A stretch of 64,000 bases of DNA from Mobula hypostoma. Its lineage: Eukaryota. The notes beneath the pieces were generated by a model. It searched no databases, was not told the origin of the DNA, and was given only the letters and a program-made list of their open reading frames with translations. The position numbers and the translations under genes are program-made. The stretch lies in assembly GCF_963921235.1 (NCBI RefSeq), contig NC_086097.1:93622001-93686000 (forward strand), given 5' to 3'. Shown here in pieces: positions 1 through 64,000 of this stretch (positions are counted from its first letter, which is position 1; the number at the start of each line of letters is the position of its first letter).

Positions 1-508
1 ACTTTAGGAAGCATGCTCTCCAGATGCACCATGCTCTGGTATGGCACTCTTCCTCTGCCCAAGAATGGGAAGGAATTGCAGAGAGTTGTGAACACAGCCC
101 AGTCCATCACGCAAACCAGCCTCCTATCCATTGGCTGTGTCTATACTTCCTCTGGAAAGCAGCCAAAATAATCAGGGAGCCTTCCCACCCCAGTCATTCT
201 CTTTCCTTTCCTCTCCAGTAGATATCAACGTTTGAGACCACTGACTGCCAGACTCAAGCAAAGCTTCTGTCCTGCTGTTATCAGGCTTTTGAATGGCCCT
301 AATGATGAATTGTTCAATCTGCTTGGTCGCGGTTTTTGCACTTCAGTCGTGTACCTGCTCTGTATTTTGTAACTGCAAAGCTATATTCTGCATACAGTTT
401 TCCTTTCTGACACCTTGGTGTAATTATGTGTGACGTGAGCCACTTAGAGGGGACACAAAACAAACGCTTTCCACTGTGGGTACACATGACAATAATAAAC
501 CAACACCA
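1..508 (+). mobile_element. 3' end of a degenerate Rex1/L2-clade LINE
   Basis: Remnant WY..SSAQ..KELQRVV.TAQSI-like coding followed by a 3' tail ending GTACACATGACAATAATAAACCA; related to copies at 16175-17490, 37345-39770 and 58215-58880. Confidence 0.65.
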
Positions 509-2376
509 ATGCCTGGGCGGAGGGCGCAGTGGTCCCAGGGGCTGGGGAGGATACGGAGGCAGTGCGTGAGGTGGCAGTGGAGGACAGTAGCAAGCCGATG
601 ACTGGGAGTGCTCAAAGCCGAGAGTGCGTGAGGTCGGCAAGAAAGGTGCCTTCACGGAACACTGCCCTGTGCTGGTGAATGTCGCAGAGTCACAGAGCAG
701 CAGCTCAGAAAGAGGCCCTTGGCCCATCCAGTTCCTGCCGAACAAGGTTCCCGTCTTAGCTAACCTCATTCGGCTGTTTGACCCATATCCCTCAAACTTT
801 TCTATGCGTTTATCTGTCCAAGTGTCTTTTAAATGTTGTTAGTGTACCTCCCTCAGCCAATTCCTCTTACAGTTTGTTCATCTCCTTTCCTTCTCACCTT
901 AAAGCCATGCTGTCTCTGGTTCTTGGTTCTCCAACCCTGAGGAAAAAGATAGTGTACATTCTTTCTTGATTCGTAAAAGCAGCAAAGGCTGCGGGAAGGC
1001 AGGGGAACAGGACTGAGAGGGGTTAGCAATTAGCAATAGTAGAATAGCAGAGCAGACTCAAGGGGCCGAATGGCCCAGTTATGCTCCTATGTCTTATGGT
1101 CTTATGGCCTCTCTGTTAAAGCTTCCATTTTCCCAAAGCATGTGGCAACCCAGACTCGTGACAGATGCTGACTGGCTCACTGTATTCCCTCAGGTCAGAA
1201 TCTGCTCAGCCTTGTCTGGGGTACTGCATTCAGCACTCCTTCTGTGCCTGCCTCCATGGGAACAGTTGCTCTGAAGGGCTGGATTGCAGAGCAGGGCAGG
1301 CAGCAAGCAGCAATTAGGCCTCAGATGGCAGATTCTCAGCTCCTGTTCCTTAACGCTGGAGAGCGCTTTAATCAAAAGGATCTGTAACTTTTTTGTAGGT
1401 AAGTCTTGAGTTGTGTAAAACAATTCAAATAGGATTTAATAATTAAAAAAAAAGTTTAAACTGCTGGAAATTAATTTTAAAGGAGAAGATAGAATAAACA
1501 AAAACAAACAATGCATTTACCTGGAGGTAGGTTTTGAATAGAGAATCCCCCCAATGCAGTGAGAGGGCTGTGTCAATGTCTCTAGACCCTGGTGAAGTGC
1601 TGTTGCCCTGGCAACAGACCTTACCCCTGCACTTCACGTGCCTGTTTCTAGACCGAGACCTGGATAAATGACTGTACCACTCGGCCCCATACATACTCTC
1701 TCTGTGTGGGCGATGACTTGACGTGCCATGTCCACATTCTTAACACCAATTTCATTGCTACGAATTTTCCACCTGACCTAATCTGCAAATATAAAAAAAT
1801 CAGAATCAGATTTATTATCACGGACTTATATGACATGGAGTTTGTCATTTCATGACAGCAGTACAGTGGAAATACATAAAACATCTATTGTAAAAATAAA
1901 AGTGTAATGCAAAAAAAAGATTAACGAGGGAATGTTCATACACACTTTCAGTCTGGAGGGCTGAAAAATCTTGGCTTCCTCCTGTTGTTTTTATATCAGG
2001 ATTAAGTGTTTTTCCCCTCAGGGCAGGTACAGTAAAACACCTTCTGCAACTCCTAACGAACAGTCGCCAGTTACATGTGGTTTAGCTGAGGGGGTGTGCT
2101 GCGGAGGGTGATGAATCTGTGGGAGGACCATATGTGAATAAATGCCTTGAGTTGAACAGAATCATCAGGCACAAACCTGCAGTCTCTTCAGGCTGAGCAG
2201 TCTGCACCACTAATCCTGCGTGTTTCTTGTCCTCTACCTCAACTCTTAGCTATGTATATCACTGAGTTCCTGTCCTGTCTGTCTGTCTGTGCTCCAGTCT
2301 CCATGTTCCTGTTGCAGTCTCTATTTTTATCTGTCTGTAATTCAGATACCTCCCCCCCCCATGATAATGCACATGG

Positions 2377-2455
2377 GCACACACACACACACACACACAC
2401 AGACACGTACACACATAGACACACACACTCTCTCTCTCTCTCACACACACACACA

Positions 2456-2523
<68 letters not shown>

Positions 2524-2575
2524 CTCTCACACACAGACACACACACACACACACGTACACACATAGACACACACA

Positions 2576-2640
<65 letters not shown>

Positions 2641-2667
2641 TCTCTCTCTCTCTCTCTCACACACACA

Positions 2668-2702
<35 letters not shown>

Positions 2703-2717
2703 TCTCACACACACACA

Positions 2718-2750
<33 letters not shown>

Positions 2751-2819
2751 GTACACACACACACACACACACTCTCTCTCTCACACACACACACACACTC
2801 TCTCTCTCTCACACACACA

Positions 2820-2856
<37 letters not shown>

Positions 2857-2873
2857 TCTCTCTCTCACACACA

Positions 2874-2918
<45 letters not shown>

Positions 2919-2961
2919 TCTCTCTCTCTCACACACGTATACACACACACACACACACACA

Positions 2962-3000
<39 letters not shown>
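2377..3000. repeat. Compound (CA)n/(CT)n microsatellite, about 620 bp
   Basis: Alternating CA and CT dinucleotide blocks seen directly. Confidence 0.98.
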
Positions 3001-3001
<1 letters not shown>

Positions 3002-4065
3002 GAGTCTCTTTTGCCATCACTCATACACTGACTTTCACTTCTCTTTCTCTCTTTCTCTCTCTCTCTATAATGTTTGGACCAATATCAGGTGGTATGTCAC
3101 TCTCCATCCTTCCTACCCTGCACATGATTTGCTGGGTGGTTTCCACATGAATGTTCTCCTGTCACTATTTGATTGCCCCTGGTGCTGAACCTCCCCGTTT
3201 GCAGTGGCATCCTCGAACCCCATCAGCTGACCAATGATGACATCTTGGTGGATGAACGGAAATTCCTGCCTCCTTAGTTTGGTTAGAGTCTGGTGAATTA
3301 AGGGTCATGACCTCCAAATTGCTGGTGTCAGAGGCCAATGAAGCAATATTGCCTCTGGAAGATTTTTTAATTTTGCGAAGAATAGAAGTTCATACAATGT
3401 TGAGGAGGTGTCTGGAACAGAGGAGGCGTCTCTCAGTATTGAATGTATAGTGCCGTATAGGAGCTGATAGACAAGGGCTGTTCTTGTCAGGCGATACATC
3501 TTAAACAGGAGGTATGGAAAAGTGGAAATATTTCATAGACCCTCTAAGTGGAAGGAAATACAAAGAACAGAATGGAACATGTGAAAATTGTGTAAGGCAT
3601 AACAAAAGTTGTATTTTTTTACAAAATTAGAAGAAAAGGGATTGTGCAACATTGAGGAAGGTGCTTCATAGTTGATAATGGTGATAAAACCAAAGGCCAA
3701 AGGAGACTTGTTAAACTGCAACATCTCATGAATATTTAACAATTTAAAAGTCACTTATTAATATTTCTGACTCAAAGTAATTATGATTGAAATAGTGCTA
3801 TAATTAGCATATATATATTAAATATAGGAAAGAAAAAATGCATGACAATGAGAATTCTCCAGGATCAGCTAGTTTTCATCCCGGGATTTTTAAGGAAGTG
3901 CAGAGAATACTGCAGAAAGTCCAATATTCCAAAGTTCTCTTGATCTGCAATGAATATTTGGAAAGCTGGACTTGTCACTTGATTGCTTAAGAGCGGTGGG
4001 GAAATCAGTAAACCTGGTTAGCCCAATGTCTCATGGAGAATTGGTAATGACACCTTCCTTGTGAA

Positions 4066-4250
4066 CTCAGCTTGCAGAAGGCAAGGTGCTGGGGGACCTC
4101 AGTGGACTGAGCAGCAACTCTATGAGGAGGGGTTGACGCAGGGTTTTGGTCTGAAATGTCCACTGTTCCTTTTCCTTCAGAGGTGCAGGTTGACCCGCTA
4201 GGTTCCGCCAGCAGTATGTTTTTCCAGCACCTGCAGCTTTGTGTCTCTTT
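4066..4250 (+). mobile_element. Old degenerate PLE 3'-end derivative with partial fold-back
   Basis: TTGACGCAGGGTTTTGGTCTGAAATGTCCACTG (decayed hammerhead) followed by a ...CCAGCACCTGCAG tail; a partial inverted arm lies on the left. Confidence 0.5.
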
Positions 4251-5116
4251 CAAAATCGTCATCGTCAGAAATGTCCCTTGGGCGAGGAATCACTTTGTGT
4301 TTATTTTTCATCTCTTGTTCTACCTTATCCTGGCTTTCCAGTCTTCTCAATCTTTGCAACCTGTTCCAATTTCTGAGCTCTCTGAATTGGAAGAGAAAAA
4401 AGGAACATCAGAAGATGATCTTCAAGTATACTGTGCCCACCTGGGTGAGCTGCATTAAGACGTGTTAAGAGAGGTTTCAGTCACTCGATTCAAATTCCAG
4501 ATTGGGCAATACAGTAAATCCATTCCTGAACACTTGTAATGAGAAATTAACAGAAAAGGTGGAGGACCAACTGATCTCTCCACTAGATGACTTTAAACGG
4601 CTGATTTCCTTCCTCTGATGGTGGGCAAACCAGGACTGGGGCAAAGAGTCAGCATAAACAGTTTGTGGCAAATTGGGTGTTTTCACATTTCAGGATTATG
4701 TAGTTTTTATTGGTTAGGTAGCAGATTATTTAATTGCATTATGACCTCAGGAGGTCAGGGGGATACAGTATGTGGACTGAACAGTCCTTGGAGGGTGTTT
4801 CGGTGTTGCCGTTTTAATACCAAACTGGGAGCGCAGACTGTGTCTGTCTTGATGCCAAACTGTTGGCATCAATATGCATTTGCCTGGTGGGCCAATTTAT
4901 CAGTTATTGTAAATGAGAGCACTGTTCTCAACTAATACTGTGTTGTTGCCGTGGTTACTATTGAATGAGATGCAATGATTTTGACCAAAGTCTTTCAATG
5001 ACTAATTTTGTGAAAGAGAATTTGCTGCCCTTGTGACATGCCTTCTGAGCTGCTTGTCGCGGGTATTTGTTATCTGATGATTTGGAGGCAGAGCAGAAAG
5101 GGGGTTTGGTGGCATC

Positions 5117-5430
5117 GTCGTGAGCCCCCCTACTTCACAGTCTAGGGGCCCAGGTTTGCTCCTGATCTCAGTTGCTCTCTGTGTAGGATATGCCTGTTCT
5201 CTCTGTGGCTACCTGAGTTTTCTATGGCTGCACCTGTTGCCTCTCTCATTCCAAAGATCAGCCAGGAGGTTTATTGGCCACCAAAGATGGTCTGTTAGTG
5301 CAGGTTAATGGCAAAGCGGGTCAGTTAATGAGGGAGAGAGGGGGATTGAGACATGAAGGGGTGTGGGACTGTTCTTCCAGGAATTAGCCTGGATCCAGTG
5401 GGTTGAATAGACTCCCCTGTTTATTGTAAG
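5117..5430 (+). mobile_element. Degenerate V-SINE/HE1-like SINE
   Basis: Weak match to the V-domain pattern (TGTGTAGGATATGCCTGTTCTCTCTGTGGCTACCTGAGTTTTCT) with a CR1-type tail. Confidence 0.45.
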
Positions 5431-5459
5431 ATGGAAGAACAATTTACTGAAGCATTCAT

Positions 5460-6090
5460 GAGATCTTCTGGATGATGTTCTTAACACCCTATCAAGTCCC
5501 TTCAAGAGCATCACTCAACTTGCCCCATCATAGAGACAACCTGTGGACTCACTTTCTTTTTTTTTGGCGTGTGCCTGCGTGCGTCCATGGCTTTACAAGG
5601 CGCGGAGCGAGAGAGGGAGACTCTGTGGCGCACTACTCATGCAGACATTTTTCACAGTATTTTCCCTTTGTTTTACGAGGTCGAGTTGCGATCTTGATAC
5701 TCAACCCGGCACGGATGGAAAGCGTACATGGCAGTGGACCCGACTAGTTTCGAACCCGGGAACCTCCGCTCCCGGGTCCGGTGCCGATGTCGTTGTGCCA
5801 CCAGCCGGCCCATGTGGGCTCACTTTCAAGGACTCTTCATTATGTTCTCAATATTTATTGTTGATTTATTTATTTATTATTACTATTATATCTTTCTTTC
5901 TGTATTTGCGCAGTTTGTTGTCTTTTGCACGCTGGTTGAATGCCCAAGTTGGTGCAGTCTTTCACTAATCCTATAACGGTTACTATTCTATTCTATGATT
6001 TATTGAGTATGCCCACAAGAAAATGAATCTCGAGGTTGTATATGGTGACATATCTGTACTTTGATAATCAATTTACTTTGAACTTTGAAG
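5460..6090 (+). mobile_element. Rex1/L2-type 3' UTR fragment, host of the SINE above
   Basis: CACTTTCAAGGACTCTTC...ATTTACTTTGAACTTTGA tail, also seen at 17270-17490 and 58610-58880. Confidence 0.7.
5557..5812 (-). mobile_element. tRNA-derived SINE inserted in a Rex1 3' tail
   Basis: Minus strand shows A-box-like TGGCACAACGA, B-box GGTTCGAAAC and a poly-A tail; TSD TGTGG(A/G)CTCACTTTC at 5542-5556 and 5813-5827. Confidence 0.85.
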
Positions 6091-6348
6091 TTGGATATGT
6101 CACCCTATTGTGGTGTCTGAACCACCTTTCAAATGAATGTTACGCTGTTGTTGCAAAGTGCTGGTCTTAACAATAATGTGATTAAGTACTGCTTTCAACA
6201 GAAGAAGAGATCCCAAGGCACTTGACTTAATCATGTAGAAATTTAACCCAGATTACTCAAGGAGACTGGACCGAGGAGCGGTGATTTAAGAGAGGCAGGT
6301 AACGATAGGGATGGGATTTTTGGAATTTGGGTACTAGGTAGCTTAAAT

Positions 6349-6550
6349 CAGTGGTCCCCAACCACCGGGCTGCAAAGCATGTGCTACCTGGCCGCGAGGA
6401 AACGATATGATTTGGCGATATGAAACGATATGAGTCAGCTGCACCTTTCCTCATTCCCTGTCACTCACTGTTGAACCCCGCCCCCCCAGTTGGCAAAAAT
6501 ATTGTCAATATTAAACCTGCCTGCGGTGCAAAAAAGGTTGGGGACCTCTG
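6349..6550. mobile_element. hAT (Charlie-type) MITE
   Basis: TIRs CAGTGGTCCCCAACC / GGTTGGGGACCTCTG; imperfect 8-bp TSD GCTTAAAT/GCCTAAAG. Confidence 0.85.
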
Positions 6551-6978
6551 GCCTAAAGCACTACCACAATAACCAGGGGAAGGAGATTACTGGGTGCACA
6601 AGGGACCAGTAGTGGAGGTTACAAAGTTAGTTAGAGATGAGATTGTTCTGGGATTTGTACACAAGGATAAGAAATTTGAAGGCATTTAGGTATTTGAGTT
6701 GTTGTTAACAAGGACAAGAGTGTATGTAACTTGGTTCAAGTTTTGGCTGAAATAGATTTACAAACAAAAATAGTAGAAAGTGGTGATAACGCCTTGTCAA
6801 ATCTGACTGCATTACAGATTATGATTGCTGTAGTTGATCTCCAGACCAAAGCAGAAGATGCACTGTTTGGTGTAACTCCCCCAACCTGATGCAACTGACA
6901 TATAGTCATTGTAAGGGCATGATCATAGCCAGTCTCCTTCTTGTCATAATCTGCAACTGGTTCTTCTTTTCTCCACAG

Positions 6979-7070
6979 GTGACTTTGGAGAAGGTTCTGG
7001 GTATCACAGTCTCTGGCAGCAGTGGGCTTGCGTGTGACTCGAAGACGGGGTTGGTGGCCTACCCATCAGG
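6979..7070 (+). CDS. MAPKBP1: Internal coding exon (92 nt, phase 0 to 2) of mitogen-activated protein kinase-binding protein 1 (WD40; WDR62 paralog)
   Basis: Polypyrimidine tract plus CAG acceptor at 6976-6978 and GTGAGT donor at 7071. Encodes [31 protein letters not shown], which closely matches the N-terminal MAPKBP1 segment as I recall it ([31 protein letters not shown]). WDR62 is not fully excluded. Confidence 0.88.
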
Positions 7071-7633
7071 GTGAGTGTTTGAATGGTGATTTCTGTCCCC
7101 AGTGAACTATGTTCGTCCATCCTGGCATCACAAGATCAAAGTCAAGTTTATTGTTAAATGCACAAGTGCAATGAAAAACTTACTTTCAGCTGCATCACAG
7201 TCACATCACATCAATAAACACCATTCAAAAGAGAAACAAACATACATTAAACACAATCTTCACAAGAAAGAACACAAGTAGAACAAAAATAGTCTAATTG
7301 CAAAGTGACCAAAGTGGTCATAATTTGGCTAAATGCAAATGCAGTGGCTCCCAAATACTTTTGGGCATTTTTGGGGATTTTTGGCTCCCAGACCACACCC
7401 TCAATGCCCCCCCCCTTTCCCTTTCCGGCCATAACATAAAAGCTATAAGGAATTTTGACTTATGATGCACAGTGAATAAAACTAGGAACTGCAAGTTCAA
7501 AGCAGTAATATAATTGCAAAAATTATTCAAATCTATTTAAAGCAAAAATACAAAATCAATTTTATGTAATTACAGTAAAGACAATTTTTAGAGTGTACGT
7601 TAATAGTCCAACTATTCATTGCTTTTTCACCTT

Positions 7634-9399
7634 TCAATGTGACAGATGGGCTTGGTGCAGTGATATCAGCTTCTCCATATCAGGCTGAGTGTCACTCAGA
7701 AGGAGTCTCAGATCCCCACGTTCAGTAATTTGCAGTCTGTTTCGTTGCTTTGAAAGAAGTTGGGCGACTTCACTGAAACCGTGCTGCACTAAATTTGATG
7801 TTGGAAAAGCAATAAAGAACATTTTGACCATTTCCCACAGTGCAGGATAACATTCTTTCTGCAACCAAAAAGTCTTGATATGATTTTTTGCACCTTGGCT
7901 TCAGCTCAAAGTCAATTCGTAGTGAGATCAGTTCCTCCTCCATCCTTCCTGTTAATTCCTCATTACAAGTGTTTAGGAATATATTTATTATCCAATCTGG
8001 CATCTGGATCGATAGAAGATCCTGAAATCTCTCTGACATGTTTTTATGCAGCACACCATGTGGGTACAGTATACTTGAAGATCATCATCTGGTATTCTTC
8101 CAACTCAGTGAGGCCCAGAAATTGGAAAAGGTCGTGGCAGCCATTGTTACACTTAAATAGGATTAACTTGGACAGAAATGTTGAGACAACTGACTTGACT
8201 TTGATAAGTCCTTGCAATTGAAGAATGGTTTCATTAATCTGTGTGAATTATTCTGACAAATAAGCAATCTCATACCTAATATTCTTGAGTTGTTTACTGA
8301 ATGAAATGAGTCTTCAAAGAGTTTTATCACAATTTCAAAAAAGTGCATAAAAGACTCTTGGGCGGTTTCCTTTTGAGGGCCATCTGAGTTCTGTGCACAA
8401 CAGCAAGTATTCAAACTCTTCATCATTCTCAATACAAAGCTCTCGAAATAGTCGAGAGTAGAGAGCATGGGACTTGGTTTTATTTACCGCTGTGATAGTA
8501 GTATTTAATAATTTGTGCAGCTGATTACTTAGGCTTTCTGCAACAAAATGTTGTCTGCGAATTATACAGTGAATGGTAAATTCGTTAGATACGGCATTTT
8601 TGAAGAAATAGTAATCCCATGTTGTGTCCTATCATTGATAGTGTCCCACCTGTTGGTGAGTGCAATGTCTTCCCCTTTGAAAAACAACTCAACAACCTGA
8701 AATATTGACTCCCCCTTTGTATCTGTTTCTATTTCCCTTGCAAACAACAATTCTTGAACCATACTTTCATCTTTCATGAAGCAAACATAACCAAGAAGCA
8801 AAGATTTGTTGCCTGGCAAAGTTAACTAATCCAAATGCAGAGTGAATTTGTTTGTCCTAAGTACTTTTCACAATGTGTCTTCCACACTCTGACATTTCTT
8901 CTTTGAACAGAGTTGTTGCTGAGTGGAATTACTTTAATTATTTGGTCTGGTGACTTATATAAAACCGTACTCAGAAACTCCCTTACTGCTGGCAGAATCA
9001 GTCCTTCTCCAATTGTATAGGGCTTTCCAGATTTAGCAATGAGCAATGAAATGTATGAAGCACGTAAACCATCACTGTTTTGTTGTAAAGTGCTGGCAAA
9101 AGGGTTTTGAAGTGTGTTCCATTTCTGAAAATTTTCATGGAACAACTGAAAATAAGCCAGGTTCTTATTTGCTTTATTAAAGTATATTCTCAACAAATGT
9201 TCAAGGGGCTTGGATGATCTCATTGTCTCATTTGTAAATACTTCTTCATACGACAGACACATTGGCTGCTGTTGGTTGCTTGATACCGGTATAAATCTAT
9301 ATTTCAGATATTCCGCACTATACTGTCTACAAACAAGAGAAAATCTGCAGATGCTGGATACTGTCTAGACTTCTTTTCCTTTTCAACTGCTTCTGCCAT
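7634..9399 (-). pseudogene. hAT transposase pseudogene (SCAND3/ZBED8/Buster-like)
   Basis: Fragments: MAEAVEKEKKSRQYSAEYLKY, ISLLIAKSGKPYTIGEGLILPA, IPLSNNSVQRR, REIETDTKGESIF, FIAFPTSNLVQHGFS..LLSKQRNRLQI..RGDLRL..HQAHLSH*. Multiple stops and frameshifts. Confidence 0.92.
9330..9357 (-). mobile_element. 28-bp PLE extreme 3'-end micro-insertion
   Basis: CAAACAAGAGAAAATCTGCAGATGCTGG (reverse complement of the tail at 16017-16043) between 10-bp TSDs ATACTGTCTA (9320-9329, 9358-9367). Confidence 0.85.
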
Positions 9400-11149
9400 T
9401 TTCATAATGGATTAACTATTATGATGAATCGCCTATTGTTTAAGTCCAACCTTAAGTTCCGCGATCATTAAAGGGGAAAGTTATGATGTCATCCTAACTT
9501 AGGCAAAACTTCACTCACTGTCTGGAGGTACACAAAGTGGTACAGCGATATCTCGGTTGGGTTGTGGGCTGAAGAAATGTGGTCAAGGCAGTTTGTAAGG
9601 GCAGATTCTGAACTTTATCCCATTGAATGCCGTATCCTCATTCACAGGAATTGTGTCACTGGGAATTGAACTAGCTAATACTGTACATCAGTAGTAAATG
9701 GCAATAATGCTGGGGCCAGCCCAGAAATAACATGATTTCTTCAGCCTAGATTTCTCATGATTTGCCAAGTTCAACAACTATAATGCGCTTTGAACAAAGT
9801 TTAAGATAAATGTGTGTCAGCGAGAGATGGGGTGATTATGTGATTGTTCTGATCAATTATGAGGCACTGAGAATCAAATGCTTATAATTGCTAAGTAATT
9901 CATTCCTTAAACCTGTAATCCCTCAGCTGCCCCCCCTTAGTATCAAGTGCCCCTCTCCCACCACACCTTTTATCACCCCTTTAGAAACTCCCACCACCCC
10001 TGGGGGGAGTGATTTTGCCCACTTTGGAAACCACTGCTCTAGAGATTAGTGTGGTATGAGTCGGTTCAAGAACCCATGGTTGAAGGGAAGTAGCCATTTT
10101 TGAACCTGGTGGCGGGGGCTCCTGATGGTAACTGTGAGAAGATATCATGGGTTGGATCTATGGTATTTGTTGCATTTTTCAATTAATTTTGCTTGTCAAC
10201 AGTTTGTATCACTGGAGTATGTATGGTTCTGCTTGGGTAATTTGTGTGTGTATATTTGGAAAGTTTAAGTACATGAACCTGGAAGGAACGAGTTACATTC
10301 TCATAGCACCCTGTGCATCCACTTTAGAGTGAATGAAGTATTATTTGCAATTGTGGACACCAAAAACATAATGACTAGATTCATCTGGTTTTGTAATGTT
10401 CTCTGAAAGGTAGACGTTGGCCAGTGTATTGCAGGTAATCTTACAGCTCTTAAAATCCTATGAACTCGAGAAGCAAGGGTGTCTAAAACAGCGTCTTCGA
10501 GCCTGCTGTGCAATTCATTATTACGACTGATGTTTGACCTGAAGTTCTCGCAGACTCTGATTCTGTGAAATCAAAACAATGATCTATCTCACCCTTAAGT
10601 ATGCTCAATATCTAAGTGTGCTGCCCTTCAGGAGGGTTTCCGCCATTCTGCGTGAAAAAAGAATTCTACTCAGGTCAACTTGCAAATGACAGGTCTTCAG
10701 AGAGCGCCCTCCAGTTGGAGAAAGCAGATTGGTGGCATTGACTCTGTCAATTCCTGTGTCTCAATAAGATCACCTCTTATTCTTTGACATCCTAATATTA
10801 CATCTTCATCGGATAACCTGCTCATTGTTGGAATCATGCTTGTGAGTCAGCACTGACCTAGTGCATGCCTCTTTACAATCAGTGTGCCCTTCTTTAAGGA
10901 CTGAGCAAAACTAAACTTCACAATACTCTAAATGAGAGGGATTAATGTCTTGCATTATCTCATTATGGCATTTTACTCCATCCGCCGAACCGCTTGCATT
11001 ACCTGCCTGTTTACTTGGAAGTTCATGTACAAGGATGCCCAGACCTAGTTGACCAAAGAAACACTAATTGGGTTCTGCTGATTTAAGTGGTATTTTGTTC
11101 TTCTGATTTAACCTCTGAAGTGTCTGATGTCGCAGAACATGTGGCAGAG

Positions 11150-11320
11150 TGGTGTGGCAGAGTGGTGTTGCAGGTAAGGCAAATGTCTCTCAGCTCCAGT
11201 GGCCCAGGTCAGATTTTGACCTCTGCTTCTCCTGTTTCTACGGGCGTTTACCCCTGGTGCTCCAGTTTTCTCCTACATCTCAATGACTGGCTGGGGGTTA
11301 AATGGCTCTGTGTAGGTGTG
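11150..11320 (+). mobile_element. Degenerate V-SINE/HE1-like fragment
   Basis: CCCTGGTGCTCCAGTTTTCTCCTACATC V-domain remnant. Confidence 0.5.
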
Positions 11321-13226
11321 TCTAGTAACCCCGATGGATTCCAGCGTTTTGCCAACTGCTGATACTGCTACCAAACATTCTGTACTGGTTTCCCTCTATT
11401 TACATGTTTCAAATTTTCGTTCTAAAGCCGTTGTGTCTTTAGGGTTTGCAAATTCAGTTTCTGAACTTATTTTCTGCTATAATGAATAATGTGCCTCTCT
11501 CTTCCCTCGGAAATGCATTGGAACAAAATTCGTGAGTCTCATTTTGATCGGGTGTTTTAGCAAGATTTCAGTGAACAAGATATGTTCAAGAAATGCTTTG
11601 CCTTCACAAATCAAAGAATGGCTTCTATTGTCTTCTCTATTGTTATTCTCTCCCTGCTTCCCTAAATATTGGCATTTTAGTTGCTACCTTGCATTTGGTT
11701 GTGACTGATACAGAAATTTGGAAGAACTCCTTTTTATGTGCATTGTTTCTGTAGGTAGCCTGAGATGCGGGCAGGAGTTTTAGGAGGATTTGTCTCGTTT
11801 TAATCCTTTTAATGTCTCCAGTACTTCCTTTTCAATTCTGCTACCTGAAGCACAGAAGCAGGCCCTTCTGCCCATCAAGTCCATACTGCTCATTAACTAC
11901 CTTTGGATACCAGCATTTACCACCACTTGGTCTGTAGTTTTCTTTGACCTGCTGATTCAGGTACTCATTTAAAATGCTTTGTTAATGTCATGGACATCTC
12001 TGCAGCCACCACCTGTCAGACAGTGCATTCCAGATTACACCTCGGCCCTCTTCTTTACCTGAAACTTGTGACCTCCTGTTTCATATGGGGCAAAGTTTCG
12101 TATTAAAAGCCCCATCTATGTCCCTCAAAATTAATTTGTTATTCCCTTCTTTATTTCCAGGAATTACAATTTCACATAAGCTATAGAAAATATTAACTTT
12201 TTAAAAAGTTAAAAATGGTCATGTATTTAATATTTCAATAATACTTGAGTAATCTTGTGTGTGTGTATGTGTGTGTGTGTGTATATATATAGTTAGACCC
12301 ATATTTCGGACTCCCATGTTTTGTTTTGAATTAGTTTTGAGGTTATAAAACACACCACCAGGCAATGTCAAACACGATCATTTTCTTGACATAGCCTGAA
12401 CAGCTCAGTGATAAGAAAATTTGTTAGTAAAGTTCTCTTAACCTGCTATCAGGATTACATGGGATTTCCCAGCTTGTACTCCATAGGTATTTAAAGGTCC
12501 AATGAGGTTTCAGTTTTGCCAGCATTTAGTGGCTCACACTCTCTCATGGTGTTTTGTATGGAGTTGCTGTTTATTCAGCAGGGTAAAGGGTTATTTGCTG
12601 AGTAACTGTGGCATGCTGTTTGTTCTATAGGGCATGGGTTACTCATAGTGTAACTCTACACAGTTCCTGCTCAGTTTACATGGAATAAAGATGATTGTTT
12701 ACCTACCCATTCAGATTCCAGTTTAATTGAATATGTGTGTATGTGTATGTAGGGGTGTGTTTGTGTGTGTGTGTCTGTGTGTGTGTGTGTGTTTTACACA
12801 GCGTTCGTAGCGAAAACATTAATTCACAGGTCACACAGCTGGAGCAGGAGGGCTGGGGGAAGGGTGAGTGTGATAAAGGCTTCAGTGTGGTACGGAGCAA
12901 ATGGAAATTGGTGAATAATTGAAGAGTGTTTTGCACTTCATCTAAGTCTGCTCTTTCAGATTTAGAAGTAGGCCACAAAAACGCTGCACTTGTCACTGAG
13001 TGACAGATCTATATCATTAGCCCACACTCCACTCTCCCCCACATATTGCTCCCGAGAGTTTTTTTCCACCGGCGAGATAATTATGTATACTGTGTTGCTT
13101 TTGCGAGTGTGTGGGCTCAAATTCTGAGTGTGAGGGCCCTCAAATTGTGAGTGTGTGTGTGTGATGGTCCTCACGTTACGAGAGTGTGTGTGTGTTTGTA
13201 TGTGTATATGTGTGCGTGTGTGTGTG

Positions 13227-14010
13227 TTCAAAGATTCACGGGTAATTTATTATCAAACTATACAACTCTGAATTTATTCTTCTCTGGCTAGCCGCAGAAC
13301 CAAGAAAGAAAAGAACGGCAGCAAGATTATCAACCCCCAATTTCTCCCTCCCCACACAAAAAAAAACAAGCAAAAGCGGAACAGGCATATTGACCCCCAA
13401 ATCCCCCTCCTGCACACATAATAACCTGAAAAAGATCAGGCAAAAAACACAGAATATAAAAAACTATAAGACTGAAAAAAAGTCTATAGTCCAAGTCCAA
13501 ATCCAAAACACAGAAAACCTGAATAACATTCTCCAGATACAGTAGCAGGCCTTTTTCTCTCCAGCGCAGAGTGATTCCACCAGTGGTCAAAAGACAATCT
13601 CCCCTCTCCACAGCAGAGCGATATTAGCAGCGATCAAAAGGCAGGCAGCCAGCGCTCACCTTCCACATTCACCTCGGTGTTTCAATCTCGTCACTTTAAT
13701 TGGCAAACAATGGAAGCTTTAATTGGCGAAATGGAGTTGAACATCAGCCCACGCCCCATCCCGTAGCCTTCTTCCTATGAGAGTTTGGGACACTGCCTCT
13801 GCCTCCCAGAATCCCCTCGGAGACTACAAAGTGCTGCAACACCCAACCGATCTCTAAACAGCAAATCACAGGCTCCAACAGTTCCAGAATCACAATCAAA
13901 ATGAAAAACAAATGTAAAAGCCACGAAAGAAATGAAATATATGGTTTCATTATCTTTCCAGAAGATGTGGACTGAAGCTGCGCTGTACGCAGGCGCCATC
14001 TTGACCGGGA
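13227..14010 (-). mobile_element. Non-coding LINE-derived element (Rex1/L2-type head and tail)
   Basis: Minus strand starts CCGGTCAAGATGGCGCCTG and ends in the TTTGATAATAAAT...CTTTGAA tail shared with the Rex1 copies. Confidence 0.55.
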
Positions 14011-14183
14011 GTCAAGATGTGAGTGTGTGTATGTTGGCACTTGCTGTCTTTCTCTTCACCATTCAGTCTTTCTGTGCAATTGTGGGAGCAAGTGTGAAGT
14101 GGGAGACAGAGGTGTACATCTTTCCAGGCTCAAAGTTGTGCAGATCTGTCAGATGTGATGATAGAAGGCTTGATTTTTCACAG

Positions 14184-14221
14184 CAACACACACAAAACGC
14201 TGGAGGAACTCAGCATTCAAG
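14184..14221 (-). mobile_element. About 38-bp PLE tail micro-insertion
   Basis: CAACACACACAAAACGCTGGAGGAACTCAGCA between 13-bp TSDs TGATTTTTCACAG (14171-14183, 14222-14234). Confidence 0.85.
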
Positions 14222-14910
14222 TGATTTTTCACAGTACGGAAATAAAGAAGGATTATTTTAAAAATGTGACTAAACCATTTTGTAAAGATGCAGATCAGCT
14301 ACAATCTTACTGAATGGTAGAGTGGCCTCCTCCTGTTCTAATTTATTTACTTGTAAATGGAGTGAGTGGTAGAGGAGAGAGAGAGAGAGATATGCTCTTT
14401 TGCACATCGAGAATTCCCTGCAGCTCACTTCTGATCTTTGTAATAATGTGCCTGTGATTATATTAAGGATGATGTAATAGTGGATTTGCAGAGGTAGAGA
14501 TTATATTTACTTCAGCAGAGAAGGAACTAAAATGGGGTGCGATGGCTTGGGTGGGGAGCCAAAGGTCGAAGCTACTCTTAAACATGTAGCTATTACCTTT
14601 CACGGCCTCATGCCAGCCCTCCTGGTTCAGGAGATCACAGTCAGAGGCTGTGAGTTCTTGTCAAGACTGGTACTGCTGAAAACGGGACTTTCAGCTTCAG
14701 TGTTACCCTTGTACATTGACAGGTCTTGGAAGTGCATCGGTCCTCCTGGTGCCCTTCCTGAAAGCACTGTCACTAAACAAGGCCCGCTGTTTATTATCTC
14801 TTTGGAACCTCGCCGCTGTGTTTCCTGTCAGCAATTACAATAGGAACAATACTTCTAAAGTAAAGTAGCTGCAAAGTATCCTAATGCTATGAAAGGCACT
14901 TTTTTATAAA

Positions 14911-16043
14911 TCCAAAGTAACGCACACAAAATGCTGGAGGAATTCAGCAGGCCAGGCAGTTTCTATGGAAATGAGTCCAGTCGACGTTTCTGATGGCTGA
15001 GGCAATGTCCACACTACGCCGCATAATTTTGAAAACGAAGCTTTTTCTCTTCGTTTTGACCCTCTGTCCACATTGAAACGGCGTTTTCATCCCCCGAAAC
15101 AGAGCTTTTCTAAAACACTCTCCAGAGTGTGTAAATTTGAAAACGATTGTTGCGCGTTGTAGTGTGGACGGGGTAAATGGAGATATTTTAAAACGCTGTC
15201 ATGACAACATCACAACAACAATGCTTTTTCTGCTTGTGCTTGGTACTGCGTAAGCACTGCCGGACGGCTGTTATAACGCACAGTCGGTGTGAACGGCGTG
15301 AGAGTTAAATTGTAAAGTGAGCTTTTTTGACTAGATCCCCTAAATTGATTTGATTGAGTCTATCTTTAAAAATATCAATGACAGAAATACATACGGTCTG
15401 GCGGCAGAAGATTCCACTCTCTTGTTGATCTTGGGTAGAGGACGGCTTCATGCGTGTGTTGTTTACTTTATTGTCTACGTTAATAGCTTGTTTGGAGTTA
15501 AACATCTCCACTGCTTTGCTGACTTTGTAGTCGTTTATAACTCGCAGAAACAGCTCGACTTCATTGTCTTGTCTAAACGAAGAAGTCCGGTCTGCTTTTT
15601 CCAGTGGAGGTTTTCTTTGTATTCCTCGAAGACATTGTTGAAAACTTTCTTTCGCTGTTGTTGTTGGTACTCTAGTTTTTAACCAATGGAAATAGTAAAA
15701 TGCCGCCGCGGAAACGTAAATATTATACCGTTTCCTCTTCACTTGTTTTCTGTAGATGTGTCTGTGCATGCCCAGTAGGAGTAGATTTGTCCAAATATCC
15801 GTTTTAATGTGGACAGAGATATTTTGAAAAACGCCTAGTGTGGACGCCTGTCATTTTTACTTGAAACCGGCGTTTTCAAAATTATTTGGTCTAGTGTGGA
15901 CGTAGCCTCAGTCTTGATGAAGGGTCTCAGCCCGAAACGTTGAGTGTACTTTTTTACCGTAGATGCTGCCTGGCCTGCTGAGTTCCTCCAGCATTTTGTG
16001 TGTGTTGCTTGGATTTCCAGCATCTGCAGATTTTCTCTTGTTT
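14911..16043. mobile_element. Fold-back PLE 3'-end element split by a Harbinger insertion
   Basis: Left arm 14911-14990 (minus) and right arm 15911-16043 (plus, with hammerhead variant TTGATGA...GAAACGTT) are inverted copies; flanked by TTTATAAA on both sides. Confidence 0.75.
15001..15907 (-). mobile_element. Non-autonomous PIF/Harbinger DNA transposon with a Myb/SANT-like remnant
   Basis: About 37-bp TIRs GGCAATGTCCACACTACGCCGCATAATTTTGAAAACG / reverse complement GGCTACGTCCACACTAGACCAAATAATTTTGAAAACG; subterminal GAAAACG/CGTTTT repeats; minus-strand peptide DNEVELFLRVINDYKVSKA resembles the Harbinger DNA-binding protein N-terminus. Confidence 0.75.
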
Positions 16044-16174
16044 ATAAACCAGAACTGTTTCAGTCCTCCTTCCAATATGTCTCTTCAAGTATGCTGGGAG
16101 CTACTTCTCAACGCAGGACACCTTGAGACTGTTCTCTTGGTGACTGTCGCCAGCCTGGATTATGTTCTCTAGAG

Positions 16175-17490
16175 GGGAGCTATACTTAAGTTTGCTGATG
16201 ACACCACTGCCATTGGCTGAGTCAAAGGTGGTAACGAATCAGCATACAGGAAGGAGACTGGAAATCTGGCTGAGTGATGTCATAACAACAACCTCTCACT
16301 CAATGTCAGCAAGACCATAGAGCTGATTATTGACTTCAGGAGGAGGAAACCAGAGATCCATGAGCCAGTCCTCAATGGGAGATCAGAGCTGGAGAGGGTC
16401 AGCCATATTAAATTCCTCTGGGTTATCATTTCAGAGGATCTATCCGGGGCCCAGCACGTAAGTGCAGTTACGAAGAAAGCACAACAGCGCCTCTACCTCC
16501 TTAGGAGTTTGTGAAGATTCAACATGACATCTAAAACTTTGACATAATTCTTTAGATGTGTGGTGGAGATATCACAGCCCGGGAACAGAATCACAGTCCA
16601 GGAACGGAATCACAGCCCAGGAACGTATCACAGCCCAGGAACGGAATCACAGTCCAGGAACGGGATCACAGCCCAGGAACGGAATCACAGCCCAGGAGCG
16701 GAATCACAGCCCAGGAACGGAATCACAGCCCAGGAATATGATCACAGTCCAGGAACGGGATCACGGCCCAGGAACGGAATCACGGCCCAGGAACAGAATT
16801 GTGGCCCAGGAACAGAATAACAGCCCCGGAACGGGATCACAGTCCAGGAACGGGATCACAGTCCAGGAACGGAATCACAGTCCAGGAACGGAATCACAGT
16901 CCAAGGACGGGATCACAACCCAGGAACGAGATCACATCCCAGGAATGGGATCACAGCCATGGAATGGAAAATCCTACAAAAAGTAGTGGATACAGCCCAG
17001 CCCGTCATGGGTAAAGTTCTCCCTATCACTGAGCACGTCTGCATGGATTGCTGTCGCAGAAAAAGAGCACCCATCGTCAGGGACCCCTCCCCACCCGGGT
17101 CACGCTCCCTTCTCACAGTTGATATCAGGAAGAAGGTACAGGGGCCTCAGGACTCACACTACGAGGCTCAGGAACAGTCACTACCCCTCAACCATCACGC
17201 TCTTGAACCAGAGGGAATAACCTGACTCAACTTCACTTGCTCCATCATTGAGTTGTCCCACAACTAATAGACCTACTTTCAAGGACTCTTCGTCTGATGG
17301 TCTCGATATCTATAGCTTATTTATTACTATTATTTTTATTTCTTTTCTTTTTTTATTTGTGCAGCTTGTTGCCTTTTGGTTGTCCGCCTTTTTGGTGTGG
17401 CTTTTGATTGATTGTATTATGGTTATTGGATGTATTGAGCATGCCCGTAAGAAAACAAATCTCAGGGTTGTAATTACCTTGAACTTTGAG
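16175..17490 (+). mobile_element. Rex1/Babar LINE 3' portion
   Basis: KFADDTT, NNLSLNVSKT.ELIIDFRR, KKAQQRLYLLRSL remnants and the typical 3' tail. Confidence 0.85.
16570..16968. repeat. 19-bp minisatellite (ATCACAGCCCAGGAACGGA), about 20 copies
   Basis: Direct tandem periodicity, lying inside the Rex1 copy. Confidence 0.95.
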
Positions 17491-19129
17491 AACTTGATAG
17501 AGGATCAGGGTGATGGGAAGTTCATCAGTCTAGTGGGCTGAAGGAACAAGGACCAAAACGTGACCAGAAGTTAATATGAGGAGCTTGAGAGCCAAATCTG
17601 GCCCGGCTGCGGTCACAGTGATCTTTGAGGGGTGAGGTGTAACATCAGAGGGACTGGTCAAACAGAACATTAGTGGCTCTGGACTTGTTACATTTGCACT
17701 CCATTGTACTTTGTGGATCTGATGAGGCTGAGGCAATGGTTGGGGCAAGGAAGTGAGCTTCAGTCGTTGTGAGGGAGAGCTCAATGAAAGAGCTGGCCTG
17801 GATTGGAAGCCCAGAGAAATGAACTTAGAAATCCCAATGCACAATTCCAAATAATACTGTGCTATACATTTGAAAATCAGTTTAACTTAAGGCCGTATGT
17901 AGAGCCAGTGGGTGGAGTGGGAGGGCTGTTCTTTAGCAGTTTGGACAGTCCCAGGACCCACTAGGAGCATTTTCCCTTTCACCTACATCCCCATCATTGT
18001 GACATCAATTCGTGAAATCGGTACGCTTCCCTGCAGCAGCGAGACTTCTTGTATTCCACAGAGTTTCTTTAAGGACCAGCTGCAGAGATTATATCTGCAA
18101 GGCAAAGTGCTGGCAGCTGCAAGACCTCGCAATAAACCAACAGAGAACATCACACTGGAACTAATGTGTTGCATAAGGAAATCTTAAAACACTGTCCTGT
18201 GAATCTCACAAATAAAAGATCGTTGGTCTGTATGGAATTTCCAGCAGAGGTGTTTCAATACCTCTAAAAGGTGACATGAAGCCTGAATGTAGAGACAGAC
18301 AGTGAGCTTGGTGTTTAAGGACATCACATCAAGAAATTTCCACTGACGTTTAGTTTGGTTGATGTGCTGATTGGCCGTTGCTGTAGCTCCAGGTGGGAGG
18401 CCAAGGGAATAGAATCTTGGGCTGGTCTTAGCACCAGGCTCAATGGAGAGAGGCAAAGATTAGAGACAGGTTTTGCTGTTATTATCACAAATTAATTATC
18501 AGTTAATCCATTATTTACATTGGTGTTTGAGGACTGGATTCAGGCATGCACAAAACTGCTGTCACTTACAGAAACTTAAGAAAATCACAGTACAAGATTT
18601 CAGGTTGTGTTTGCCATTTCTTCATCGTTCCACTTTCTTCGTAATAAATTAAGAAACAAACAGTTTATTTTATAAGAGTTGGAAAATTGCTGAGCTTTGT
18701 AAAGAAAGAAATCTTCATTTATCAGAGGTTTGTTTGGCGATTAGCATCGATTCTGAGTTGAGTGAGAATCACATGAGGATTAAATTACTGTATATGTTTG
18801 GCATTTCCTTAACCATCTCAAAGCAGGCCTTGCGAATCATCGTTTAATACTGCATGTGTTGAGCATTAAGTGTGTGTTTCAGAGGAAACCTTGCTGACTC
18901 ATGTGGGGTCATCGCATTGCCAATTACAAAGCGTTATTGGAAGAAACTGAGAAGTTTGTTGGAAGGATCTGTAATAGAGTGCCTTATCAGAAGACTGAAG
19001 TTTAAAATTAAGTGAAGGGGTTCATTACCATCAGCCCTGTGATAACGGAACTCACGGGGTTAAAGAGGCATAGCTTCCTCATTCTTCATTAATTTGGAGT
19101 GAACACATGATTTAATTCCATAAATACCT

Positions 19130-19780
19130 GACTGCAGTTCAGTTGAGCAAGCACGTTTGGTACATGGTGGCTTAATATTGTGGAGGGTACTTCTGATGGG
19201 AAACTCTTAATTTGCTCGTCAGATTGTTGCCATCACACTTTTCAGCCTTATGAATGGCCTTGAATGGCACTTCAGTGCTTCTGAAACTTGGACTACCCAT
19301 AGTAGGTGTTGTTGTAGGCAGTGGGGGGGACACCACCAACACCATCTCTGCAAATTCCTGCAAATCCAGTGAGAGGCCAAGGAGAACAGTATCAGTATCT
19401 TCTCCCAGGCCAACATCTCCAGTGCCAAAGCTCCAGTTATCGTCCACATGCCCCATACCAGACTCCCAAAACAGGCACTCTTTTGAGTCCTGTCACAAGA
19501 AGTAGTTAGCAGGGAAAAAGATATGGAGGTGTGCGATTAGCCTCCCTGAAATGTTGCAATATCTCCACTGACTCCAGGGAATCTCAAGCCAATGATCGCT
19601 GAAAGTGGAGCAAGAGGATTCATGGTAGCAGTGAGAACTTTGGGTCCATGTATTGACATCACATGGGCACCCCACATGAGTGACAGAGCCTGTGCACTCT
19701 CTCACAAACTACACACCTACCAGCTTCTGTCCTATCTGTGGAAGGGTCTGCAGTTCCCACATTGGCCTTATCAGCCAACT
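19130..19780 (+). mobile_element. RTE (BovB-like) LINE 3' fragment
   Basis: HHQ..LCKFLQIQ and V.MP..RLPKQ.L remnants; terminal C2H2-like CPICGRVCSSHIGLIS. Confidence 0.75.
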
Positions 19781-20019
19781 TGGATCAGACAGAGCCAGAT
19801 TGCAGGCAGTTCAACATCAGTCCCCAGGGACTGGAAAAGATGTTGTTACAGAATTCACCTGCCATTGGCTTAGCCCCAACTTGTTTCATAATCAAGAAGG
19901 ATGTAAAGAGGCTTCAAGGAGACGTGGTCTTGTTAAGTGAGCCAGTGACAACATGGTAAATGGAAATCCAGGTGGAAAAAATTTTACTTTGAAATACAAA
20001 ACAGAGAAGTAGAGTCAAA

Positions 20020-20575
20020 AAGTCACAGAGAACTACAGCACAGAAACAGGCCCTTCGGCCCATCTAGGCTATGCCAAGCTATTTTAAACGGCCTATTCCC
20101 GTCGACCTGCACCTGGACCATAGCCCTCCACATCCCTCCCTTCCATGTACCTATCCAAAATTCTCATAAATGTTGAAAACAAACTCGCATGAACCACTTG
20201 CTTTCCAGCTCATTCCACACTCTCACCACCCTCTGAATGAAGTTTCCCCTCATGTTCCCCTTAAACTTTTCACTTTCACCCTTAACCTGTGACCTCTAGT
20301 TGTAGTCCAACCCAACCTCAGTCGAAAAAGCCTGCTTGCATTTACCCTATCTACACCCCTCATAATTTTGGCTACTTCTATAAAATCTCCCTTTAATCTT
20401 CTATGTTCCAAGAAATAAGGTGCTAACCTATTCAATCTTTCCTTATAACTCAGGCCCTCCAGTCCCAGCAGCATCCTCGTAAATTTTCGCTGTATTCTTT
20501 CAATCTTATTTATCCCTTTCCTGTAGGCAGGTGACCAAAACTGCATACAGTACTCCAAATAAGGCCTCGCCAGTA
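20020..20575 (-). mobile_element. CR1 LINE 3' fragment
   Basis: EYCMQFWSPAYRK..ERIQRKFTRML.GL..LSYKERL; GGCCCTTCGGCCC tail hairpin. Confidence 0.9.
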
Positions 20576-20579
20576 TTTG

Positions 20580-21400
20580 TTAAATGGTGAGATATTGGTT
20601 AACTTAGAGGGACTCAAATACTCTTGAGCTTATCACTGAAGGTCAGCATAGAGTTGTAGCAAGCAATCAGGAAGGCAGATGGTATGTAAATGATTATTAC
20701 AAGATGATTTGAATACTGGAAATTCCTACTTCAGCTGCACATGGTACCGGTGAGAATAGAGCAGCAGTATTGTGTATAATGTTGACATCCTTCCCTAGGA
20801 AAGGCATGTGCTTGTTTCGAGCGGGGGTTCTCAACCCGCGGTTCACGGGCCTCTCGGTTAGTGGTAGGGGTCCATGGCATAAAAAAGGTTGTGAACACCT
20901 GCCGTAGAGTGAGTGCCTCAGATACTCACTAGTCTAGTTCCAGGCATTGCAGGTATGTCATATGACAAGCAATTGAGCAGACTGGGATTGTATTCTCTAG
21001 AACCCAAACTGGGAACCCTTGCACTAAAGTTCAGAAGAATCAGAAGAGGTCTTGTGAAGTTTATAAAATTTTTGTAAGGTTTTACATGCTGGATTCAGGG
21101 AGGACATATTTCATGGCTGAAGAGTTTTAAATCAAGAGAAACAAATAAACAGTAAATTGCTTAGGACTGAGATGAAGGTAATTTTATTCACTAAAATGAT
21201 GCAATTTTTGGAATTCTGTACCCTCGAGGGCTGTGGAAACTCAGGTGCAGTTAATTCAAAACAGAGTTAAGACATTTTTAGTTATTTGGGGGATCAATCA
21301 GTGTGGGGACAGCGCTGGAAAATGGTGCAAACATTGGAACAGTCACGTCTCAGTGAATGGTGGAGCAGGGTCAAAGGCCGGATAGCTTACGCCTCCTCAT
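20580..21400 (+). mobile_element. Highly degenerate CR1 3' fragment
   Basis: Decayed CR1 3' motifs (AGGACTGAGATGAAGG, TGGAATTCTGTACC). Confidence 0.55.
20822..20901. mobile_element. About 80-bp hAT MITE
   Basis: CGGGGGTTCTCAACC ... GGTTGTGAACACCTG imperfect TIRs. Confidence 0.6.
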
Positions 21401-22169
21401 GATCTCTTCAGAGCCTGCATCCATAAATACAGTATGTCACAAATCTCTTATTCCAACATCATGGCATTGTGCCATGGTCACCAATGACTGCCAAACAAAA
21501 CCTGCAAATACAGACAGCACAGCATCCCTTGGCAAAAGGATTGAGTAAACTATGTGGTTATTTAACTGTCTGATAAATGACAGTGTTTCTTTTAGATCAC
21601 ATCTCTCAACAATATCCTGGAAATTTTCGCAAACAGTAAATCGTTTTGTATGAAAAAAGAACTGGAATGATGAAGGAGTGAGAAATTAAATAAAAACTAA
21701 TGCTATATTTTTGTAAAGTTTCTGACACTGACAGTGAACATTCTTCTCAGTGTCGGCACCCATAGGTGTCATCAATGGATCATGGGAATTTTCAGATGCG
21801 TGAAAGTTCAAAGTACATTTATTATTGAAGTATGTATACATTATACAACCTTGAGATTTGTCTCCTAACAGGCAGCCACAAAACACAGAAACCCAAAAAT
21901 AAACCCCATGTATCTGAAAAAAGACTGACACCCAATGTGCAGGGAATAAATAAAACGTATCATGTCCATAAGAAAATAAAAAAAATAACCAATAAAAAAG
22001 ACTGCGGAACACTCAATCTGCAGTTAAAAAAACATCATGCAAACAGTAACCATGAGCAAATAGTGTTTCTGAACTGAAGCCCGCAAGAGAGTCCCATAGT
22101 GCAGCACAGAGCCGAGTAAATGTGTGGAGCAGCGACCTGAACTGGCCCCACCTTGCCTCGGACCCCGAC

Positions 22170-22660
22170 ACCCTGACCTTGTCAGTCTGACCCAGCACTT
22201 AACTCTCTGACTGAACCAGGTCCTGCTGCTTCTAGCAGCGATCTGAACCAGGCCGTACCTCAACACCCTGCCCTTTTCAATCTGGCCCGATCTGAACCAG
22301 GCCGTACCTCAACACCCTGCCCTTTTCAATCTGGCCCAGCACTTAACTCTCTGACTGAACCAGGTCCTGCTGCTTCTAGCAGCGATCTGAACCAGGCTGT
22401 ACCTCAACACCCTGCCCTTTTCAATCTGGCCCAGCACTTAACTCTCTGACTGAACCAGGTCCTGCTGCTTCTAGCAGCGATCTGAACCAGGCCGTACCTC
22501 AACACCCTACCCTTTTCAATCTGACCCAGCACTAACTCTCTGACTGAACCAGGCCCTGCTGCTTCTAGCAGCGATCTGAACCAGGCCGTACTTCAACATC
22601 CTGACCTTTTCAATCTGGCCCAGTACTTAACTCTCCGTCTGACCAACAGGTTCTGCTGCT
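22170..22660. repeat. About 95-bp tandem repeat, about 5 copies including a partial one
   Basis: TGGCCCAGCACTTAACTCTCTGACTGAACCAGG recurs at 22332 and 22427 (period 95); within a LINE-tail-bearing element starting near 21804. Confidence 0.93.
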
Positions 22661-23284
22661 TGGATACGCTGCACTTCGCTGCTTCGATGTAGTCTGTAAA
22701 TTTCCGTTCATAGATTGTGCTCAGTCACATCTGGTGCCTGGACCCTACGGCTTCGATTAGGCCTGTGCCCGACCCTTCATGCTGTTCCACGCACTCAGTG
22801 ACAGGCCAGCCACTTGCCTTATCCTGGTTCTGCCACATCGAATTGCCTCCAAGCCCAAAGGGAAGTTATAGACCAGTGCTTGTGATGATCGTTTGTCAGA
22901 AAAAGTGTGATTAATGAGGTATTTAGTTGCTCTCTTTGTTTCATTAGCTACCAGCCAGATTCGCAAGTACCATCTAAACTGGAAGATCTGAGGCCCACCC
23001 ATTTCCCTCTCTGTGCTGCTGGTGACCTCAGTGGGGATATTGGTTAATGGTAGGAAAGGGTCTCCTGTCACGTAATCAATACCAACCCAGCCGTGAGATG
23101 AGCAAAGGTTATTGGTGGAGAGCATTGAGAATGGAGGTCAGAAAATTAGTTCATCGCAGCGATTTGGGATTTGAAAAGGTACATATAATGGAGTAAAATG
23201 TTCCAGTCACCATTTCTGAATTGTTTGGCATCTCTCTGGTAATTTGAACTGGAACTTCCCAGCAGGAGTTTTATTATTGATTTA

Positions 23285-23515
23285 TTGAGAGATACGGCAT
23301 TTCTGCTCCCTGAGCTGCAATGCCCAGCAACCCACCTAACCACAGGACAACTTCACCTACTAACCGGTGTGTCTTTGGACCGTGGAAGGAAACAAGAGGA
23401 CCTGGAGGAAACCCTTCTGCTCATGAGAAGAACATGCGAACTTTCTTACTGACGACGTCAGAATTGAACTCTGAACTCTGATGCCCCGTGCTGTCATAGT
23501 ATCGCACTAACCGCA
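23285..23515 (-). mobile_element. V-SINE-like element
   Basis: GTGTCTTTGGACCGTGGAAGGAAAC..GGAGGAAACCC V-domain reverse complement. Confidence 0.7.
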
Positions 23516-23786
23516 AAGCCTTATTTGCATGTCCGAGGTTATCTCTGTGCTACGGGTGCGTGGAATTATGTTATCACCCCCTCCCTTTGTTTTGGAGTAT
23601 TTCTGTGTCTTACACAGTAAAACAGGCCACCTGCCCTCTCAAGCCGATCTCACCACTGTATGAATCACAGCTGATCTTCCCCAAACTTCATATCTCTTCT
23701 GTGCTGATTCCCAACAATAATCAATTCCTTGGCTTTTTCAAATATTTTTCTACCTCCTCATGAAACAGTGATTTAATCTCCACAAC

Positions 23787-23879
23787 ACACATAAAAGTTG
23801 TTGGTGAACGCAGCAGGCCAGGCAGCATCTCTAGGAAGAGGTGCAGTCGACGTTTCAGGCCGAGACCCTTCGTCAGGAC
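23787..23879 (-). mobile_element. 93-bp PLE 3'-end insertion with an intact hammerhead
   Basis: 16-bp TSD ATTTAATCTCCACAAC (23771-23786, 23880-23895); near-identical to the 3' end of the full-length element. Confidence 0.92.
23844..23879 (-). ncRNA. Minimal type I hammerhead ribozyme
   Basis: Minus strand GTC-CTGACGA-A-GGGT-CTCG-GCCT-GAAAC-GTC-GACTG. Confidence 0.8.
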
Positions 23880-24235
23880 ATTTAATCTCCACAACCTTCC
23901 TGGATAGAGAATCCTGAAGACTTGTCATCCTCTGTGAGAAGAAATTCTTAGGCACTTGGGATTGAACTGCCTGCTCTGTTATCTTGTACCACTATTCCTT
24001 AGTTTGAGATTCCCCTGCTTGTGGAAACATCTCAATATCTGCATTGTCATTCTCTGTCAAGATCGTATATGTTTCAATAAGATCACCCCTCAGTCTTCTC
24101 CATGTGAAAGATTTACAGATCTAACTTACTTATCCACTGATGATAGGACAACCCTCACATTCCAGATTTATCCTATTTATCCTCTTCTGCACTGCCTCCA
24201 ATGGTGGGAACAGAAAAAAAATACATAGTCATGAT

Positions 24236-25232
24236 AAACACATGAACTTCTGCAGAGGCTGGAAATCTAGAGCAACATGCATAAAATGCTGGAGAAACTC
24301 AGCAGATCAGGCAGCATCTATGGAGAAGAATAAACAGTCAACGTTTTGGGCCGAGACCCTTCTTCAGGACTGTAGAGGAGGAAGGAAGAAACCATAATGA
24401 GAAGGTGGGGGCAGGGGAGAGTGTACAAGCTGGCAGGTGATAGGTGAGGGGGAAGATAGGTGGGTGGGGGAGGCGGAATGACGTGAGAAACTGGGAGGCG
24501 ATGAATGGAGGAGGTAAAGGGTTGAAGAAGAAGGAATCTGATAAGAAAGGAGAATGGACCACTGGTGAAAGGGAAGAAGGAAGGGCACCAGAGGAAGATT
24601 ATGGGCAGGTGGGGAGAAGGGAAGGGGTAAGAGGGAGCCAGAATGTGGAGTGGAAAAAGGGAAGTGGGGAGAACTTACTGGGTTAGAGAAATGAATGTTC
24701 ATACCATCAGGTTGGAAGCTACCCAGACGCAATATGAGGTGTTGCTCCTCCAAACTGAGAGTGGCCTCATCGTGACAGTAGAGGACTGACATGTTGGAAT
24801 GGGATGGAAAGTGGAATTGAAATGGGTGGCCACTGGGAAATCCCACCTTCTGTCGTGGATGAAGTAAAGGTGCTTTACAAAGTGGGCCCCCACTCTGAGT
24901 TGGGTCCCACCGATGTAGAGGAGGCCGCACTGGGAGCACCGGATACATGGATGACCTTAACTGACTTGTTGGTGAAGTGTTTGTTGCCTCACCTGGAAGG
25001 ACTGTTTGGAGCCCTGAATGATGGTGAGGTAGGAGGTGTAGGGACAGGTGTAGCATTTGTCCTGCTCACAGGGATGTGCCTGGAGGGAGATCAGTATGAA
25101 GGGACAAGAGAGATGCAGAGAAAGGGATCCTTGCAGAACGCAGAGAGTGGAGGGGGAGGAGGGAAAGATGTGCTTAGTGGTGGAATTCCACTGAAGATGG
25201 TGGAAGCTAGGGAGAATGATGTGCTCGATACA
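24236..25232 (-). mobile_element. 5'-truncated older Penelope-like element (GIY-YIG region plus 3' UTR)
   Basis: KCYTCPYTS.LT.IQG.KQSFQVRQ, FPVATHFNS, EEQHLILRLGSFQPDGMNI; decayed hammerhead at 24335-24371. Confidence 0.9.
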
Positions 25233-25576
25233 GAGGCTATGGACTGCACAATCCAAGATTAATTTCACCAACACTCTGTAAAGTTGGAACAGCATCTGTT
25301 TTTAAACTCCAGCCCTCAGCAATAAGACGAATGTGCTATTTGCCTTAATGACTTTTGCACCTGCACCTGCATGCTATAAGTATCAGGCTGGGAACTATAG
25401 TAATACTTAACTTATAAGCTCTGAACCCTCAACCTCCACATACTACCCCATTTTTCTTTAGACCCACCTATGACCTCAGTTACCATACAGTGGGTGCTCA
25501 GTAATGCCTGAAACACTGAAACAGTACTGGGTGATGGACTCATTTCACGTCCAGCTTCTCTAGGTGCAGGTTGGCC

Positions 25577-26040
25577 TTCCATACGAGGATGTTGCCTGGA
25601 TTGGGGAGTGTGCCTTATGAGAAAAGGTTGAGCAAACTCAGCCTTTTCTCCTTGGAGCGACGGAGGATGAGAGCTGACCTGATAGAGGTGTATAAGATGA
25701 TGAGAGGCATTGATCATGTGGATGGTCAGAGGCTTTTTCCCAGGGCTGAAATGGTTGCCACAAGAGGACACAGGTTTAAGGTGCTGGGGAGTAGGTACAG
25801 AGGAGACGTCAGGGGTAAGATTTTTTACTCAGAGAGTGGTGAGTGCGTGGAATGGGCTGCTGGCAATGCTGCTGGAGGCAGATATGATAGGGTCTTTTAA
25901 GAGACTTTTGGATAGGTACATGGAGCTTAGTGAAATAGAGGGCTATAGGTAAACCTAGTAATTTCTAAGGTAGGGACATGTTCAGCACAACTCTGTAGGC
26001 CAAAGGGCCTGTATTGTGCTGTAGGTTTCTATGTTTCATA
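25577..26040 (+). mobile_element. CR1 LINE 3' fragment
   Basis: RMLPGL..YEKRL..L.LFSLERRRMRADLIEVYK. Confidence 0.92.
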
Positions 26041-26169
26041 CCAATGAGGCAAATTGGTGTTAACAGCTCCTGGTTTCTCTAGCGAGACCTTCGGAAAATG
26101 GACCTTGTGCAGCCGAACCTGTTTGCCAGGTGTACCCTGGGTTGCATGGTTGAAAACTCCAAGTGGATA

Positions 26170-28930
26170 AGGGCCCAAAACTGCTCACAATACACCCATG
26201 TGCGGTCTGACCAATGTCTTATAGGGCTGCAACGTTATACCCTTGCTGTTATATTCTAGTCCTCTCGAAATGAATGGTAGCATTGCATTTGCTTTCCTTA
26301 CCACCAACTCAACCTGCAAGTTAACCTGTAGGGAATCCTGCACATCCTTTGCACCTCTGATTTTTAAATTTTCTCCTTGTTTATTATACAGTCTACGCCT
26401 TTGTTCCTTCTACCAAAGTGATTGAACATACACCTCATACTCTATATTCAATCTGCCACTTCTTTGCCCATACTGCCAATTTGTCTAAGTCCTTCTGCAC
26501 ACACCCTTGTTTCCTCAACACCACATGCCCACCTACCCATGTTCATATTGTCTGCAGACTTGGCCACAAAGCCATCAATGACATCATCCAAATCGTTGAC
26601 ATATAACATGAAAAGAATCAGACCCAACACAGACCCCTGTGGAACATCACTAGTCACCGGCAGCCAACCAGAAAAGGATCCCTTAATTTCCAGTCTTTGC
26701 CTCCTGCAAATCAGCCAGTGCTCTATCCATGCTAGTATCTTTCCTGTAATACCGTAGCATCTTGTTAAGCAGCTTCATGTGTGGCAGCTTGTCAAAGGTC
26801 TTCTGAAAATCCAAGTAAAGAACATCGACTGACTCTCCTTTGTCTATCCTGCTGTTATTTCCTCTCAGAAATCCAACAGGTTTGTCAAGCAAGATTTCCA
26901 CTTAAGGAAACCATGCTGACTTCGGCTTATTTTATCATGTACCGCATAAGACCTCAAAACCTCATCTTTAAAAGTGGACTCCAACATCTTCACAACCATT
27001 GAAGTCAGGCTAACTGGTCTGTAATTTCCTTTCTTCTGCCTCCCTCCATTCTTAAAGAGCGTAGTGACATTTGTAATTTTCCAGTCCTCCGGAACCATTC
27101 CAGAATCTAATGATTCTTGAAAGACCATTTCTAATGCCTCTGCAGTCTTTTCAGCTCCCTCTCTCAGAACTCTGGGGTGTAGTCCATCTGGCCCAGGTGA
27201 CTTATCCACCTTCAGATATTTCAGCTTCCCAAGCACCTTCTCCTCAGTAATAGAAACTACACTCACTTCTGCCCCTGACACTCTCAAATTTCTGGCATAC
27301 TGCTAGTGTCTTCCACAGTGAAGACTGACACAAAGTACTTATTAAGTCTATCCACAATCTCTTTGTTCCCCATTACTACCTCTTTGGCATCATTTTCCAG
27401 CGGTCTGATATCCACTCTTACCTCCCTTTTTATATATCAGAGAAAAAAACTTCTGGTATCTTCTTTGGTATTATTGGCTAGCTTACTTTCATATTTCATC
27501 TTTTTATGGCTTTTTAGTTGCCTTCTGTTGTTTTGTAAAAGCTTATCCTTTTATTTCCCACTAATTTTTTTGCTACAGTATATTATATGCCCTCTCTTTT
27601 GTTCTTATGCTGCCTTTGACTTCCCTTGTCAACCATGATTGCCTCATCCTCCATTTAGAACACTTCTTCATCTTTGGGATCTACGTTATCTATTCTGCGC
27701 TTTCCAAACCAGTTATTGTTGTTCTCTGTTATCCCTGCTAGTGTCCCCTTCTGGTCAATTTTGGCCAACTCATCTCTCATGCTTCTGTAATTCCCTTTAC
27801 TCCATTATATTACTAATACAGTACAGCCGACCTTTATCTCCTCTCTCTCAGAATGCAGGGTGGATTCTGTCATATTATGATCACTGGGTTCTTTTACCTT
27901 ATGCTGTCAAATCAAATCTGGTTCACGCAATCCAGAATTGCCTTTATCCTAGTAAGCTCAACCACAATCTGCTCTAAGAAGCCATCTCATAGGCATTCTA
28001 CAAATTCCTTCTCTTGGGATCCAGCACCAGCCTGATTTTCCCAATGTTCCCGCAAATTGAAATCTCCCATGACTATCGTAACATTGTCCTTATTACACGC
28101 CTTTTCTATCTCCCATTTCAATTTATATCCCAAATACTATTCGGAGGCCCAAATAAAACTCCCATCAGAGTCTTTTTACTCTTGCAGTTTCTTAACTCTA
28201 CCCTCAAGGAATCTACATCTTCTGATCATACGCCACCTCTTTCTCAGAATTTGCTTTAGTTTTTTTGCCAACAGAACCACCCCTCCCCACTGCCTCCCTG
28301 CCTGTCCTTTTGATACAAAGTGTATCCTTGGATGTTAAACTCAGAACTACTTTCTTCTTTCGGCCACGACTCAGTGATGCCCACAACGTCATACCTGCCA
28401 ATCTCTAACTGTGCTAAAAGATCACTCTACCTTATTCAGTATACTGTGCGCATTAAAATATAACACCTTCAATACTGTAAACAACACCCTTTTCAATTTT
28501 GCCCTTTTGTTATCATCTGCCTGTCCTTCCTCACAGTCTCTACACATTGCATCTACAGTACTTGTGTATTAACTGACCCGTCTTCAGCCTTATCACTCTG
28601 CTTCCCATCCCCCTACCAAATTAGTTTAAACCCTCCCCAAAAGCTCTAGCAAACCTGTCCGCAATGATATTGGTCCCCTTGGATTCAGGTGATCCATCTT
28701 TTTTGTACAGGTCACATACCTTCCTCAGAAGAGATTCCTGATGATCTAGAAATCTGAAACCCTGCACCCTACACCACTTCCTCAGCTACTCATTCATCTG
28801 TACTATCATCCTATTCCGGCCCTGACTAGCCTGTGGAACTGCGGGTAATCTAGAGATGACTACTTTGGAAGTTGTGTTCTTTTCTCTAACTCCCTATACT
28901 CACTGCACAGGACCTCTTCCCCTTTCCTAC
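26170..28930 (-). mobile_element. CR1 LINE, ORF2 (APE/RT) remnants
   Basis: KSPGPDGLHPRVLRE, NYRPVSLTS, SQHGFLK, DVLYLDFQKTFDK, VPQGSVLG. Confidence 0.92.
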
Positions 28931-29299
28931 CTGCAAATGTGAGAGATGCCAATGTGCAACGATGGACTTTTGGCCACTTCTCTGAGGTTTTGGTCTCTTG
29001 TCCTGATTTCAAATCCTCTAATCTTGACCAATCTCTGTTTGATCAGAGTCCATCGGGTCACTACTTTAAAAGCTGTGCGTGTTCTACCCCTCCATAAATG
29101 ATCATGTGCTGTTTCTGCTCTCATCCTTATGCCCTCTTGTCAGGTTCCAGATTTCCTTATAACACAGGAGGCCCCTTCTGCCCATCAAATCTGTGCCAGC
29201 TCACAGATCAATCCCTTCTGATTTTCTCTGTAACCTTTTGTTACACCCCCTGCCCCCATTCTTATCAACATTCTATCTACCAATTATGTACACATAAGA

Positions 29300-29505
29300 C
29301 CAATTAACTTAGCAACCTGCACATTTTTAGAATCTGGGCGGGGGCACATTATAGGGCCGGGGGGTGTGGAAAGCTGGAGCACTCGGAGGAAATGCACGCC
29401 ATAACAGGGAGAGCATGCAAACTCCACACAGTCAGTACCAGAGGTCAGGATGGAACCAGAGTTACTGGAGCTGTGAGACAGCAGCTCTGTTATCTGCACC
29501 ACCAT
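29300..29505 (-). mobile_element. V-SINE/HE1-like SINE
   Basis: GGAGCACTCGGAGGAAATGCACG..GGGAGAGCATGCAAACTCCACACAG (V domain, reverse complement) plus a tRNA-like head. Confidence 0.75.
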
Positions 29506-32050
29506 GCCCCTTTTCTGTCTCAGTTGTTGACACAAACCCATGTGTGTTCATTAGAATTCTATCCTTATGTGTTTTTCTTCTTCCAACATCTCCCACTGTT
29601 TCAGAGGAATGTGGTTTCCTGAAAATAAGGATTATTCATTGCAGATCATTTCCCGTGTTGCACACCAAGAGATTTTGATTGCATTAATCATCACCTCCCT
29701 GATAGGCTCCAGTTGCAAACATCAGTTGAGAATTTCTTTGTCTGCTGTTGCATTCATGGTAGAGGGAAGAAAGTGAAACCGTTTTGCTATTAATGCCTTT
29801 TACTAGCCTGGACTTCTCAAACTTCAGTTCAGTTTTTTTGGATATGGCTGATGCTGTCAAGAACGTTTTTTGCTCATGAAGACAAAAGAAGCAGCAGGTG
29901 GAATCTGGAACAAAGAAAGATAAGAACATTGTGAAGAGTTGGTGGGTCCAGCTGCGTCTTTGGAGGCAAAAAGTCTAAGTCGACATTTTGGGTTGAGACC
30001 CTGTTTCATGACTTAAGAGAAAAGATTGCCATTATACACCAGTATGAGGCAAAGGGCAGGGGAAGCTGGGGGGGCGGGGGAGTTGCGAGAGGAGGAGGAT
30101 AGGGGATATTAAAGGATATCAGAAGTATTTTTTTCAGATACATAAAGAGGAAATGAGAGGCAAGAGTGGACTTGGGACCACTGTGAAATGACACTGGAGA
30201 GGGCGTATTGGGGACAAGGAAATGGCAGATAAACTATTATTTAGCTTTAGTCTTCACTGTGGAAGACACTAGCAGTGTGCTAGATATTTGAATAAGCCAG
30301 AGGGCAGAAGTGAGTGTAGTTGCTAGGGAGAAGGTGCTTGGGAAGCTGTAAGGTGTGAAGGTCCGTAAGTCACCTGGACCAGATGGTCTATACCCCAGAG
30401 TTCTGAAGGAGATAGTTGAAGAGATTGTGGAGGCATTAGTGGTGACCTTTCAAGATTCAGTAGCTTCTGGAAAGGTTGTAGAGGACTGGAAAAATGAAAA
30501 TGTCACTCCCCTCTTTTAGAACCTATAGAGGGAAAAGACAGGAAATTATATGGCAGTTAGCCTGACTTCATTGGTTGGCAAGATATTGGAATCCATTATT
30601 AAGGATGAAGTACGTGATAAAGTAGGCCAAAGTCAACATTGTTTCCTTAAAGGGAAATCTTGCCTGAAATATCTGTTGGAATCCTTTGAGGAAATAACAG
30701 GCAGGATAGACAAAGGAGAGTCAGTGGATGTTGCTTACTTGGAATTTCAGAAGGCTTTTGACAAGGTGCTGCATATGAGGCTGCTAAACAAGGTAATAAC
30801 CTTTGGTATTACAGGGATACTAGCATGGGTAGAAGATTAGATGGCTGGCAGGAGGCAAAGAGTGGGAATAAAGGGGCCTTGTCTGGCTGGCTGCCGGTGA
30901 CGAGTGGTGTTAAGACCATAAAAACATGAGACATAGGAGAAGAATGAGGCATTCAGCCCATCGAGTCTGCTGCACCATTCCATCAATGGCTGATTTATTT
31001 CTCTCAACTCCCTTTCGTTGCCTTCTCCCCATGACCTTCGAAGACTTAACTAACCAAAAACTATTAACTTCCTCTTTAAATATACTCAATGAATTGGCCT
31101 CCACACTGTCCATAGCAATGAATTCCAAGGATTCACCACTTTCTGGCTAAAGAAATACCTTCTCATCTCTTTTCTAAAAGGATGCCTCTCAATTCTGAGG
31201 CTGTTCCCTCTGGTCCTAAACTCCCTCACTATCGGAAATCCTCTCCATGTCCACTCTATCTAGGTCTTTCAATACTAGATAAGTTTCAATGAGATTCCCC
31301 CTCATTCTTCTAAACTCCAGTGAGTACAGGCCCAGAGTGATCAAACGCACCTCGTACATTAACCCTTTCATTCCCAGAATCATTCTCGGGAACCTTCTCT
31401 GGATCCTCTCAAATACCAGCACATCTTTTCTTTGATAAGGGGTGCAAAACTGCTCAGAATACTCCAAATGTGGCAAGACCAATGCTTTATATCCAAAGCA
31501 TTACATCCTTGCTCTTGTATTCTAGTCCTCTCGAAATGAATCTGACATTGCATTTGTTTACCTCACCGCTGACTCAGCCTGCAAGTTAACCTGTGGGGAA
31601 TCCTGCACGAGGACTCCCAAGTCCTTTACACTTCTGATTTTTGAATTTTCTCCTCATTTAGTCAACAGAATATGCCTTTGTTCCATCTACCAAAGTGCAT
31701 GACCGTGCATTTCCCTACGTGGTTTTCCATCTGTCACTTCTTCGCTCATCAGCTCAATATGTCCAAATCCTTCTGCAGACTCCCTGCTTCCTCAGCATTA
31801 TCTGCCTCTCCACGTATCTTCACATTGTCTGCAAACTCGACCACAAAGTCATCAATTCCATCATCCAGAGTGTTGACCTCTAACATGAAAAGAAACAGTC
31901 CCAATACCAGCCCCTGTGGAACACCACTAATCACTGGCACCCAACAGGAAAAGGCCCCCTTTATCCTGACTCTCTGCCTCCTGCCAGTCAGCCAATCTCC
32001 TATCCATGCCGGTATCTTTCCTGTAATACTATGGCCTCTCATCTTGCTAA

Positions 32051-32243
32051 TGCCAGCCAGAGGTGTAGTGACATCTGCACCGGACCGAGCTGAGGGAGCC
32101 TGGGTTCCGGTCGGTGCATGCTTTCCATCCGTGCTAGGTCAAGCATTGAGTGAGCACCACGGCCTTGTAAAAAAACAATAAATACTAAAGAGATGGCAAG
32201 GTTTCCGCCCAACGTGCCACTCAGCGCAGAGGGGAATAACATT
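32051..32243 (+). mobile_element. tRNA-derived SINE, same family as 5557-5812
   Basis: Shares GCTTTCCATCCGTGC; 10-bp TSD ATCTTGCTAA (32041-32050, 32244-32253). Confidence 0.8.
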
Positions 32244-32644
32244 ATCTTGCTAAGCAGCCTCATGTGCAGAACCTTTTCCAATGCCTTCTGAAGATCCAAG
32301 TAAACAACATCCACTGACTCTCCTTTGTCTATTCTGCCAGTTACTTCCTCAAATAATTCCAACAGAATTGTCAGGCAAGATTTCCCCTTATGGAAACCAT
32401 GCTGACTCTGGCCTACTTCACCATGCGCCTCCAAATACCCTGAAACCTCATCCTTAATAATGGACTCCAACATCTTCCCAACCACTGAAGTCAGGCTAAC
32501 TGGCATATCATTTCCTTTTTCCTTCCCCCCTACCCCCTTGAAGAGAGGAGTGATATTTGCAATTTTCCAGTCCTCCACAACCATGCCAGAATCAAGTGAT
32601 TCTTGAAATATCACTACTAATGCCTCCACAATCTCTTCAGCTTC

Positions 32645-32898
32645 TAGAAGATAGAACATAGAAACCTACAGCACATTACAGAGCCTTCGCCCCACAATGT
32701 TGTGCCAACCATGTAACCTACTCTAGAGACTGCCTAGAATTTCCCTACCGCATAGCCCACTATTTTCCTAAGCTCCATGTACCTATCTAAGAGTCGCTTA
32801 ACAGACCCTGTTGTATCCACCTCTCCAGCATTACTGGCAGTGCATTCCACGCACCCACCAGTCATTGTGTGAAAAACTGACCCCTGACATCCTCCCTG
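32645..32898 (-). mobile_element. Short CR1 3'-end insertion
   Basis: ATAGAAACCTACAGCAC...GCTCCATGTACCTATC tail, same subfamily as 25577-26040. Confidence 0.8.
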
Positions 32899-34127
32899 TA
32901 CCTCTTTCAGAACACTGGGGTATAAACCATTTGGTCCAGGTGAATTATCTGCCTTCAGATCTTCCAGCTCCCAAGCACCTTGTCCTTGGTATTAGCAACT
33001 ACACTCACTTCTGCCTCCTGACACCGTTAAATACTGCTTGTGTCTTCCACAATGAAGATCGACGCAAAATATTTAAGTTCGTACGCCATCTCTTTGTCCC
33101 CCATAGCTACCACTCCAGTGTAATTTTCCAGTGGTCTCTTTTACTCTTTATATATCTGAAAAACATTTGGTATCCTCTTTGATATTACTGGCTTCATATT
33201 TCATCTTTTCTCTCCTTATTGCTACTTTAGTTGCTTTCTGTTGGTTTTTAAAAGCTTCCCAATCCTCTAACTTCCTACTAATTTTTGCTATATTATATGC
33301 CCTCTCTTTTGCTTTAATGCACTCTTTGACTTCCCTTGTCACCCACAGTAGCCTCATCACCTTTAGAATAGTTTTTCATCTTTGGGATTTACAGTTTCTA
33401 TTCTGCGTCTTTTGAATTGCCCCCAGAAATCCAGCCATTGCTGCTCTGCCGTCATCCCTGCTAGTGTCCCCTTCCAATCAACTTTGGCCAGCTCCTCTCC
33501 CATGCCTCTTTAATTCCCTCTACTCCACTGCAATACTGACACATCTAACTTTATCTTCTCTCGCTCAAACTGCAGGGCAAGTTCTATCATATTACAATCA
33601 CTGTCTCCTAAGGGTTCCCTTAGCTTAAGCTCCCTAATCAAATTTGGTTCCTTACACAACACCAGATTCGAAATTACCTTTCCCCTAGTAAACTCAACCA
33701 CAAGCTGCTCTAAAAAGCTATCTTGTAGGCATTCTACAAATCCCCTCTCTTAGGAACCAGCACCAACTTGATTTTCCCAATCTACCTGCATATTGAAATC
33801 CCCATGACTATTGTAACATTGTCCTTATTATATGCCTTTTCTGTTTCCCATTGAAATGTATTTACCATATCCTGGCTACTGTTCAGGGGCCTGGATATAA
33901 CTCCCATCAGTGTCTTTTTACCCTTCAGTTTCTTAAAATCTACCCACAAGGATTCTACATCTTTCGATCCTGTCACCTATTTCTAAGGATTTGATTTCAT
34001 TTTTCACCAACAGAGCCACCCCAATATCCTAAACAACAGGAATTCTGCAGATGCTGGAAACTCAAGCAATACACATCAAAGTTGCTGGTGAACGCAGCAG
34101 GCCAGGCAGCATCTATTGGAAGAGTTT

Positions 34128-34165
34128 CAGTCGACGTTTCAGGCCGAGACCCTTCGTCAGCACTA
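34128..34165 (-). ncRNA. Minimal hammerhead (antisense arm; one stem I mismatch)
   Basis: Minus strand TAGTG-CTGACGA-AGGGTCTCGGCCT-GAAAC-GTC-GACTG. Confidence 0.7.
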
Positions 34166-34183
34166 ACTGACTCTTCCTTCAGT

Positions 34184-34221
34184 TAGTCCTGACGAAGGGT
34201 CTCGGCCTGAAACGTCGACTG
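34184..34221 (+). ncRNA. Minimal type I hammerhead ribozyme
   Basis: TAGTC-CTGACGA-A-GGGT-CTCG-GCCT-GAAAC-GTC-GACTG; predicted cleavage after C34216. Confidence 0.82.
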
Positions 34222-35479
34222 AAACTCTTCCAATAGATGCTGCCTGGCCTGCTGCGTTCACCAGCAACTTTGATGTGTGTCACCCCAATATCCTGCCTAC
34301 TTGCCTGTCCTTTCAATACTATGTGTACCCTTGGATGTTCAGCTCCCAACTGTGATCTTCTTTCAGCCACGAAGCAGTGATGCCCACAACGTCATACCTG
34401 CCAATCTCTAACTGCGCAACAAGCTCATCTACCTTATTCCGTATACCGCCTTCAGTCCTTTATTCCTCACCCTTTTCGATTTTCCTTGCATGTTCCACTT
34501 CAGCTCATCTCACTGACTGCAATTTTGCTCTATCATCTGCCTGTCCTTCCTCACAGTCTCACTACACACTGCATCGCCTTGTATGCCAGCTGCCCCATCC
34601 GTAGCCATATCAGTCTGGTTCTTGTGCCCCCCGTGAACTTAATTTAAACCTTTCCCGACAGCTCTAGCAAACCTGCCTGCAAGGATTCTGGCCCCCCTTG
34701 GGTTCAGGTATAACCTGTTCTTTTGGCACAGGTCAAATCTTCCTCAGCAGTATCCACAGGTACACTTGTTGCTGAAGGAAATGGCCACTGGGGAACTCTT
34801 CACTAACTGCTTACTCCCCTTTCTTCTCCTGGTGGTCACCCATCTACTCTCTGGGTGTGACCACTAGAGTAAAGGTCTCATCTATGAGGTCTTTAGCCTC
34901 CTGGATGATCCTGAATACATCTAGCTCCAACTCCAGTTACTCGTCCTTGTCAGGTGATGAAGGAAGTTGGGTGCACTTCCTTCATCAGGGAGACCATTAA
35001 CTGCCCTGAAATCCCACGTCTCATAGGAGGAGCATTCTGCCACCTTAACTACAATCCTGATGACACTTATTTTACCTCTAACATCTCAGACTTCAGTTCT
35101 ACCCTGTGTTTGTTCTAGCCGAAGCCTGTTGAGCCAAACCTTTACCATTCTAACACTGTCAGCTCCACCAGTGACCGCTTTGCTTAAACCTTGTTTCTTT
35201 TTATTGGCCCCTGCTAAATTACTATTAATCCAAGTGATCTCCTGCTCCACGGACAAGACCCGAAAGGACCTGCTCACCTTTTACCCCATGTTCTGCAGGT
35301 GCTGGTGTGGAGGCTGCTTCTTGTCACGTTATATGTCAATGATTTGGATGACTCTGGAACTGATGGCTTTGTGGCTAAATTTGTAGGTTAGTGGAGATAC
35401 AGGTCGTGTTGAGGAAGCAGCGGGTTTGCAGATGACCTTCTGCAGATTTTGAGAATGGGCAAAGAAGTGGCAGATGGAA

Positions 35480-35586
35480 TCCAAAGCAACACACACAACA
35501 TGCTGGAGGAACTCAGCAGGCTAGGTAGCATCTATTGAAAAGAGTAAACAGTCGACGTTTCGGGCTGAGACCCTTCATCAGGACTA
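35480..35586 (-). mobile_element. PLE 3'-end insertion (second subfamily) with an intact hammerhead at 35549-35586
   Basis: Minus strand TAGTC-CTGATGA-A-GGGT-CTCA-GCCC-GAAAC-GTC-GACTG followed by the TGCTGAGTTCCTCCAGCA tail; interrupts CR1 at W.MEY. Confidence 0.85.
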
Positions 35587-36669
35587 AATACACCATAGGG
35601 AAGCGTATGCTCATGCACTTTGATAGCAGAAATAAGGGTCTAAACAATTTTAGAAATCAGAGGTACAAAGGGGCTTGGAAGTCCTTGTACAGGATTCTTT
35701 AAAGTTTAACTTGTAGGTTGGTGAAGAGGAAGGCAAATGCAAGTTAGCATTCATTTTGAGAGAACTAAAATATAAAAACAAGAATGTAACGTTGAGGCTT
35801 TATAAGGCATCGGTCAGGCCACACTTGGAGTACTGTGAGTAGCTTTGAGCCCCTTGTTCAAGAAAGGATGAGCTGCCGTGGGAGAGGTTCCAGAGGAGGT
35901 TCATGAGAATGATTCCAGGAATGGAAGTGTTTACATATGAGGAGTGTTTGATGACTCCGGGTTTGTACTCATTGGAGTTTAGGAAAATCACGGGGAGGAT
36001 CTCATTGAAACCTGTGGAGTATTGAAAAGCCTGGGTAAGGTGGATGTGGAAAGGATGTTTCCTATTGTGGGAGAGTCTAGGACCAGAGGGCACTGCTTCA
36101 AATAGAGGGACATCCTTTTAAAATGGAGATGAGGAGGCATTTATTTTGTGAGAAGGTGGTGAATCTGTGGAATCCATTGTCACAGACAACCGTGGAGGCC
36201 AAGTCATTGAGTATATTTAAAGCAGAGGTTGACAAGTTCTTCATAAGTAAGGGCGTCAATGGTTACGGGGAGAAGGCTGGATAATGGGGTTGAGAGTGAT
36301 CAAAATCAGTCATGATGGAACGGCAGCGAAGACTTGATGGGCTGAATGGCCTCATTCCGCTCCTATGTCTTATGGCCATATGGGTGGTGGTGCAGCTTTG
36401 TGATAGAAGCCGGTAGATGATAGGAGAAACCAGATAGGGAGGAGATAATGTGAAATTGGAACCGGGGTGGGGTGGGGAACAGGAAAGATGAACGAATTTG
36501 GAATTGGAAAACATGTTCATTTCGAGATGCTGAGAGGTAGCAGTGGGGAGCTGAAAGTGAAAGAGCCCTTCTGACTGGCTAATATGGAAGGCTATTTTAA
36601 AGGCTAAAATACAATTCCCATTGAGTTTAGAGATGGAACTGGATGCACGTCAACTCTGGCAGGGTTTGC

Positions 36670-37340
36670 AGGCCATTACAGCTTGATAGGGTCATAAAGA
36701 AAGCTTTTGGCATATTGGCCTTCATGAATCAATGTATTGAGTACAGGAGTTGGGAAGTTATGTTGAAGTTGTATAAGGCATTGTTGAGGCCTAATTTGGA
36801 GTATTGTGTGCAGTTTTACTCATCTATCTGCAGGAAAGTTGTGAAAAAGGTTGAAAGAGTACAGAGAAAATTTACAAGGGTGTTGCCAGGTCTAGAGGAC
36901 CTAAGTTAAAGGGAAAGATTGAATAGATTAGGACTATATTCTTTAGAATTTAGAAGATTGAGAGGAGATTTGATAGAGGTATACAAAATTATGAGTGGTG
37001 TAGGTAGGGTAAATGCAGGCAGACTTTTTCCACTGAGATTGGGTCAGACTACAACTAGAGGTCATCAGTTAAGTGTGAAAGGTGAGAAATTTAACACGAG
37101 TGGAATTTCCTCACTCAGAGGGTCGTGAGAGTGTGGAATGAGGGAATGAGCTGCCAGCACAAGTGGGGAATGCAGGCTCAATTTCAACGTTTAAGAGTTT
37201 AGATTGGTACATGGATGGTAGGGGTATGGTGGACCATGGTTCTGGTGCAGGTTGATGGGAGTAGGCAGTTTAAATAGTTTCAGCATGGACTAGATGGGCT
37301 GAAGGGCCTGTTCTTCGAGCTTTACTTCTCTATGACTCTA
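36670..37340 (+). mobile_element. CR1 LINE 3' fragment
   Basis: LYKALLRPNLEYCVQF, LGLYSLEFRRLRGDLIEVYKI. Confidence 0.92.
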
Positions 37341-37344
37341 TAAC

Positions 37345-39770
37345 TTCCTACACTGAAAAACCTAACATCATGAATGGCAGTGATGCTTCACTCACAGACG
37401 AGCTCAATGCCTTTTATGCATGCTTTGAAAAGGAGAAAAAATCTTCTCCTGTGCAAATCCCTGCAGCATCTGGTGACCCTGTGGTCCCTGTCTTGGAGGC
37501 CCACGTCAGAACATTTTCAAACAGATTGAACCCCTGCAAGACATCAGGCCCTAATAGTGTACCTGGTGTGGCTCTGAAAACCTGTGCCAACCAACTGGTG
37601 GGAGTGTTCAAGGATGTCTTCGATCTCTCCCTGCTGCAGTCAGAGGTTCCCAGCTGCTTCGAAAGGGTGATAAGGTGCCCAAGAGGAGCAGGGTGAGCTG
37701 ACTCAACAACCGACTCCCAGTAGCGCTCACATCTCCTGTGATGATGTGCGTCATGACAAGAATCATGACCAACCTCTCAAAGGTTGGCAGAATATAGTAT
37801 TAATGGTAACACTCTTGGCAGTGTGCAGGATCAGAGGGATCTTGGGGTCCAAGTCCATAGGACGCTCAAAGCAGCTGCACAGGTTGACTCTGTGGTTAAG
37901 AAGGCATACGGTGTATTGGCCTTCATCAATCGTGGAATTGAATTTAGGAGCCGATAGGTAATGTTGCAGCTATATAGGACCCTGGTCAGACCCCACCTGA
38001 AGTACTGTGCTCAGTTCTGGCTGCCTCACTACATGAAGGATGTGGAAACCACAGAAAGGGTGCAGAGGAGATTTACAAGGATGTTGCCTGGATTAGGGAG
38101 CATGCCTTATGAGAATAGGTTGAGTGAACTCAGGCCTTTTTTCCTTGGAGCGACGCAGGATGAGAGGTGACCTGATAGAGGTGTACAAGATGATGAGAGG
38201 CATTGATCGTGTGGATAGTCAGAGGCTTTTTCCCAGGGCTGAAATGGCTGCCACAAGGGCGCACAGGTTTAAGGTGCTGGGGGGTAGGTACAGAGGAGAT
38301 GTCAAGGGTAATTTTTTTACGCAGAGAATGATGAGTGTGTGGAACGGGCTGCCAGCAATGGTGGTGGAGGCGGATACGACGGGGTCTTTTAAGAGACTTT
38401 TGGATAGGTACATGGAGCTTAGAAAAATAGAGGGCTGTAGGTAAACCTAGTAATTTCTAAGGTAGGGAAATGTTCAGCACAACTTTGTGGGCCGAAGGGC
38501 CTTTATTCTGCCGTAGGTTTTCTAAGAATCATCTCGCACCCAAGTGAGGACCTAGACCTGCTGTAATTTCCTGTAACCACAATAGGTCTATAGCAGATGC
38601 AATCTCACTGACTCTCCACACAGCCTTGGATCAGCTGGGCAACAGCAATACCTATGTCAGGCAGCTGTTTATTAATTACAGCTCAGTGTTCAACACAATC
38701 ATACCCTCAGTACCAATCAACAAGCTCCAAAACCTGGGCTTCTGTCCCTCTCTCTGCAACTGGATCCTTGACTTCCTCACCAGAGACCACAGTCTGTGTA
38801 GATCAGAGATAGCATCTCCTCCTCGCTGACCATCAACACTGGTGCACCTCAGGGATATGTGCTTAGCCCACTGCTCTACTCTCTCCACACCCCATGACTG
38901 TGTGGCTAGGCACAGCTCAAACTCTATCTATAAATTTCCCAATGACACAACTATTGTAGGCAGAACTTCAGATGGTGACAAGGAGACGTACAGGAGCAAA
39001 GTAGATCAGCTGGTTGAATGCTGTCGCAGCAATAACCTTACACTCAATGTCAGTAAGACCGAAGAATTGTTTCTGGACTCCAAGTAGGGCAAGTCGAAGG
39101 AGCACACACCAGTCCTCATTGAAGAATCAGAAGTGAGCAGTTTCGAGTTCCTGGGTGTCAGCATTTCGAAGGATCTATTCTGGGCCCAACATATTGATGC
39201 AATTACAAAGAAGGCACAACAGCAGTTATATTTCATTAGGAGTTTGAAGAGAATTAGTATGTCACCACAGACACTTGCAAATTTCTACAGATGTACTGTG
39301 GAGAGCATTCTGACTGGTTGCATCACCGTCTGGCATGGAGGGAGCACTGCACATTGGAAAAAGCTGCAGAAAGCTGTAAACTCAGCCAGCTCCACAGTAT
39401 CCAGGACATCTTTAGAAGGCGATGCTTCAATAAGTTGGCATCCATCATTCAGGACTCCCATCACCCAGGACATGCCCTCTTCTCATTGCTACCATTAAAA
39501 AGGAGGTGCAGGAGCCTGAAGGCACACAGTCAACTTTTCAGGAACAATTTCCCCCCCTCCTTTATTAGATTTCTAAATGGACAGTGAACCCATGAACACT
39601 ACCTCAGTATTTTTTTCTTCCTTTTTGCACTAATGTAATTTGATTTTTGATTTTTATCTATACTTATTGTAATTTACAGGTTTTGTTATGATGTTCTGCA
39701 TTGTGCTGCTGCCACAAAACAACAAATTTCACAACATATGCCAGTGATACTAAACCTGATTCTGATACGG
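37345..39770 (+). mobile_element. Rex1/Babar LINE (RT region to 3' tail), interrupted by CR1
   Basis: [51 protein letters not shown]; tail AAACCTGATTCTGAT. Confidence 0.9.
37767..38523 (+). mobile_element. CR1 3' fragment nested in Rex1
   Basis: LYRTLVRPHLKYCAQFW; TSD AAGAATCAT at 37758-37766 and 38524-38532. Confidence 0.9.
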
Positions 39771-39794
39771 ATGGGTCTTTATCTCTGATCAGCA

Positions 39795-40240
39795 CACTAG
39801 CTCGGTGGCATGCTCCTCCTGCAGGCTGTGGGAGATCGGGGAGGCACCGCCAGCGTCCCTGAGGATTTCACCTGAGGAAGTGTGTCCGGCTGCAGCTCCT
39901 GACTGGCCATCCAAAGAAGCTGGAGTTGGAGATGGATGCACTCAGGATCATCTGAGATGCCAAGAGTTTCATAGATATGAGTTCTAACGAGCTGCTCACA
40001 GCTAAGGCACAGGCAGAAAGCGGTTAGCCAACCACTAGGAAAGGAAAACAGATTAGGCAAGTAGTGCATGATCCACCATGGCCAGTCCTCTTGAAAACAA
40101 GTACACTGTTTTGGATACTGTTGTGGGAAGGAGCGGGGTTTGTTGGGGAATAACCATTCAAGAGAAGCCAGATCTGTGGTGTCAGTCCTGGCTCAGGTTC
40201 AGCAAGTCAGAGACAGCAAAGTAAATAGGGGAATGGCCAG
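39795..40240 (+). mobile_element. CR1 ORF1 5' fragment (zinc finger/leucine zipper)
   Basis: ACSSCRLWE...C..LQLL...LELEMDALRII pattern. Confidence 0.65.
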
Positions 40241-40559
40241 GAGTGATTTCACTGCTAAACATCTGACAGATCAGGTGGATGAACTTGGATGGCTGTGTGG
40301 GTCCGGGATATTACAGCTATTACAGAACTGTGGCTAAGGGGGGTTTAGAAGGTTGTGGGGCAAATGCTGGCAAATGAGACAAGTTTGGATGGAGCATGTT
40401 GTCCACATGGGCCAATTGGGCTGAAGGGATTATTCGCGTGTTGTAGGACTTTGACCCTGTAACTCTACACCATTTGTTTGTAAGCTAACCAGGTGGAATA
40501 TGAGATGTTGCTCTTACGTCTTGGACGCTGTTTAACTTTTTGGAGAGTTGATCGCGCTG

Positions 40560-41290
40560 TACTCATTCAGACAAGTGGAGAGTATTTCATCATGCTTCTG
40601 ACTTGTGTCTCATAGATTGTGGAAAGGCTTTGAAGTGTAATAGGGAGAGTTGCCTGGTGCAGGATACCCAGCCTGTCCCTGTTCTGCACTCATCTGGATG
40701 GTGAAGTTGAGTTTCTGGTCAATGGAACCCCCAGGATATTGATGGTGGGGCACTTGACGTTGAAAACGAGTATATTGCTTTGGATACTGTTGTGGGGAGG
40801 AGAGTTTTTGCTGGGGAATAACCATTCAAGAGAAGGCAGCAGAACCCAGATCTGTGGCATCAGGACTGGCTCAGGTTCAGCGGAGAAGGGTGAAGACATA
40901 AAGGACTGTAGCGATAGAGGAGGTTCAGGGTTAGACTCTTTCTGGAGATAGTCATTGCCAGACACTTTTGTGATGTGAATATTAATTGTCTCTTTCGAGC
41001 CTGGTCTTGCATTGTGAAGACATTGCTGCTTTATGAGGAGTTGTGAATGGCACTGAACATTGTGGACTGATCAGTGAACATCCCCCACTTCTGACCTTAT
41101 GATGGAACGAAGGCCATTGATGAAACAGCCAAAACTCATGAGCCCAGAGCAACTCCTGCCGTGAAGTCCCAACCCTCGAATGATTGGCCCTCAGTGACCG
41201 CAACCATTTCCCATTGTGTGGAGAATGACTCCAGCCACCATTGTGCTCTTCGTTTGATGTTCGTTAACTTCAGTGTAACCAGGGCGTGTT
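40560..41290 (-). mobile_element. Degenerate CR1/L2-group LINE fragment
   Basis: Same family as 63290-63760 (CCCCACTTCTGACCTTATGATGGA..GGCCATTGATGAAACAG). Confidence 0.55.
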
Positions 41291-41359
41291 CAGAATCAGA
41301 ATCACGTTTATAATCTCTGACATTCAGTACAGTATGTTGTTTCATTTATTTATTTTTTA

Positions 41360-41635
41360 TTGAGACACAATGCAGAATAGGTCTTTCTGGCCCCTTGAGC
41401 CACACCGCTCAGCAATCCCTGATTTAACCCTACCTAATCACGGGACAGTTTACAATGACTAATTAACCTACCAACTGGAATACCTTTGGACTGCGGGAGG
41501 AAACCGGAGCACCCGCAGGAAACCCACGCGGTCACGGGGGGAGTGTTCAAACTCCTTACAAGCTGCGGCGGGAAATGAACCTGAGTCACTTATACTGCAA
41601 AGTTTTTGCTAACCGCTACACTACTGTGCTGCCCC
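41360..41635 (-). mobile_element. V-SINE
   Basis: GGGAGGAAACCGGAGCACCCGCAGGAAACCCACGCGGTCACGGGG, V-domain reverse complement. Confidence 0.85.
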
Positions 41636-42675
41636 AGCTGAAGTTGCTGCGGACGCAATGCAGAGTACTAACCACTATATGATCATGGCAGCAGCAGAAC
41701 AATGCAATACATGAAAAAAATTATTAGTTACGACCCAATAAATATATTTTAATGCTGCTTTCACGTCACGGGAGGTCACTCTCACTTCAGTTCTTTGGTC
41801 CAAGACTGTGATCAGGTCTGCAGATCAGTGGCCCCGTAAAACACACACTGGGTGTTGCTGGGCAGGTTATTAGGGAGAGAATGTTGTTGTTATTTAAATG
41901 TGGGAAACATAGCAGCCAGTTCCTGCACAGTAGGGTTTAACAATATCTTTGCAAAATATTTGAGGGTGTGTCAAAGGATCTTCCCTGCCCAATGAGATCT
42001 GGGGCCTGGTTTTAATACCTGACGCAAAGTCACTGGCACTATCAGCCTAATTGTTATGAGTCTCGGACAACAAGGTAACTCAGAAGCGAGGAAGTTACTT
42101 CCCGAGCTACATATAGCACTACTGGATGATTCTTCTGTAACACAAGCTCTGTGCAGAAGAGCAGCCCTCTCTAATTACAGTAGCGTGGCCCAGTGTGTGA
42201 CTGCAAGGGAGAATTTCCAATTGTTGCTATTTTGTCATTGTGTCCCATCGTCAAAAATAACTTTGCATTCTGCACTTGCCTGTCATTCCAAGAAGAGAAA
42301 GAAAGCAGCCTTCTATGGAAATCACTGTAATTAGCACCGATAGCATCCATCCTTCTGAATTTTAATAGCTGCAATTAAGTGCTGGATTGGCATTAACACC
42401 AGAACAGTAATCACAAGATCTTTCTCTGTGGTGCATTTGCGGTGTCTGCATTGACTTCGAAAAGCCAGGGGTTCCTTCTGGTGATGTCGTGGTGGTCCAG
42501 TAGGCAAAGACCTAGAGTGCTGGAAACACTCAGCAGGTCAGGTGACATCTGAGAAGAGAGAAACACAGTTAACACTTCAGATTGAAGGCCCTATGTTAAA
42601 ATGGATAAAAAAGAAAAATGTTGCTTTTCACTTGCAGAGGATTTGGGGGTGGGGGGAGATAGAACAAAGGGAATA

Positions 42676-43423
42676 CAGTGGATTCTGGTTAATTGGGACA
42701 CATCAGGACCAGTCCATTTTGCTCTAATTAAGTGGCTGTCCCAATTAGCTGTAGTTTCATGGAAATAATTAAAAAGATATAAAAAAGACAAACTGAGTAA
42801 CAAATTATGTATTTAAATGAAATGTAGAATGAATTAGAACACTACCAATACTACAACAGTACTGTAGAACTGTGTATTAGCTCCTAATATTTATCTGTGG
42901 AGGAATTTATCTGTGTTGTGTTCTCCTGACTGTAAATGAACAAAATCAGTGCAGACGTATAGTGTAGATAATGGGCTGCCTTCATGCAGTGCTTTCAATG
43001 AATGTTGATACTTCAAATTCTTCATAGTTCCTAACTTGTTGAAGTAGTGAAATTGTTTCATTTTTGCTCCCAGCCATTTCTGGCATCTCCAAGCCTGAAT
43101 ACTTGAAACTGCAGTGAGCAAAACAGTTCTGAATTGTTGTACTGCTTATTTCTGGCCAACTATTAGTGACAAATATCACTGGTTTTTGAACACAAACACA
43201 TGAAACCAATGCTATTTAAAAACTGTTCGCTCACAGTGTTGTGCCTGATGGCCATGCTAATGTACATGACTGTCTCCTGTCCCAATTAAGCATCCCAAAT
43301 AAATGAATTTTAAACCAAACAAATGAAAAATGGCTTTTCTCTTTTAGTTTTTGTTCTTTAAGAGTTGTCCCAAATTAACAGCTGCCCCGATTAACAGATG
43401 GCCCAGTTAACCAGAATCTACTG
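42676..43423 (-). mobile_element. pogo/Tigger-derived non-autonomous element
   Basis: TIRs CAGTGGATTCTGGTTAATTGGG / CCCAGTTAACCAGAATCTACTG, TA TSDs; remnant SWPEISSTTIQNCFAHCSF. Confidence 0.9.
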
Positions 43424-43844
43424 TATATGTAATCAGGTTAGGCTTTGTGGTAAGCAGTGATGGATAGGTTAATGGCAGCAGTTAGAGTGTGCTAATACAG
43501 AGAAAGGAGTGTAGAGCTGTGAAGGGCTTTCAGACATACCTAGCAGAAAGCTCTCCAGTATGTAGTGTTGTGAAGGGGAGGCGAGGGGAGAGGCTGACTG
43601 AGTATAATGAAAACCTGACCTGAACATGGCCGACTAAATCCTCCAGCACCCCAACACCACTAGTTTGAAAACTCAGCCGAGGCAAACCTCCCTGAGATAT
43701 CTTGCCAGGTCCAGGCCAGGTCTGGGCTTGGTGGTCAGACGGTTATCAAGAGCCAGGGTTCCCTTTTCCTGGTTTTGTAATTACTTCTGGGTTCTCACCA
43801 GCATAATTTCATCCATTTGCTGCACTAGTCAGAAAATGCTGACA

Positions 43845-45030
43845 CCGTAAGACATTGGAGCAGAATTAGGCCATTTTGCCCACTGAGTCTGCTCTCCACT
43901 CAATCATGACTGATTTATTTTACCTCTCAACACCATCCTCCTGCCTTCTCCACATAATCTTTAATGCTTTCACTAATCAATAACCTACGTATCAACCACC
44001 ACTTTAAATATACCAAATAACTTGAATTCCACAGCCGTCTTGGCAAAGAATTCCATAGATTCACCACTCTCTGGCTAAAGAGTTTTCTCCTCATCTCTGT
44101 TCTAAAGGCATATCTTTCTATCTGGAGGCTGTGCCTCTGGTCCTGGACTCTCCCACTAATGGAAACATCCTCTCCATGCTCACTCTATCAAGGCGTTTCA
44201 ATATTTGGTACATTTCAATGAGATCCCCCTTCTTCTAAGCTCCAGCGACTACAGGCCCAGAACCATAAAACGCTCCTCATATTCCAATACTTCCACTCCC
44301 CGGATCATTCTTGTAAACCTCCTCTGTACACCTCCATTGCCAGCATGTCCTTTCTTAGATATGGGGCCAAAAACTGTGGACAATACACCAAATGAAGTCT
44401 GACTAATGCTTCGCAAAGTATCAGCATTACATCTTCCTTTTACATTCTAGTACTCTTGAAACGAATGTTAACATTACATTTGCCATTCTTTCAACTGACC
44501 CAACCTGCAATTTAAGGAATCCTGCACAAGCTCCTCCCAAGTCCTTTGCACCTCTGATTTCTGAATTTGCTCCCCATTTAGAAACTAGTCTACACGTTTA
44601 TTCCTTCTATCAAAGTGCATGACCATACACTTCCCTTAACTGTATTCCATCAACCATTTCGTTGCGTATTCTCCTAATCTGTCCAAATCCTTTTGCAGAT
44701 TCCCTTCTTTTTCAACTTTATCTGCCCCTCCATCTATCTTTGTATCATCTGCAAACTTGGCCACAAAGCCATCAATTCAGTTATCTAAATTATTAACATA
44801 TAATGTGCAAAGAAGCACCCCCTACACCGATCCCTGTGGAACACCAATGGTCATCAGCAGTCTACCAGAGAAGGCCCTCTTTATTCCCACTCTGCATTTT
44901 GCCAACCAGCCGATCTTCTGTGCAATGCTAGTATCTTTCCTGTAATATCAGGGCTCTTGTTAAGCAGCCTCACGCGCAGCACCTTTTCAAAATCCTTCAG
45001 AAAATCCAAATGAACAATATCCACTGATTT
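43845..45030 (-). mobile_element. CR1 LINE 3' portion
   Basis: Same subfamily as 30911-32640. Confidence 0.88.
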
Positions 45031-45039
45031 GCCTATTGA

Positions 45040-45147
45040 GAGAGCTTAGATGCTGGAGTCTGCAGCATCAAACCTAATGCTGGAGGAACCCAGCAGGCCA
45101 GGCAGCATCTGTAGAGGCAAATGAACAGTCAGCTTTTCAGGTCAGGG
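45040..45147 (-). mobile_element. Degenerate PLE tail fragment
   Basis: AGATGCTGG...ATGCTGGAGGAACCCAGCAGGCCAGGCAGCATCT. Confidence 0.65.
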
Positions 45148-45903
45148 TGCAGTATTGGTTTTGACATCCTGACTTCGCCTGTCTGCTCCACCTCAAGTTG
45201 TCGGACTGCATGCATGGTGACCGAGTGGATCAACAGGAATGGCGAGCCCTTTGTCTTCAACAACAGCCATAGATGCCTCTGATGCTATCCTCACCCTAAC
45301 AGCTGTCTGTATCAGAGCCGTACCTTTTCGCGAGCTGGCGGTGTTTTCACTTTGGATGAATTTGTTCCCATGCACTGGTAACATCTCTAAAGTTACTGTT
45401 TTTACATCATTAGCAGGATCTGTCTCTTGTCGCTGCTTCAACTGGTATATCCAAGCCTTTGATATCACCAGATGAACCAGCATCAAAACACATTTAATTT
45501 GTCTTCCTTTTTGATTACAACAACCTGTTTCCCTCTGTGATCTTTCCTCTCCCTTCTTATTCTGCATCAGAGGGTTTCAGAATGTGCACACAGCAGTGGA
45601 GGTCACAAATGCTGATTCAACGGGTCATGTTCATCAGATACTCTCACTTTTCCAGGTTGGAGATTATCTGATTAACAAATGCTAATCACGCCATGGGGTG
45701 GCATGGTAGTGTAGAGGTTAGTCCAGATGACCCAGCTTCAACTCCCAGTGTAATTCCCACCGTGACCAGGTAGTTTTTCTCCCACAGTCCGAAGGCGTAC
45801 GTTGGAAGGTTAATTGGTCGTTGAAAACTGGCCTGAGATTAGGCTCGGATTAAATTGAAGGTTGCTGGGCAGTGTGGCTTGAAGGGCCAGAAAGGACTAT
45901 TCC

Positions 45904-46629
45904 TGTTACACAGAGTGACTGAAGCGAACCCAAGTGCAGGACACTGAACTTGACTTGACATGGAGACGGACTTGGACATGACTTGGATTCGGAGCCAGGA
46001 CTTGGAATGGGACTTGACCTGGACACGAAGCCTTGACTGGGACTGGACACTCGGAGCCTCGACTGGGACTGGACACTCGGAGCCTCGACTTGGACTGGAC
46101 ACTCGGAGCCTCAACTTGGACTGGACACTCGGAGCCTCGACTTGGACTGAGGCTCAGAGCCAACAAAACAAAACAAAGACAGACCACTCACATCCCGGCT
46201 AGGAGCAGCAGCAAAATAGCCGGCAACACTCAGCTGGACACGAGATGACAAAAACAAACAACAGACAAAATGTATTTTGACATGGAGAAGCTCATAAAGA
46301 TGGTCCCTTATTTTTGGCAGCTCAGAAAACGGTCCCTTATTCCTGGCGGCTTAGAACATTCATCGTCGCCCAGGCTACGGTGATGGACCGGCCTCTTGAC
46401 TCGACCCAGGAACTGCGGACGGCAGGCTCTCGACTGGACTCATTCTCGGTGGCCCGGACTGAGCATAGCCGCCCTGCTGAGGTGACGAACCAGCACCGAG
46501 TCGACGTAAGCCAGCGCTTTCATGCTGACCCGTTGGAATGAGGATCAGGTGGCCTAATCAAGGAGCCCAGTGGAACACGGGGAAAAGGAAATTAGCTGAA
46601 GCAAGGAGTCAACAGACCAGACCATAACA
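45904..46629. mobile_element. Solo LTR (726 bp), LTR retrotransposon
   Basis: TGTTA...TAACA termini; perfect 5-bp TSD ATTCC (45899-45903, 46630-46634). Confidence 0.85.
45945..46150. repeat. Degenerate GGACTT hexamer grading into a 26-bp tandem (GACTGGGACTGGACACTCGGAGCCTC) inside the LTR
   Basis: Direct periodicity. Confidence 0.9.
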
Positions 46630-46962
46630 ATTCCACGCTGTAGCTCAATAAATTAATAAATAAATAAATGTTGATGAAAATAGTGCGTGGTAGAATCAGG
46701 GGGTGGGGGGGTAGAGTGGAAAGTGAGTTCTGAGGGGAGAGTAGTTGGGGGGAAAGAATAAAATGGGAATCTTGCAGGATGTATGGAACGGGGGATTCAG
46801 TGGGTCAGTGTTTCAGCATTGTGTGAATCTAAACAACAAGCTGGCAGTAGAAGAGTTAAGTAGATAAACATTGAGTATGATGGGACATAGAGAAAAATAA
46901 AATATTTTTAAGTAGTGAGAAATAATTATATGTTGGATTCAGAGGATTTTTATGCCTCTGTA

Positions 46963-47040
46963 CAGTGTTGCGCAAAGGTCTTGGGCACGTACCTGTATAT
47001 GGTGTATAGCTAGGGTGCCTAAGACTTTTGCACAGTACTG
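46963..47040. mobile_element. Tc1-type palindromic micro-MITE
   Basis: CAGTGTTGCGCAAAGGTCTTGGGCAC ... GTGCCTAAGACTTTTGCACAGTACTG. Confidence 0.75.
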
Positions 47041-47260
47041 TGTATGATGTCATTCCAGTTACCAAATACCACTTAATACTACTGAGCTAATACAAAACTA
47101 ACTACTCTTATTTCTGTTTCCCAACCACCTTCCTATTTTAACCAATATACAGTGCTGTGAAGTCTGTGTACTGGTATGTTGGCCTTTCTTTGTACAGGGG
47201 TTAGGTGCAGTCACACCTGCAGCACAGTGCAATGTTTGGTTCTTCGTGCCTTTGGAAGTA

Positions 47261-49530
47261 CAGTGCATTCCGATTAATTGGTTAAAGTGGGGCAGCTACT
47301 TATTTGACCCAACTCCTAAAGAACAAAAACTAATTGACAGGATAGTTCTGCCGAAGGCTTTTGGCGCAAAACAATGACTGTACTCTTTTGCATACATGCT
47401 GCCTGGCCTGTTGAGTTCCTCCAGCATTTTGCGACAATCTATGTTCCGTGCCTATTCTGGTATCTGTCCCCCACTTTTCCTTCGCTATATCGACGACTGC
47501 ATTGGCGCTGCTTCCTGCACGCATGCAGAACTCGTTGACTTTATTAACTTTGCCTCCAACTTTCACCCTTCCCTCAAGTTTACCTGGTCTATTTCCGACA
47601 CCTCCCTCCCCTTTCTAGATCTTTCTGTCTCTGTCTCTGGAGACAGCTTATCCACTGATGTCTACTATAAGCCTACTGACTCTCACAGCTATCTGGACTA
47701 TTCCTCTTCTCACCCTGTCTCTTGCAAAAACGCCATCCCCTTCTCGCAATTCCTCCGTCTCCGCCGCATCTGCTCTCAGGATGAGGTTTTTCATTCTAGG
47801 ACGAGGGAGATGTCTTCATTTTTTAAAGAAAGGGGCTTCCCTTCCTCCACCATCAACTCTGCTCTTAAACACATCTCCTCCATTTCACGTACATCTGCTC
47901 TCACTCCATCCTCCCACCACCCCACTAGGAATAGGGTTCCCCTGGTCCTCACCTACCACCCCACCAGCCTCCGGGTCCAACATATTATTCACCGTAACTT
48001 CCGCCACCTCCAACGGGATCCCACCACTAAGCACATCTTTCCCTCCCCCCTCTCTCTGCATTCCGCAGGGATCGCTCCCTACACAACTCCCTTGTCCATT
48101 CGTCCCCCCCATCCCTCCCCACTGATCTCCCTCCTGGCACTTATCCGTGTAAGCGGAACAAGTGCTACACATGCCCTTACACTTCCTCCCTTACCACCAT
48201 TCAGGGCCCCAGACAGTCCTTCCAGGTGAGGCATCACTTCACCTGTGAGTCGACTGGGGTGATATACTGCGTCCGGTGCTCCCGATGTGGCCTTTTATAT
48301 ATTGGTGAGACCCGACGCAGACTGGGAGACCGCTTTGCTGAACATCTACGCTCTGTCCGCCAGAGAAAGCAGGATCTCCCAGTGGCCACACATTTTAATT
48401 CCATGTCCCATTCCCATTCTGACATGTCTATCCACGGCCTCCTCTACTGTAAAGATGAAGCCACACTCATGTTGGAGGAACAACACCTTATATTCCGTCT
48501 GGGTAGCCTCCAACCTGATGGCATGAACATTGACTTCTCTAACTTCCACTAGGCCCCACCTCCCCCTCGTACCCCAGCTGTTACTCATTTTTATGCACAC
48601 ATTCTTTCTCTCACTCTCCTTTTTCTCCCTCTGTCCCTCTGAATATACCTCTTGCCCATCCTCTGGGTCACCCCCCCCCGTCTTTCTTCCCGGACCTCCT
48701 GTCCCATGATCCTCTCGTATCCCCTTTTGCCTATCACCTGTCCAGCTCTCGGCTCTATCCCTCCCCCTCCTGTCTTCTCCTATCATTTTGCATCTCCCCC
48801 TCCCCCTCCAGCTTTCAAATCCCTTACTCACTCTTCCTTCAGTTAGTCCTGACGAAGGATCTCGGCCTGAAACGTTGACTGCGCCTCTTCCTATAGATGC
48901 TGCTTGGCCTGCTGCGTTCACCAGCAACTTTGATGTATGTTGCTGGGATTCTCTTTGTTTATTTGGGACACTATGCTGCTGAATTGGGGCAGGAGACAGT
49001 TGGAGAACAGTTTCTAACTAGCATCAGTCGCATGCACTGTGTGGCCATTAGACACTACACTGTGCTTTGGGTGAACAGCTTTTAAATCGTGTCAGTTGCT
49101 TATGTTTGTGTTCAAAAAGCAGTGATTTTTGTCAGTACTAGAACTAAGGAGTAAGACAATTCTGAACTGTTTTGCTCACTGCGGTTTCAAGCATTCAGTC
49201 ACGGAGATGCCAGAAACAGCTGGGAGTGAAAATGAAACGATTTCATTACATCAACAGGTCAGGAACTATGAAGAATTTCAAGGTATCAACAATCTTGAAT
49301 GTTACAATGAAACTGATAACTATGAGGAATTAAATCGTAGTTTTATAGTCTGTAGTAATATTGAAAGTGTTCCAGTTTGTTCTTTTTTTTCATTTAAATA
49401 CATAATTTTATTAATTAAACAGTAATAAATACCTTTTTAACTATTTCCATGAAACTTTGGCTAATTGAGGCAGTTATTTATTTGAGCCAAAATATTCAAG
49501 TGTGTCCTGATGTGTTCCAATTAACTATCT
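47261..49530 (+). mobile_element. Second Tigger-derived element, split by a PLE insertion
   Basis: TA-CAGTGCATTCCGATTAATTGG start; resumes near 48944; peptide TILNCFAHCGF; ends CCAATTAAC near 49525. Confidence 0.8.
47433..48943 (+). mobile_element. 5'-truncated young Penelope-like element (RT C-half, GIY-YIG, 3' UTR with hammerhead at 48844-48881)
   Basis: Near-identical to 61770-63280: RYIDD, LPFLDL, VIYCVRCSRCGLLYIGET. Confidence 0.96.
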
Positions 49531-50582
49531 ATGCATATTAACATGCGTACAGAATAAAGCAAGGTAAATGTTGTCCAATAAGGGCTGGGATAGAAGGGCT
49601 TGGAAGAGTGAAAGGTGACCTCATCGTAACATGCTGAGGGAGCTTGAAAGAGAATTTTTTTCACTCTGATCAGGGCAGAATACAATCACCCTTGAGCCTA
49701 GGAGCTAGCCCATTTCTGGAGCCAGTTAAGCCTCAGTCAGTCGTGTTGTGGCTCAGGTCAGACTGCATTCCCTCAAGGATATTTTTGAAGCAGTTGGACA
49801 TTCTTCTCAACAGTCTGCTCAGCTTAATACAAGAACACAGGGGAATGGGAGCTGTAGCAGGCCATTTGGCCCCTCAAGCATGTCCCACCATTCAATGTGA
49901 TCATGGCTGATCAGCCCTAGGCATTAACTTGTCTTCTATTCCAATTTTACATAGCCCTCAATCTTTCAAAAATTTATCAAACTCCTCTGTAAAACCATCT
50001 GTGATACAATGTCCGCAATTCAGGGTGGAGAATTTCAGAGGTTCACAGTTGCTGCTATCTGTTAGCTTCCTCCAGTAAAGTCCTCGATGAAATTTGGGAC
50101 TTTAAACTCATGGAATTTAAACTCGTGTTTGTGAATAACTCCCGGCCTTTATATTGGCATCACAAGCAGCTAATGATGCTTCCTCGTCTCCACTCAAGAA
50201 GTTGTTGACATTGGCTCGAGCGTCAGGTAAAAGGTGCTGTAGGTTTCAGTTGATGCATCAAGCATGTGGGACTGAGTTAAATAGCTCAGGGGCTTGTAAA
50301 TCTTCAGAGTTTCCCATCCTAGAATGCCGTAAACTCAAGATAGATAGCTTCTTTTGTCATGAGAAACGGGCAAAGTGCAGAGCTGAAATTAAGAATGTTG
50401 TGATCGTTCCACATGATAGGGCAAACCTGGAGCTTTACCTGTCCATCTTTTGTCTTTGAAGTTCAGTCCTGTGAACTCTCTCTGTTCCTCTGTCTCTGAT
50501 CTCCCTTGCACACTTCACATTTTAATCCCTCCTCTCATGGACCCTCAGATGCTAAAGTCTTAATGTCTACTATTTCCTTCTA

Positions 50583-50927
50583 CGAGGGGTGATTGATAAA
50601 TTTGAGGCCTAAGGTGGAAGGAGTTAATTTTTAAAAACCTAGCACCTTTATTCTTCAACATAGTCCCCTCCTACATTTACACACTTAGACAAGCGGTCGT
50701 GGAGCATACGGATCCCTTCTTTGTAGAAGTCGGCGTCTTGGACCTCCAGAAAGTGGTCCACAGCAGAGGTGATTGATAAGTTTGTGGCCTGAGGTAGAAG
50801 GAGATGAATTATACAGCTCTCGTTACATGCACATGCAGTTCAACTCTTTGAGTGATTATGCAGAAAGTTTGAAGTTAATAACTCATCTCCTTCTACTTTA
50901 GGCCACAAACTTATCAATCACCCCTCG
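50583..50927. mobile_element. mariner-family MITE
   Basis: TA-CGAGGGGTGATTGATAA ... TTATCAATCACCCCTCG-TA. Confidence 0.9.
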
Positions 50928-50959
50928 TAGGTTTTGACAAGATCTACCCTCATCATTCT

Positions 50960-51330
50960 AGATTTAGAAGGATAAGGGGAGATCTCATTGAAGCCTACCG
51001 AATATTGAAAGGCCTGGAGAGAATGGATGTGGAAAGAAGGATTCCAGTAGTGGGAGAGCCTAGAACAAAAGGACACAGCCTCAGAAAAAAAGGATATCTC
51101 TTTAGAACAGAGATGAAGAAGGTGGTGAGTCAGTGGAACTCATTGCGACAGACGACTGTGGAGGCCAAGTCACTGATGTATTTAAAGCAGAGGTTGATAG
51201 TTTGTTGATTAGTAACAGTGTCAAAGGTTATGGGAGCAGTCAGGAGAATGGAGTTGAAAAAAATTCAACCATGATCGAATGGTGGAACAGAATTAATGGA
51301 TTGAGTGGTCTAAACCTGCTCCCCTGGCTC
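50960..51330 (+). mobile_element. CR1 3' fragment
   Basis: GDLIEAYRILKGLERMDVE...RTKGHSL. Confidence 0.85.
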
Positions 51331-51859
51331 CCCTCTGTCCTCTGTTAAAACCCAGATTTTAATCATCCTTCCTAATATGTTTTTGGTGGTTGGTGCCAAG
51401 TTCTGAATGGCCGGTGCTGTTAAGCATTGTGAGGTACTTTTCTACTGAGCCGATGTGGAGTGTCTAGGCTTTGGTCACTATGAATAGCGTTTGACCATTT
51501 AGGACTAAGAGACTTACTCAGTTGTTGAGACAGTCAAAGCTAAGATTGATTGCTCTTTGGAATCAGGTGAATGGGGATTTGGCAAGAAGGTGGACTAACA
51601 GGTCAGCAGCCCAAGCTCTGGGAGAAAGCACTGCAGGGCTTGTGGGCCCTCTGGACTCTCTCCTCAGATGAGAGTGCCAGTTCCTGCACATGTCCGCCCA
51701 GCCTGGAGAGGGCCTGCAGTAAGCTTATAGTTGTGTCAATTCCTTAGCAGTTTTTGGGAGGTATACAGAACTGGCTGCAGAAGTCTTGCTGTTGTGATTT
51801 TCCCACCTAATTCTTGTTTCATTTCACTGAGGAGATACTAGGATTTCTTGTAGTTCTGT

Positions 51860-52310
51860 GACTCATGGCTGATCCTGGATCCCATTCAACCCCATACACC
51901 TGCCTTCTTGCCATATCCTTTGATGCCCTGACCGATCAGGAAACCATCAACTTCCACCTTAAATATACGCACAGGCTTGGCCTCCACTTCAGTCTGTGAC
52001 AGAGCATTCCATAGATTTACTACTCTCTAACTAAAAAAAATTCCCCCTTACCTCTGTTCTAAAGGATTGTCCCTCACCACAGTAAACATCCTCTCCACAT
52101 CCACCTTGTCTTGTCCTTTCAACATTCGGCAGGTTTCAATGAGATCCCCTCGCATCCTTCTAAATTCTTGTGAGTACAGGCCCAAACCTGCCAAACACTC
52201 CTCATATTTTAATCCCTTCATTCCCAGAGTCATCCTTGTGAACCTCCTCTGGACACAGTCCAATGACAACACATCTCTCCTGAGATATGGGGCCCAAAGC
52301 TGTTGACAAG
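51860..52310 (-). mobile_element. CR1 3' fragment
   Basis: WAPYLRRDVL..VQRRFTRM..GMKGL.YEE. Confidence 0.88.
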
Positions 52311-54129
52311 GGCTGTGTCTAGAATTAACTGCCCTAAAAGCTATGGGATATAGATTCAATATTAATTTCCAAAAGGGAATTGCCAAAATTGTTAGTGCTA
52401 TAAGGAAAATGCACAAATGGGATTAGTTGGATAGTCCTTTCAAAGCTGCAATGCTTAAATTTGTGGTGATTGAGGAGTAGAGTTTCTCGTTCAGGATCTT
52501 CCTGCAGATGGTAATGTGCCTTCAACAAACAGCCTTCTGTTGTCTGCTAATAACAACACTTTCAAGACAGACACCCACAGATTACTGGAGCGGAAAACAA
52601 TAGACTACTGACATCCGACAATGGACTGACTGCTCTTAAGGGTGGGACAAGCTCCAGTGACTTAAAACAAAGCACTGCAGAATCTTTAAATCTGAAATAG
52701 AAACTGAAAAACTACTACTGTTGAGAAAGAAACAGAGTTAATAGAATTAATGTTCCATGTCAATGTTTAGGAAGAGCTCATTTTTAAAGCCTCCACTTTT
52801 GTTTTCTGATCACTTCATGGTTGTCCCTCTCACTGTATGTGTAGTCCCCTTCAGTAATATTACTCTGAGTCAGGAACAAGACTTCCCTCTTGTGCACGGC
52901 TGACTTTAATTTCCTTGCATGCGCTGTGGTAAAATACAAAGTTCAAAGTTAATTTATTATCAAAGCACGTGTAAGTCACCATAAACTACCTTGAGATTTA
53001 TTTTCTTTCAGGCATTCTTAGTAGAACACAGAAATACAAAAGAATCATTGAAAAGCTACACACAGAGGCTGACAAACAACCAACGTGCAAAAAAAAGACA
53101 AATGTGCAAATATAGATAAGTAAATAAATACTACGGAGAACATGAGTTGTAGGGTCTTTGGAAGTGAGTAGATAGGTTGTGGAATCAGTTCAGTGTTGAT
53201 GTGAGTAAGGTTATCCTGTTGTTTCAGGAGCCTGATGGTTGTAGGGTGATAACTGTTGCTGAACTTGGTAGTGTGGGACCTGAGGCTTCTGTACCCCTTT
53301 ATGATGGCAGCAGAGAGAAACAAGCATGTCCTGGATGGTGTGGGAGCTTTGCCTGTGATGGATTGGGCTGTTTCCACCACTTTCTATAGGATTTTCCATC
53401 TGGGGCACTGGTGTTTCCATACCAGTCCATGATGGCAGTCAGGATACCCTCCACTGTGCATCCATAGATGTTTGTCAAAGTTTTAGATGACCTGCTGAAT
53501 CTGTGCAAGCTTCTAATAAAGTAGAGGTGCTGGACCACCTTCTTCCCGATGGCACTTACATTCTGGTCCCGGAACTAGACCCTCGGAAATGATTACAGTA
53601 ATTTAAAGTTACCGACCAGCTCCACCTCAGATTCCCCAATGAGGGCTGGCTCATGGAACTTCTGGTTTCCTCCTCTTGGAGTCAATAATCAGCCCGTTGA
53701 TGGAGAGGTTCTTTGGACCACTAACCTACCTCCAGAGATGGTTCTGGGCCAAGTATGGATGCTCAGTGCACGTGTTGAGGCTGTCGCTTACTTTAGACTC
53801 GCCCAAAGGTGGGACCGACCTGGCCGGATCGATCGGCAACAGAGGGCAGTTGCGAAGGCACTTGTGACAGGCTTGGCCCGTAGGTCACTTTCTAGCTAGG
53901 TGCCTGCTGACCGAGTGTTGTAGCCTGGTGATCGAGAGTGTTCAATCTCCCTTCTACATGCCGATTTGTCACCACCTATGGTTCAGCAACAACAGTGGTG
54001 TGGCCAGCAAGCTGAAGTATGATATTGGAGTTGTACGTAGCCTCACGTTCAGATGTATGAGTGAGCAGAGCAGGGAGCTAAGCCCACAGCCTTGTGGTGC
54101 ACCTGTGCTGATGGTGTTTTGTGGAGATT

Positions 54130-54578
54130 TTAACCATATAACATCTTGGCCCTTCTAGTCCGTGCCGAACTCTTACTCTCACCTAGTCCCACCGACCTGC
54201 ACTCAGCCTATAACCCTCCATTCCTTTCCTGTCCATATATCTATCCAATTTAACTTTAAACAACAACATCGAACCTGCCTCAACCACTTATGCTGGAAGC
54301 TCGTTCCACACAGCTACCACTCTCTGAGTAAAGAAGTTCCCCCTCATGTTACCCCTAAACTTTTGTTCTCTAACTCTCAACTCATGTCCTCTTGTTTGAA
54401 TCTTCCCCACTCTCAATGGAAAAAGCCTATCCACGTCAACTCTATCTATCCCCCTCATAATTTTAAATACCTCTATCGAGTCCCCCCTCAACCTTCTACG
54501 CTCCAAAGAATAAAGACCCAACTTGTTCAACCTTTCTCTGTAACTTAGGTGATGAAACCCAGGTAACATTCTAGTAAA
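54130..54578 (-). mobile_element. CR1 3' fragment nested in Rex1
   Basis: FTRMLPG..LSYRERLNKLGLYSLERRRLRGD. Confidence 0.9.
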
Positions 54579-54937
54579 GTTGTAAGATTTTAGTAAAATA
54601 GTAAGATTTTGTTGCCAGTCCGACCTGACTGGGGTCTGCGTGTAAGAAAAGCGAGGATCCAATTACACAAGGAGGTATTGAGGCCTAGGTCTTGGAGCTT
54701 AGTGATTAGTTTCAAGCAGAAGATAGTGTTGACTGTTGAACTGTATTCAATAGAGAGCACCCTGATGTACCTTCACTGTCCAGGTGTTCCAGGGCTGAGT
54801 GAAGAGCCAGTGAAATGGCATCTGCTATTGACCTGTTGCGACGACAAGCAAATCGAAGCAGATCCAAGTTGCTCCTCAGGCAGGAGTTGATAAGCTTCAT
54901 AACCAGCCTCTCAAAACACTTTGTCACAGAGGATATA

Positions 54938-55006
54938 CAGGACTGTGTAAACCTCTTAAGCACTTACATACATAACTAGGGTACCTAAGACTATTGCACA
55001 GCACTG
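54938..55006. mobile_element. Tc1-type micro-MITE
   Basis: TA-CAGGACTGTGTAAA ... TTGCACAGCACTG-TA. Confidence 0.7.
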
Positions 55007-55385
55007 TAGTCACCTTATGTATTGCTGCTGTAAAAAAACACATTTCATTAGATATGTGAGTGATGATAAACCTGATTCTGATACAGGTCTTTGTTGTGGA
55101 CTGAGAGTGTGAAGGGGGCAGGGAGAGGGGAACCACGATTGGAAAAAGGAGAGAGAGAGAGAGGGAAGGGAGGAGGAAGCACCAGAGAAACATTCTGTAA
55201 TGATCAATAAACCAATTGTTTAGAATCAAATAACCTTGCCTTGTGTCTCAGGGCTGGGTGTGTCTGTCCCTGGCACTCTGCCACCTGTCCCACACCCCTC
55301 CTGTGGCGTTCCACTCTCGCTGTTCCCAACATCTTTTTCTCCCGCCTGATTTACAAACCTGCTGTCTGCTGCGTGTTGACAAATA

Positions 55386-55443
55386 TGGTATTGTGCAAAG
55401 GACTTGGGTATATATATGTATCTCGGACTTTTGCAGAGTACTG
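55386..55443. mobile_element. Tc1-type micro-MITE
   Basis: TA-TGGTATTGTGCAAAGG ... CTTTTGCAGAGTACTG-TA. Confidence 0.6.
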
Positions 55444-57572
55444 TAAGAATAGTCACTGAGGCAGGTTGCCATGTTCTTCTTGGGCACCGGTCTGATAGAA
55501 GCCTGCTTGAAGCAGCTGGGCACCTCCGACTGCCAAAGCGAGAAGTTAAAGATGTCAGTAAACACTCCGGGCAGTAGATTAGCACAGGTCTTCAGTACTT
55601 GGCCAGGTCAGATGCTTCCTGTGAGTTCACCTTCCTCTTACATTAGCCCCTGAGATTGAAATCACGGGGTGGTCAGGGGGAAGGGGAAGTTTGTGAAGAT
55701 GCCTCCATGTTCTGTTGATTAAAGCATGCAAAAAAGGCACTGGACTTATCTGGGAGTGAAACCTTGTCATTTATGATGCCTGGTTTTGCTCTGTAGGAGG
55801 TGCTGACAATCAAGCCCTGCCACAATGGTCAAGCATTCCTCTGTGATTCAGGTTTGGTCCCAAATTGCCACTTCGTATGTGAGATGGCTTTCCGGAGGTC
55901 AGACCTGCATTTCTTGTACTTCCCTAAGTCACCAGTCCTGGACGCCACAGATCGGCCTTCAGCAGGTCGTGGATCTCTTGGATCATCCAGAGCTTCTGAT
56001 TGGGAAGACTCTGAATGACTTTGTGGAGACACACTTGCGGACAAGTGTCTTTATGAAGTCCATGACAGTTGTGGCGTATTCGGGGCCTCCGATGAGTCCT
56101 TGAACACGGCCCAGTCCACCGACTCGAAACAATCCTGTAGCTGTTCCTTTGCCTCTCGCAGCCACCTCTTTGTTGTCCTTACTTCTGCTGTATGCAGGCC
56201 GATGATCAGATTTCCAGAAACGCGGTCTAGGGATGGACTGTAGGCATTCTTGATGGTAGTGTAGCAGTGGCCGAATGTGTTGGGTCTTCTGGTGCTGCCG
56301 GTGATGGGCTGATGATAATTGAGTAGAGATCTCTTCAAGCTAACCTGATTGAAGTCTCCGGCAAAGATGTGGAAGACTTCAGGGTAGGCAGTTTCGTGTT
56401 AATCCTGGCATTCCGTACATCTAATGCTTGCTTGACATTGCCCTTTGCCAGTGTGTAAACTGCAGTCGGGATCACGGTGGTAAGTGGTTAGACCTGGTCG
56501 TATTGTGTTGTAATGGGTGGTTGGTATTTATCACAGCCCTTGTGTGCCAAAGGGTATTTTTCTGTGTTGTATCAGCTCGTGCCTGAGTGATGTGTTGGTT
56601 TCATTTCATGCATGCATGGATTGCCTCATCTACTGAGCACTTAAGAATGAAGCTGAATGTTGTGCAATCACCAGGAAACATCTGCACGTCTGATCAATGA
56701 ACCAGTGAATTTTATTAATGATGGCTGAGCCAAAGAACACTGGCCTCGGGAACACCTGCGATGGTATCTGAGCACTGGGATAGCAACCAGCTAACTTTGT
56801 GCGAGTCCTGGCTCTGACCACAGGATGACACTTCACTTCTTTTTATAAATCCAGCTTCTCTGGGGTCCTGTTAACTCTGCACTCCATCAAATGATGTCTT
56901 GTTGTGAGGCAGCCTCTTTTACCGTGTCTCTAAGCAATCACAGAGTCGCGCACTGTGAACCTCTGCATGTCAACAAGGGTCAGCTGTGTAACTGCCCACT
57001 ACAGAGATGCCCGTCTCTCGTGGTTAAATCTGCATGGACCGAAAAGCTGGTTCTAACACTGACCCAGAGAATACAGATCACATACCGATTGGAGCTGCTC
57101 TGTTTCAAAGAGAAGCCCATTATTTTGGGCTTGCTCTCTGATTTTTTATTCACATATTATTTCCATGTGTTGGCACCAACAGATTTATTTCTTTACTATG
57201 TTAATGCCTCCAATGGGACAAAGCAGTGTTTGTAATGGAACAAACATGCCTAATCTCCTGCATATTATTCTGCAGAAATCTCTGCAGCAGAATTCATTCA
57301 TTCTTCTATTTGATGCACAACCCTGCAATTTTTAATGAATTAAATTAATGACCTCTGCATAATCACTGCACCAAGGAAGAGTTTTGTGCATTGATGCCAC
57401 CAGATTAAGCAAATCCTTTGTAAGCCAACTCAATGTGTCTATGTGTCCGGTTAGGGTCCGAGTGAGGGATGGCCAGAGATCATGTGGGACATCCAGGAGC
57501 ATTGACTGAGGAGACGTCCCGTTGCTGGATAAACAGCTGCAAACAAGAGCATCAGAGATCACAGACCTAGCT

Positions 57573-57777
57573 ACACACATAAATGTTGCTGGTGAACGCA
57601 GCAGGCCAGGCAGCATCTCTAGGAAGAGGCACAGTCGACGTCTCAGGCCGAGACCCTTCGTCAGGACTAACTGAAGGAAGAGTGACTCTTCCTAGAGATG
57701 CTGCCTGGCCTGCTGCGTTCACCAGCAACTTTTATGTGTGTTGCTTGAATTTCCAGCATCTGCGGATTTCCTTGTGT
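57573..57777. mobile_element. 205-bp fold-back PLE mini-element
   Basis: 14-bp TSD TCACAGACCTAGCT (57559-57572, 57778-57791); the minus arm carries a hammerhead with GAAA changed to GAGA; the plus arm has only the tail. Confidence 0.93.
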
Positions 57778-57895
57778 TCACAGACCTAGCTGTTTGGTTT
57801 GACAATTGGTCTAGGTAGGCTTGTTCTATCTTTCACTCTCCCTTCCATTGCTAATCAATGAATTCAAAAAGAATTTTGGAAATAGATAACCTGAA

Positions 57896-58040
57896 GCAGG
57901 GGTAGGGCACAGAGGCGTAGCAGTTAGTGTTACACTTTAGAGTTGCCCATGGAGGCAACATGGGGGCAGGGCACAGAGGCGTAGCAGTTAGTGTAACAGT
58001 TTAGAGATCCCCGTGGGGGCAACACGGGGGTAGGGCATAT
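57896..58040 (+). repeat. About 64-bp tandem duplication of a SINE-head-like sequence
   Basis: GGGCACAGAGGCGTAGCAGTTAGTGT at 57905 and 57969, with a partial third copy. Confidence 0.8.
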
Positions 58041-58214
58041 TTAGCTACTGATACTTTGGTGTCGTCATCCAAATCAAGGATGAATGGTAACATATTTTGG
58101 CCCCTGTGATGGAGGAAGTAAATATTTATGGAGGTGGATTGTCTGCCGTGAGTTGTTTGTGTTGAACTTCTTGGGTGTTGCTGGGACTGTACTCATGCAG
58201 GGTAAGTGGAGTTT

Positions 58215-58880
58215 GCAAAGATTCAGCATGGCATTGAAAACTTCAACAAACTTCTATAGGTGTGTGGTGAAGAGTATATTGACTGGCTGCATCATAGCCT
58301 GGTATGGAAACATCAATGCCCTTGAATGGGAAATCCTACAAAAAGTAGTGGATATGGCCCAAATCTGCTAAGCCCTCCCCACCATTGAGCATATCTACAC
58401 GAAATGTTGCAGGAAAGCAGCATCCATCATCAGAGAACCCCAGCACCCAGGACATGCTCTCTTCTCACTGCTGCCATCAGGAAGAAGGTACAGGAGCCTC
58501 AGAACTCACACCACCAGGTTCAGAAACAGTTACTACCCCTCAACCATCAGGCTCCTGGGATAAATTCACTCAGCTTCACTTGCCCCATCTTTGAAATGTT
58601 CGCACAACCTATGGACTCATTTTCAAGGACTCTTCCTCTCATGTTCTCGATTTTATTGCTTATTTATTTGTTATTATGATTTATTTATTTTTGTAATTGA
58701 ACAGTTTGTTGTCCTTGGCACGCTGGTTGGACACCCAGGTTGGGGTGGTCTTTCGTTGATTCTATTCCGGTTATTATTCTATTATGGATTTATTGATTAT
58801 GCCCACAAGAAAGTGAACCTCAGGGTGACATAAATGTATTTTGATAATAAATTTACTTTGAATTTTAACTTTGAACTTTG
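58215..58880 (+). mobile_element. Rex1 3' fragment
   Basis: NFYRCVVKSILTGCIIAWYGN..LQKVV; TTTGAACTTTG tail. Confidence 0.9.
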
Positions 58881-58960
58881 GAGAGTTTTCCATTGCCAAC
58901 TGGTGGAAAGGCTTTGAGGTGTTGGGAGTAAGTCACTCACTGCAGGATACACAGACTTTG

Positions 58961-59096
58961 ACAAACACGAGAAAATCTGCAGATTCTGAAAACTCAAAGC
59001 AACACACAAAGTACCGGAGGGGCTCAGTGGGTACGACAGCATCTATGGAAAAGAGTGAACAGTTGAAGTTGCGGGCCGAGACCCTTCATCGGGACT
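58961..59096 (-). mobile_element. Degenerate PLE 3'-end fragment
   Basis: ACAAACACGAGAAAATCTGCAGA...GGGCCGAGACCCTTCATCGGGACT. Confidence 0.8.
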
Positions 59097-59108
59097 TAAA
59101 CCTGATTT

Positions 59109-59627
59109 TGTAGCCATATATATATATAAAACCGCTGGTTTCCTTGGCTGCGCACGTCCAGGGAAGACACACTCCAGTCCCGCCAAACCTGTGAGATTGA
59201 GATGACTCTCCCACCCCAAACCCTGGTTTGTGTGGATGCTGGGTAATTTGTTATTTGTTACAACACAGTGCCAAGAAGTAACAGACAGCACAGTGCATAT
59301 GATTAAAGGAATTATGCTTATGATCAGTACAGAAAAGAAAGCAAAACAAAAAGGGCCCATTATAATTAAACAGTCAAATGTGCACCAGTTGGAGCTCAAT
59401 TCACCGATCCTCAGTCGATCTTGCTGCCCGGCTCCATCGAATCACAGTTTCCCCACCCAATCGTATCCTATGACTGGTTCTCTCCAGCGTCTTCTCTCTC
59501 CATCTCCCGCTGAAACAAAGGACCCAGCTCACATTCCAAAGCACCCGTTATCTCTCACCATAACCCAAGCATTGCTCCTAAAGAAAGACCGTTACGTTAG
59601 CTGTGAAACCTTTTCCAAGCTGTTACA
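59109..59627. mobile_element. Possible solo LTR
   Basis: TGTAGC...GTTACA termini about 520 bp apart; no matching TSD found. Confidence 0.35.
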
Positions 59628-59837
59628 TAAGGCTGGATCGGTTGAGAGTCTGTTCAATATTCAACCAGGATGTTGACGAAAGGGAACTTGATGATGAATT
59701 TTCATTTAATGCCAAGGGTGGTTAGTTAGAATTTCTGTTGTTTGCGTTAACTTTGATGTGTGTTGCTTGAATTTCCAGCATCTGCAGAATTCCTGTTGTT
59801 TGCGTTTAAATTCACTACTGCGAAGCCTCTTCCGGTG

Positions 59838-62800
59838 ATGCCTACACCGAAGAAGTTTAGATCCTCTCTTCGACGGGAGTTCAGTGAAACCATCTCTCAC
59901 TGCTCCCCATCTGTAATTTCTTCGGCTCTTCAACTTTTCGACCACACTTTGACTCAAACTCGCTATCACAGCCATGTATCCTTTCTTGGAACGTGCCTCT
60001 GTCGCCAACTTACTCCGGTTGGCTTTAGGATTCGTTTCCAAGCCTCTCAATTTGGACCTTCTGAGGATCCCAGGTACTCACATTTTATTGACTCTGCCTC
60101 TCGCCGCTTCTCCCGTCAAGCTCTGAAGGCGACGCTCTCCGCCATGAGGAGGTACTTGGTGTCCCTATCCCAGACCCTTCCACACCTTTGGGACACTTTC
60201 TTCGCCGTCTGTAATGGTCCTACCCGTTATTTCATCCTCCGTCGGATCCACGCCTGCAATCGCCGTTTTTTTGACTTTGTCATGTTAGGCAAAGATCGCA
60301 AGATCTTACATCTACGGACTCCAGAGCCTGCCGGCCCCGACGCTAGCAGGCATGAACTTTCAATTGCGGCCCCTGCCATTGATCTCGGCGGCTCCAACAC
60401 CTCAGGACATATTCAAAACCCGGACTCCAGCAACGACCATGGAGACATTCAAAGCGATCGCGCAATCACCAACTGCGACTCCAGCCTTGAACTCCAGGCC
60501 GGGTCTTTATGTGCTGCTGTTGTGACTCCCGTCTCCCCTTCCCCCACCACCACTCCGCAGCCCCGTCTTCCTCAGATCCCACCGTCAGCTCCTGGGCCCT
60601 CAGAGGCTCCATCTTCCTCTCACCCCAACCCTCCCCTCTCCATTGACACTACCAGCCTCCCCCCTCCCCCCTCTGATCCCAGCTCTCATCCGTGCTGGGT
60701 CTTTACCATCCCCTCCGACCTTCAACTGTCGGAGGCAGAACACTCTGTTCTCAGTAAGGGCCTCACGTTTGTCCCCCTTCGCCCACACCTCAGCGAGTTC
60801 CGTGTTCGCCACGATGCGGAACTTTTCTTCCGCCGTCTCCGTCTCCGAGCCTACTTCTTCGGCAAGGACTCTTCCACCCCCACCGATGACCCCTTCTCCC
60901 GTCTTCAACCCTCCTCTTCTTCATGGACACCCCGCTCTGGTCTTCTGCCTGCTCTGGATCTCTTTATTGCCAACTGCCGACGGGACATCAACCGTCTCGA
61001 CTTCACCGCACCTTGTCCCCATTCCAACCTCACTCCTTCGGAACGCTCTGCTCTCCACTCCCTCCGCACTAATCCTAACATTATTATTAAACCCGCTGAT
61101 AAAGGGGGTGATGTTGTAGTCTGGCGTACTGACCTCTACCTTGCCGAGGCACAGCGACAACTCGCGGATACCTCCTCTTATTTACCCCTCGATCGTGACC
61201 CCACTAAGGACCACCAGGCCATTGTCTCCCACACCATCACCGACTTTATCCGCTCAGGGGATCTCCCATCCACTGCTACCAACCTTATAGTTCCCACACC
61301 CCGCACTTCCCATTTCTACCTCCTACCCAAGATCCACAAACCTGCCTGTTCTGGCCGACCTATTGTCTCAGCTTGCTCCTGCCCCACCGAACTCGTTTCT
61401 GCATACCTCGACACGGTTTTATCCCCCCTTGTTCAATCCCTTCCGACCTATGTTTGTGACACTTCTCACGCTCTTAAACTTTTCGATGATTTTAAGTTCC
61501 CTGGCCCCCACCGCTTTATTTTCACCATGGATGTCCAGTCCTTATATACTTCCATCCCCCATCAGGAAGGTCTCAAAGCTATACGCTTCTTTTTGGATTC
61601 CAGACCTAATCAGTTCCCCTCTACCACCACTCTGCTCCGTCTAGCGGAATTAGTCCTTACTCTTAATAATTTCTCCTTTTGCTCCTCCCATTTCCTCCAA
61701 ACTAAAGGTGTAGCTATGGGCACCCGTATGGGTCCTAGCTATGCCTGCCTTTTTGTTGGGTTTGTGGAACAATCTATGTTCCGTGCCTATTCTGGTATCT
61801 GTCCCCCACTTTTCCTTCGCTACATCGATGACTGCATTGGCGCTGCTTCCTGCACGCATGCAGAACTCGTTGACTTTATTAACTTTGCCTCCAACTTTCA
61901 CCCTGCCCTCAAATTTACCTGGTCCATTTCTGACACCTCCCTCCCCTTTCTAGATCTTTCTGTCTCTGTCTCTGGAGACAGCTTATCCACTGATGTCTAC
62001 TATAAGCCTACTGACTCTCACAGCTATCTGGACTATTCCTCTTCTCACCCTGTCTCTTGCAAAAACGCCATCCCCTTCTCGCAATTCCTCCGTCTCCGCC
62101 GCATCTGCTCTCAGGATGAGGCTTTTCATTCTAGGACGAGGGAGATGTCTTCATTTTTTAAAGAAAGGGGCTTCCATTCCTCCACTATCAACTCTGCTCT
62201 TAAACGCATCTCCCCCATTTCACGTACATCTGCTCTCACTCCATCCTCCCACCACCCCACTAGGAATAGGGTTCCCCTGGTCCTCACCTACCACCCCACC
62301 AGCCTCCAGGTCCAACATATTATTCTCCGTAACTTCCGCCACCTCCAACGGGATCCCACCACTAAGCACATCTTTCCCTCCCCCCCCCTCTGCATTCCGC
62401 AGGGATCGCTCCCTACACAACTCCCTTGTCCATTCGTCCCCCCCATCCCTCCCCACTGATCTCCCTCCTGGCACTTATCCGTGTAAGCGGAACAAGTGCT
62501 ACACATGCCCTTACACTTCCTCCCTTACCACCATTCAGGGCCCCAAACAGTCCTTCCAGGTGAGGCATCACTTCACCTGTGAGTCGACTGGGGTGATATA
62601 CTGCGTCTGGTGCTCCCGATGTGGCCTTTTATATATTGGTGAGACCCGACGCAGACTGGGAGACCGCTTTGCTGAACATCTACGCTCTGTCCGCCAGAGA
62701 AAGCAGGATCTCCCAGTGGCCACACATTTTAATTCCACATCCCATTCCCATTCTGACATGTCTATCCACGGCCTCCTCTACTGTAAAGATGAAGCCACAC

Positions 62801-62886
62801 TCAGGTTGGAGGAACAACACCTTATATTCCGTCTGGGTAGCCTCCAACCTGATGGCATGAACATTGACTTCTCTAACTTCCGCTAG
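59838..62886 (+). CDS. PLE polyprotein: N-terminal domain, reverse transcriptase, Cys-rich linker, GIY-YIG endonuclease (one frameshift near 62380-62392)
   Basis: First ATG at 59838 (MPTPKKF). Motifs IIKPADKGG, FYLLPKIHK, GRPIVS, MDVQSLYTSIP, QTKGVAMG, RYIDD, LPFLDL, YYKPTD; after the shift PCKRNKCYTC and VIYCVWCSRCGLLYIGETRRRLGDRFAEH; stop TAG at 62884-62886. Confidence 0.95.
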
Positions 62887-63180
62887 GCCCCACCTCCCCC
62901 TCGTACCCCAGCTGTTACTCATTTTTATGCACACATTCTTTCTCTCACTCTCCTTTTTCTCCCGCTGTCCCTCTGAATATACCTCTTGCCCATCCTCTGG
63001 GTCAACCCCCCCCTCCCGTCTTTCTTCCCGGACCTCCTGTCCCATGATCCTCTCGTATCCCTTTTGCCTATCACCTGTCCAGCTCTCAGCTCTATCCCTC
63101 CCCCTCCTGTCTTCTCCTATCATTTTGCATCTCCCCCTCCCCCTCCAGCTTTCAAATCCCTTACTCACTCTTCCTTCAGT

Positions 63181-63218
63181 TAGTCCTGACGAAGGGTCTC
63201 GGCCTGAAACGTCGACTG
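63181..63218 (+). ncRNA. Minimal type I hammerhead ribozyme in the PLE 3' UTR
   Basis: Stem I TAGTC/GACTG, core CTGACGA, extra A, stem II GGGT-CTCG-GCCT, GAAAC-GTC with palindromic ACGT; predicted cleavage after C63213. Confidence 0.85.
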
Positions 63219-64000
63219 CGCCTCTTCCTATAGATGCTGCTTGGCCTGCTGCGTTCACCAGCAACTTTGATGTGTGTTGCTTAGTTAGATTTCCCTGGCT
63301 GGAGATGGTCATTGTCTGATACATTTGTGCTGCTGAAATTACTTGCCACCTGCAGCCCATGAGTTGTCTGGCTTTTGATACTTGCAGACATAACTTGTCA
63401 AATTTGCTGAAAAATTGCAAACAGAATTGCAAGTTGCACAATCATCTGTCACTATTTTTAGATATGGCCCAAGTGTGGAGCAAGAGACACTGAAACGGGT
63501 CGATAGTTCACAGACTTTACTGCAAACAGAATTAGAGGGGAGGAAAATCCATGGCTGCCGAATCCGTGGTTGTGACATCATCAGTAAGCATCCTCACTTC
63601 TGACCTCAAGATGGAGGGAAGGTCAGTGATGAAGCAGTGGAAGATGTTTGGGCATAGGACACCTCCCTGCAGTGATTTCCTGAGATTAGTTTGATTAGTG
63701 TGCAGTGACACAGTCTTCTTCCATTGTGCCACGTTCTTCTCTAGCAATGAGAGTGTTTTCCCTCTCGAGTATATAATAGCCTAAAATATCCTATTGTACT
63801 TCTAAGCACTTATATTTTACTTGCTGGTCACCAGAGGTTCCTCTGGCAATAATTTCCTCCTTCCTATGGCTGGAAGGCCTGAAGTCGGTCACTTCATAAT
63901 CCTATCCTGAGACCGGGTTCTCTACACATCCCTCTCGTGTTTTAAAAAATTGATCACATTTTTTTTCATAAAAAAACCATCTATGCAGTTAAACTTATTA

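What the first reader, a model, noticed from the sequence alone, without database searches (positions are those of the whole stretch)
59731..63280. Near-intact, recently active full-length PLE with circularly permuted ends
Seen: an uninterrupted ~850-codon frame through RT, then GIY-YIG, within a 9-bp TSD. The 3' end stops at ...GATGTGTGTTGC. The 5' end begins with that same sequence and its continuation (AACTTTGATGTGTGTTGCTTGAATTTCCAGCATCTGCAGAATTCCTGTTGTTTGCG), which runs straight into the ORF. The tail of the short copies is therefore also the leader of the ORF. Inference: the template is a tandem or circular unit, possibly cut by the hammerhead. Near-identity with 47433-48943 implies recent activity.
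Basis: partly seen in the sequence, partly recalled or inferred. Interest (0 to 1): 0.7.

Follow-up and report, generated by a model that had tools for sequence, protein, structure and literature searches.

The report
Full-length but dead Neptune retroelement copy
This is a complete but already broken copy of a Penelope-type jumping gene in a cartilaginous fish, and its overlapping ends are the known signature of that class, so it is a clean example and not a new mechanism.

Summary
The insertion is real: 59731-63280 with an exact 9-bp target duplication, and a related organism holds the empty site. It is a Neptune-clade Penelope-like element (RT plus C-terminal GIY-YIG, both zinc fingers, minimal hammerhead). 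The 3' UTR does run on into the ORF leader across the family. A 2-nt deficit at 62379-62389 puts the endonuclease out of frame. The 5' end starts with an extra 18-nt piece of the tail. The 3' end lies 67 nt past the predicted hammerhead cut, so the ribozyme did not make it. The copy carries at least 18 private changes, 15 nonsynonymous to 2 synonymous, so it has decayed. It is young only relative to the split from the related organism. The permuted ends match the published pseudo-LTR/tail pattern and internal RT initiation (PMC11167929); a circular template was proposed in 2014 (PMC4209133) and is not tested by this copy. The scan noted truncated Penelope/hammerhead copies before, in this genome and another. 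Verdict: new member of a known kind, low interest.

The parts
59722..59730 (+). left copy of the 9-bp target-site duplication; its last 3 nt (AGA) match leader 59786-59788, a microhomology at the 5' junction
   Evidence: empty site in run X5
59731..59748 (+). 18-nt copy of the end of the tail (leader 59789-59806, one mismatch); probably a template jump at the end of cDNA synthesis
   Evidence: junction present with 0 differences in run X1 record 1
59749..59766 (+). 18-nt remnant of the upstream pseudo-LTR, identical to 63263-63280 (terminal redundancy)
59767..59802 (+). the ~35-nt 'tail' between end class 1 (59766 = 63280) and end class 2 (59800-59802)
   Evidence: 6 other pieces in the window stop at +34 to +36
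59767..59837 (+). leader of the ORF; start of the 3514-nt unit
59838..62390 (+). ORF part 1: ATG, N-terminal domain, Pro/Ser-rich spacer (about 60320-60699), RT core and thumb; 850 codons
   Evidence: (12 of 120 homologs have a match that starts within their first 14 residues at 59838-59860)
62379..62389 (+). C-run/(TC)n tract with a 2-nt deficit that shifts the frame between thumb and linker
   Evidence: other copies show 2 more letters at 62387 (19, 37 and 2 contigs in X1, X5, X9)
62391..62886 (+). ORF part 2: C-x4-C-x2-C linker zinc finger and GIY-YIG endonuclease with CCHH; stop at 62884-62886
62887..63180 (+). pyrimidine-rich 3' UTR
   Evidence: sequence
63181..63218 (+). minimal type I hammerhead motif: stem I 63181-63185 with 63214-63218, core CUGACGA 63186-63192, stem II 63194-63205, GAAA, palindromic ACGU in place of stem III; predicted cut after 63213
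   Evidence: no Rfam match; cleavage not tested
63219..63280 (+). rest of the 3' pseudo-LTR up to end class 1, the inferred RT start; up to 2 further nt are shared with the target
63281..63289 (+). right copy of the target-site duplication
47434..48944 (+). 5'-truncated sister copy, 97.9% identical, same 3' end class, a different (1-nt) deficit in the same tract; inserted inside an old degenerate pseudo-LTR, no TSD found
34031..34280 (.). two-armed inverted insertion of the same family with a 14-bp TSD; one arm ends at class 1, the other at the tail end
57573..57777 (.). second two-armed inverted insertion with a 14-bp TSD and the same two end classes
23787..23879 (-). short 5'-truncated copy (hammerhead to end class 1), TSD up to 16 bp

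Best explanation
A full-length, dead copy of a Neptune-clade Penelope-like retrotransposon, made by the standard PLE route. Shown here: TSD and empty site, domain order, the two end classes about 35 nt apart, UTR-to-leader continuity, the frameshift and the decay. Inferred: (1) the donor RNA was longer than one unit and its downstream hammerhead was not cut, or was re-joined; (2) the endonuclease nicked an AT-rich site and RT began inside the RNA at end class 1, 67 nt past the hammerhead cut site; (3) it copied 3532 nt, 18 nt beyond the unit boundary; (4) it jumped to the tail end of a template, added 18 nt, and was joined to the other strand through a 3-nt microhomology, leaving a 9-bp duplication; (5) the copy then decayed. 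It lacks the upstream pseudo-LTR and an in-frame endonuclease, so it is unlikely to be a donor.
For: Empty site and intact left junction in two runs. Loose ends show leader sequence behind 63282 in 301 (X1) and 222 (X5) contigs, and pseudo-LTR sequence before 59749 in 207 and 136. Both inverted insertions in the window carry the pseudo-LTR and tail contiguously. 5 of 5 young 3' ends fall at -5 to +2 and 6 other pieces at +34 to +36, matching the 30-40 bp tail that PMC11167929 ties to two internal RT starts; that paper also found uncut RNA to be the main substrate in vitro. 98 of 120 homologs span the frame change in one protein. Private changes are 15 nonsynonymous to 2 synonymous, shared subfamily changes 2 to 7 (Fisher p=0.002 after moving one site; 14:2 vs 3:7, p=0.009 before). 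The nearest labelled reference is Neptune1_Ap through P0018.
Against: Internal initiation was shown for a Poseidon element, not a Neptune; its use here is by analogy. The substitution counts rest on the 30 in-element rows among the 40 shown of 286, chosen by the tool as best supported. No listed contig spans the frameshift at this locus, so an assembly error in the tract is not excluded. 3 older copies end at neither class (35484 at +19, 45078 at +17; 14915 shortly after class 1). The hammerhead pairs are kept in 94% of cells but show no two-sided compensatory change in 9 copies. Run X1 may be the source of the assembly and is then not independent.
Confidence: 0.85

Rival explanations
1. The template was a unit-length (3514-nt) RNA circle made by hammerhead cutting and re-joining. 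RT started inside it, went once round, and stalled 18 nt into its own RNA:cDNA hybrid before jumping.
For: The short 18-nt redundancy is what a stall on a circle would leave (inference). The hammerhead motif is conserved across young and old families in the window. The model was proposed for PLEs in PMC4209133. A re-joined cut site leaves the same DNA as an uncut one.
Against: One 5' end cannot be told from ordinary 5' truncation of a tandem transcript. PMC11167929 found cleavage unnecessary in vitro and no RNA-seq reads ending at the cut site for a Poseidon element. Metazoan minimal hammerheads cleave poorly in vitro.
Confidence: 0.15
2. The hammerhead cut defines the 5' end of a linear donor RNA (cut in the upstream pseudo-LTR, uncut downstream), and this copy is a slightly truncated product of it.
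For: Compatible with a 5' end 18 nt into the upstream pseudo-LTR, short of the cut site 67 nt upstream.
Against: The 5' end does not reach the cut site, so nothing here shows a cut. It needs one of two identical ribozymes to cut and the other not. An earlier unchecked note on this genome (e1-7808107) judged a similar closeness to the cut site to be coincidence.
Confidence: 0.2
3. The frame change before the endonuclease is a programmed frameshift of the family, so this copy is intact and competent.
For: Both long copies in the window are out of frame at the same slippery tract.
Against: The two copies are short by different amounts (2 and 1 nt). In-frame forms occur in other copies. 98 of 120 homologs, and the bamboo-shark protein P0001 up to its end just past the tract, read through in one frame. 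Nonsynonymous private changes include Ala to Asp next to the DKG motif, where three Neptune references have Ala.
Confidence: 0.03
4. The frameshift is an assembly error and this locus has one open ORF.
For: C-runs and dinucleotide tracts are error-prone in long-read assemblies (general knowledge); no listed contig spans the site at this locus.
Against: The private nonsynonymous load and the missing upstream pseudo-LTR remain even if the frame is open. The left junction agrees letter for letter with run X1.
Confidence: 0.15

Closest known systems
Neptune clade of endonuclease-bearing Penelope-like elements, nearest labelled row Neptune1_Ap (PMC8557442: introduction, passages, supplement part 57 and matched rows)
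   Same: RT plus C-terminal GIY-YIG, CCHH motif, CX2-5CxxC linker finger with a long spacer, pseudo-LTR with hammerhead, tail, partial tandem and inverted forms. RT is 53% identical over 561 aa to P0018, which matches the Neptune1_Ap row in 90 of 94 residues by eye.
   Different: A cartilaginous-fish lineage (sister to two Chiloscyllium proteins) with a Pro/Ser-rich spacer of about 125 aa before the RT that most homologs lack. This copy is frameshifted.
PAc, Poseidon of Anolis carolinensis (PMC11167929: abstract, main text and start of methods read)
   Same: Repeated pseudo-LTR/ORF junction, two RT start sites that define the tail, hammerhead upstream of the start sites, AT-rich target.
   Different: Different clade. 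In PAc the ATG overlaps the hammerhead and RT starts 111-118 nt inside the ORF; here both end classes lie in a non-coding leader, about 36 and 72 nt before the ATG.
Minimal type I hammerheads of metazoan PLEs (PMC4209133: results and discussion read)
   Same: No stem III, palindromic ACGU, one unpaired base before stem II, 5-bp stem I; the paper names fish Neptune elements and proposes circular templates.
   Different: Stem II has only 4 bp, and the G10.1-C11.1 pair is G-U in the young family (5 of 9 copies).
Penelope insertions of Adineta vaga (PMC3846280: passages)
   Same: 8-10 bp TSDs, empty-site proof, optional 31-bp tail on one inverted pseudo-LTR, microhomology at 5' junctions, insertion into other repeats without TSD.
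   Different: Those copies have full pseudo-LTRs of about 200 bp at the 5' end; here only 18 nt of it were copied.

Membership tests
EN+ Penelope-like elements | RT with DKG motif and C-terminal GIY-YIG endonuclease | tested here: met
   Pfam RVT_1 (E 4.7e-05, below its curated cut-off) and GIY-YIG (E 8.2e-05, above it); 781 homologs
EN+ Penelope-like elements | single ORF | tested here: inconclusive
   Met for the family (98 of 120 homologs; in-frame variants); not met in this copy as assembled
EN+ Penelope-like elements | CCHH motif in the endonuclease | tested here: met
   C83 and C86 invariant, H105 and H121 nearly invariant in 12 aligned sequences
EN+ Penelope-like elements | pseudo-LTR with hammerhead motif | tested here: met
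   Descriptor scan found 5 motifs with both stems among 7 core matches; 94% of cells paired, no two-sided change; cleavage not tested
EN+ Penelope-like elements | optional 30-40 bp tail; direct and inverted forms; TSD of variable length | tested here: met
   End classes at -5..+2 and +34..+36; TSDs of 9, 14, 14 and up to 16 bp
Neptune clade | CX2-5CxxC zinc finger in the RT-EN linker with a long spacer | tested here: met
   C-x4-C-x2-C then 23 residues to the next Cys; Neptune rows show 25-27 and Nematis rows about 7, counted by eye; 82 of 120 homologs match the same pattern
Neptune clade | RT closer to Neptune references than to Poseidon or Nematis | tested here: met
   53% over 561 aa to P0018, a near-copy of Neptune1_Ap by eye; DKG region 49 of 94 to Neptune1_Ap against about 32 of 94 to PoseidonFr, by eye
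Neptune clade | placement in an RT tree with labelled references of all clades | not tested
   The tree (quick method, 51 of 109 eligible rows, midpoint root) holds only Neptune-like homologs and no outgroup
Penelope/Poseidon clade | no linker zinc finger | tested here: not met
   The finger is present
Naiad/Chlamys clade | endonuclease N-terminal to RT | tested here: not met
   EN is C-terminal
Non-LTR retrozymes | non-coding tandem units, each with a hammerhead | tested here: not met
   One coding unit with one hammerhead; definition from bioRxiv 10.64898/2026.07.22.740005
Competent donor copy | upstream pseudo-LTR (partial tandem) and intact ORF | tested here: not met
   Only 18 nt of upstream pseudo-LTR, no upstream hammerhead, frameshift, 15 private nonsynonymous changes
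Hammerhead-processed circular intermediate | unit-length circular RNA joined at the cut site | not testable with these tools
   A re-joined site and an uncut site give the same sequence; no raw RNA reads were offered

The most novel reading that the evidence does not exclude
This family is copied from a unit-length, hammerhead-joined RNA circle, and its 5' junctions record a fixed geometry: RT passes its own start by about 18-24 nt and hands over to the second start site in one constant register. The register of this copy's 5' junction (3456) equals that of a tail-to-pseudo-LTR joint in other copies of two organisms (59800 to 63257). If that register recurs genome-wide, a very large vertebrate family would make the circle-versus-tandem question, open since 2014, testable from DNA alone.
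Probability: 0.12. Interest if true: 0.6.

Novelty: new member of a known kind. Interest (0 to 1): 0.2.

Why it matters
As a locus it matters little: it is a dead copy with a published end structure. It is useful as the full-length reference for a very abundant family in this genome, whose other copies in this window are short 3' pieces. It fixes the ATG, leader, tail, hammerhead and both end classes of a Neptune-clade element, and suggests that the two-site internal initiation shown for Poseidon also holds for Neptune. It is also a dated presence/absence marker between two related organisms. If the 5' ends of full-length copies cluster as in the novel case, it would bear on whether PLEs use circular RNA.

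Tried and rejected
No whole genome is held for this window, so no genome-wide survey of 5' ends or tandem copies was possible. Rfam gave no hammerhead match up to E=1; the 3 matches are chance-level. PDB search gave nothing meaningful. Folding the hammerhead region, the 3' end and the leader gave no unusual stability (z +0.39, +0.72, +0.45, -0.67), so a stem-loop at the RT start is not supported, although the leader can fold a hairpin that opens at end class 1. No RNA holder was listed; run X9 is only guessed to be RNA and is not used as evidence of expression. Raw-read run X21 laid 0 reads, which is no test. Summed contig depth is no copy number by the tool's own statement; only the 5'-to-3' gradient (about 80-fold in X1) is used. 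A metagenome scan with a leader motif found 0 matches. The first pair count used a mis-registered stem II and was redone. In one search the local alignments of 3 class-1 copies ran on into flank or older sequence (+7, +13, +37); their ends were set from the TSD or by eye. The careful tree did not finish and the quick tree is reported. Rejected: programmed frameshift; hammerhead cut as the 3' end; membership of Poseidon, Nematis, Naiad or the retrozymes. Two paper searches for this family in cartilaginous fish returned no description of it; Repbase, Dfam and subscription journals were not searchable, so it may be catalogued. Supplements of the bioRxiv retrozyme paper, which includes one chondrichthyan, were not seen.
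Full report
Observation. The element spans 59731-63280 between two exact copies of TTAGTTAGA (59722-59730, 63281-63289). The duplication is a true target-site duplication: in run X5 (organism B) one 378-nt contig lies on 59539-59721 and continues at 63281-63475, with 4 and 6 other letters. In run X1 (organism A, possibly the source of the assembly) a 236-nt contig covers 59539-59774 with no difference, so the odd 5' junction is not an assembly artefact. The host is a cartilaginous fish by inference: the best named homologs are two Chiloscyllium punctatum proteins at 70% and 67%, and they are sister to this RT with SH-aLRT 100 in a quick tree of 51 rows.

Coding part. The ATG at 59838 is the first in the open frame, and 12 of 120 homologs have a match that starts within their first 14 residues at 59838-59860. 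The frame is open for 850 codons to a C-run at 62379-62389 and stops at 62459; the endonuclease is in another frame ending at 62886. 98 of 120 homologs cover both sides in one protein. Other copies carry two more letters at 62387 (19, 37 and 2 contigs in X1, X5, X9). The sister copy 47434-48944 is short by one letter in the same tract. This is slippage in a simple tract and not a programmed shift. An assembly error at this locus is not excluded.

Clade. The endonuclease has the CCHH motif and a C-x4-C-x2-C linker finger, which PMC8557442 gives for Neptune and Nematis and not for Penelope/Poseidon. The 23-residue spacer fits the Neptune rows (25-27) and not the Nematis rows (about 7) of its Figure S2, counted by eye. 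The RT is 53% identical over 561 aa to P0018, which matches the Neptune1_Ap row in 90 of 94 residues by eye. No tree with labelled references was built.

Ends. The last 18 nt recur at 59749-59766 and continue into the leader, so the unit is 3514 nt. The continuity is family-wide: leader letters follow 63282 in 301 contigs of X1 and 222 of X5, and pseudo-LTR letters precede 59749 in 207 and 136 (only the first 13 consensus letters behind 63282 match the leader, agreement 0.44 and 0.43). Inside the window, the inverted insertions at 34031-34280 and 57573-57777 carry pseudo-LTR and tail in one piece. Taking 63280 as zero, 5 of 5 young 3' ends lie at -5 to +2, and six other pieces (two young inverted arms, four older copies) stop at +34 to +36; three older copies fit neither class. 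This is the optional 30-40 bp tail of PLEs (PMC8557442, PMC3846280). PMC11167929 showed in vitro, for a Poseidon element, that the tail is the stretch between two internal RT start sites. The X1 contig runs unbranched from the flank to 59774, which suggests that this junction is unique to the locus and arose at insertion (inference).

Hammerhead. A minimal type I motif lies at 63181-63218, with a predicted cut after 63213. Its pairs hold in 94% of cells in 9 copies, against 14-47% for slid controls, but no pair changes on both sides, so covariation gives no support. Such motifs were described in fish Neptune, Poseidon and Xena elements, and the same paper proposed circular templates (PMC4209133). 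The 3' end is 67 nt past the cut. A cut in the downstream pseudo-LTR would separate the ORF from the start site, so the copied RNA had that site uncut or re-joined. This fits the finding that uncut RNA is the main substrate for PAc. It does not exclude a circle.

Age and state. Of the 30 in-element rows shown (40 shown of 286), 17 differ from at least 90% of the laid depth in X1, and one more (62308) is private by comparison with the sister copy. These 18 are 15 nonsynonymous, 2 synonymous and 1 in the UTR; 7 are CpG decays. The neutral expectation is 69-76% nonsynonymous. The other 12 are carried by 20-67% of the X1 depth and by at most 6% of the X5 depth; they are 2 nonsynonymous, 7 synonymous and 3 UTR (Fisher p=0.002 after moving that site, 0.009 before). 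At the four of these sites that it covers, the sister copy has the same letter. So a subfamily that is common in organism A and rare in organism B was under purifying selection, while this copy drifted after insertion. Private divergence is at least 0.5%, against 1.3% per lineage for the flanks, which puts the insertion roughly 40% of the way back to the split (inference from 378 nt of flank). At the epaulette-shark rate of 7e-10 per generation (PMC10587355, passages) 0.5% would be millions of generations; CpG decay and the species difference make that an overestimate, but the copy is not a fresh insertion. Summed depth rises about 80-fold from the ORF start to the 3' end in X1, as expected from heavy 5' truncation.

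Mechanism, best reading (0.85). A more-than-unit RNA with an intact downstream hammerhead; a nick at an AT-rich target; internal RT start at end class 1; 3532 nt copied, 18 nt past the unit boundary; a jump to the tail end for 18 nt; microhomology joining; a 9-bp duplication; then decay. The junction anatomy is shown, the steps are inferred. A circle (0.15) and a 5'-cut linear RNA (0.2) are variants of the template step that this locus cannot separate.

One lead remains. Among the 15 joints shown of 1824, 59800 to 63257 (1 contig in X1, 2 in X5) has the same tail-to-pseudo-LTR register, 3456, as this copy's 5' junction. X5 shows the empty site here, so its joint comes from other copies. The letters were not shown and chance is not excluded.

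Comparison and verdict. Every structural feature has a published counterpart. Paper searches for this family in cartilaginous fish found no description, but repeat databases could not be searched. Earlier notes of this scan describe truncated and two-armed Penelope/hammerhead copies in this genome and in another, with the same conclusion; they are unchecked and are not counted as support. New member of a known kind; interest 0.2.

Noticed in passing
window 47335-48975: The sister copy sits inside an old, degenerate pseudo-LTR of an older family, right at the conserved GTGTTGC region, with no TSD and roughly 25-30 nt of the old tail missing. Insertion into an existing pseudo-LTR is one way a partial tandem could form.
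   Followed up: partly
window 59800 to 63257 (joint in runs X1 and X5): A tail-to-pseudo-LTR joint in other copies has the same register (3456) as the 5' junction of this copy.
   Followed up: partly
window 59778 to 63182 (joint in run X5): A joint from the tail straight to the hammerhead start would give a unit of about 110 nt, like a retrozyme monomer; one contig only.
   Followed up: no
window 34017-34294 and 57559-57791: Two two-armed inverted insertions with 14-bp TSDs; in each, one arm ends at class 1 and the other at the tail end, as if both DNA strands were primed at the two start sites.
   Followed up: partly
window 9330-9358, 14915-14990, 15910-16043, 24236-25223, 35484-35587, 45078-45141, 58962-59096: Pieces of one or more older families (about 74-90% identical) with the same hammerhead and tail layout; 12 PLE-derived loci in 64 kb in all.
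   Followed up: partly
window 60320-60699: A Pro/Ser/Thr-rich spacer of about 125 aa between the N-terminal domain and the RT, absent from most homologs but of similar or greater length in P0088, P0090 and P0113.
   Followed up: no
proteins P0003-P0120: After the two shark proteins, the closest RTs (up to 58% over 560 aa) are unnamed or from marine invertebrates; no bony-fish name appears among the named hits in the best 120. Old transfer and deep conservation were not told apart.
   Followed up: no
window 32039-32665 (-): A fragment of a non-LTR RT (weak Pfam RVT_1); it looks CR1-like, a label recalled and not tested.
   Followed up: no
window 8822-9364 (-): An open frame that resembles a hAT/Buster-type transposase remnant (recalled; no Pfam match), with a PLE tail piece at its edge.
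   Followed up: no
window 2250-3190: A long (CA)/(CT)-rich simple-sequence tract that gives spurious long frames.
   Followed up: no
window 59200-59530: The left flank holds another high-copy repeat (summed depth 10^4-10^5 in X1 and X5), not identified.
   Followed up: no
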